Of a stretch of 54,253 nt of DNA, positions 1 to 54,253 are shown in pieces. The stretch is taken from the NCBI GenBank assembly GCA_000934665.2, contig KZ538042.1, positions 124,001-178,253 on the forward strand. The letters run 5' to 3'. Position 1 is the stretch's first letter. Each line of letters starts with the position of its first letter. The notes below the pieces were generated by a model. It worked only from the letters and a program-made list of their open reading frames with translations, searched no databases and was not told the origin of the DNA. Made by a program: the position numbers and the translations under genes. Origin of the DNA: Catajapyx aquilonaris (taxonomy: Eukaryota).

Positions 1-783
1 CCGGGGTTTCCTGAGGATGGTCTCAGAATTCCCTCCGGCACCACTTGTGGATTATTCTCGAGTTGCTCCCAGGCCATCTCCGAATCACCCCCGGAATTAC
101 TGCCCCGGATTTACAGGGCAGACAAAAGGCCCCCCCCTGTAATTATTTATGCCATCCAATCGGAATGATTTTCCGACTGGACTGATATTAGGAAAATGTT
201 GCGAACCTGTAAGTATCGACCTAAAAGTGTAATTTTGTCCGCAGCAACTATTTTGATTATATGATCCTTCGAGTTGCCATGTACCCTTGCCCCACCAACC
301 CCCTCTCCTCCAGCCCTGGGGCCTCGTTCTCGCCTTGCAAACGAGGACAACGGCGGCAGTAAAACCTTATTGGTCGTCCCGCTCTAATATATGAAGTCCC
401 AGTTAATTGTCAAAAGGATATTAACACGCGCCCGGGATCACTTTCATTCCCACAACCTGCCTTCAGGGGTGGGATGGAGCCAAGGGGGGATCAAATTTCC
501 TCTCTTCTTCGTCTGACGAAATGCCTTCCACCCACCCACCCCACTCAAAACCCTGCTGGGTTGGGTAGAGAGGAATCCGAGAGTAGCATGCTTGCTGCCT
601 GCTTTTTTGTTTAGACCCCTGGAATTTGCAGAGTGACAGACGCTTTGAGAAATGGCGATGCTGCGTCTGCTGCTATGTATGAGAGGGCGACGCCGTCGGT
701 ACGTGTGTACGGCGTCGGAGTGACGTCGGCTTGCCTCAATTATTACCAGACGAGACAACATGTCGCGATTTTTGACTCGGTGA

Positions 784-1244
784 AGGCGCTGTTTACACCC
801 TGACGATATGAGCCTGGGTCGCACGACCAGGTGCTTTGCGACCGACAAAAATGGGAACGACTGAAGGTATGCGACCGCAAAACTGTGACCAAAATCATCT
901 CCAACAGAAACAGTCGCATGCCTCGACCGGACCTAGGAGAGCCCATTTTTATGGGTCGCACGACCATCACACTCTTTTCGACCGACAAAAATGGGACCGG
1001 ACCGGATCTGTAGGGGAGCATATTTTTTGTCGGTCGCAAAGCGTCTGATGGTCGTGCGACCGACAAAAATGGGACCGGACCGGATCTACAGGGGAGCAAA
1101 TTTCTGTCGGTCGCAAAGCGTCTGGTGGTCGTGCGACCGACAAAAATGGGACCGGACCGGACCTATAGGGGAGCGGATTTTTGTCGGTCGCAAAGCGTCT
1201 GGTCGTGCGACTGATGCTGAAATCGCGAAGGCGTAAACAGGCCT
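784..1244. mobile_element. PIF/Harbinger-type MITE (family H1), long form with internal tandem array
   Basis: Left end AGGCGCTGTTTACACCCTGACGATATGAGCCTGGGTCGCACGACCAG is an imperfect inverted copy of the right end ...CTGGTCGTGCGACTGATGCTGAAATCGCGAAGGCGTAAACAGGCCT. The same termini bound the 102-bp element at 42987-43088, which has a perfect TTA TSD. Flanks here (TGA/TGT) are degenerate. Confidence 0.8.
979..1210. repeat. Tandem array of ~74-78 bp hairpin-forming units (3 copies, plus a partial copy near 839)
   Basis: CGACCGACAAAAATGGGACCGGACCGGA starts at 979, 1057 and 1134. Each unit contains the internal inverted repeat CGACCGACAAAAAT...ATTTTTGTCGGTCG. Confidence 0.95.
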
Positions 1245-4200
1245 TGTGCACTGAGCTGGATGGCGCAGAATTTTTGGTACATCTGGTGAACGTGGCTAGG
1301 ATCTCCCGGGGGCCTGGACCATGCCTGGTGACGTGGATTCTGGTGCGGGAAATGAGCAGACTTTGCGGTCGGTTCCCACATTAGGCTGATGAGACAAGTG
1401 CAGAGCGCCGAGTGCACTCTCTCTCTATTTTCCGTCCATCCCTGGGCCCCACAGCAGGGTCAAAGAACCAAGACCAACGCAGCAGCATCAGGAGAAAAAG
1501 GAGCCCGAGGCGAAAAGGCCTCTGCCGTACCGTGCATTATTACAAGAATCGAGCGGAGGAAAGGAGCCTTGTCTGCTGCCATCAGGAAAAGGGGTTATCT
1601 GCTGGCTGCAGCATCCATCTGCTCCAACTCCAGATGAGGGGGGGAGATAACTCGATGAGCTGTGTCATAATTTGGTTATTTCGGCCCAATTCTCCCAACC
1701 CCGACTGAATTTCACTTCCTGTTGCGTCCTCTCTCAACCCGCCAACGTCGCCACAACATTTGCTTGCCCCTTGACCTCATCATCTCGCATTATGCCAGGA
1801 GACCCCCTCGGGCCGATTTAGCATATATATGGACCAGAGAAGGAATATTGTTACCGCCACGTGTTAATGTAGCAGCGTATACTCGGGAGGGAGAAAAACA
1901 GGAAGCAATTACCAAGCAATGGAGTTCGGATGAAACCTTGTTTGTCATCACTGATGGGGGAAGATGCTCCGCATGACTCAATGGCATGTCGGTCTGGAAA
2001 TGTATAGTGCACTGGTCGCTTTAGTTGGTGTAATAGCCTTCCTCATACCCACTAGCGAAAAACGAACTTTTATTTATGTATTTCCGTGTATTTCCTGCAG
2101 GTCTGAGGAGGATACCGTCAAACGTAATGAGATTGTGCCAGCGAATTTTTGAACAGTGGTAGCAGGTATAAACTAGTAAATTTAGGCATGTTTCACTACG
2201 TCAAGAGATGAATTCGCGGTAGAGAGCACTGTTGTCCCCCCAAAAAATGAGCTGGCACAATCTCACCACGTTGGACGGCACTTTTGTGCGCCTTGCTGAT
2301 TGTCTAAATTCCGGCACATCCTGTACCATCCGCTAATAAGAAGACGCCAGTTCCGGAATATTTGCCCCCGCTGCTGGTCTCCCTTATCTCGAAGCCACTG
2401 GAGAAAACGAGTCCCTTTGGAGGTCAGAGGGCAACCTATAGGAGCTGGCCATCTCCTCCCCTTCCCCCCTCCCTATCCTTCGGATCGAGATTGAGTCCTG
2501 GAGAAATGGCGCCCCCTCGTCTGATTAAAGATGGGGTAAGGGAAAGGGGCCGAAGAGATGAAGAAGGAAGTTGAAGGAACAAAGGGGGGGGAATAAGGTG
2601 AGGCTGCTGGGAAGGGAAGGCAGGAATTAGAGCAACTTGCTTCCTCTCCCTGCCTCCCAAGTTTTGAAGGAGGGGGGATGCTGGGATATTAAGTAAGGCA
2701 GGCAGAAGAGCAGGCCTCATAATTGGCTGCATAATTCCATCAGTGCAGCGCTGCCAGGTTGTCTATCCAAGGCTCCTCGGAATAAGTGGGCGGAAATGTC
2801 CCACCCACTCCCTGCCTCCAAGGGGGCCTTCTCCTTTTCCTTTCCTCCTATCCTCATATACCGTTGCCTCAGCCCCCGGAAAGCGATCCTCGAGTACAAC
2901 TTTGCACATCTTCAACACTCCTTCCCGCACAACTTTGATCGAATTTAGCGCCGCCTCCTTCCCCCAGCTGAGTTATGGCCAAAAGTCAACTCCCCAACTT
3001 TTAGGAACCGGATCGAAACGGGTGAGGGTGGAACCAAAGGACTTTTTAAATTCCTTAAAGACTCTCTCTCTTCCCACCTCAAAAAAAGAAGGGCATGGCT
3101 AATTACGAGCCCTATTTATTCCAAGCGCATTCAACCTGTAAGTCGCTTGAAGGCAAGGAAGGGATGCTAAGAGGGACCAAGGAAATAAAAAAAAAAGAGT
3201 GAGAGCTCGAGAGCAAGTTAAGCCTGAGAATAGATGGCGTTGGATGTCGAAAGTGTGAGTGGCGACCGTCGTCTCTCCGGACAAATTGAGTTGATGGAAG
3301 TTGGGACAAATAATTGATCTGAGTTGCTTCCAAGTTGCCAGGACGAGACGAGAGGAATTCTCTTGCCGCCTCCTGATTCCAGTCGTCGAGGGGAAAAGAA
3401 ATAAGAGAAGAAGGAGAAGGGGAAAAAAAGAAGTTGCGGTGCACTCTTTTTCCTCCAGCCTTTCTTTTTCTGTGGACACGCCCTTCTTCTTCTCCTTCTT
3501 TTTTTTTTTGAGGGGGGGGGGGGGTTGCAGAGAAGGCCAAATTAATAGTGGAAGCGCTTAACAACGCATAAACCTCGGGCTTTTTATCTGGAACTGGTAG
3601 CAAAAGTGGAAGGGGGGAATGCGCATATTTTAAAAATTGAAGGGAGAAGATCTCAGAGCTGGAGGATTTTTTTTGTGGGGAAAAAATCGGGCGGTTCATG
3701 AGGCTGAGTGCGGGAGGAATCTGGAACCGAGAGACGATGTGGAAGAGACGCCTGCCAACCATTTGAGGTTATTTTAAAATGGCAAAATTGTAAGTTGGCA
3801 GCACCTTTGAGTGACACGACCCCCCCAAAGAAAAAAGGTGGGTTATTGTGACGACTTAATCGGGCGATTAAAGGAATCGGGTGGTGGTTAGCGAATCGGG
3901 GTCTTCTTTCTCTTCCCCTGATCCCTTCCCAGGAGAGCAAAGCGGCGAGGCTATGCAAGCTTGGGTTTGTTTTCTTTGGCTCGACAGCCAATGGCTAGGC
4001 AAGGTGATGAACGACTATCGGGGCCATTAAGGCTGGATTTTAATTATTGTCGGGGTGTGTATAGGGCTATGCAAAGGGGGGGTTGTAACACAATCATCGG
4101 GGGAGATTAACAGGCTCCATTAATTGGTGATGATTAGCAAATCGAAAGGCTTGGATAGCACCAGAAACAATTAAGCCTCTTGGAGGGGGCGGAGGAGAGA

Positions 4201-4477
4201 GATTAATCAAAGGAAGCCAGCTTCCTCCTTCTTATAAGCACAAAGGAGATACTACTACCGCAATATTTTTGAATCCTCCCCCTTTTGACGACGTCACGCA
4301 CATTTTAAATCGGGACAAAGGAGGGATTCTCTTCTCTTTATGCGCACCTTTAACCCCTTCGCACTAAAGGATCGCACATTAAGTTTGCTTTCCGACCATC
4401 TGATCTTCCATGTCGCCTACAGTCACACTGGGCCAGGCCTCTTCAAAAAAGTCCATTATATAAATTAAAATACGGTA

Positions 4478-5015
4478 ATTCTAAAATCGTACTACTAATC
4501 CCCTTATTCTGTCTGTCTGCTTACATGTCCGCCAACACTCATCGCGTAGGTAGTATAGTTGCCATGTTTTTTTTTCCACTTTCCCCGTTCAACAATTACA
4601 GGACATACCGGTACGGTCAGAAAGGGTAGAACCCACTTCATGGAGCACCCTGGCGGGCTTTGTCTCATCACCAACGTGCATGTAGTACTACTTTCCCCCT
4701 AAGCACGGCAGTAGCGTGCAGATGGAGAGCCTAGGCGCCAACTGGTAGTGGCATATCGTACTACGTCCAAGTTGGAGGGTCGGACAAGTAGTGTTGCCAA
4801 AATTTGGCAACGAGTCCGCTATTCCCGACTGTCCACGTATAGTACCTTACGTCGACCATAGATGGCGCATCCTCTGTGCACACTACTGCCACTCTCAGGT
4901 GGTGCGAGGAGTAGTGGTACTCTCAGCTCGGACACATCACCACGTATAAATTATTCGCACACAACTAAATGCGCGGTAATAAAAATAATACGGCCCCTTT
5001 TACGAGGCGCTTTAA
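4478..5015 (+). mobile_element. Dispersed repeat family B (probable non-autonomous rolling-circle-type element with palindromic core)
   Basis: 4478-4775 matches the reverse complement of 30100-30578, sharing TACTACTAATCCCCTTA, GTCTGTCTG, CACTTTCCCCGTTCAACAAT and CTCATCACCAACGTGCATGTAGT. Internal inverted arms lie at ~4684-4725 and ~4870-4920. Fragments occur at 17040-17171, 7887-7930 and 34842-34895. The 3' boundary and class are uncertain. Confidence 0.65.
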
Positions 5016-5542
5016 TTTTCTTAAATTAAAAATGACTGCCGCTGTAGAGTGTTGGCTGCTTAGTACAGTGTGGGCCGAAGTTCATTAAGAAGGCCTGGCC
5101 GCAATTGGAGTAACTCCTCCCCCTCTGCCTATAAAGTGAGCGGAATGGGGGAGCCCGCAAGCCCAAAGGAGAGGTTTTAAGGGCCCTGTAGTTAGCCTAG
5201 GTCATCCTCCCCAGCTGTGTTGCGAGAGGCTCTGGAAGGGGGGGTCATCTCCAGGGAAAGACACAAAATTTGCTCCCCGTGTTTGGGAGGAACCTTCAGG
5301 GAACAGTGGCGTACTGCGACTCTCTCTCTGGAGGAAGGCAGAGAGAGGGGAAAAGGTCTGGCCAGGGTTGTGCACCCAAGTGTCAGCCCATTGTCCGGCT
5401 CGGACTAACGAGCTGTCATACTGGCCAAGGGTTGGACCCACCCCGGAATTAGTGTCCGGATTGTTTGGAAAGGCGGCCAAGTTGAGCCAAGGGAGACGAG
5501 AAGGAACATGGGGACTCCAGGACAGGGCTTTGCAAACTCAAT

Positions 5543-5585
5543 TTCTTCTTCCTCCCCTCCTCCTCCTCCTCCTCCTCCTCCTCCT
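5543..5585. repeat. (CTT)/(CCT)n microsatellite
   Basis: Directly visible CCT run. Confidence 0.95.
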
Positions 5586-5818
5586 GGTACCTTCTCCGAA
5601 ATATATTTTCCTAGAGAGGTCTGACCGAGCACTGTAGGGGAATCAGGGTGATTCCCATGCGACACGTGCTTGTTCTATCCCAAAGTTTTACTTTTACCAC
5701 ATTCTGTACATGATGATGTCAGTACAGTGCAGTACATGTTCAGTCCCAGATCAGTGCCAAGAACCAGCGAATCTCTGGGAGGTTTATCCACTGACATCAA
5801 TTGGATTCAAATTTGGAC

Positions 5819-6119
5819 TATTTCTCATTTTTAAACGGCTATGTCCGTCCGTATGTCTGTGTACATGTATCATAGCCGAAACTGCAAGAGATATCGACAA
5901 ACTGTTTTCGGATTCGGATTTAGCGGTTTCATGGCCAACTTCAGGTTTTCCGGGTGCACTCTCTCCGCCAAGGTCACGTCTACGGAGGGTGATCTTGTGT
6001 TCCTTAGCGACTAGAAATGAGACTGACAACATTCCATGTTGTTGTTGTCCAATTTGGATTTCCTTTGCAGTGAGAAAAAGTATACTCGAATCACGCTGGC
6101 GTGATTTGCCAATTTCGTT
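5819..6119 (+). mobile_element. Helentron-associated non-autonomous element (HINE/DINE-1-like), family A copy 1
   Basis: 5' subterminal TTTCTCATT, GTCC-type microsatellite, conserved body GAGATATCGACAAACTGTTTTCGGATTCGGAT...AAATGAGACTGACAACATTCCATG, inverted 3' subTIR TGAGAAAAAG followed by a short hairpin AATCACG-CTGG-CGTGATT. No TSD. This layout matches described HINE/DINE-1 elements. Confidence 0.8.
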
Positions 6120-7717
6120 GGCAGAAATGTGTAAACAGTGTGTGTAAAATTGGCTATCTGCCCTCTACTCCATTATTATGCAGTTTCTTGAATTCCCCTC
6201 ATTCCCTGTAAGCTTATCCTGTAATACATCATAACATGGAAGGAATTTCCCTGATCCGGATTCTTCCACCCTAGATTCCGGGAAAGCACCCCCCCCCCCN
6301 NNNNNNNNNNCCACTAAATTTTTCATACCCGTGTTTTTGTGGATTCTCCTGATGGCAGAAATTTTTGCACGGATTCCCTGCTCCATTTACTTGATTTTCT
6401 CCTGACTTTCCGAGATTCCTCTCGATATTTTTATGCTGACGTCAAATTTATCCTTGCCCAACCCTCCTCCGTATTCTCCTGGTTTCATGATTTCATCGAG
6501 AGTACAGGATGTTTGGAAAATATGATAAAAGTGAGAAAAGTCATTTGACGTGTTGTTAACGAGACCCTGCAGCCCTGCAAAATTTGGGAAGAAAAGTCAT
6601 GTAAAGAGCAATGTTAGTGTGCGGTGATTTGTCCAATAAAAGCTGATTTTCTGAATACATTTTCATGTATACCCTGTTGGCTACAGAAATGCTGATTCGC
6701 AACCATGTGTCAAACTGGGCCTTTCTCAGTCTTGTCTTTTGGTCAAATCACTGCTATGTATATGCAGGACTCTTTCCCTCCCAAAACTTTGCAGGGCTGC
6801 GAGTTCCTCTGGCACCATTATTTTTCATGACAAGTGCCAGGGGTCTTTTTCGATTCATAAATGTGTCACACGCCTGTGGAATAACGCTTTTATCACATCT
6901 TTCAAACACCCTGCAATTTCCCCGCCTTTCATATATACGTCGAAACGGTAGATGTCGCAGGAGACATAATTTGGCAGCCAAGAGAGTCCCAGTGACAAGG
7001 AAAGGAATTCTGAAGTTTGCCAAAGAGTGTTCGCCAAGCTACTTAATTAGCAATTATTTGCGAATTAACTGCCTTTTAGAGGCCTGGCAAGTTCGCACTG
7101 GTTCAAACGATAAGTGCATTTTCATTTTTTAAATTCGGTAACTGCACACTCGGTTATGCAGTGCAGCCACGTTGGGCCTAAAAGCTGCTTTAATTGTCTC
7201 AATGAATGTTTCACGTCCCACGAATCGAGTTTTGGCTTTGCAAAAAAAAAGTAATAATAGAAATGGCGTGTCCCACGTTGCTTTCAGAGCTCCGTTGGTT
7301 ACGAATGGTACTGTACGCAATATTGTCATTATCGGATCTAGCCCGGCTCGAGAGTGACATCAAAGAACGTTTCTTAAAACTGTGGGTTATACGCGAGACC
7401 ACATAAACCGTTAGTAAATATAGAGCCACGAGGTATACACCCCCGATAAACTGTGAATCGGCAGTGAATTGAGGGGGGATGTTTGTGTATTTACAGCGTT
7501 ACGATTGGACCGCAATGACATTACCGGATTCGAGGGTGGTTTAGCGGTCTCTCCTTAATCCCTCGATTGCTAAATCGGCAGACTCTCTCTCTCTACCTGG
7601 CGACGCAAAAGGGGGTTATTATTGTACGAGGGGGGCTGCAAATTAAACGTTTCAGCCGGCTCGAATCATCCACTTACTTAGGCTCCGTTGCACCAAGCCT
7701 GGTCAACTTTGCTCGAT

Positions 7718-7886
7718 TTTTAGAGATTTTATAGAATGGCTCTGTCCGTCAGTGTACAGGTATCAGGGCCTGAACCGCAGGAGATAGCGACAAACTGTTT
7801 TCGGAATCGGATTCAGAGTGGCCAAAATAGGTTTCATTGTCAACTTCCGGTTTTAGCCAAGATCGAGTCTACATGATTTATAAATT
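7718..7886 (+). mobile_element. HINE family A, 3'-truncated copy 2
   Basis: TTATAGAATGGCTCTGTCCGTC...AGGTATCAGGGCCTGAACCGCAGGAGATAGCGACAAACTGTTTTCGGAATCGGATTCAG...AAATAGGTTTC...CAACTTCCGG matches the other family A copies. Confidence 0.8.
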
Positions 7887-9344
7887 ACTATAGTAGCGGA
7901 CCCGTTGCCAAATTTTGGCAACAGTGCTTGGTCCACCCATATTTAGAAGGTAATTTGCGCATAGAAGGTAATTTATAAGGTAAATGGTTAAGAGTGTAGT
8001 CATAACTGACAGTTATATTTTGTGAATGAAGTTGATGGGAAGGAAATCAGTAGATGGAGCACGCTGCTTTCTTCCGCAAGTGGCACGACATGATAGAGGC
8101 GTTTTAATATCATAGGATGATGTTGAATGGATTCATCCAAGTTTTTTTTTTAACAATATAACGAGCATAATGTGACAGGCGTGACATGGGGGGTATGGGT
8201 TGGAAAGATTGGAAAGAAGCTGGACGTCACACCCATTGGGAAGGATGTTCCGGATGCGAATTTGGCCCCTTTGACCCGGCGCCATGCAGATGATGCCCCC
8301 CCACTCACCCACCCACCCACGCCAACCCAACCAACCAACCAACGCTGCTCGTGCAATCGATACTATACGATATAGGTTCGGGAGGGGGCATCCATCCCGC
8401 TCATCTGCATCCAGCAGCCCCCCTCCCTGTATTATTTCCTCTCTTTCTGTCACGCAAAATGATACGCATCACCTGAATGTGTAATGTCGTTTGGAAAAAA
8501 GCCGATTTTTGAAACAAATATCAAAAAATGCCTCCCAGAGTGCGTTTCATCCGGCTCGGTTATTCATTAGCGTAGGTGGCGGGGGCTAGCAATTATTGCG
8601 CTCAATATTTTAAGGACATAGCCCAAAATGGGATGCAAGCGACAAGAAATAATTGAGCAGCATGGCCCCCACTGTTTTTTTCGCTGCTAAAAAAAACCTG
8701 GAGCTGATCAGTACCAATCACTCTGTTTTATTGATGGCGACCGCACAGCTTGGCGGTAATACGGTGTTGCATGGCCCCGCCGGATTATTCGGGTGGGCCC
8801 TCCGGCCACTGGGGGGGGGGGAGGCCCATGGGCCCCCCAGGACGCAATCAAACGTGCTCCAAATGTTTCATATCGCAAATTGTAATTGGGCCATAAAGTG
8901 TTATGGGCGTCTCTCTCGAGAAACCCACGTTTGTAACCCGGGGAATACACTGTATCGCCCGTGCATTTCCGACTCAAAAATACACAACACAAAAATTTGC
9001 ATAACAAGCGCTGTAATTTTTTCCCCCGCTCAAAATACTGCATCCTTTTTACTCGTATTATGAATTGTGTGTCAGCTCACCTTCCGCACTGAATGTAAAC
9101 CGAGGGGGCCTTTTACTAGCCGATCTATGAAGGGGGATTGCATCAACACCTGTAAATTGTTTACCGTACAGTTAATTAGCAGCATTAAAATTCCTGGCCG
9201 CTAAAAGCTTGGATATCGCCCTCGTGAGTTAATGGGCGGGATGGAGGCTATCCTATAGCCAACCTCTTGCGCCGCTTTCATATTATTAGTAGGGTCTATT
9301 TGCTATATTACTCGAGTATACCACTCTTTAACTACCATCTTTCA

Positions 9345-9649
9345 TCTTATATAAATAAAGCCGTTTGTGAGTCTGTCTGTCTGTCCGCCTGCCAACCGTC
9401 ATTTGTCTGCCATCTGTGCTCCACCCCCAGGCCGGGAGAGGATGGAGGTGTTGGGGGTTGACTACAGTTGGCAGGCAAATGACGGTTACCGTTATACAGG
9501 CGGGAGAGGTTCAAGGTGTTGGAGTAGCAGGACCACAGATGGTATTGGTGGCCGGACACACAGAAAGACAGACAGTTGACGGGGGTACTGGCAGGTGTTT
9601 TCCCTTATTCATTCATTTCTTCCCGGGCAACGCCGGGTGCCGCAGCTAG
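9345..9649 (+). mobile_element. Non-autonomous Helitron, family C (Lep1-like)
   Basis: Starts A|TCTTATATAAATAAAG followed by a GTCT repeat. Ends with hairpin CCCGGGCAACGCCGGG and then CTAG (9646-9649). A second copy lies at 49236-49442. Confidence 0.85.
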
Positions 9650-9650
9650 G

Positions 9651-9840
9651 CGTACATAATGATATAAAACAGAAAGTTTGTTGGTATTTATGTATGTCAC
9701 GGCTGTCTAACCCACTTTCATAGTAATGAGAGTGCTGAAACTTGGCACCAATGGACCTCACCCCGGACAAACAGAGGCACAGACCTACTATACGGTGGAC
9801 ATTCGGCAACGTTGCCAAGTTTTGCCAAGGGTTCAACTAG
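9651..9840 (+). mobile_element. Non-autonomous Helitron, family D-related, head-to-tail with the family C copy
   Basis: 5' region TATGTCACGGCTGTCTAACCCACTTTC...TGAGAGTGCTGAAACTTGG matches 21935-22005. It ends GGGTTCAA-CTAG|T. Confidence 0.7.
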
Positions 9841-10845
9841 TTAACATATTTAATTTGCCCTTTGAACACTAACAATAAGATGTGATGGGCCTTCTTTCTT
9901 ATCACCTTCTGAATGCACCAATTTCCCGATGCAACTAGGAAAAGATGTTCAATTGCTTACCTTCTGGATGTTTACCCCTGAATTTGTCAAGTGCGAAATA
10001 CCTTCCACCTTCCAGGCAAATAATGCTTTTTTCTCTCTCTTTCTCTTTACCTTTCTCTCCTCTCCACTCTGCCATAAACGTTCTCCTGGGACCTGTTCGA
10101 TGTTAAAACAACACCTGTGTTACACAGTCCGTGCCAAGCGAGATATTATTTTTCCATGCTTTTTCTCTCTCTCTTCAAAAAACCAACCCTGTCCGAATCC
10201 TTGGCTTTTTCTATTTTCCTCCCACTCCACCCTTCCCTCCCTCCCTCCCCGCAGGTTCTATCCCGGAAAAAGGAAGAGGGAAAAAATAGAGGGTCCGGAA
10301 TCGCAATCGATTAAGCAAACGATTCCCGATCGGCGGCGGTGGCGATGCGGTAATTGAAATTTTATTGGGGGAAAGAGAGAGAGAAAGGGGGGGTGGCCAA
10401 TTCACCTCTCTCTCCCCTTTTCCCTCCCTCAGGAATCAATTCGCATGATTTTCCCGCCCTTTTTCATCCGGAGCGGAAGAGGCGCAATTTGCAAATTGAG
10501 CTGCGCCGATTGGCTTGCAGCTACGAGCAAACACAGGGCCAAAGCCCCTTTCTTCTTTTTTTTATTTTAGAAATGCCCAAATTGCCCCCCATCCATCGCG
10601 CTCGATATATTTTACGCACCGGATATTACTGCAACCGAAGCATCTATACGGAAAGGCTCCCCAAAAAAGGCCGAAAGAGTATGGAAAAAAATCTCCCAAC
10701 TGACAGGATATCTGTGTATGTGACATTCAGAAATGCTGCTCTTGGTACAATAAAAATTTTCTGTTATCGGTTTTGGTTCATTAATACTGAAAAAATGCGG
10801 GCTAATTCAGACTCAAAAATAAATCCATTTCGTAATATTATATCG

Positions 10846-11150
10846 CTCTTTAAAAATCGAGTGTTTTTCCACTCGATTTGAGTGATTTTCACGAGTTCGC
10901 CTATAATGGATTCGACTCCCACTCAATTTGAGTGAAAAATTTTCACTCGTCAACATGAGTAATGATTTCACTCAAATTGAGTGAAATAGGTTTTACTTCC
11001 TGAAAGAGTGTTCTCCCACTTATTCTTTCGAGTAATTTTCCACCCGATTAGAGTTAAAGTAAATATTTCCCGCGGAGTGAAATTAACTCAAGAGCATTTT
11101 CCGTAATTGCTATTTTTTAGTGAAATTTTCACTCGATTTGTTTATAGAGA
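10846..11150. mobile_element. Foldback-like MITE built from CACTC/GAGTG sub-repeats
   Basis: Termini CTCTTTAAAAATCGAGTG and CACTCGATTTGTTTATAGAG are inverted. The interior is repeated short palindromic GAGTG(A/T-rich)CACTC units roughly every 22 bp. Confidence 0.7.
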
Positions 11151-11246
11151 GGATACGCTGAATTTTTAAAAATAGCATCACAAATAGCTGTTTAAATCGA
11201 GGCAAGGGGTTGATCACTAGGCAGTTGAGCGTATAACGGACTTATA

Positions 11247-11392
11247 CTCATCAAGGTCACTCGCAATCGACAAAGTCGATTGACGTCAAAATGACGTCGC
11301 CAACTCTCCTCCCCCTTCCCTGGTCGGCATAGGCGACGTCATCGTCATTTTCACGTCAATCGAGTTTGTCGATTGCGAGTGACCTTGATGAG
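11247..11392. mobile_element. Near-perfect palindromic MITE with TA (TATA) flanks, Tc1/mariner-like
   Basis: ~50-bp TIR CTCATCAAGGTCACTCGCAATCGACAAAGTCGATTGACGTCAAAATGACG pairs with CGTCATTTTCACGTCAATCGAGTTTGTCGATTGCGAGTGACCTTGATGAG (2 mismatches). TATA on both sides. Confidence 0.9.
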
Positions 11393-11424
11393 TATATGGC
11401 TCTTGACGTGTGATTTACCAAACA

Positions 11425-11617
11425 TGGCGCCAAAAAAATTCCTATACACATCAGTGGACATCAATTCACTGACCCTTACTTAAAGTCATAATAATAATTA
11501 TTGTTGAAAGTCATTGTTGGCAATTGGACGTTTTTACTGCTTTAGAAATTTAGAAATTACTAAGCAGGAAAAACGTCACACTGATGTCCACTGATGGGTT
11601 GCAACTTTTTGGCACCA
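11425..11617. repeat. Degenerate inverted repeat (old MITE)
   Basis: TGGCGCCAAAAA...CATCAGTGGACATCA (11425-11463) is inverted at TGATGTCCACTGATG...TTTTTGGCACCA (11582-11617). Confidence 0.65.
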
Positions 11618-12800
11618 AAATAATGTCGATGTCGTCCCCTGGAATAGTGGTGCAGTGCCTGGCTTTAAAAGACCCTATTGTTGCGTGGGGGGTGTATCCT
11701 TGTAGCCGGCGGCAGGGCGCATGAATGATTCGGTGCCAATTATTGGGGGTCCCGGCGATTTGCAAATTGACCTGTTACTGTAATAAAACATGCATGTAAT
11801 GCATGTGGTGAGACCTCTCTGTAAAAATTATACATGGAGGCCCCACAGGTTGTATAATTATAAGGGCTCCTGTGGGTGAATGTACTCTCCATACATGTAT
11901 AGAGTCAGTTACGCGTAATGTCCGACTACCAGTGAGTCGGCGTAACGATATTTGAAAAGGTGTCCTGCCGCCTATTTTTGGGGGGCAGCCCTCTGGGGCC
12001 ATGTGGTCCAGATTTTTTTGGGGGGGAACACTTGCCCACTCATAAAAAAAACAGGGAGAGCCGGATCTTTCTCCTAGAAAAAGTGGTGAGGGGGGGGGGG
12101 GGGGCTNTGAGGGAAGAATGGTGGTGGAATCCTCCCAAAGCGCGGAGAACAGCGCTTCCCAATCTTGCTCGGAAATCGTGGAAAGGAATCCTGATACGGA
12201 TAGTGGGTGGGATGGGTGGGATGGGCCTTCTTCTTCTTCCTTTTTTTTATTTGAAGGGTGGTGGGGGGTTGTCCCTCACTCTCTTCCTTTCTCTGCTGGG
12301 CCTCTCCTATCCCTCCCCTGCAAAGGCCGTTTTCTATTCTCAACAAGCCAACCACTTCCCACGCGTTTCATCCATAATGCAATGCTCCCCCAACCAACTG
12401 TCCTACCCACCCACCCACTGGTCCCCTTGTGAATATTTCAAACGCCAAAGGCGGATACCCGATCTCTTCTTCATGACTCTCCCGGCCTCTGCCTACCCCA
12501 CCGCGGACATCATCAAATCCGAGGGAAAAGGAGGAATTGGCAGGAATTGTAAGTAGTTGAATCCGGTCTATCCGGGGCAACAAAAGAGGGGTGTGGCCCA
12601 CTACTATACCACACACACACACACTCTTTCCTCCCCGGAACAATCGAGTCTCGTCAGGACGTGGCCTGCAACCTACACCTATTTTTTTGTTTCGTAGGAT
12701 GGGTGGGGCATGAGTAAGAGCAGTGTACAGTTCTGGACAGTAATGGAGTCGTACTGGTGGCGCCACGAGTCACTGGCGGCAAAAGAGCCTCGCCGTTAGT

Positions 12801-13317
12801 CCACATGGAGCTAGGCCTAGCGGTGAAATGGTTGGAGAAATCGGGCCTCATTTATTTGGCTTCTTGTTTTGCGCAGAACGAATAGCACAGTGGTGGACAT
12901 TGAAGCGAAAGATTCCCAGCGAAGCCACATGGAAGCCTTGCTAGGCCTAGCTCCATGTGGCCTAGATGGGAATATTTTGCCCCCTGGAACCGTGACGTGG
13001 GTGTGGGACCCCCAAAGGAATTAAAATGAACCTTTGCCAATTTTTTTACAGTATATAACAGGAAGTGCATGTTTATTTTGAATTAGCGATCACTTTAGGC
13101 ATTGTTCAAAGAATGATTGCATATAGTCGATACATTTAAAAAGTATTATATAAAAATTAATAAAAATTAAAATACGGATGGGGTCGTAACTTTCATGCAC
13201 ATAACGGTTCCAGGGTTAATGTCCACCACTGCACTATTCGTTCTCCGTAAAGCAAGAAATTGAAGCCAAATGAGGCCCGATTTCTCCAATGATTTTCCTG
13301 CGAGTTAACTTGTATGG
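12801..13317. mobile_element. Palindromic MITE with right arm interrupted by a second MITE
   Basis: TTGGAGAAATCGGGCCTCATTT (~12832-12853) is inverted at ~13268-13289. AGAACGAATAGCACAGTGGTGGACATT is inverted at ~13218-13244. The symmetry centre is near 12942 once 12982-13215 is removed. Confidence 0.8.
12982..13215. mobile_element. piggyBac-like MITE
   Basis: Termini CCCTGGAACCGT and ACGGTTCCAGGG, followed by TTAA on the right (13216-13219). The left TTAA is lost. CCC...GGG ends with TTAA are the piggyBac signature. Confidence 0.7.
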
Positions 13318-14825
13318 TAAATTGGGAAGGAAAAGTATGTCCCCAGCAGCAGATCTTTCCCTCCCATAATCCCATCTTGCGAATACACATTGGCATAGAT
13401 CAGTTCCTCTTAGCCTTGCGCATATTGCACCATGCGACATTACTATCGACCTGAACTTGAAGGCATTGTGGCGGTGCACTTGTAAACTATATCGATTCCG
13501 CACTACGGGGAGGCTGATTAACAATCTGGCCTAGTGGTGTGTGTATATGGCCAGGAGTGGAGGGTAAGAGGAAATGGATGGAATTGCCTTTCCGACATTG
13601 AGAGAGAGGGTTTTCGTCATGTTTCAACTGTGCTGCGGAGGGAGAATTTCCTTGGCTGAAACTGGCTGGAACGGGCTGGAATATGCCAATGGAGCCTTAC
13701 GGTATATCATCAGATGTTGCCTCCCCTTCCTCCTCGTTCCATCTGTTGTGGTCCTTCCAAAGCATCGATCCTCCTCCAAAAAGTGCATCATACACCTTTA
13801 GTTCAGCGTCTCGATCGGAATAATGAGCCTGATGTGACACAGCTTCCAACACAGCCTCTCTTTTTTGGGGGGTGGTGTTTGGGAGGAGGAGGGTAGGGCC
13901 ATCATTTTTCCTCCGGTCCTTATGATTCCCTCCTGGCTCCCTGGTTGGCAGTGCCGCCTCCCATAATACCCTTCGGCGTATATATACAGGAATATATGTC
14001 TGGGGAGGGAGAGGATGATGAAATGATGGGAAGAGGTCGCCATCTCGCCGGCTCCGGATGAGGATCGTGACGTGGAAACCAAACGATTTTTCCCCTTTTA
14101 GAGAGAGAACAACCAACCCGAAACCCTTATTCTGCCCATCCTCCAACCGCACGCGCCTAAATTTTTGCGGCAGGTGACGTCATAGTTCGGTGCAAAAATA
14201 TTTGCAATCCCACTCTTTTATTCCGCATTTTTTCTGTCTCCCTCCCAGCATTTCTCCTCCATATAGGAGGATGAGGGTTGGTGGGATCAAATCGGGCAAT
14301 AAAACACACGTCGCATATCTTTTTCCTGACTTTGTGGGGAGGGAGGAGGTGGGGAGGATTGGAGTAGATGTAATGCATAATAAAGTTGCAAACTTTGTGG
14401 GGGGGGAGGGGTAAGGAAGGGGGAGAAGAGAGAAAAAAAAAGGAGAGCTGGGAAGGTTTTATTGCCGACGCGCTGTTGGCGGGTTCCGACGAGGCCTCCT
14501 CCGTTTTCATGAATACGAGATAGAGAAGAGAGGCCATGGTGGGAGGGAGAGGGTGTGACGTCACCAGTCGGGGAATAACCCTCCATCTCCATAAACAAAC
14601 AACGATCCCCCATGTTACATAATGCCGCATTTTTATAATGAGCTGGAGCTAGGCCGCCTCCAAAAGTAGTTTTGTTGTTGCGCGTATATCGCAGCTGTTG
14701 CATCCCGGTTGGTGATGCTATAGTCGAGCCAATATCTTCTGGCAGTGCCCTTTATTTTCAGGAAAGGGACACCTGGCCACGCCTCCTGTCCCTTTCGCCC
14801 AATAAGCTTCAAGTATCCCCTGCCT

Positions 14826-15259
14826 CTAATTTATGAAACGTCGCCATACGTCACACCCCTTTCTGAAAATGGTCAGCCTATATCCCGTCCCAAGGGTACC
14901 AGGTGAAGCAGCTACATTTCACCTGACACCTATGCCCAAAACGCTTGTACGGCAGTGCAGGAAATACAACAAATTTGGCATATCACGCGAACGGAACGTG
15001 ATTCGAGTAGACTTTTTCTCATTGGGCAGCGGGAAATGACGCTAATTTATGAAACGTCGCCATACGTCACACCCCTTTCTGAAAATGGTCAGCCTATATC
15101 CCGTCTCAAGGGTACCAGGTGAAGCAGTTACATACATTTCACTTGGCACCTATGCTCAAAACGCTTGTACGGCAGTGCAAGAAATACAACAAATTTGGCA
15201 TATCACGCGAACGGAACGTGATTCGAGTAGACTTTTTCTCATTAGGCAGCGGGAAATGA
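14826..15259. repeat. Tandem duplication of ~216 bp containing a HINE-A 3' end plus its flank
   Basis: CTAATTTATGAAACGTCGCCATACGTCACACCCC starts at 14826 and 15042. The two units are near-identical and both contain ATCACGCGAACGGAACGTGATTCGAGTAGACTTTTTCTCATT. Confidence 0.95.
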
Positions 15260-15547
15260 GGCTGCTGACAACCCCGATACTATTCTAATAGGATAACAAC
15301 GACATTGATTGTTGTCAGTCTCATTTCCCGTTGTCGAGGAACCTATAATTTGAACTTTAATCTGCCTGTAAATTAACCAGAGTGGACCCGGAAAATCGGA
15401 AGTTAGCCATGAAACCTATTTTGGTCACGCTGAATCCGAATCCGAAACCCGTTTGTCGCGATATCTTGCGGTTGAGACCCTGAAACCTGTCCACAGACGG
15501 ACAGACGGACAGGTCAATTCTATAGTCGACTTTTTAAATGAGAAAAA
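15185..15547 (-). mobile_element. HINE family A copy 3
   Basis: Reverse-strand match from the 5' subTIR (AATGAGAAAAA, 15537-15547) through GACGGACAGACGGAC and CTGAATCCGAATCCGAAAC to the 3' hairpin near 15200-15222. Confidence 0.85.
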
Positions 15548-17039
15548 CTCTATAATGATTTCCATCGATTGCAGTATTTGAACGTATAGCGATATTTCCC
15601 CCCCTCCTGATGGCCAAATTCCCGCGTTTGCGAGCCACATTACGAGGCTTATGCTTGCGAATCCCCAGAAGCGCGATAACATCTGACCTACCTGCAGTGT
15701 GTAAGACCGCCTGGCCGTATATATACAGACCATTGTGCCAACCCCTCCCAGGCCTCTCACTTCCTACCCGCAAAATCCAGGCGGGTAAGCGGATTGGACG
15801 GCCGATCGGCCTCGTAATGGCGCCCTGATTCCTTCCGTGGTGGGCCGCAATTTTTTTCCTCTCTTTTTTTTATATATCTATCCCGAAAAGTGGGTGGAGG
15901 ATCCTATTTCGGGGGGAGGGGGGTGGCTTGAGTGGTTGAGAGACGGAGGGTGGGTGTTGGGGGAGAGCAGCAGACAATTTGTCCCGTGTATATAGATATA
16001 TCCTCCTGGCCGCAAAATTGGGGAGTGTTGGAGTAGGGTCGTGGATCTGGTAATTGTGCGGCTAGTTTGGAGGCGTCCCGATTGGAGGCGTCGGTGGCGT
16101 CCTCTCTGATAGGCTTCCAACGTAAAATGAGCCGCTTGTTCGCGTCAAATTTTCATGGCGGTGGTGGTGGGTTAGGTGAGAGTGGATGGGAGGAGGAGGA
16201 GGGCTTCACAACCTCCCAAATTGAATACAGAAGCTTGTGCTAGGGGCCGAAGGGACAAGCAATAAGGTTTGCAAGTGCTGCGGGTCCAAAAGCGATTGGC
16301 TGGTTAGACATGGCCAAGCGACATCAATCAAGGTCAGCAGGCAGGAATATTGGGAGGGAATCTGACCTGATATTGCGCCGGAATTGCTCCGTCGAAAATG
16401 TGGGTTTCAAAATTTGAAAGGTGAAAGAAGATAATCGCGGATATGTCACACTCTATACATGTATGATTTAATGACACTGAACCGAATGTCACCCGATAAA
16501 ATATTATATGAGTAACCCTTCTAAACGGTTCAATTATTTTGAGTGGAATCCGGTTCAGTTTTCTTCTCACGAAGTATTGCCCACTCTTTTTTTTTTTGAG
16601 TGAGATTACCCCTCTGCAATATACTCGATCATTTCGATGGATTTGAGCACAGTGTACTCTTTGTCGAGGGGCGTTAGTTACTTTGTAATTACCTCATTAA
16701 TGAGCCCTTTGATTATGGAAGTTCTGTTCATTTATTAAAATGTGTGAACTGGGTAGCAACTCCAAAATAATCTTCAACCCTTGTAACATCGTGTTCAAAT
16801 GGAGTTTTTATGCTGTGCGGTATGCGTAACATAAATTACTACTGTAACACTGCCTATGATGCTAATTTATTTATGCCATTGCATTTAATGAGTAATACGA
16901 ACCGACTAATTACTCGGTCTGCATCTTTTGGTAATGGGATCCAGGTGTCTGTTGTTACTAATTGAGCACCTCTCTTTCCTTGCAAGTGAGTGTTGTCTGC
17001 AGTGACAAATGTGGCGGTGATAGTGGTGAGTAGTGCGCT

Positions 17040-17171
17040 TCACCAAAACGTGCATGTAGTACTACCTTCCCCCTGAGAGTGGCAATCGTGTGCAGAATGA
17101 CACCCTATGAGCCAACTGGTAGTGCGTCCAAGTGCCAACCAGTGTTGCCAAACTTTGTCCGCTACTATAGT
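17040..17171 (+). mobile_element. Family B fragment
   Basis: ACGTGCATGTAGTACTACCTTCCCCCTGAGAGTGGCA...GCCAACTGGTAGTG...AGTGTTGCCAAA...GTCCGCTA matches 4674-4820. Confidence 0.75.
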
Positions 17172-18320
17172 CGGACACTAAACCGTCGTAAAACGGACCA
17201 AATTGAGTTTAAAACCAGTACTTGGCGTGTATGCTCACTCCGAATTTTTTTTACTGCCTCACCCCTGTCTTAACCGCAGTTTATTTCCACTTCCGAAAGC
17301 GTCTGGGCCCGTTCCTCCCGGTTATGCCCGCGTGACACGTCCAGGAATAAGCATCACTCGCAGTGCGCATAAGTAATGCAAGCCAAGTGCTCTACATAAC
17401 TTTGTATATCGTGGTGTGTGTAACCCTCTTCCCATCGACTTACAAGTTTCTGCCCTCCTTTAGGGAAACTTCCCCGGTTAATTATACACGGGGCTCCCTT
17501 TGATGCTCCTCCAGCCCTATTAATTACGTATTCTTGAAATATGCCCGGAGAGAGTCACGTGACTTCATATTTTATCCGGTTGCAGCTGCAGAGAGAAAAG
17601 GGACCCCCACCCGGATTTAATGCGACCCAAAGATTTTTTCTTCTTCTCTTTTTTCTTCTTCTCTTTTCGAATGTGGTTGAGAGGGGAGCGTATTTTCCGG
17701 GCGTGTCGGTGGCCGGAGAAAATCGCAAGAAGTGGATGGAAGGGAAAGGATTTGGTGGTAAATCCGGAGTAGGCGGGCGGGGCTGGGCTAAAGGGGAAGG
17801 GAAGGGGGGAGTGACCATAAATTTTTGGAGTGGTTTCCACGGGTCACAAATTGGAAACAAACGCGGTTGCAGCCGCGCTCCGGACGGGTTTATCCGGGGA
17901 AATCTTTCCGGAGATTTGGACCTTGCCCCCTTCCGAGTGGATCCGGACGCAAGCGCATGTTTGCATCTCTTTTTTTATATAATTTTTTTTTCTCTCCAAA
18001 ACCAGTGTGTGGCGAGGAGATGCATCATATTTTCCTTCAGCCAAGTTGAGCCCGGAATTGTCGGCAAATCCGGGCATGAGGTCTGGCGGACGTTCCAGGA
18101 TTAAACTGGATGACAGGGCTGTGCTGGAAGGGGCCAAGCGATATCAGGATTTACTCGATTTACCGGAATTTACCTTTTTTTATATATTTTCTAGGATTTG
18201 CTGGAAAGTTGCATAAATTTTTGGAATCGCGCGCGATATGTGCGGAAAACGTGAAATGAAATTGCACTGGACAATAATTATGTAGTCGCGTGCAGCGCAG
18301 CGTATCGGACATTCGACACG

Positions 18321-18582
18321 TCTCAGAAGGTATATCGAAATGCTTGAAACTGACCATATGGGCCATTGCGCAGTAATTGAAAGCTATAAGCCAAAGTTTA
18401 TCATTGCTTCATATGAGGTGGCCAATGACGCCTCGGTTAGCGAGTCTCAGAGGTTCACAAATCTCAGAAGGTTCTCGAAATGCTGACCATATGGGCTGAC
18501 CATATGGGCCATTGCGCAGTAATTGGGGGGGAAAATAAGCCGAAGTTTTTCATTACCTCATGTGAGGTGGCCAATCGCGCCT
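18321..18582. repeat. Diverged tandem duplication (~140-150 bp unit) with a nested 13-bp duplication
   Basis: TCTCAGAAGGT...GAAATGCT...CTGACCATATGGGCCATTGCGCAGTAATTG...ATAAGCC...TGAGGTGGCCAAT occurs from 18321 and from 18462. CTGACCATATGGG is doubled in the second unit. Confidence 0.85.
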
Positions 18583-19699
18583 AGACATCGAATCGGGCAA
18601 CAAATAATGGGCGTTCAATAATTTGTGCGGTTCTTTTGAAAAAATGTGGTCATTTTCCAAGACAAGGGCACTGGATCTCTGACTAAGAACTCTTCAGTGG
18701 AACATTCCAAGTATGGCAGACATGGGTGATCATCCCTGGTGGGGGCAGATTGCGGCGCCTGTTTTTATTTACCGGATGTCAAGTGGAGAGAAGCGGGGGT
18801 GGACCAATTGCGTCTCCCCCTCCCAGCAGTGTCCCTCCTCACCCGAGCCCATTTTGCGAACCGAAGGCACCATTAGTCCGAGCGAGGTTGACAGGCAATT
18901 CCGGAAGGGCTCTTTTGACAAATTCCATTCTTCCGGTGGGTTGCTCGCCAAGACGAGGAGAGACAAGTGAAGAGGAGGTTGGTTGGGTTGAGGGTGGTGG
19001 GTATAGAAAGAGAGAGAGAGAAGCTGGTGCTGCCTGCCGTGACACGACAGGAACAATGTGTCGGGCGGGAAACGAGCTGTCAACCCTCCACCCTAGACAC
19101 CAAATGGTGTTTTTGGAGGGGGAGGAAGTTTCCTTGTTGTTGTTGTTTGGTGGGAGGAGGCCCCCCCAAATTAAAGCTGGTGTTTGGCACGGGACAGATA
19201 TCGACATGGTTCAGATCTCCATTTTGGCCAGGTTTGTGGCTGCTTCCTGGAGAGACAAAACCCCCCAGCAGCAGGTCCTCTCCTCTCCCTTTGTGCTCTT
19301 GTGCATTCAGAGACAGCGAGTGTCTCCTGGCCATTTCCTCTCCTGCTTCTTCCTCTCGCCGTCCTATAACTACAACTACTACTTATGGAAATGGGCGATG
19401 CTCTTTGCCACGCCGGGAGAAGATTAAGGTCCTGTTCCGGTTAGGAAGGCCATTGTCGAAGGAGAGAGGCTGGAGTGGCAAGCAAGGCAGGGGTCTCTGA
19501 AGAAGAGTCTGAGGGAGGTTCATCCTGTCGGGCAGATAACCCATGAGCCTCTCTTGTCGCGCGGGAGGTGCAGTTGACAGGGGCTCACCTCGCTCGACAG
19601 GCAGGGAAAATGAATGCACGATTGGTATACCCACAGCATTTTATCAACAAGTAGGCCCCATCTAGACACCCTGAAGGCCTAAGCAGAGGCAATTCATGG

Positions 19700-19762
19700 T
19701 AGGGTTTCAAAATAGGATTTCTTATGGACCGCACTGTACCCACCATTCTGATTGGTGGAGCA
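19700..19762 (+). repeat. Short dispersed repeat (partner at 24352-24414)
   Basis: AGGGTTTCAAAA...ATTTCTTATGG(A/G)CCGCACTGTACCCACCATTC..ATTGGTG is shared between the two sites. Confidence 0.8.
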
Positions 19763-21914
19763 TACGGATATGGTGGAGCATACGGATTTTTTGTGAAGTC
19801 AAAAACAGGTGTGCCAACAGGACTGTGGAAAAACAACTATACTAAAAATAGTGTGCGCCCGATTGACATGGAATGTCTGTTGTGAAGAGGAGGGTGGGTT
19901 GGAATTCGATCATATATATATATACCCCTGGATCTGTGACTAGCATTCCATAGCAGCAGGAGGCAAGTCAATGCGATGAATTCCGGGGATGCCTTCGATG
20001 GCCTTTCTCATGTGGCGACTCGCAAATAGATCAACCCCCCGCCCCTGCCGTTCTCTCTCGTCTCTATGATTAAGCGGGATGGACTCTGGCTGAGAGGAGT
20101 GACCCAGCGTGCCCCTTTCCCCCCGGAAAAAAAAATATGAAAAAAGATGGGTCATTTGAACCCGGACGCAGAGATGGGGGCCGAGCAAAACATGGGGCCA
20201 CTTCCGACTCACTCTCATCACTCATAACTCCTCCAGTTCACATTTTGTGCACCCTTACCCCCTTTTTTATCAACTACGGTCACTTTTCGTTGTACTACAG
20301 GGCGGTACACTACCCAAGTCGCAGGTTAAAGCGATTGTGTACACCAGCAACCCCATTTTAAAGGGAAGCAACCTGTTGGAATTGTTCAAAGGAAAAGTCG
20401 ATCAGCAATCAATTCATGTGGGTTGCTTTTTTTCTTTCAGTTGGTTTCTGGGGGTGAGCAATCCCTTTTGGACAGTGAACCACCCTGCAGGGCACTCTGT
20501 TATACAGGTCATTTCGCAGTAATATCTGCAATTTTTGTGACGAGTTTTTTTGTTGCCACGAGTTCGCGAATTTCCAGTGATGGCCATTTTTCCCCGACAA
20601 AAAAAAAGTCATGGGCGAATTTCAATTCGATTCTTGCAAATCTTGTTTGCTTGACCAAAGGATCTGGAGGTCACCGCTGCGTCGCTCTTATCAAATCTGT
20701 TTGATGGTTATGTTCTTTTTGTGCGATTCCGTCAAATTGTCTTTACCGAAAGCAAAATTGACAGTTTGATGCTCTGGAACGTATTTTGAGAAAGTTGGAG
20801 TCGATGATCACTAAAATGTTTGTTTATTAATTTTATTAATTTATGTATTACACTGTTGATATCAAAAATGATCGACAATTTCGCCTGCTGAGTATAAGAC
20901 AAAATCGCTTGGAACACTGTATATAGGAGAGAAGCTGTGATCGCTGGGCGTCCCCCATCTCGTCCATGTAACTGTTTCTTATGGATGAAATTCGCGATTC
21001 GCCGAGCGCAATCCCGTAGCACAAAGCGAGCTTTTTGCATATTCGTCTCTCTCTCTCTCTGAGAGAAAATCGGATCGAACCTTTTTTTTTATTATTCGCC
21101 CAGTGGACGGGAATAACGGGGTATTGAAATGGCTCGGCAGCCTCAGCTTTGTTCCAGTCTCGCAATTCGCTTCCTGATTAGAGAAGTTGTGTACAAATTA
21201 GCGAAAAGGGGGGTGGAAGCTCTGACTTTCATCCATGGTTTTGCCACAATACAGATAGATCCCAAGCCATATTTTGTCTTTTGTCTCTCTCTCTCTCCAG
21301 TCTTATTATTATTACCACTGCAGCATATACTATGCCTGGAGGCGGCTTCAACTTCTCCTTATTTTGCTTCTGTGCTGCTTTGCACCGGTAATTATATTGA
21401 TGTCATAACTTTTGGAAGGGGGGGGGGGGGNAGAAAAGGCAAAGCCTAGACAACTAGTTTGGGAACATATCGAGGCAGGGTTGCCAGACTTTGGCGAGTG
21501 TGTCCCAGAAGTCACATATCGTAAGGAGGGAGTAAATAAGAAGGGGGGCCCCCTCAGGCAGTAGGCGTCCCAGAAGTGAAAACGAGGAAGGATTGTCCGA
21601 GTTATGGGCAAAGTTGGGCCAGGACTCCGGGCATCCTATAATTGCTCCGGAGGGAGGATTCCCGCCGGAAAGGCGACGATTGTTTCCCCACCCACCCACA
21701 ACACCACCCAAAAATCTTATAGCCAAAAGCCTTTTGTGCACAGGGTGGAAGAGCAATAATTTGCAGACATTTTGGCTTGTTTAGATGCAGTTATGGCCCC
21801 TATTCAATTCTGCTGATTAATTGAAATGTATGCAAATTTGCAGTTGAGTGCAGAATGGACGTGAACAGAAAATGGAAATGATGGGAATGGGAAGTGTCCT
21901 TCAGAATTATTATA

Positions 21915-22201
21915 TCTCTTATCCTTTTAAACGTGAATTCCTGTGTATGTTTGTCCGTGCTATCTAACCCACTTCCCCACCTCTGAGAGAGCTTAAATTT
22001 GGGACGCCGATGTCTCAAGTGCCACTGATTGACGGGAAAGTACGAAAACCGCACTTTTTTGAGTTTAAATACTCAAAATTTATGATTTTATTAAGTTTGG
22101 TGTTTCATCTGAAGCCATTTTCACGCCACTGCTGGCGCTTCTAGGTTTTACAAACTTGTCTCATTTATTAATCCCCGTGCGAAGAACGGATTCACTGCTA
22201 G
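21915..22201 (+). mobile_element. Non-autonomous Helitron, family D, full length
   Basis: A|TCTCTTATCC 5' end; 3' CCCGTGCGAAGAACGG hairpin remnant then CTAG|T. The internal segment matches the reverse complement of 50935-51057 and 36829-36935. Confidence 0.8.
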
Positions 22202-22223
22202 TTAACCCGTGAATGTTTTACAC

Positions 22224-22560
22224 TTTTCTCATTTAACTTACAAAAAAATGTCTTATAGAACAGCTATGTCCGTCTGTCCGTCCGTCCGTCCGTCCGTCCG
22301 TCCGTGGAAAGGTATCAGGGCCTAAACTAGAAGAGATAGGAAGAAACGGTTTTCGGATTCGGATTCAGTGCGACCAAAATAGGTTTATGGTCAGCTTCCG
22401 GCGGTTTTCCGCCTCTATCCGCCATGAAGTCAAGTTTACAGGCACCTTGGGTTACTTGGCGACGGGAAATGAGACTGACAACATTCCATGTTATTGTTGT
22501 CCACTATGAATTTCTTTGGCAACGAGAAAAAGTCTACGCGAATCACGCGTGGCCAATATC
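22224..22560 (+). mobile_element. HINE family A copy 4, with expanded (GTCC)n
   Basis: TTTTCTCATT...GTCTTATAGAACAGCTATGTCCGTCTGTCC(GTCC)n...GGAAATGAGACTGACAACATTCCATG...GAGAAAAAGTCTACGCGAATCACGCGTG. Confidence 0.85.
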
Positions 22561-23736
22561 AGTTACTTTCAGCCACGGCAATTTTTGGACGTGAAAGCAG
22601 CTAAATATGCAGAGAATCCTTCCTTTATAGAGTCCCTGACCCACCCTGTAGGAGTGAGAAAGGGGAGATTTTGTGTCCCAGGGCACGTAACAGTCTTTGT
22701 CTGTGACGTAATTATCCGAGTGACGGGGAGAGAAAGGGAAGGTAATATTCTTTTCCGCTTCTTCTTCTTCTTGTGTGTGTAGGGTCGGGGGGGACAGGAG
22801 GGAGAGAGAGAATCCCCCCCCCCCTCTCCTCTTTCTCCCCGGATGCAGTCGGAATGGGAATCCGGGGGACTGCAATTGATGTATTGCTTCTTCCCGTGGA
22901 AGTCAACGGATTAGTCTGTTGGGACAAACGGAGCCCCGGAAAAAAAAGGGGAGGCCTAGGGCTTGGAAAACCCTGACTTAAGCCCACCTGTATTGTTCCC
23001 GCCACATTCTTTATGCCGATTCAATTTTTCGGGCTCCGTCTGGCACCCCTGCGGCTCCACCAACCAGGATTAACGGCCAGCCTGGATCAACTACTTACAG
23101 CGACCAGTGTCCACAGAGAGACGAAGGTTTTTTTTTTCTCCCTCACTTTTAAACCGACAGTTACGACCACAAGTTAAACTCCGGTTAACTTGTAACGACA
23201 GTGTTGCCAGCTGTAGAAACTTCCTGGGCCGTATGGCCTTGTGGTGTGGATAATCCGGGACATTGACCCGGAAGACGCCTGAGAATCTGGTGATTCCGGA
23301 GTGCCTCTGCTGTCGTAATAGCGCTTTCTTATTAATTAGTCGTGCACGGCAGAGAAGAGGAGGTGGAGAGTGTGGGGGGTGTTTAAAAGGCGAGAAATAA
23401 ACGGCGTGTGCTGATTAAGGGCCCTGGCGCCAAAAAGAGGGGGGGTTTAGGAGGAGGTAGGCTAAGGGCTGATGATGGTTCCCAAGCCAGATTATGGCCC
23501 CGCTCCTCGCATTTATTCCTACCCGAAATAATTGCCCCGCGTTACTAACGCCAGCTCTCTCTCGCTTTTGCTCAAGGCGCAGTAGGTTTATGCAAACCCC
23601 GAAACGTCTAGGTAGTTTAGGTTAGGTTCTCTCATCTGACCAGTTCCTGTCAAAAAGTTTCTGCACAGGTGGGTGGGACGAAACATGGTTACTCGCTGCA
23701 AGGTCTGGATCGTTTCAAAGAGATACAAAAGAGTAG

Positions 23737-23853
23737 GGGTGGAATTTTCGTCGTACTATTAGGTACTTCTAACTTAGCAGTACCAGTGTAGTGCAATGGT
23801 ACTGCTTTGTTAGTAGTAATAACTGACTTAGTAGTACAACGAAAATTCCACCC
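23737..23853. mobile_element. MITE with GG termini and TAG TSD (Zator-like or Harbinger-like)
   Basis: TIR GGGTGGAATTTTCGT pairs with ACGAAAATTCCACCC. TAG lies at 23734-23736 and 23854-23856. A second family member is at 37680-37778. Confidence 0.8.
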
Positions 23854-24351
23854 TAGGTCATTATCAAAACCAGGCTGTCTCATTTTGTCGAAAGTGTGTT
23901 CATTACTGGTTACAGGCATTAACTCGAGGCTAAATTCCGATTTCCAATATATGGAACATTTTCAGCTCTGGTCCACCTCACATTGGGAAATGTTGCCTGG
24001 GCCGTGAGGAGATTCGCCAAATCTGAAATTACTGTTTCCTGAAGGATTTGTAGCGAAGGTAGTCTGTTTTGATAATTACCTACCAAGAGCTAATAGCTGA
24101 AGTAGACGTGAGTTTTGCCCCAGACCTAGCCAGGCGACCCCCCTACATCCTTAAATCCCAGCAGGTGCTTGTGAACTCCCTGAAGTAGACACGCCTCTGT
24201 GTGAGGAGGGACAACCTTCCCTTCTTGGTTCGGCCTAGTCGCACCAGAGGGAAACCAGTCTGTACACTTTACAACGCGTTTGGAGGTGTAGTCACGTTAT
24301 TAGCTATTGGACCTACTTATACTGCCGCCTTTGTGGTTAAGCCATACACGG

Positions 24352-24414
24352 AAGGGTTTCAAAAGAATATTTCTTATGGGCCGCACTGTACCCACCATTC
24401 CTATTGGTGTAGCT
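24352..24414 (+). repeat. Short dispersed repeat (partner at 19700-19762)
   Basis: See 19700-19762. Confidence 0.8.
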
Positions 24415-25793
24415 GCTCCTCCAATCATATCGCTGGTGTGGATTGGAGGAGGTAGAGGTCGCCCGTGTTCATTTTGAGAAGTTATGCTGCTGGTACCTGA
24501 AATGCTCACAGATGAACTTGGACTCATATACAATGGGGCGCATGTGATGATTTTCCAAATACTCCAGATCATGGTCCGGACCTTGCTACAAGCGACCTTT
24601 TCCCTAATTTAACCATCTATAAACAACCAGGAGGTGCTTTAAAAATGTTTCGATCGGCATGGTGTTTCCAGTGCTGTAATAGTTCTTTTCCCTTGTTATC
24701 CGAGAAGACACGATGCGGTTGGAGGAAGCGGAAGCCTGCGGGTTGGGATAGAGTCGGGGGCCGGGACGGGTAGGGAAATTAGCCCCGTGGATCGAAGCAT
24801 GAAGAAGGGTTGGTGGTCCTGCTTAGGGTTCCTTTTTCGAGCGTGTCTGGGCCACCAGGTGAAGCCGACCGACAAACCTCGAGCATAAATAAAGGCCCGA
24901 CTTACGCCATCTTTGATCTCCCCAATCCAAATGGTTCAGGGTGCCAGCCGCAGCGGCGTGGATGTGGCCAAGGGGTGCCAACCACAGCCAATGTCGGTGT
25001 CGTGCAAGCCTGGAGAGGACACTCTCCTCTCTCTTTTTTTATATTTCTTTATCCGGGGGCCGACCCTGTCCGGACTGCTCCTTGACGACGACAAATCCTC
25101 AATAAATTCCCTGGCAGTGAATAGGATCCCCCCTTCCTCTTACCCCCATCCTTCCCCCCTTTCCCGCATTTCCAAGCCAAATCCGGGATCTGGGAGCTTT
25201 TGGGCAAAGGCGCAACCGCCGTGTAAACAGCCCGAGAGGAAGAGGCGCCCGTTTGCCCGGATTTGGCCCACAATCAGGACGGATTTTTCCGTCCTTCTCT
25301 CCCTCCCCAGGTTTCCGTATAGTAGAGAAGAGAGGGGGGAGGAAGTGGGGGGAGGAATTGAACCTATCTGCCTGGGATTCTGATTTCACGCACGTAAACC
25401 CCCAACTATTATGCGCAGGCGTCTACATTTTTTCTACTCGGAATAGGGAGGGAGCTTGTAAGGGGAGGGAGCGAAGAAGACGAAGAAGAAGGAGGAAAAA
25501 ATCTCTTAGCGTCTGATGTAACGGTGATCCCCGCCTGCTTTAAGGGGATCATCCCTGATGGCGTGTCGCCTCAAATTATTTTTCTAACCGAGGAACAGGA
25601 AAAAAATGTGGCACGGCTTAAACGTGGCAACAGGGCGGATTTGGAGATAAACGCCATCTTTTAACGTGGTAGTCGTGCACCTTTATCATCAGTTGCTAAG
25701 GGCTGGTCGCTAGCGAATATCGCTCGTGATCATAGAGTAGATTTGGTCTTACTTTGATTTCATACAACCGGCCCTTTGAGTCTTTCAAGTCCC

Positions 25794-26290
25794 TTTCTCG
25801 TCAAGAATGAAGTAGACAGTATTAAGCCGTGTTTACATGTGAGCGATTTGATCAGCGATGAATCCAATTGTTTGGGGCAAAATCATGGTAACTATCGATT
25901 TTCGCTCCAAACAATTGGATTCGTCGCTCAACGATGACATCGCTGATCAAATCGCTCACATGTAAACGCGGCTTTATACAACATCTCTGTCCGTCCGTCC
26001 GTGGACATGTATCAGGGCCTAAACAGAAAGAGATAGCGACAAACTGTTTTCTGATTTGGATTCAGCTGGTCCTAATTAGGTTTATGGTCAACTTCCGCTT
26101 TTACGGGTACTACACTCTATCCGCCAAGGTCGATTCTATATGGTTTAGAAATTATTTTCCTTGTGTTAGCATACTTGGCAGCGAGAAATGAGAGTGACAA
26201 CATTCAACGTCGTTGTTGTCCAATATGAATTTCCTCGGCAATGAGAAAAAGTATACTCGAATCACACTCGCGTGATTTGACAATCTTGTT
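25794..26290 (+). mobile_element. HINE family A copy 5, interrupted by a Harbinger MITE
   Basis: After removing 25825-25976 the sequence reads ...AGTATTATACAACATCTCTGTCCGTCCGTCCGTGGACATGTATCAGGGCCTAAAC... and ends AATGAGAAAAAGTATACTCGAATCACACTCGCGTGATT. Confidence 0.85.
25825..25973. mobile_element. PIF/Harbinger-type MITE (family H2), 149 bp, TTA TSD
   Basis: 36-bp TIR AGCCG(T/C)GTTTACATGTGAGCGATTTGATCAGCGATG with 1 mismatch. TTA lies at 25822-25824 and 25974-25976. Confidence 0.92.
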
Positions 26291-27400
26291 TTCCTTACGT
26301 GTAGCGGTCGTTAATGGAAACTTGCGTACTAGGCAAGTTTCTGTGGGTTTCACTCTGCCTTGATATCCACTCATCGAACCCATAGGGGTTTTACCACGAG
26401 TAGGCGGACATGCCAGTAAGAAATGAAAGGGAGATGCAAGTTTCAGAGGATGAGAGAGGCTTATAGAACCGACTTTGAGAGTGAAGTTAAGAGTTGATAA
26501 TCAACGCTTAGAGGAAAGGGAAGGACGGCGTGGACGGCTGGCGAACCACGTGCCTGCTTAGCACGAAGCCTCCAGGGAGGTCTCTGGTAGGAATTACGAG
26601 GCATAATCCCACCTTCTGAGGACCACCAGTGCCTGGGATTAAAGCCCACTGAATTATTGTCGCTGTGCCTGGAAAGGAGGAAGGTTGGCTCCCCTGCCTG
26701 GCGCTCCAAGATGGCCGGCACTCGCCTCCCTTCCACAACAGCCCACCTCGCGACTTTTCGCCTTTTTCTCCGCGACCCTAAGCGTCTTTGGGGCCGGAAT
26801 CCTGAATTTTCGGGTCCGCCGGACTTGGCACACCGACTTAGATCCGGTTGGAAGCTTTCTCCCTTCCCCCCACCCAAACCCTGGGCTGGGAGCTGTCCCA
26901 CCCCCCACGAGAGGCCGATTTGGCTCCGGCAGGCCTAATATCCGGTAATTGGGTCGGGGCAAGCTTCCACTCCGGTTATAAAGCCTAATTGAGCTCTCTG
27001 AGAGAGAGCAGGGGTAGCCAGGGAGCGGGGACCACCGGGCACGTTGTCGTGTACGTCGCAGTGTCATTGAAGCTCTCTTTTTGGCAGAGGGGGTGGACTG
27101 GGGGGACGGATGAAATGGGATCATGACGGATTAAAGGGGACTTTGGCTGGTCGGCAACTGTCAACACGCTCGCAGCTCGGCCTTGATGAGATCGAACCCG
27201 TTTGATCCGTGGAGTCGAATTGCTGAATGGTCGCAACTCGTGTGACCCCGCAAAAGTTCTGCTCTGTGGCCAAAATATGCGCCTGGCACATTTGCACGAT
27301 CCGTCAAACAGAAACAAGAGTGGCAAATCACGAGTATACATTTTCTCATTGCCAAGGAAATTCAAATTGGACAACAACGACATTAAATGTTGTCAGTCTC

Positions 27401-27604
27401 CATTAGGGGGTGGAGTACCACCATTGGATGGGGCCAAGGATAGGGAAGGAAGGAGACGGCTGTGGCCTATTACACGGAAACAACCCCGGAATTATCCTAG
27501 GAAGACCGTGGAAAACCACGGTCAGGGTTGCCGGCCCCGGGATTCGAACCCAGGACCTCCCAATAGCAGTAGGGCTCTTTAACCACCACACCAACTTGCT
27601 TCGG
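27401..27604 (-). mobile_element. tRNA-derived SINE, family S1
   Basis: Minus strand reads CCGAAGCAAGTTGGTGTGGTGGTTA (A-box-like)...GGTTCGAATCC (B-box). It has a 13-bp TSD TGTTGTCAGTCTC at 27388-27400 and 27605-27617. Homologous to 45335-45563. Confidence 0.92.
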
Positions 27605-27765
27605 TGTTGTCAGTCTCATTTGTCGTTGCCCAGTACTACTTGCTGAAAATAGTTTATAAGGTTTGTAGACTCGACCTAATGGCGGACAGAGTGAACCCGG
27701 AAAACCGGAAGTGGCTGGTCACCGGAAGTTGGCCCTGAAACCTATTTAGTCTTCTCTGAATCCGA

Positions 27766-27887
27766 TTATTTAATAATTATTGATTAATAATTTCGGTCAA
27801 TCGAGATGATCGAAGATGATGTGGTGTTGCATACACCAGGTTATCATTGGCTACCTCACATTTGGGACAATGCCGTGAAGAAATGAA
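27766..27887 (+). mobile_element. 5'-truncated retroposon 3' end (RTE-like tail)
   Basis: Ends TGGCTACCTCACATTTGGGACAATGCCGTGAAGA-AATGAATGAA. TSD TGAATCCGA at 27757-27765 and 27888-27896. A second copy lies on the minus strand at 28890-28983. The RTE assignment rests on recalled similarity only. Confidence 0.75.
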
Positions 27888-28889
27888 TGAATCCGAATCA
27901 GAAAACCGTTAGTCGCTGTCTTGCGGTTTAGGCCCTGATACCTGTCCACATACAGACGGACAGAGCCATTCTATAAGACTTTTTAAAATGAGAAAAAGTA
28001 TGAAAGTTGAAAGCTCACAAGCACATGTCATAAATCTATACAACTAAATTTACATTCCAGACTTTGACGGCTCTGATTCGCACTGGTTTTTGCATCTTCC
28101 CAAAGCATCTCTTCCAGAAAAGCAATTTTGACATTTTGACCCCTCCCAGTTTGGGCGAGTGGTGGAGGTCCAAAGCAAGCCAGTTGCGCCAAGCAGCCGA
28201 GCTTATCGGGATCCGACCCGACCCAAATTCTATGCCCGGTTCGATATGTGACCTGGAAAATGGGACCGGGGGGGAAGGGGGTTTGGAAGGGGGAGGCGGA
28301 AGTTGGGACGGGGAGCGGGGGGGTTGAAAAATGTGTCCCTTCAGGAGCTGGCCACAAATGGATGTCCTGCGGGTAGGAGGACACGGCGGGTCCCTTTCAT
28401 GTCACCGGTTTCCTCCAACCCGTTTTGAGGAGGCATCAGGAAATCACGGCACTTTAATGCCACTTGAGCTGCGGCCTCGCACTTTACTCTCGAATAAACA
28501 GCGACTTTAAAAAAGTGTCACTTGCTAAAGTTATGCATAAAACGAGGTTACGCGGCAGGCAGGATCATAAATCATATTTGCACACATCCGGATTGTTAAT
28601 ACTCCATAAATGCAGGTTGCTTCAACGCAAATCATAACACAAGCCCACATAAATTTCACATTTGGTGTGTAGGCCTAATTTGGGAGGTGTTTTTGCTAGG
28701 AACTCGAGTGACAAAACTTTTTGATTTATGTCCAGGATTACCAATCTAACAATGTACTTGTGTAAATGCATCACCTGCTTCTGTGTATAGCACTGTTTTG
28801 GAGGAATATGCCTAGGCTGGTACGAACAGAGTGTGCACCTGAGCTTAATCCTTGTAATGTCGCCTTCCTCAATAAATTTTAAACAAATT

Positions 28890-28983
28890 ATCTATATACA
28901 TACATATCTTCACGGCATTGTCCCAAAGATAGGGTAGCCAGCGATGACATGTGTACAACACCTTGTCATCTATTTTGACCGGA
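28890..28983 (-). mobile_element. 5'-truncated retroposon 3' end, same family as 27766-27887
   Basis: Minus strand GATGACAAGGTGTTG...TGGCTACCCTATCTTTGGGACAATGCCGTGAAGA followed by a TATG/TATA simple-repeat tail. Confidence 0.75.
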
Positions 28984-30099
28984 TATGAAAATCCTAAGGT
29001 GAGGGGGTTTTCTATTTGTATTTTTTACGCTGTTAGAATACTCGAGGGACTTCATAACGAGAGGTTAGCGGTGGCCAAGGTATTTTAATGAATCATCAAA
29101 ATGGCCAGTGTAGCCTGGGTTTGAGCTGCCACTCTGCCATCTGTCGTCAGCGTCATGCGATGATTATAATTCACAGTTGCCAGATGAATCACGGTTTTTC
29201 TGTTTGTTTTGTTTTTTAGATGGGATGACTAGTGGGTGGTGGAAGCCGCGCCTCTCAAGCCCTGCCCAGCAGCTGGCCATTATTTTGCCTTGTTTACTCT
29301 GCAGCGTTAATAGTTCATTTTGCAGCCGCCATAATGATTTCCAGGGGAATGGTCGGCCGGCCTAGCCACACGCACACGCACTGACGCACGCATTAACTCA
29401 TTGACGAACATGTTCATGCATCGCATACCAACACCCCTTTCATGATACACTATTGGAATCTGGGATGTGGCCTAATTGCAAAAAAAAAATGGGTGGGAAA
29501 TGTGCAAAAAACACTTGTTTCTTCTCTTTCAAACCGTGGCACTGTATACGTCTCGATCAGGAGAAAGAATAACAGCACTTTTTTTTGTAGCAGACTCCTG
29601 TTACACGTAAGGGTGTTGTATGACCTGTTGTCGCTGAAACACTTTGGCTTCTGTCTCCGGAGCTGCGCATTCCATTAGGCCGGAAAAGTAACGAGCACGC
29701 GGATCATAAGCAGTCAAAATGCGAAATGAAGGCGCGGTGTACATCGCTGAGAAATGGCAGTTTCTGGCTGGCAAAATGTCGCTGCAAGGCTGTTCTCTCG
29801 TTATGCGCTCCTTTGGCCATAAATCCCTCGCATTTGTGCCACCAAACATTCGTTACACGCAGTCGGATTCGCTCTATGGACCCTGGAATGCCAGCCCGGA
29901 TAACAATTCATTCGGACACCACCTCTCTGCTAGTCTATACCACAGTTTACTCCGGATGTAACAGACCTTTCAAGGTACTGGTCTGTTACAGCCAAATCGT
30001 CACTTTTGCAACGAATGCTTTCCATAGCTTATAATGCACATTACTGCATTTGTTAGTTAATCTGACCACAAAAATGCGAAAATAGCCCCCCCCCCCCCC

Positions 30100-30578
30100 C
30101 ACTTGGACGTAGTACCATACTGCCGTCAGATATGAGAAGGCCGTAACTCAATATCCACTTCCCTTGCGGCGAGAAAAGAAAGCAAGTGTTACCGAAAGCA
30201 CCCAAGAGGTGGCGTTGGGGGAAGGGGGAAAAAGGAACGGCACCCCAACTCCACCTCTTGGATGCTTTTGGTACCACTTATTTTTTTCTCGCCGCAAGGG
30301 GAAGTGGACATTGAGTTACGGTCTTCTCATATCTGACGGCAGTTGTCGCATAGTCTGACTCTCTCACACTACTGCCGCTCTCAGGGGGAAAGTAGCACTA
30401 CATGCACGTTGGTGATGAGTCACTGCGCGGACAAAGTCCACCAGGGCGCTCTAGTCGACTTTATTATACACTATTGTTGAACGGGGAAAGTGAAAGCTAT
30501 GGCCTATAGGCGATTAGTCAACACGGACAAAGAAGCAGACAGACAGACTAAGGGGATTAGTAGTATGAAAGGTAGAAT
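30100..30578 (-). mobile_element. Family B copy, interrupted by a MITE
   Basis: Reverse complement of 4478-4775. ACTTGGACGTAGTAC on the left and AGTTG...CACTACTGCCG...AGGGGGAAAGTAG on the right flank the insert. Confidence 0.8.
30119..30343. mobile_element. Palindromic MITE with ~100-bp TIRs
   Basis: ACTGCCGTCAGATATGAGAAGGCCGTAACTCAATATCCACTTCCCTTGCGGCGAGAAAA is inverted at 30284-30343. Symmetry continues through CCAAGAGGTGG/CCACCTCTTGG. TA on the left only, so the superfamily is uncertain. Confidence 0.9.
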
Positions 30579-31824
30579 ACATTTTTGGGTTACTGTAATG
30601 TTGCTAACAATGTAGTACTTTTCCCTCCCCAAATGTGGAATAGGACCAGAGAGGTGTAATGGCAGCTCTTAGAGAAGGGCGTGTGTGCGTATCCAATTCG
30701 GGAGCCGGTTCCATTTCCGAGCTATCCAATATCCCTGGTCCCCCACCGTCAGAGTCCAGCACAGGGGGCCCGAGCTGCAGCCTCTTTTCAGGCTTACATC
30801 ACTTTCGCAAACGAATTTTATGTTCCGTTGGAAATGTTACCCGTCTGAACAGGGCCACTTCCCCTCCATCCCCCCAATGGGTGGGACAATGCGGCTTGTG
30901 TGACTAATGGACACCTGGCCGATATAGACCCCCGGACTGTCCAATAATACAAAAGGCCCGGGAATTGTTTCAAGGAAGTTAACCTTTACGCGACCCGTTG
31001 TTTTGCATTTAATTGAATAGACGCGCTTTACAATGGTTAAAACCTCATTTGCCTAGTTTTGACTCCCTCTGGGGGTTGGAGGGAGAGCTTTGACACGCGT
31101 ACAAAAAAAAATATTGTACCGGAGGTGTCCTTGACGAGGTAAATGCAAAAAGTTAATTACTTGGTTATTATTAAATGCGGGCACTGCGATGAAAAGGTTG
31201 TCCAATAGGGGCATAATGCTCTAATTAACCCTTATTAGCCGTTTTTAGCCCCGGAACAAAAAAAAATCCGGTCGTGCGTTTTCCGAAGTAATGCGGCGCG
31301 TAATGTCCCCGGCGGGTGTTACTTTTGTGTCTTAATAACATCCGGCGTAGTTAATGACGATTGGATTTCCCCCCGCGTCGAGTGCGCAGTACGGATGTCA
31401 TAATTTGTGTCCACCCATACTCTGTCTCTCCTTTTTTCCCCCAACCCAGCTAAATGGGCGGGTCTGCACACTCGTGTCAACAAGGATGGAAAGTCATTAA
31501 CAATTTTTTTTTCTGTTTTGTCGCACTAACTTGTTGGTACAGTAACTAATACTCGTTTTTTTGTGGGTAGGAGTTACATTCACCACATGCATCCGACACG
31601 TGCTTTTTGCCGCGTTGCGTTCTGGAAAATTGTAACTGATGTTTGAGGCTAATAATGTTGCTTGTCTGGATATTCTGTCTGGAACATAACCTAGCAGTTG
31701 CAGAGTATGCGCAGAAGCAATGTGCAGTAGGGATGCGCAGAAGCAATGTGCAGTAGATGTGCGCAGAAGCAATGTGCAATATCAATGCGCAGAAGCAATG
31801 TGCAGTAGGGATGCGGAGTGTATA

Positions 31825-32032
31825 CAGGGTGGTCCAACATCAAGTGTCGTTTTATAACGGCGATTAATAGCAGGGATTTTGCGATGACGTAGCAGCGACG
31901 CGTAAAATGTCCCACTTCGGCGCATCTTCGGCGCCATCTAAGTGGGCAATTTTACACGTCGCTGCTACGTCAATCATAAAGCGCTTCTATTAATAGCATT
32001 TATAAAACGACACTTGATGTTGGACCACCTTG
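31825..32032. mobile_element. Tc1/mariner-type MITE (CAGGGTG ends, TA TSD)
   Basis: TA|CAGGGTGGTCCAACATCAAGTGTCGTTTTATAA ... TTATAAAACGACACTTGATGTTGGACCACCTTG|TA. Palindromic over nearly its whole length. Confidence 0.92.
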
Positions 32033-32267
32033 TAGAGAGCCTCGAGGAAGAGAGTCGCCAACTTCTTACGTCGTCATCTCTGCTTAGTTGGAGTAGTCAC
32101 TCCAGCCAATCGGAGTCGACCGTGACGTCAGAACAGGCCACTGTTTCCATAGAAACGCAAGATGGCTGCCTCCATAGGATACGTAAACAGTCCATAATAT
32201 ATTACTGTAGCCAATCAGAGACGACATGATGTAAGAAGTTGGCGACTCTCTTCCTCGGGGCTCTCTT
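32033..32267. mobile_element. hAT-like MITE (TAGAG ends, degenerate 8-bp TSD)
   Basis: TIR TAGAGAGCCTCGAGGAAGAGAGTCGCCAACTTCTTAC pairs with GTAAGAAGTTGGCGACTCTCTTCCTCGGGGCTCTCT. Putative TSD GGAGTGTA (31815-31822) versus GGAGCGTG (32268-32275). Confidence 0.82.
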
Positions 32268-33753
32268 GGAGCGTGCATCAAAAATGCGCGGAAGCAATGT
32301 GCAGTAGGGATGCGCAGAAGCAATGTGCAGTAGGGATGCGCAGAAGCAATGTGCAGTAGGGATGCGCAGAAGCAATGTGCAGTAGGGATGCGCAGAAACA
32401 ATGCGCAATACGTAAATATCACCGTGATGCCTCATAAACTCTTGTATTATGCAAGTTGCTCAGGGTTTGAGGCGATAAGACAAATGCTGAGCGCAATCCC
32501 GTGTTGGGCAATCTGAAAAGATGTGTGTCGCTCTCATTAGTGACGTGCACCATTTTGGACGCGTCTGGTCCAGGCGCCGATGCCAAATGTCTCATTCCAT
32601 CTCCCGGAATTGAAGTTGGCGGGAGGGTTAAATCTGCGGTTAAATTAGATGCAGATTAGACTGTCGGCCCGCTATTGGCTGGCTGGATGGAACCGGGCGA
32701 GGGTATAGGGGGTATGCAAAAGGTCGGACGCGGCACACACACACATTCATCCAAGAGACGACAGGCTCGGCGAGGAATTTGAGNAAATTGGAAATGAAGG
32801 ACATAGCGGAGGCATCCGGAATTCATTGCAGTGGTAATTAATTCTATCCAGGTTTTAGAGTTGGGGAGGGGAAGGGGGGGGGGGGGGAGTCAGTTGCAAT
32901 TAGTGAACCAAACCGGCAGTATTTGGCGTAATTGCATTTAAAACTTGGGGCTTTTGGGATGTGGGGGAGGTGCTACGTGCAGGCCTCAAAAGTGCATAAG
33001 TGGGGGGTAGGGTAGAGGGGCTAATAAAAGGGTTTGCCATGCGCGATGACTCGATTTTGGATATTAATTCGATGGATATTCGTCCAAACTAAGCGGAAAC
33101 CGGGTATGGGGGGAGGGGGGTGCGCCGAATTTATTTGTTTTTAATCTGGATCACAACTCTTGTAAACAAGGACTGCAGGATGGCGTAATGCTCGTTTTAT
33201 GCAACCTGTTAACTGACCGTTAAGCCCTAACTGCAGTTTAAGGACCGGCTGCATTAAAGCAAATTAGAAGAAATCCCTCGCGGTCCATCTAGTAGGCTAT
33301 CATACCTCTCACACATAGATGGCGAATAACTCTTTATCTGGACAAACTGAGACACAGAAGCCAATTCAATTAGACATAATTCGGCATAACCGTACATCCA
33401 TATTATTAATACCCGACAGTCGTGGAAACTCCTCCCGCACTGTACGGCCTACAGCATTAGGAGTTGTGTCAAAATTTTGCCCGCGTTTTCTATATTTGCA
33501 AACCACTTTTGTTTTTTGGAAATAGTTCCCTTGGAATTTATCAAACGCAAAAAAGCGCAAAAAAACGCGACTTCCCCAGTTCCACGGAATTCCCATTTGC
33601 GCCTCGTAGGGAGCCACCTGCTTGGTCACGGCTCGCTTACTTCTGCACGTTACCGTCGGATGTCGCTTCGATTCTGCTGCCTATACCACACTAACCACTA
33701 ATATTATTTGTTGTAGTTGTCGTCGTCGTTAACCTTTTCTCTTGTTGTTTCAG

Positions 33754-33797
33754 GCGCGACCAGATAGCCTGCAGCCTTCGACAACTCTCCGGAATAG
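33754..33797 (+). other. Candidate 44-nt internal exon of an unidentified large gene
   Basis: Preceded by branch-point-like CTAAC/CTAAT (~33691-33702) and a polypyrimidine tract CTTTTCTCTTGTTGTTTCAG. Followed by the strong donor AG|GTAAGA. Lies in unique sequence, has no ATG, and two reading frames are open. Confidence 0.5.
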
Positions 33798-35249
33798 GTA
33801 AGAGTACACATCTCCGTCATGAACTAAATATATTTTTAGAACAGTAATTAACCCGTGTGTTCATCATCGTTAATTAAGCCACGTCCAGTGTGTATAGTAC
33901 GTCAGAACACCTGTCGCACAATAATTCCAGACGTTGTTATCATCATCGTTGTAATGATCATTACTGCGGGGCCATTCTTCCGGGTCTGATTAGCTCCTGT
34001 TTATTAATCATCCGTTGCGCTGCTTCGATTATAATTGGCATTGTAATCCGAATCAGAAAAAAAATCATCAACAGACTTATCTTTTTCGAAAAAAAAATAA
34101 TAATAACAACTTTGTTGTTTTTCTTTTACCCCCGAATTTTCCGCCGGCTTTTGTGCTGCCTGGGATGTGACTAATTACAGCGATTGCACAGTGTCCTCGA
34201 ACGGTGCAGGTACACAAGGCCCAGGTTCTCTGTACCGGAATGTCTAATTATTAATGAGAACTTTGGCTTGCGAAACACCGGGGGAACTTTCTAAATCAAT
34301 ACACACCGGCCCGGGCTGAAAATAAACCGTAGTCTGAGCAGATTGCGAAGTAAGGTTTCATTAAAAAATGAAGGCAGCAAGCAGGAAGAGATTCTATATA
34401 GGGAAAAGGGGCTTGCTCCTTGTTATGGAAGCTCTCAGGTCGTCCCATACCTGTTATGTAAAACGACAAGAAAAGAAAAAATGAAGGAAGATCCTGGGTG
34501 GGTGGGGAGAATATGCCAAACTTTTTTTAACGACCCGAAAGAGCATGCTCCCCAGAACTTTTCTTGCCAAAGTTTTCACTCGCTTGTTCTCTCTTTTCGC
34601 CATTTTTTTTTTGGGGGGGGGAGGACTTAAGTTAGTGGAGACATCATTGGAATCGGAAGTGATGCAGTATGAATCGGATATTCTTTTTTTTTAAAGAGGA
34701 AAAGGTCCGGGTTATTTGGTGGTGGCATGGTGCGTGAAGTTCATTTTTAACATTTGAGGTTAGATGCGCGGTTATGAATTGCTCATCCCAGCAAATCTTT
34801 TAAAACTTCGCAACATTGCCTTTTCGTATAGTCACTTAGTTAGTAGGGACTCGTTGCCAAATTTTGGCAACACTGCCTGCCCCCTCCCAAACTTGAACGG
34901 ATTGTGATATGAATGAAATTTGACACCCAAACTACATTATTGTGTATGCCCAACATCCAGACCACATTAGACGCAAATTTTCATGTCCGAGGGGGATTCC
35001 CGTCACCTTTTCACACCCTGCGCAAGCCCCCCCTACTTTTCGAAAATTCAGTGTGGCGTTAATACTCAGTCGCGCGTAATTAGCCGTACACTCTTGCGAA
35101 GACCTTGACACCCACGAGTCGACTGATGTATGGAAAAGTCTAAATTCATCCAGCCTCCGCATGACGAAAATGAGGATCGAAGTGGAGGGGAAACGGGATG
35201 TTTAGGATTTATTTTCTCGCTAACAAAGCACGACTCGCACTTGAAAGTA

Positions 35250-35409
35250 GAGTTGGGTTGCATCATGCCAGGATGAAATGCATTGAAGGTAGTTGATGGC
35301 ACACTAACCTAACCTAACCGAACCTAACCTAAAGATGGCAGATTTTGAGCAAGTACAATATCTGCCATCCTTTATCCTTATTTCATCCTGGCATGATGCA
35401 ACCCAACCC
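35250..35409. mobile_element. MITE containing an internal (TAACC)n tract
   Basis: Perfect 28-bp TIR GTTGGGTTGCATCATGCCAGGATGAAAT pairs with ATTTCATCCTGGCATGATGCAACCCAAC. CTAACCTAACCTAACCGAACCTAACCTAA lies at 35304-35332. Confidence 0.88.
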
Positions 35410-36828
35410 AGATTTTGAGCAAATATATCCCAAAGTTTTTGAACAAAAAAAAATCAGTTCCCATTTCTTTTATATGCAATATTATTGGGATCACTTTTTT
35501 CCGATTTTTGTAGCCACACCCTGTAGCGCTATTTGGACAGCTTTGGGCCAACTTTTTGAGTCCCCCTGCCGTAGCTGGCTGTCTCTTGAATGGCCCCCTG
35601 TCGCGCTTGATATTGATTGGCCGAAGCCAGCCGGATTATGCTGGGATAATGTTATATCCAGTGGTTATGCTGTTTGTGCCTTGCTTTGATCCCCACCCTG
35701 TACCCCTCCGACGCCAGTCAGTAATGAGGCAGCGTTCATGTAGTGTACTGCTTGCCCTATGTACTTTTGCTTATTTATTAACCCTCGACGCTGGAAAATG
35801 CGTAGCGTTATGGCCGGCCCTGGTCCTGTAGCCCCAAAACTTGAGCTTGCAAATATGCGAATGAGGAGGGGCGTGTTGTTATGAAAATAAGGTGATAAAA
35901 GTTCATGACGCTTGGGATTTCTCCAGGGTGGGGCGGGGGACAGGTGTATTTTTTTTGTTACATTTTTTTTTTTTTTTTAAACGGCCTGTGGATGGTCCCT
36001 TCCCTCCCCCCCAAAAATGTGTTCCGCATTGCCAGCTGCTGGGGGGTAAAAATGCTGGAAGCGTGATGAAAACATGACTCAACTGACTCGCACTGACCTG
36101 CTCTGAATTCATGCCACATTCGGCCCACCCAAAATGAATACTACCCCCAAAAAAAATCCTCCTCCTCCTCCCCCCCAGTAGCATGAGCAGAAGGAACCAA
36201 GCCATGGCCGCACCAGTTAATTTCACGCCATTTCCTACACAGTATAGGTTACGCCTTGTCGAGCATGTGAAGGAGTCACCTGCTGCTATTTTGTCTCTTC
36301 TTTTGTTGTTTTCCGACCTCCTTTTCTTTCTTCCTCTGTGCCTGTGGGTGTGCAATTATTTTCTGCAAAATCTTAGGGTTTTTCGGGGGAGAGAGGGGGT
36401 GAAGGGAAGGGAGGCAGGGAATGGAGGGGGAAGAAGGATCAATGCTTGGTTGGTTGGCGTCACAGGCTCACAGGGTTATATCTCGACTGTGGGGGGAATA
36501 AAGCGAGGATTCCGCTAGATTACCTTTTCGGGATGTTCGCATGCACTTTTGATGGCGGCGTCCTACTTACAACCGTCACGGAAACAATCCCAATCCTCCT
36601 CCTCCTCTAGCTCTCTTTTCTTTTTTTATTTCCAACCGACGTGTGAATTCGCCAACACGACTCATTCCGACGGGCTTTCAAGCCGAACCTCCCATTTTGC
36701 TTTATATTCGCCTATTCTGCTCTTTAAAAAGGCTTGTATTTCCAACCCTCGCTATTCGGTAGTGCCAATGACAAAAATTGATCAGGGTGATTGATAAATA
36801 GTAAAATAAATATGCGCCGCAATTTCCT

Positions 36829-37013
36829 CGGATGAGAAACCAAATTTTATTTAACAAAATGGTTATTTAGACTCAAATAACTGCAATTTTCGGACTTCTC
36901 TCTATAAATCAGCGGCCCTTACGACGTCAAGTTTCAATCCTCTCAGTACTCCGGAAGTGGGTTGGGTAGCGGTACCCAACCCACTTCCGGAGTAGTTTAT
37001 ATATAATGTAGGA
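36829..37013 (-). mobile_element. Helitron family D, 5' part
   Basis: Minus-strand 5' end A|TCCTACATTATATATAAA. GACTCAAATAACTGCAATTTTCGGACT...TAAATCAGCGGC...ACGTCAAGTTTC matches 50985-51057. Confidence 0.7.
36947..36994. repeat. Perfect 22-bp-arm hairpin with 4-nt loop
   Basis: TACTCCGGAAGTGGGTTGGGTA-GCGG-TACCCAACCCACTTCCGGAGTA. Confidence 0.98.
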
Positions 37014-37679
37014 TTTTTGCGACCAATCTATTTGCGAAAATGTGACTTACGTTGGTTTACGGAGGGAAATGGGCTGAGTTGGTAATATCATATCCGGAGG
37101 AAAGAGAGAAGAGACTAATAATAAACAGCGGGCTGGGTTTTGCGGGGGTTTTCATCTGCGGAGGAGGTGAAATTAATGTCGGAGTCGATCTTATTAGCGC
37201 TATCGGTTTCGCATAAACATTTTGGGCCAGGGCCTGTTTGCGAAGAGATAAGCCTCCCCATCCACCCACCCCCACTGCGACAATATTGTTCTGCGGAACG
37301 GGGGTATAGGCAGCAGGGAATCTGTCCAATTAGAGAGGACCTCTCCTCTCTTTTTTTCGCAGAAAATCGCAGCTTGTGAAAAATAGAGAGGGGTCGGGAC
37401 AGGGGCTCGCAAATTGAAAGTGCGCGAATTTTTGCAGGTGAGGAGAGCCAGCTATAGTCAGAAACCTGCTGAAAATAGGTTACCAGCTAAAAACGCTTAT
37501 TTGAAGTTTACCTGTGGACGTAATACGATATGGCTCACATATATGGCGCACTTCTTATGACTCACCGCGGACAAACCCAAGCCAATTCTGTTAGTTTTTT
37601 CCCCCATCAACTTCTGATATGCAGGACCGTGAGAGTATGTGCTAATGTGCCAATTTTTTTTTTGAAAAGCAGAAACAAT

Positions 37680-37778
37680 GGGTGGAATTTTCGTCCCACT
37701 GCTAGTTACTCCTAACTTAGCAGTAACCATCCCCGACACCGGTTAGCAGTAACTAGCACTGGGACGAAAATTCCGCCT
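37680..37778. mobile_element. MITE, same family as 23737-23853
   Basis: GGGTGGAATTTTCGTCCCA...TGCTAGTTACT pairs with AGTAACTAGCA...TGGGACGAAAATTCCGCC. It shares the internal CTAACTTAGCAGTA. TSD not preserved. Confidence 0.85.
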
Positions 37779-38553
37779 ACTATTTTAATCGTTACTGTGT
37801 GGTGCGAATGCAGCAACGTTTGTTTTAGAAGCGAGAAAAAGCCAGGTGCAAATTGCAGATTCGCAATTTTCGTAAGGAAATAAATATTTAGAGTTTGTAT
37901 ATATAGTTAATGCGCAACATGGTCCGGCTTCTGTTGGCAGTTTCAAATTGTGTATATTCTCTATGCAAAACTGATCTACGCGCGAGGGCTTTCCAACAAT
38001 GGGCGGCGAGGGTACAGTGCACTTAAATCTGTTTTGCTTAATGAACACAGTTTTGTGTATGTTTTGCATGCATTGCTGGAGTCCTGCACCTCCCGGACAC
38101 TGTATATACAGTAACGTATATGGAATAAGCTAGCAAGTACTCAGTTTATGGCGAGTTTGCATTATACTTGCGGGCACGTTTAGGTCGTCGACATAACATA
38201 TATGGCAATGCACCGTGGCCACTTCCAAGTGGAAGGAAGTGCATTCCCTCAGCAACAATATAGGAAAAAAGGAAGCAACAATCGCACCCTATAGAGTGCG
38301 CAAGCGTGAACTGTAGGGATTGCAACACAAAACGATTTCAATTAGAGATGAATTGTCTCGTGGACGTCGTGGAGGGTATGATCTCGAGTCAAGGTCAGCT
38401 AATCAGGGTGTTAATAAAGTGGGCGCTTGTTGTCTCATTACGCTGTCAACTCGTGTAATTGAACGAGCCCTTAAGAACCCCGGGTCTTTCAAGACACTCC
38501 ACAACACATCAGGCATTATCGCATAAACTACGACTAACTTTGGACCAAATGTT

Positions 38554-38973
38554 TCGAAAACAACTGAAAGGGCCACTCCACTCAACAAAACACAATTTTG
38601 GTTCTAAAAATCGGGCAAAAAATCCCGAATCCGACGGTGCAATTCGTTTTTCGCTAGGCGGAACGGTAATCCCAGGGCGAGGCGTCAAAGTGTGTCGTCT
38701 GCTAATGAGCGGCGCCGCCACTCGGGGAACAGGGGAACTGGAGGGCTGCACCTCTCTGGGATGGGCCTAAGCGCGCGGGCAGGCGGGAGCAGCCCTCCAG
38801 TTCCCAAGGTCCCGAGGGCGTCGCTGGCGGACGGCCACACTTTGACCCCTCGCCCTGGGATTACCGTTCCCCGTAGCGAAAAACTGATTGCACCTTCGGA
38901 TTCAGAATTTTTTGCCCAATTTTTACAGCCAAACTTGTTTTTTGAGTGGAGTGTCGCATTAAGTTGTTTTCGA
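38554..38973. mobile_element. ~420-bp palindromic MITE with ~190-bp arms
   Basis: TCGAAAACAACT..CACTCCACTCAA, GAATCCGA.GGTGCAAT, TTTTTCGCTA, GGAACGGTAATCCCAGGGCGAGG and GGGAACTGGAGGGCTGC are all mirrored in order on the right side. Superfamily unresolved. Confidence 0.9.
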
Positions 38974-41211
38974 TACCCTGATTCAAATGATTTGATGATG
39001 TTTAAAGAGTCTCTATACCTGCCCCCGTTTGATGACGTAGAAAGGACAGTGTGCCAGATGAAGCAGCATCCAGTTCACCTGGTAACCCCTGCATCAAACA
39101 CGCGCATTGTGATGATCCACCAGTTTTTCCTTACCCTTTTGTTTGACCGCAAATGGTGTGATGAAGCACTACAGCTAGAGGCCCTCGTCAAAGGGTAGTT
39201 TAAGCCTTATTCCGACCTCTTTTTCGGGCAAAAAGTTGGCAGGTCTTCCCTTTTTTAAGTAATTCCGTGTTTTTTTCATATGTAGGTGCGGTTTTTATAT
39301 GCGATTTTTTCGCGGATTATGTGCAAGGAGAGGAGATGTGGCGTAGCTTTGAGCTTGCGAATGGTGGTTTTTGGAGTGCTCCCCACGAAAAGTGTTTTTC
39401 AGAAACTGGAGGTCTGCTGGAAAACACTTGGGCAGCAGTGTGTTGCTGGTTTGGTGCACCTCTGAAGGATCACGCTCCCTCTAGTCATCATCGGGAGGGG
39501 ACCAAAGGAAAGGAGGGTTTTTTTTATGATTATTTTCAAAGGCGCCAAGAGGCTGTTTGGAAGCCGCAAACTCGGGGGTTAATAAAATTTCAACCCATTC
39601 TTTCGGATGGATGAAAAAAGGAGGCAGCCGCCCGAAGCTAACCCCTGGAATAACACGTAAAAAAATAGAAAGAGTAGGGGGGAATGAAACGCTGTATCTC
39701 TGCATTATAAGCACTTGATACAGTTACCTCAATAAAGGAAGCGATCCCCCCATTTCCCTTTACAAAAAAAATAGAGTGGAGGGTGTGACATGGGATTGCT
39801 TTAGGAAGCATTAGTTTGAAGCCTTGCCTACCTTTTTTGTGTGTTCATCTGGTGCAAAAATCCATCAGAGGAAAAATAGAAGGCTGCATTTTAGTGTGCG
39901 CTGTTGGGGAAAAATTCCTTTTTTTCACTCTTTTTTTATTGCATTTTTTTTTCGGAGGGGGAGATGTTTAGTAATGTTTGGGTGAGAGAGAGGGGTGGTA
40001 TCGGAGCTGGTTTAGCTCAGAGCACACGGGGGCCGCCCTCGTATGTAATGCTGGCACAATAATACCTGAATAGTGCATTAGGGAAGCGCAACCCATTATT
40101 TTACGCCCCTTTTGCCCCATTCAGGTCCCAGGTCCTGGCACAATTCGCTCCCAAAAAATATATGCGCGGGAGGGGGTTGACACCCACGCCCCCAGTCCTC
40201 TAACTGCTTTTTAAAAACTAAATGACACGGGAGGGAAAGATATTTTTTTTTAAATAATAACAGCCGACTGTAATCAAGCCTGATGGGCAACTTCGAACGC
40301 GCCCGTTTACTCCACCTGGCAACATTGACTGGAATAGTCGACAGAAAATCCTGCCTTTCTGGTCCCTTGTGAATCTTCGGGATGAAATGTGGCAGAGCAT
40401 TTTTAAATGTTACTAATGGTGCAAATTACTCAAAACCACGCTTAAAATTTGGCTGTTACTTTGTATTTAGTTTTATTCGTAAAATACCATTATTACCCTT
40501 ATTACATATTTTTGCACGAACGTTCTCGGAAGTTTGATTTTTTAAGGCGCCGAATATTCGAGAGTGAATAATTAAGTATGTTCGCAACAAGTATTATTAG
40601 TGCAGTATGCTCGAGTAGCTAGTAAGAGCGGCTATTTTTCTATTGCTATCAGCCGCTAGTCGGATGGATTTTATCTTCCTAACCTAGCATTAGACATTAA
40701 GCTAGTACAGCAGCGGGTTTTGTAGTCCTTTGTTGTAAGCAGGTGCTACTAATTACGGCGGAAGGACAGAAAACCCAGCCCAACTTGACAAGGGGCCCAG
40801 TGGTCCGAGTGGTTGGGGGGGTTTTTTATGGGCACCGTTTGAATCTACTTGTTGCTTTGGATAGATAATTGGCAGTGTCGTACACGTTCTTTACACATGC
40901 AATCCGCCAGCTTATGCCCCTGTCATTCCCAAAAATGGCATCACCCCCACTGAACGTCACCGGCACGTGACTCCCGCGATTTTCGGATGCGTCCCCCGTT
41001 TTTGGGGTCGGTTCGATAAAAGCCTTCCCATCCTCCCAACCACCCCCACCCCACCCTAAAGTTCAGTCGACTGAAGCTCGTCGGCGAAACTGGGTGTTTG
41101 ACTAATTAAGCATACGTTTTACGACTAATTAAATATCCCAGGAACATTCGCCGTGAAAGTCAAACGCTGTAAATTATTTCGAGACCGTTAGGAAGGGGGG
41201 GGGGGGGGGTG

Positions 41212-41372
41212 NNNNNNNNNNNNNNNNNNNNNNNNNNNNNNNNNNNNNNNNNNNNNNNNNNNNNNNNNNNNNNNNNNNNNNNNNNNNNNNNNNNNNNNNN
41301 NNNNNNNNNNNNNNNNNNNNNNNNNNNNNNNNNNNNNNNNNNNNNNNNNNNNNNNNNNNNNNNNNNNNNNNN
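41212..41372. other. Assembly gap (N run) between poly-G and poly-C tracts
   Basis: Ns in the sequence. Smaller N runs at homopolymers occur at 6300-6310 and elsewhere. Confidence 1.
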
Positions 41373-42078
41373 CCCCCCCCCCCCCCCCCTTCCGAAATTT
41401 TAGGATCCACCCTGAAAAGCCATTTCGTGTCCCTCAAAAAAAATGGCGATTACACAAAAAGCGGTTATGAACCGAGAAGGATTATCAGCTTCCATCTATC
41501 TGTGGCCTGGCCAAAATATTCCTCCGCCGAAAATTTAGATGCCGCAACTACCCACGTCTCCTCTGGTGTACCCTCCCCTCCCACTGCTCTTTAGCATGAT
41601 AATGACGTCATCTGCATTCAGGCCGGCAGAGCGCGTATTGGAATAGTCGGAGGCCCCCCCTTTCCGGATATCAGATCGGGTTAAAACAACACGCTCCAAA
41701 TGTGCCTGTCGAGTTTCCGGGAGGTAACCCGGATTAATTGCCACCCACCAAACCCACCCACTTACAACACGCACACACGCCATACGTGGTTTTAACCCCT
41801 TATTGCTCAGCCCGTCTTCTCCGATACTTTTTTTCTCTATTCTCTTCTTTCGCCTCGTGTTTCGCAAATTTAATCCGGATGGTCCTACCTCCCCCCTTGG
41901 GAGACAAAAGCCTCGTTTCATTTGCATTCCATTGGCCAAACACTTTGCCTCATTGATGCCTTTTAACCATTGTGCCGACTAGGGCTAACTGGCTGGAAAT
42001 TACCGGAGGAAGAGAATTGCTGAAAGACAATGCGCACGCCCAGCCATGTACCGTATACACCCGGATAGTTAACGGCAG

Positions 42079-42215
42079 GACTTGCCCAACTTTTCTCTAA
42101 GACTTAGAGAAAAAGTCTAATAATTTGGGCAAGTCAATGCTCGTCAATGCTCGTCAATCGAGCAAAAGTTGACTCCAGATATAACAGACTTCAAGTGACC
42201 GTGGTCTGTTATATC
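42079..42215. repeat. Cluster of small hairpins and a 10-bp tandem repeat (probable MITE remnant)
   Basis: GACTTGCCCAA...TTGGGCAAGTC encloses TTTTCTCTAAG-A-CTTAGAGAAAA. GTCAATGCTC occurs twice. GATATAACAGAC...GTCTGTTATATC forms a further hairpin. AATCGAGCAAAAGTTGAC also occurs inverted at ~7700-7719. Confidence 0.7.
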
Positions 42216-42961
42216 CACTCCATTAGTACCGCACGAGTATAGCACGGAACAATAATTTGTTTTGCAGTTATTTCTAGATCGCACTGACGCGAAAGTGTGA
42301 GAAACGAGCATTTTTCAGCCCCTTATCGCGTTTGAACAAATCGCTGCTTATGAATAGCTTGCCCAAACATTGCAGAACTGTAGCGTCCCATGCTTAGTTT
42401 ACTCCACAAAATTCCGGCCGACTTTTCGACTTGTAGCTTCCATGGAATTGCGATACATGAACCGAACGTAAATTCCAAAACAGCGCGTACCTTTTTTTTT
42501 TGCGTTATTTACTTTTTTTTGCAGATGAAGAAGACCTGTCTGGCTGATTGGCCTGAGCGTCTCCGATAAGGCTTTGTGTTTGTCAGCAAGACGAGCGAAA
42601 AATATTGGGTGCTAGGCTGAAAATGCATCATCGTCACCCCCTTTTTTCCTTTCCCTCTATCGTCGACGTCTTGGGCCAAATCCGGGCAGCTCACCTGCTG
42701 CTTTTAGGGCCGACATGCGTCAACCCCCGAGACGTGTCCTATCAAACGGGACGTCCACAACCGCCTCTCTTTAATCTCACCTGTTTCCTCCTATCGCCCG
42801 AGCAGGTATAGCCTTTTAATCACAGCTACCCAGTCTGGATACAGTCATGCTCAACTCTAAAAGAGCCAAACAAGAAGAGGATACAGCATGCGACACTTCC
42901 ATCGCTATACTCGGTGAAGTCTCGATGTTTAAATTTAAAAATGTGCGGCTTATTTTAGACA

Positions 42962-43540
42962 TTTTCTCTGCAAAAAAAGAGTATTAAGGCCTGTTTACAC
43001 CCTCACGATTTGAGCCTCGGTCGCACGACTAGACAGCGTCTGGTCGTGCGACCGAGGCTCAAATCGCGAGGGCGTCGTGAACAGGCCTTTACAGAACGGC
43101 CCTGTCCGTATGTCGTCCGTGGACAGGGATCAGGTCTTAAACCGCAGGAGATAGCGACAAACGGTTTTCGGATTCGGATTCAGCGTGACAAAAATAGGTT
43201 CCAAGATCAACTTCCGGTTTTCCGGGTTCACTTTATCCGCCATGGTCGAGTCTACATGCTTTAGAAATTATTTAGGTTATGGCGACGGGAAATGAGACTG
43301 ACAACATTCCAAGTCATTGTTGTCCAATTTGAATTTCATTGGCAATGAGAAAAGGTCTACTCGAATCACGCTCCGGGTTTCAAGGTCAAGTCCACATGCT
43401 TTGGATATCATTCAGATTGCTTCTTGTCGACGAGAAATGAGACTGACACCATTCCATGTCAATGTTGTCCAATTAGAATTACCTTGGCAATGATAAAAAG
43501 AATACTCGAATCACGTTCGTGTGATTTGCCAGTGTTGTTT
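42962..43540 (+). mobile_element. HINE family A copy 7, with Harbinger MITE insertion and duplicated 3' half
   Basis: Family A body follows 43091. The block GGTC.AGTC.ACATGCTTT...GAAATGAGACTGACA...AATGA.AAAA...TACTCGAATCACG occurs twice (~43243-43371 and ~43383-43516). Confidence 0.88.
42987..43088. mobile_element. PIF/Harbinger-type MITE (family H1), minimal 102-bp form, TTA TSD
   Basis: AGGCCTGTTTACACCCTCACGATTTGAGCCTCGGTCGCACGAC is mirrored at the right end. TTA lies at 42984-42986 and 43089-43091. Confidence 0.92.
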
Positions 43541-44844
43541 TAAATGTAAAGACCGATTCAGGTGTTTCCGGAGTGATGGAAGTGTCGTACGATGTATCCG
43601 CTTCATGCTATAGCATCCGTGTGAATCCTTATGAAACACCCAGTATATAGTCTGTGTTATTATTTTGGCAGCCTCTGGAAGACATTTTCCCAGCTCTTTT
43701 CGGTTGGTGCGACCCCGTCATGGGGTTGTGTATACAAAAGCATAGCTCGAACCCGGAATGAATTTTTTAAAGGTTGTATGGGCTCCTCCTTCGCTGCGAG
43801 TTTTTCATTTGAAAGGAGCCTCGATATTAATTTTCCATGGCTGCGGAAATAAATGTAGCATGCAGAAAACTAGTTCCGGGGGGGCCTGCCAGCTATGTGT
43901 GTGTACAGTCCCGTTTAATAACCGTTTTGGAAATAAAAGGGGGGGAAAAGGAGAGAGAGCTAAAAAAAAATAATCATAAAAAAAGTAGGCCAGCTGAAAA
44001 TGAGAGTTGTAGTCGGCTTATTTTGGAACGGAAAAAAAATAGTTGAAATGTCCCCTTTTTGGTTAGCGATTTTTAACACTAAATGCTGATTAGGCATGTC
44101 GACGTGGCTGCCTTTTAATATTTCAAATATTAGCTGCTGATATTCGTACATGTAAACCCATCATTTTTTTATTTTTAAAAATGCGATCTTGCGAGCCTAC
44201 AAAATTGACATAAAATATAGAGCGCATATTGTAGCATAATAAAATGCTAAAAGTTATTAAAAATATTAAACGAAAAGTGTCGAAAGGTTGCGTTGCAGTG
44301 TTTTTGCACAATTTTAGCTAGCGTTTGTTTGCAGATTCCAGGTTTTCTCTCATCTATCCTATCATCAGAGATGAAAGCTGAAATTCTGTAATTTTTTTTT
44401 TTTCGTTTTTAACTGGCACACGCCGCATTACAAGAGGGCAGTACTTTTTGATTCAATTTCATTCGCCAAAATGAGACCACAGTACACATATGGGACCTGT
44501 CATTATTCCAGTAAATGTTTACAAAAAATTAATGCCATAACCGAAGTTACGAGAGTTGCAAATACAGTATATAGTACGAAGGTTATATTCATATCGCAAC
44601 AAGCAGCGCCTTATTCTTCGTAGATTTTGCAAATTAATGAGTATGCCGCCATGGGGAGTACAGAGTGTCGCTCATTATTAGAGAATAATGCAAAAATGAA
44701 ACTAAGTTTCCAGTGCTTAATGAGTTTTGTGGCCAATTAAAACTATTATCAGTCTGCAAGATTCCAGTATTCCGACATTGGTGTCTCTTTTTATCCTGTA
44801 ATTTAACAAACTCTAATTAGTATGATCTCTGTACGCTGTAATAA

Positions 44845-45122
44845 CGGCCTTGGTGGACTAGTGGTTAGCGCGCTCGCCTCTGGTCCCAAGGTTGTGGGTT
44901 CGAACCCGGCCAAGGTCGGTGACTTTTCTCCGGGTGGTAGAAAAGTGAGAGTGCGCCTTCCTTCGGAGGGGAAGTAAAGCCGTCGGTCCCGTGTGCTTGA
45001 GACATTGCGCGAGTGCACGTTAAAGATCCCCAGAGTGGTCAAATTTCCAGGAGGAGGACCACCCCCTGGCGTCGGTGTTGAGCCTTAGAGGCAGAAATAG
45101 GCCGACGTTAAGCCCCACTGAA
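44845..45122 (+). mobile_element. tRNA-derived SINE, family S2 (Ruka-like, probable Nin-type central domain)
   Basis: A-box-like TGGACTAGTGGTTA and B-box GGTTCGAACCC. Body CCTTCGGAGGGGAAGTAAAGCCGTCGGTCCCGTGTGCT...GTGCACGTTAAAGATCCCCAG...GTGGTC-AAATTTCC and tail GACGTTAAGCCCCAC resemble the tick SINE Ruka as I recall it. 16-bp TSD CTGTACGCTGTAATAA / CTGTAGGCTGTAATGA. Confidence 0.9.
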
Positions 45123-45334
45123 CTGTAGGCTGTAATGAGGTTTTTGCACACGTATTGTCTACAAAGAAAATTCGTGCCATAGCGATGTACAATTAGCATT
45201 TCTTGCACTGTATTACAATAATGAGTAGTTTGTTCTAGCATGTTCTCGTCTAGCTCTATTGCTGTATACTGTGTGATTCATAATTTAGCTAACATGCTTA
45301 TCGGATCTGTTGTCTCGCTCCAGTCGCGCATGCT

Positions 45335-45563
45335 TCCGAAGCAGGTTGGCATAGTGGATAGGGCGTCCGACTGCTAATCGGGAGGTCCTGGGTTCGAATC
45401 CCGGGGCCGGCAACCCTGACTGTGGTTTTCTGTGGTTTTCCACGGTCTTTCTAGGATAATTCCGGGATCGCTTCCGTGTAATAGGCCACAGCCGCTTCCT
45501 TCCTTCCCTATCCTTGGAGGTTGAAAGGCAATGCTGGGCCAACCTCCTTAATATCAATTATAA
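45335..45563 (+). mobile_element. tRNA-derived SINE, family S1
   Basis: TGGCATAGTGG A-box and GGTTCGAATCC B-box. Perfect 13-bp TSD AGTCGCGCATGCT at 45322-45334 and 45564-45576. AT-rich tail. Confidence 0.92.
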
Positions 45564-46667
45564 AGTCGCGCATGCTCATTCCTACTGGTAGATCCTGATG
45601 TGCACACGGATTTGGAATGCGCATGCGCAAGTCATTTGTGACTCCGCCCCCTCGGCGCATGCGCTCTAATCCCGCGTGGTGCCCTAACAAAAACTGCACG
45701 AATTTCTTGTTCCCCGTTTGAAGAGGCCTATCGGGGTCTGTCTGTTTGCTATCATCGCGTGCAACTTGTCCAGATGTCCAGTAGAAGTGGCGGGTGTAAA
45801 GGGGCCACTACTCCAGGCGGCCTAATCCATCAGAATCAGGCCCCTGGATTCAAAACGTGTCTGGACGGCTGTTAAGAGGACCCCCCACCATCTCTCTCTC
45901 TCTCTGGAAACTGTTACGTATGCTGTGTCGCTTTGATAAGAAAAGAGCACCGTCCGTGGAACGTGCCTCTCCGCCTAAGCCCGGGCACGTCCCGACCTTA
46001 TTCTTATTGGAGGCTACTATACACTCTCCTTGTCGGCCATTCCATGCTAGATATTTCAATCGTGTCAACATCGGTCCATCTTAACATATACAGCTGGCAA
46101 TAGCAGTTATTTTTTTAAATTTTTTTCCTCCCCACATTTCAATTGCGACATTTGGTATAAGCCATCCACCTCTTTTCCTCGTGTAATAATGTCCGTTATG
46201 ACAGTAAGTGACCCCTACTGTGTGTGCCTGTAGGCTGACGAGCTGTGTGTACAGTATAGATGTGCGACTGGTCCTATCTCCCTTAGACCCTGAAGTAATA
46301 TTGCGGACGAGCCGTCGTGTGTTTCTCTTCCCTGGTTGTAATAACGTTGATGGGCCGAGTCATGAGGGCTTGACAGAGTGGTATTGGCCATCATATACTG
46401 CACTCGAGGGAAACGGACTTCAAAAGACACTCTCTCTAAATGGGTAGGAGGGACAGGGGGGGCCTGGAGCTGTCGCGTACAGGTCTCCTGCTGCGATCAT
46501 GTCACGAGTACATGGGAGTATACAACACGTTTGGACCGCAAGTTGCCTCAAGTTCACAGTTCGTGATGGACTAGGCAGTGGAAATTGTTACGGTTTGTTT
46601 ACCCACCTGCAGGAAGTTCACAAAATGATTGTTGCTTCTGCATTGTCTTGGTCCGAGATTTGGCAAA

Positions 46668-47095
46668 ATTTGTATAGTACACAAATAGCTCAACCATACG
46701 CATCTTCAGCACCAAAATGTCAGTCCTCTATAAATTATCGCAGGTTTAAAAGTCACTGAAATTGGCGGGGAAAAGGGGGCGTGGCCTAAAAGGCGCATTC
46801 CCACTCCTGCTTGGTGATAGTTGCCACCGTAGTGACGTATACGTTAATAAAATTTACTGGCTGTCGTTCGATTCCGTTGTTAGGCGCGAACAAGGCAAAC
46901 AAACATAAGGGGGGAAAGCAGCCCGGGTGCTTTCCTGCCTCTGCACGGATCTGTGTAGCCACAGTGACGTAACAAGGCAGGACGATACCGCTATCTTAGA
47001 TCGATCATAGCTCGAAAACTAATACGTATTTCTTCCAAACAAACAACACCAAAATTCATTAAAAAATAAGGAGGAATTTTTACACGTGTTTTGAA
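46668..47095 (-). mobile_element. Diverged DNA-element copy, inverted relative to 48949-49622
   Basis: Colinear inverted matches: TTCAGCACCAAAATGTCA, TGGCGGGG.AAA.G.GGGCGTGGCCTAA, AAAGCAGCCCGGGTGC.TTCCTGCCTCTGCAC, AGCCACAGTGACGT, GATCGATCATAGCTCGAAAACTA and ACCAAAATTCA. Confidence 0.8.
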
Positions 47096-49198
47096 ACATG
47101 TAGGCTAGGACCCCCATTCCAGACATGCGTGTCTGTATGTCCTGCCATGATTTTCCAACTTGTTCAATGCACGTGGCTTGAAAATTTGTGCTCGTTTTCC
47201 CCCCATTATTTTTGAAGGGTAGGAGGTTCCCCCCACATTTCCGGTCGGATGCCTGCATTCAAATTTTTTAATCGGCCTTCACCTCCCATTCCCAGTCCCT
47301 CAAAAAAAAACCTCTACCAAAAGCAGATTGGCAAATATTCGGCGCCATTTTTTTTTTTTTTTGCTGCTGCTGAACACGCTTAATTTCGCGGGGGATGCAA
47401 ATAAACCGTGACTCGGGTCGCGGGTAGTTGGGGAAGGAAAAGCTGTGAGCAATTGAGCTGTTAACGGTTTGAATGACATCGTTTGTAACTTTATTTCGAA
47501 CCGCGCATGCTGTTCTCCCATGCAAAACGCAATAACTCCAGTCTGTCGTTCGATAACAACAGCTACAAACCTTCAAAAAAATTGGGCACGAAATCTTGCT
47601 CCCAATATTCACACAGGTCATTTATACACTGTGTACATCATCCAGGAAGCTGAACCCAATCAACGTCACGTCAACATCAATTGGTTGTTAATCACTGCTG
47701 CGGATACAGCCTACGGTACTTCCATCGCACATTTAAAAACCCAAAAGGGCAGTGGTGTGTGGAGGGATGCAGACATTCCAGGATATGTCTTTTATCTAAC
47801 GCGATTCTGGCTGGTTAAAGCGCAAAATTTGGGGTTAATTCCCTGCGGGCTAATTGAAGGTGTTGTTCCAACTGCACAAGTGGCGTTCAAGCATTGTCTC
47901 GTTCTTTTTTTGGGGGGGGAATAGGGTTGGGTTGGGGAAGTGAGGGAGGGGAAAAAGTAGAGAGATCCAGTCGACACTGTCAAGTTCGTATGCTTCTCCA
48001 GCGTCTGTCGGGTTAGATTAATTACAAGGTACTTTGGTTCATGTCGAGTGCGAGTAAGCCTAATTGGGATCATCTACTCCAGAGAGATGGGGAAGAGATT
48101 CGAGGGGCCGCTGCACTCTGGCACATTCAATATTCCGAAAGAGTTTGAGACCAGCTCACATCCGAGGGAGAAAAATATTTGTCATAAAACCTTAAAGGTT
48201 AATCCAACAAGAAAGGAAACTGCTACTCATTGTCCTGTTTTTCATTAAGATAAAAAAAAAGTAGCTGATTCTGTCTGCTACAAAGCGACACAATACTTTC
48301 TGCTGGCAGAAAAATCGGCTGAACATTTTTCCTCGCGAAGGTAAATCCTTATTTGCAACCGTCTGACAATATTGTGTCAGTTTGCGAGCCCTTTTGTGGG
48401 AATAAGAATGCCCCCCAGGCCTCTTTAATTTGTAAAATGGGGATACAGGAAATGGTGTGGAGCAACCGACCGAAAAACTGGTACACAGTGGATAATATAT
48501 ATCGTCTGGCAGTAATCACGAGTGAGGCAGGTTCTGTTCATAAAAGGAAGGGGTTTTTTTTCTCTTCCCTATATATATCCCTCTTTTTACTGCCATTTTG
48601 GGACGGGCCCTTTTGTAGATTCGGAACGGCCATTATGGAGGAGACCTGCATCTGACGACTGTTAAAAGACACATGCTCGATTTATGGGGCGGCACTGGGA
48701 GGGGGGGTTTGTGTGACGTCGTCTGCCTTGCAGGGCACTTGCATCTGTGGTTAAACCACTCAGAAAATGTAATGAGGACCGAATATCTGTCGGGAAAAAG
48801 TAGGCCACTCGCCGCTTCAAAGTGGAGAGATCTCTGCGACATTTAACGCGGAATTCAATTTTGCGCATGAAAAATAATGCCGCTCGTTACTTGCCCGAAA
48901 ACCAAATTAGCGGTCTTAAACATCGGACGCAAGACCACGCAGGGAATACAGGGTGTTGCATAATAGGGTACGTTTTGCAAACCAATGTAAAAAAATATCG
49001 TCCTGAATTTTGGTATTTTTTGTTTAAAGAAATGCGTACTAGTTTTCGAGCTATGATCGATCAAAGATCATATTAATTATACAGTATCGGCCTGACTTCT
49101 GACGTCACTGTGGCTAAACAGATCGGTGCAGAGGCAGGAACGCACCCGGGCTGCTTTGTTCATCTGTTTGATTTGTTGACCAGTAAATACGATTGTTG

Positions 49199-49466
49199 CA
49201 TTCGCCCCAAGCTATTGGTTTCATCGCTGATCAAATCAAGCCGTTTGTGATCTGCCTGTCTGTCCGCCTGGAACGCCAACCGTCATTTGCCTGCCATCTG
49301 TGCTCCGCCTCCTACACCTCCAACCTCTCTCGTCCTTTCGACCCGGCCTGGATTATTAGTTACATATATACATTTTTTGCCTGTCCTTTTCAGCTTGCTT
49401 TCCATTCATTTCTTCCCGAGCAACGCCGGTTATGGCAGCTAGTTGCTCATATGTATAAATGCGGCC
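49199..49466. mobile_element. Remnant of Harbinger MITE family H2, split by a Helitron
   Basis: TTCGCCCCAAGCTATTGGTTTCATCGCTGATCAAA plus TTGCTCATATGTATAAATGCGGCC rejoin into a diverged arm of the 25825-25973 element. Confidence 0.8.
49236..49442 (+). mobile_element. Non-autonomous Helitron, family C copy 2
   Basis: Inserted between A and T without a TSD: A|TCAAGCCGTTTGTGA...CATTCATTTCTTCCCGAGCAACGCCGG...CTAG|T. Both ends match 9345-9649. Confidence 0.88.
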
Positions 49467-50744
49467 TGACGTCAGCCGGAATAAGACAGGAGTCCGAATG
49501 CTCTCTTAGGCCACGCCCTCTTTTCCCCCGCCAGTTTGAGAGTGATTTTTAAACCCTCGATAATAATTGATCCAAGAATGACATTTTGGTGCTGAAAACG
49601 TGTGTTTACATCTGTACAAATTCCCCCCATTGTGCCAGTCTTGGGACATGTCGAATGTTTGGCAACACTGAAGTCCGACGCACTATTATATAGGGAAAGG
49701 TTAAAGCAGTGTGTAAAGTGCACCAAAAGTGTCCACTCGGGCACCCTCTCCAGCATCTCTCTGGCAGCACCGATAAATCTATCCATGCGAGTCGGCCAGG
49801 CTGCACGACTTTTGTCACCAAAAGAAGCACGCTGTTGGATAAAAATGGAAGGAAAAGGAAGGAAGTGGGGTCCTGGCAACGCTAGAGAGAGAGATGGGTC
49901 CAGAAGGGCCGTTAATTAAGTGCGGGCGTAATAAGAGGCGGCCTTCATTAGCAGAGAGACTAAGCCGCCTCGTTTGCTCCGGAAGCTGCCAAGGACCAGT
50001 GTGCCCTCCGCTAAACAACCAGGCCTACGACTCCCTGGGGACACTCATCTCACCCCCCTTTCCTTCCCTTCCCCCCACCCTCCCACCTATCATAACCCAA
50101 TCCTTTGGGGGGGTCACTTCCACTTTCCCGACCTCAACTTATCGGGAGGAGAGAAACAGAGACACACACTGACGGTGAGAGAGGTTTTAAGTCTTCATTG
50201 ATCTGCCAGATAACTACCTTGCCTTGTTATAGGGTCAGGCAGCCAAGTGCGACCAATTGCTCGGTCGTAACCCTTCTAAGCAAGTCGGAATAGCTGCAGG
50301 CCTTTCCTGTCTCTCTCTCAAGTCTCAACCATCGGCATATATACTTTTTACATCATTTGCTTGCCCCTCGAAAATTGAGTTTGCTCTGTAAACACTATAA
50401 TTTTTCGTGGAGGGTTGTTCCTCTGGCAATATTACACGATGAAAATGCCTAAAACTCGATTTTAAGCGTATTCTTCGAGATGTGAAAATGCACGTTTGAG
50501 AGGCTGGAATTTTTTCCAATTTTCTGGCTTTATACTAGTGGCTACAGAACAACCTTTCCATTCGATATATACAAAGTTGGTTTGTTCGTTGTGCCAAAGG
50601 AACTAAGGCCATCTGGCATTCGTGTGATGGGTTTTTGGTCATAGGCGTTGTATTTAATGCCGTAACACACAGTTTGTAATCCACCCTGAAAATCACCGTT
50701 GCTCCGATGCGAGTAAACAAACATTTCATGTTTGCGGCTCTCAT

Positions 50745-50795
50745 TGGGAGGAAACGGGAGCACCCCGAGAAAACCCACGCAAACACGGTGAGAAC
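50745..50795 (-). mobile_element. V-domain (V-SINE central domain) remnant
   Basis: Minus strand GTTCTCACCGTGTTTGCGTGGGTTTTCTCGGGGTGCTCCCGTTTCCTCCCA closely resembles the V-SINE core as I recall it. The tRNA head is absent. Confidence 0.75.
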
Positions 50796-50806
50796 CCATT
50801 TTCTAT

Positions 50807-50850
50807 ACGAGGTATGTACGAGGTCTACACGAGGTCTACACGAGGTCGTA
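50807..50850. repeat. 11-bp tandem repeat (ACGAGGTCTAC) x4
   Basis: Directly visible, with some unit variation. Confidence 0.9.
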
Positions 50851-50858
50851 TAAGGAAA

Positions 50859-51138
50859 CTAGCAGGTGGCATGTCCTTAGCACGGTTGCCACGGTAATTG
50901 ATAAATTAAAGAAATTCTGTTCCACGATTGCAGCAGAAGAGACACCAAACATTTTTTTATATAAATCCTAAATTTTTGAGTTAAACTCAAAAAAATTGCA
51001 GTTTTCGGACTGAACCCTAAATCAGCGGCACGTAAAACGTCAGTGTGCCAAGTTTCTCATTTTTAAAATGCTCATTTTACGATCAGTTTTTTTCGAGGGA
51101 TTTTTTTTGGACCCCTCATTACTATAAGGAAATGGTTA
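50859..51138 (-). mobile_element. Helitron family D copy
   Basis: Minus-strand 3' end CTAG|T at 50859-50862. 50935-51057 is the reverse complement of ~21995-22112. CTCATTACTAT near 51116-51126 matches the reverse complement of ~9720-9730. Confidence 0.78.
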
Positions 51139-52984
51139 ATGATGATCCAGTACTTGCATACTTTTCACTGGAACTGATATTAAATTAAAGAGTCGCTCGG
51201 CACAATGCTGGTTTTGCAATGGGGAATCATGAATGGAGCACACGTCATTTTTTATTAATAATTCAGGACACTGAACAATGCGCGACCGGACATAAGCAGT
51301 CACGCAAAGGACACTGCGCATTGTTGGGGATTTTACATGCGGCGACCTGGTGTCCACAGGGTGAGCAGCAGGCAAGATTCTTGTCTTAACATTTTCACCC
51401 TCTCGTCTGTGCTGAGGCAACAATAGGGATGGCATCGTCGCCCCCTGAGTGTGGAGCTTGTTTTCTTCCGGAGCATTGGGCAATGTGAGGCAACAATGAG
51501 TGGGGAAGGATGGGGATGGTTGAGGCTTAATCCTTTTGACTTGTCAACAAAAGGAAGAGGCTTGATCGCGGCGGCGTTGAAAAGGAGAGAAGCCCTTTTT
51601 CCTCTTCTCCCTTTTTTGGAAAAGGCTTGCTTGGGCCAGGGGGCTTGGCGATGGATGATCGGCCATGCGGCCTAATTCCCATTAAGCGCCATTCTCCCTT
51701 CCAGGCCACGCCCCCTATTTAACAGCCCGCATTCATCACTTAATATGCTTCTTTCCTACCGCCCGCTCCATATACTCTCAGCTCCAATCACACGAGCACG
51801 ATCCTTACAGCCCAGTTGCTCCAACCTCTAATTAAGCTCACTAACTAGATGAAATTTTTTTTACGAAGGCGAGTACGCAGCACAGTTCGCGCAGCATGCA
51901 CGGTTGGCATTATCAATGTATAGTTCTCTGCACTTATTTCCAACGCTGCTACGGTGTGTGTAGCATGAAACTGATGCAAACCTTTCGCCTGCTGTATATA
52001 ATCGGCGCATGTGCCCCTTTGCCTTTCTCTCGTTCTAACTGACCGTTTGTTCAGGGCTGCATACCCGATGGCATCAAGTGAGGGGAGGGTTTCCAATGTT
52101 ACACAGATCGATGGCGCTGACAGGTGTGAAGAGTCAAGCCGATCAGCCAGTCCCGTTATCTCAATTTCCCTCGCGGGGATTTTCCCTCTAGGTTTTTATT
52201 CCCAATATCAATCCAGCAGAACCAATGATGGCCATCGATAGTCTTTTTTTCCTCTCCCTTTCTCTCTCTCTCTTTTATATTTTTGAAGGAGATGGGCTCA
52301 TATAGCTGGGGGGTTGATTAGGAAAAATCGGTAAGGATGTCCCAATGAGCGGCGATGCTTTCAAATAATCTATCCGTCTAAGGAGCGGTTCTCTGCACTC
52401 TAGGGCATCCAGAGAGGAATTTGCTTCTTACAGAGGGTTAAAAGGAGGTTCAAAGAAGACGGGGGGGTTGGGGGGGGAGGAGGGGGTTATGGTACGGGCA
52501 TGTTGGCGGAGTTCCTTTGGTGGAAGAGGAAAGGAAAAGGGATGGAAAAGAAAAGAAAACTGGCTGGATTTTTTGGGGAGGGGGGTGGGGGTGGGGGGGC
52601 CAAGATGGGTGTGGTGGAGTTCGGTGGGTGGAAAGGGGGGGTTGGATGAAAAGGAAAAGAAATCCGGGCTCCATCTGCTGGCTCTCGGAATCAGGATTTG
52701 CTTTGGGTCATCGATCCGGGAGTCCGGGGGGGAAAAAAAGAAGAAGAATTGGGCCCGGTTTCTCCTCGCAGATTATTTCTCCGGGAACGAAAGGGGGGGG
52801 AGGAAGGAAAAGAGATGGAGGTTTGAATGTTGCAAGGACCGGAATGGATCGGAAGTACAGACCCAGCAAGACTTGGTCCAAATATGTGGTCACACCCACG
52901 GTTAGCTAATGGTCCTTGGTAAACTGGATTGCACCAATAATGGCAGGTTTATCCCACCTTTCCTACCTGTAACGGAAGACTATC

Positions 52985-53771
52985 TAGCTCTTAACGCGGC
53001 TGATCTTTACTACGCGACGAAGTGGTGGCGGCGTGGGGAAGGTCAGAGAGCGCGTCCGAATGGGTGGACCAAATGCATGTGACGTCCAGTGCCACAAAGC
53101 CACAATAACGTTTGTTGGCCTGTGCTCTGCTGACCCAAGGAGAAACACCCTATCTCTAAAACTAGTAAGGGTGAAACTCGCATGTCCGACGTGCACTTAT
53201 TGAGATTATGTAACCTTAAAAAAGTAGTGGCGCAGCTCTGCCGTCCCAAGGAGAAACACCCTATCTCTAACAGGGGCGGATCCAGAGAGGAATTTTGGAG
53301 GAGGAACGGTTCTAATGGCGGGGAGGAAGCCCGCCGCATGCGAATTTTTTAGGGGGGGGTTCAAGGTCACACGAGCTTAGGGGAATGTGGGAGGTGTGAA
53401 TTTAATATGAAACAATTCCCCCCCCCCCCCCGTGGATCCGCCCCTGTTTTTAAAACTAATACTCGTATGATGCCCGACCTGCACTTATTGAGATTATTAT
53501 ATAATCTTTAAAAAAGTTTTGTGGCGCAGCTCTGCCGTCCCAAGGAGAAACACCATATCTCTAAAACTAATAAGGGTGAAACTCGCACGGTGCCCGACCT
53601 GCACTAATCTCCGGTGACTCAGGGAGTGCAGGGTATGCACGCGACCTTCACCCTTACAAGTTTTAGCTGCGCCACAAAACTTTTTTTAAATAAACGTTAT
53701 ATAACCTAAAAATAAGCTCCCCCGGGCGTAGGAATTCGTCGCGTAGGAAAGATCAGCTGCGTTAAGAGCTA
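52985..53771. mobile_element. Composite TIR element with internal ~111-bp tandem units
   Basis: 37-bp TIR TAGCTCTTAACGCGGCTGATCTTTACTACGCGACGAA pairs with TTCGTCGCGTAGGAAAGATCAGCTGCGTTAAGAGCTA (2 mismatches). CCCAAGGAGAAACACC.TATCTCTAA occurs at 53134, 53245 and 53539. An inverted partial unit lies at ~53647-53710. Confidence 0.88.
53271..53446. mobile_element. hAT-like MITE nested in the composite element
   Basis: Perfect 14-bp TIR CAGGGGCGGATCCA / TGGATCCGCCCCTG. It interrupts the host unit at TCTCTAA|...|TTTTTAA (degenerate TSD). Confidence 0.85.
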
Positions 53772-54216
53772 TAGCTGCAGTTTAAATTTCTTTTCGTCAG
53801 TTAGCTCTTAACGGTCGGCTCAAACGTTGGAGTAACTGGGCGTAAACCCTTTAACCTTCGAACCTTCCAATCTGTTGTTTCAATTATGGCCAGTTCTTCA
53901 CTGGCTATCAAATACTGTTGGACCAGACGAGGTGGAGGGGGGGGGGGGGGGGGAAAACNNNGGTAAATTGAGCGTGTCGGATGAGTCGAGAAATGTTTCG
54001 CCAACTCTTGCGAGCTCCAGGAGTGTTGGAAATAAAGTTGTGCTCTCTCGGGAGGGTTGGCAATTCGCTCTTTTTAAGACGCCGGATGATCCGAGGCTTA
54101 ACGATGATGCTTCAGAAGGAGAGGAGGAGGAGGACGGTGGTAAGGAGGGAGGGAGGATGGAAACTGCGAGGAGTTAATGGCAATGAGAAGAGAGGAGTCT
54201 CCATGGTAACCCTAAG

Positions 54217-54220
<4 letters not shown>

Positions 54221-54253
<33 letters not shown>
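54221..54253. repeat. (AG)n microsatellite running off the window end
   Basis: Directly visible. Confidence 0.98.

Follow-up and report, generated by a model that had tools for sequence, protein, structure and literature searches.

Two MITEs of putative PIF/Harbinger type occupy a homologous TTA site in two copies of a Helentron-type repeat

Repeated independent insertions of PIF at one site of the maize R gene led to the discovery of this element. Nested MITE insertions were reportedly read for insertion preference by Jiang and Wessler in 2001 (Plant Cell), in plants and for MITEs lying within MITEs; the host repeat studied here likewise serves as a ready-made reference for the empty site, but the nesting is of MITEs in HINEs rather than of MITEs in MITEs. 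A 3-bp TSD is given as the mark of the PIF/Harbinger superfamily in passages of PMC4122938, while passages of PMC2836001 describe an extended target preference, ranging from 9 bp in plants to 15 bp in vertebrates, and an excision that is generally precise. For PIF/mPIF (maize) and Ping/Pong/mPing (rice), passages of the same two papers state that the targets extend past the TSD. Spy transposons, relatives of PIF/Harbinger, IS5 and ISL2EU with a related DDE transposase, are portrayed in passages of PMC4122938 as strongly sequence-specific in their insertion; they insert within AAATTT and leave no TSD, which sets them apart from the two MITEs described below with their clear TTA TSDs. A literature search with the maize PIF target motif string gave no match, and PMC2213677 contains no statement on target preference.

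The features of HINEs set out in extracts of PMC7492417 and PMC4067079 are subTIRs of 11-15 bp, a short IR that is complementary to the 5' subTIR and follows it after a few bp, a microsatellite and a palindrome. The window, i.e. the whole stretch of 54,253 nucleotides that was analysed, holds seven copies of a repeat (family A) which is, as the original prediction had it, a HINE, i.e. a non-autonomous Helentron-type (rolling-circle) repeat, with subTIRs, microsatellite and palindrome all found. Like Cg_HINE of Crassostrea gigas and DINE-1 of Drosophila as described in these extracts, family A has a 5' subTIR with a complementary IR, then central repeats, then a 3' subTIR and a palindrome, and like several Cg_HINEs it carries a GTCY-type microsatellite in its left flank; the likeness is one of architecture. 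The extracts tell of HINEs landing in other TEs, whereas here Harbinger MITEs lie at a fixed position of the HINE.

Pairs of 5' and 3' subTIRs were found in four of the five copies examined, namely in copies 1 (11 nt at 91%), 3 (16 nt at 94%), 4 (10 nt at 90%) and 7 (13 nt at 92%, 42956-42968 with 43347-43359), and the inverted-repeat search detected none in copy 5. An IR complementary to the 5' subTIR, ACTTTTT-CTCATTTT-AAAAAGT, was read by eye, without statistical scoring, in copy 6, and a similar short IR downstream of the 5' subTIR was read in the same way in copy 3. All seven copies have the (GTCC/GTCT)n microsatellite in the left flank, the longest being that of copy 4, and the 3' palindrome AATCACGC..GCGTGATT is present in copies 1, 3, 5 and 7 and, in part, in copies 4 and 6; it is absent from the 3'-truncated copy 2. 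HINEs are expected to insert at TT without a TSD; the ends of family A are T-rich, with termini that could not be placed to the base. Of the 14 ORFs of 150 aa or more listed in the window, 13 were scanned against Pfam; none matched a family, and the scan revealed neither an autonomous Helentron partner (Rep/helicase/endonuclease) nor an autonomous PIF/Harbinger element (DDE transposase with a Myb/MADF-like ORF1) or its transposase.

Two of the copies are interrupted by a MITE at a TTA that closely follows the 5' subTIR/IR hairpin and precedes the (GTCC)n microsatellite. Copy 5 (25772-26301, plus strand, by nhmmer), whose 5' arm (25772-25824) is degenerate, carries the MITE H2; copy 7 (42940-43544, plus strand; nhmmer matches 42940-43373 and 43381-43544), which has two core monomers, carries the MITE H1. 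The site is unoccupied in copy 4 (22205-22572, plus strand), with the reading GTC-TTA-TAGAA at 22250-22259 (TTA at 22253-22255), and in copy 6 (27301-28019, minus strand), with the same reading at 27978-27969 (TTA at 27976-27974). Copy 6 contains two other nested inserts, and in a tRNA-like one ARAGORN found 0 genes. Copy 2 (7690-7930, plus strand) reads GAT-TTTA-TAGAA and keeps an unoccupied TTA at 7729-7731, copy 1 (5801-6126, plus strand) lacks about 12-14 nt including the TTA, and the site of copy 3 (15182-15567, minus strand) is GTCGACTATAG, without TTA. The suggestion that the altered sites of copies 1-3 are excision footprints was rejected: none of them holds a TTA..TTA remnant, PIF/Harbinger excision is generally precise, and the stretch is poorly conserved across HINE copies as a whole.

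Both MITEs are near-complete palindromes, to which no strand is assigned. H1 (42987-43088) is 102 bp long with the termini AGGCCTGTTTACA, and H2 (25825-25973) is 149 bp long with the termini AGCCGTGTTTACA. The left TSDs (TTA at 42984-42986 for H1 and at 25822-25824 for H2) were read in the sequence, and the right ones (TTA at 43089-43091 and 25974-25976, respectively) align to the HINE consensus TTA, so that the contexts are AGTA-TTA/H1/TTA-CAGAAC in copy 7 and AGTA-TTA/H2/TTA-TACAAC in copy 5. On re-reading, the coordinates and junctions of H1, H2 and the empty sites were as predicted, while the symmetry ascribed to the target is present in copy 5 (GTA-TTA-TAC) but not in copy 7 (GTA-TTA-CAG). 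The inverted arms measure 38 nt at 92% in H1 and 42 nt at 95% in H2, the latter taking in the flanking GTA-TTA and TTA-TAC, and the DNA folds reach -51.2 kcal/mol (z = -12.7) and -67.4 kcal/mol (z = -16.4), respectively. This anatomy supports the view that H1 and H2, as TTA-flanked TIR elements, are putative Tourist-like MITEs of PIF/Harbinger type, an assignment made from the form of TSD and TIR, as no transposase is seen in the window. They resemble PIF/mPIF and Ping/Pong/mPing in the 3-bp TTA/TAA TSD and as short, non-coding, TIR-bounded elements, and differ from them in lying in an animal-type genome, in the TIR sequences, in that no autonomous partner is seen, and in a target host that is a Helentron-derived repeat; their target motif, moreover, comes from two sites only.

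The two MITEs had been said to share a terminus only. We found 19 of 27 terminal bases to be identical, in two blocks, the terminal AGSCSTGTTTACA and the subterminal CGATTTGA, which makes mobilisation by the same or a related transposase most likely. The interiors of H1 and H2 are unalignable, the observed score being reached by 52 of 300 shuffles. H2 is present in the window as one full copy and a 37-nt fragment, and the H1 family has a long form at 784-1244 (no strand assigned) with an internal 77-bp tandem repeat (x2.9), which lies outside any HINE, has flanking triplets that differ from each other and is without the AGTA context. H1-like sequence is multi-copy in the sample contigs, with a summed depth of 1350-3860 where the single-copy flank has 18 (X1), although depth does not equal copy number. 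Together with the long form outside HINEs, this indicates that H1 is a mobile family and not a part of the HINE. A candidate fourth H-type end at 25233 was dropped, being without a partner arm. Nothing related turned up in collections of prokaryote, viral and metagenome sequence, and a longer HINE pattern and an H1-terminus pattern had 0 matches in genome_contigs and viral_contigs. An 18-nt HINE word matched at least 120 loci in a metagenome scan, and these were discarded as chance matches, since the listed ones show no HINE similarity past the 23-24 nt seed.

The homology of the two occupied sites was assessed with an nhmmer profile built from copies 1, 2, 3, 4 and 6 only, leaving out copies 5 and 7. 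The right-hand TTAs of both H1 and H2 fall in the same 'gtcTTAtagaa' columns of this profile, so that the alignment bears out the prediction that two MITEs sit at the same, homologous TTA in two HINE copies. On the upstream side of H1 the HINE 5' subTIR is intact in copy 7, and the 45 nt preceding H1 are HINE-5'-end-like (empirical p = 0.003, from a background of 14,250 windows). In the same test the 45 nt upstream of H2 gave p = 0.25, and the leave-out profile did not match the degenerate 5' arm of copy 5. The HINE nature of this arm is not demonstrable; its sole support is a TTTCTC core at the expected distance, which is also found at 26 of 3317 non-HINE TWA sites. The right H1 junction and the left one are both spanned by independent sample-read contigs, of which the contig across the right junction differs from the window in 15 gapped letters.

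Copies 5 and 7 resemble each other only within the HINE body, where 25996-26269 matches 43114-43373 at 79.6% and 26182-26292 matches 43431-43541, and their outer flanks are unrelated. These unrelated flanks, together with the unalignable MITE interiors, support the conclusion that H1 and H2 were inserted in separate events at homologous sites. The independence claimed for the insertions therefore holds for the events, but probably not for the enzymes, in view of the identical terminal bases. The occupied sites have AGTA-TTA-nAnAAC in common (n = 2, both in homologous DNA). Since the DNA is homologous, common flanks are expected by homology alone, except for the base directly before the TTA (-1), which is A in both occupied copies and C, C and T in the unoccupied ones and fits a preference extending past the TSD.

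The likely explanation is that the two MITEs were inserted separately at the homologous HINE TTA through the extended-target preference of PIF/Harbinger elements. H1 and H2, as non-autonomous cut-and-paste elements, would each have entered a different HINE copy; the transposase that moved them, along with its DNA-binding partner, was most likely identical or closely related for the two. Such a transposase would pick its targets by an extended motif around TWA, which the HINE variant AGTA-TTA-YAsAAC probably matches, and the HINE, with its many copies, would offer the same good site many times. With a transposase lineage that is probably common to both MITEs and a documented preference of 9-15 bp, an identical target is expected and no special system is required. 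The transposon-targeting-transposon system put forward in the original prediction is thus superfluous, and overall this is a case of ordinary nested insertion, predicted by known biology.

A coincidence, in which two MITEs struck a single TWA site out of the roughly 12 that a repeat of about 380 bp offers, is unlikely, even though nested insertions are common, copy 6 shows other elements landing elsewhere in HINEs, and the same-site pattern was chosen post hoc out of a very large scan. Once the presence of both MITEs in a HINE is assumed, a shared site has a probability of about 1 in 12. However, under uniform use of the 1766 TWA (TTA/TAA) sites of the window, with five homologous HINE sites that are still TTA, the unconditioned probability of at least two of three H-type MITEs at the homologous site is 2.4e-5, and both occupied sites are preceded by AGTA and followed by nAnAAC. 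The AGTATTA heptamer, a motif derived from the two occupied sites, occurs nine times on both strands of the window and is empty in seven cases. Compared with a sequence preference, chance is by far the less likely explanation. A hot spot due not to a primary sequence motif but to open chromatin or the local structure of the DNA is quite unlikely. The TTA does lie directly 3' of the inverted pair ACTTTTT..AAAAAGT, and the deletion in copy 1 and the rearranged sequence in copy 3 could reflect local fragility, but the site is occupied in copy 5 despite its degenerate hairpin arm, no other element type is found at the TTA site among the seven copies, and the sequence preference of PIF/Harbinger is already sufficient.

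A wider role, in which a Harbinger lineage would use the HINE 5' arm genome-wide as a habitual landing pad and safe haven and some composites would be mobile by rolling-circle copying, is very unlikely. Highly improbable, too, is a spread of the composites as units, with MITE-bearing HINEs copied by the Helentron machinery, which is how the idea of MITEs as rolling-circle cargo would have it. The outer subTIRs and the 3' palindrome of copy 7 are intact despite the insert, so that mobilisation is conceivable in principle, yet a single contig of one sample joins, without a break, some 1.4 kb of unique flank to the HINE 5' arm and this arm to H1, and the depth over 42920-42979 equals that of the single-copy flank (18, 31.9 and 30 in X1-X3; X4 uncovered). 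There is accordingly no second near-identical copy-7 HINE/H1 junction or composite in the contigs of this sample, a result that applies only to recent, near-identical composites of copy 7. In addition, each composite holds a different MITE, and copies 5 and 7 are just 76% alike. No other pair in the alignment is as similar as these two (0.76), and this, with the identical site and the related ends of the MITEs, would agree with one ancestral insertion inherited by both HINE copies, the MITE interior being replaced or diverging later. Such a history is scarcely credible, as the HINE bodies align at 76-80% while no alignment is possible for the MITE interiors, and as 0.76 barely exceeds the values for copy 7 against copies 1 and 2 (0.74 and 0.75). 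The 92-95% likeness of the arms within each MITE suggests furthermore that the MITEs are younger than the divergence of the HINEs.

Separate insertion through target preference, as it stands, is the expected result of two abundant repeat classes in one genome and opens no new question. If the preference were genome-wide, the HINE family would provide thousands of nearly identical natural test sites, from which the specificity of an animal PIF/Harbinger transposase for its targets could be read, and the HINE TTA site could serve as a presence/absence marker. The contigs of one sample suggest that most HINE copies are unoccupied.

The DNA of the window is eukaryote-like and rich in repeats. Of 14 listed ORFs with a length of 150 aa or more, 13 were scanned, and no Pfam family was detected in them. 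Self-comparison and profile search identified seven copies of the repeat family A, with copies 1 (5801-6126), 2 (7690-7930, truncated at its 3' end), 4 (22205-22572), 5 (25772-26301) and 7 (42940-43544, with two core monomers) on the plus strand, and copies 3 (15567-15182) and 6 (28019-27301) on the minus strand. In 5' to 3' order, the subterminal repeat ACTTTTTCTCATT precedes AAAAAGT, a short repeat complementary to it; next come the site GTC-TTA-TAGAA, the microsatellite (GTCC/GTCT)n and a body of ~250 nt that is conserved, and after these the inverse of the 5' subterminal repeat (AATGAGAAAAAGT) and a palindrome (AATCACGC..GCGTGATT). Pairs of the subterminal repeats (subTIRs) were found in four of the five copies examined. 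Since these parts match the features defining HINEs (non-autonomous Helentrons) in excerpts of PMC4067079 and PMC7492417, a GTCY-type microsatellite among them, family A is taken to be a HINE on the basis of its structure (subTIRs, complementary repeat, microsatellite and palindrome). In copy 3, the 3' end (subTIR and palindrome) and ~170 nt downstream are tandemly duplicated with a period of ~220 nt (14950-15330, minus strand).

Two copies carry a small MITE, probably of the PIF/Harbinger type, with a TTA on each side, namely H2 (25825-25973, 149 bp) in copy 5 and H1 (42987-43088, 102 bp) in copy 7. An excerpt of PMC4122938 gives a 3-bp TTA duplication in combination with TIRs as the hallmark of PIF/Harbinger elements. 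Both MITEs are nearly complete palindromes, with DNA folds of -67.4 kcal/mol (z = -16.4) for H2 and -51.2 kcal/mol (z = -12.7) for H1. A longer H1-family element (784-1244), which contains an internal 77-bp tandem repeat (2.9 copies), lies outside any HINE between non-matching triplets, and the 102-bp H1 appears to be a minimal form derived from it by deletion; a 37-nt H2-like fragment is located at 49201-49237.

To assess the homology of the occupied sites, a profile was built from copies 1, 2, 3, 4 and 6 alone. The right-hand TTA of H1 and that of H2 both align to its 'gtcTTAtagaa' columns, in agreement with the original prediction that the two MITEs occupy the same HINE TTA. On the left side of copy 7 the HINE 5' arm is kept: the subTIR at 42956-42968 forms a pair with its 3' counterpart, and only 0.3% of 14,250 background windows score as high in resemblance to the HINE 5' end as the 45 nt upstream of H1. 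The left arm of copy 5 is degenerate (p = 0.25 in the same resemblance test); it was missed by the leave-out profile, and no subTIR pair was found in this copy. A TTTCTC core lies at the expected distance in this arm, as it does at only 26 of 3317 other TWA (TTA/TAA) sites. It follows that H1 lies clearly inside a HINE, and H2 at the homologous TTA of copy 5, the 5' arm of which appears to have decayed.

Both copies might have inherited a single insertion. However, similarity between the two loci is limited to the HINE body and their flanks are unrelated; moreover, the MITE interiors could not be aligned (the observed score was reached by 52 of 300 shuffles), although the HINE bodies are 76% alike. 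A single inherited insertion is therefore unlikely, and the predicted independence of the insertions holds in the sense of separate events. It does not extend to the MITE ends, which are related: the two MITEs had been described as having only a terminus in common, and instead they agree at 19 of 27 terminal bases, which form two blocks, AGSCSTGTTTACA and CGATTTGA, with 6 unrelated bases between them. Such a pattern would be expected if a single transposase lineage served two non-autonomous families. The termini presumably resemble plant Tourist ends.

Under uniform use of the 1766 TTA/TAA sites of the window, the probability of finding at least two of three H-type MITEs at the homologous TTA is 2.4e-5, and chance is about 1 in 12 if both MITEs are taken as already inside a HINE, both figures being weakened by the post-hoc choice of the pattern. 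The homologous position is still TTA in five copies. Despite the post-hoc selection, a real target preference at the HINE TTA is a better reading than chance. As stated in an excerpt of PMC2836001, target choice in every PIF/Harbinger element characterised reaches beyond the target-site duplication (TSD), with a preferred sequence of 9 bp (plants) or 15 bp (vertebrates). One enzyme with one extended target motif could serve both H1 and H2, and a repeat offering this motif many times would then receive repeated hits at the homologous base. The base preceding TTA is A in both occupied copies and C, C and T in unoccupied ones, which hints that the A variant may be the better target (n = 2); AGTATTA is occupied at two of nine sites in the window, a count that is circular.

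In its site selectivity, the insertion of both MITEs at one HINE site resembles what is known of PIF/mPIF and mPing, and their position inside HINEs is like the nested MITE insertions known from plants. The same-site insertions are a new instance of an already known type of event. Our literature search listed no title on Harbinger MITEs that occupy one set position of Helitron/Helentron derivatives, from which we claim no unpublished status.

It had also been proposed that composites of HINE and MITE spread as cargo. The only data of genome-wide scope were contigs from a single sample (runs X1-X4), from which the assembly was probably made; contigs collapse repeats, and the flanks of other H1 copies are unreadable from them. 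A first contig starts in unique flank (~1.4 kb), crosses the HINE 5' arm of copy 7 without a break and reaches 43 nt into H1, and a second, which differs from the window by 15 gapped letters, joins the right arm of H1 to the HINE. The depth of the 5' arm equals that of the single-copy flank (18, 31.9 and 30 in X1-X3; X4 gives no cover). Single-copy depth and the unbroken contig indicate that the contigs of the four runs contain no second near-identical copy-7 composite, which for this copy speaks against spread as cargo. In each run, some 80 HINE-like contigs end loosely before 43114/43115, and their consensus ...AAAAATTCTTATTCAGTCTGTC, with an agreement of only 0.52-0.56, represents an unoccupied site; most HINE copies therefore appear empty there. 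In X1, summed contig depth reached ~1350-3860 over H1 and ~34,000 over the body of the HINE, which is not a copy number. Habitual targeting of HINEs with hitchhiking, for older composites or for H2, is in our estimate improbable. The sample's 114-nt contig covering 43045-43173 (129 nt) shows 0 substitutions and 15 gapped letters in all four runs, and hence a 15-nt indel separates assembly and contigs somewhere across the H1/HINE junction region. Upstream of copy 7, a short stretch (42860-42919) is a low-copy repeat, given its contig depth of 2-3 times single-copy.

The altered sites of copies 1, 2 and 3 had been regarded as possible excision footprints. None contains a doubled TTA, the stretch is poorly conserved among HINE copies anyway, and the PIF/Harbinger superfamily generally excises precisely according to excerpts of PMC4561436 and PMC2836001; this explanation was therefore rejected.

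Copy 6 (minus strand) carries two further nested inserts. One of ~120 nt (within 27600-27890) lies between direct 8-bp repeats CGGATTCA, which suggests a hAT-like MITE at another HINE position. The other, of ~200 nt (~27400-27610), has a tRNA-like head (GGTTCGAATCCCGGG box) and is thus probably a tRNA-derived SINE; ARAGORN reported no tRNA in this insert. Outside the HINEs, a 175-bp TTA-flanked element (53508-53688), the TSD of which is ambiguous given A/T runs, has ends unrelated to those of H1 and H2 and perfect 14-nt (~22-nt) TIRs AAAAAGTTTTGTGGCGCAGC.
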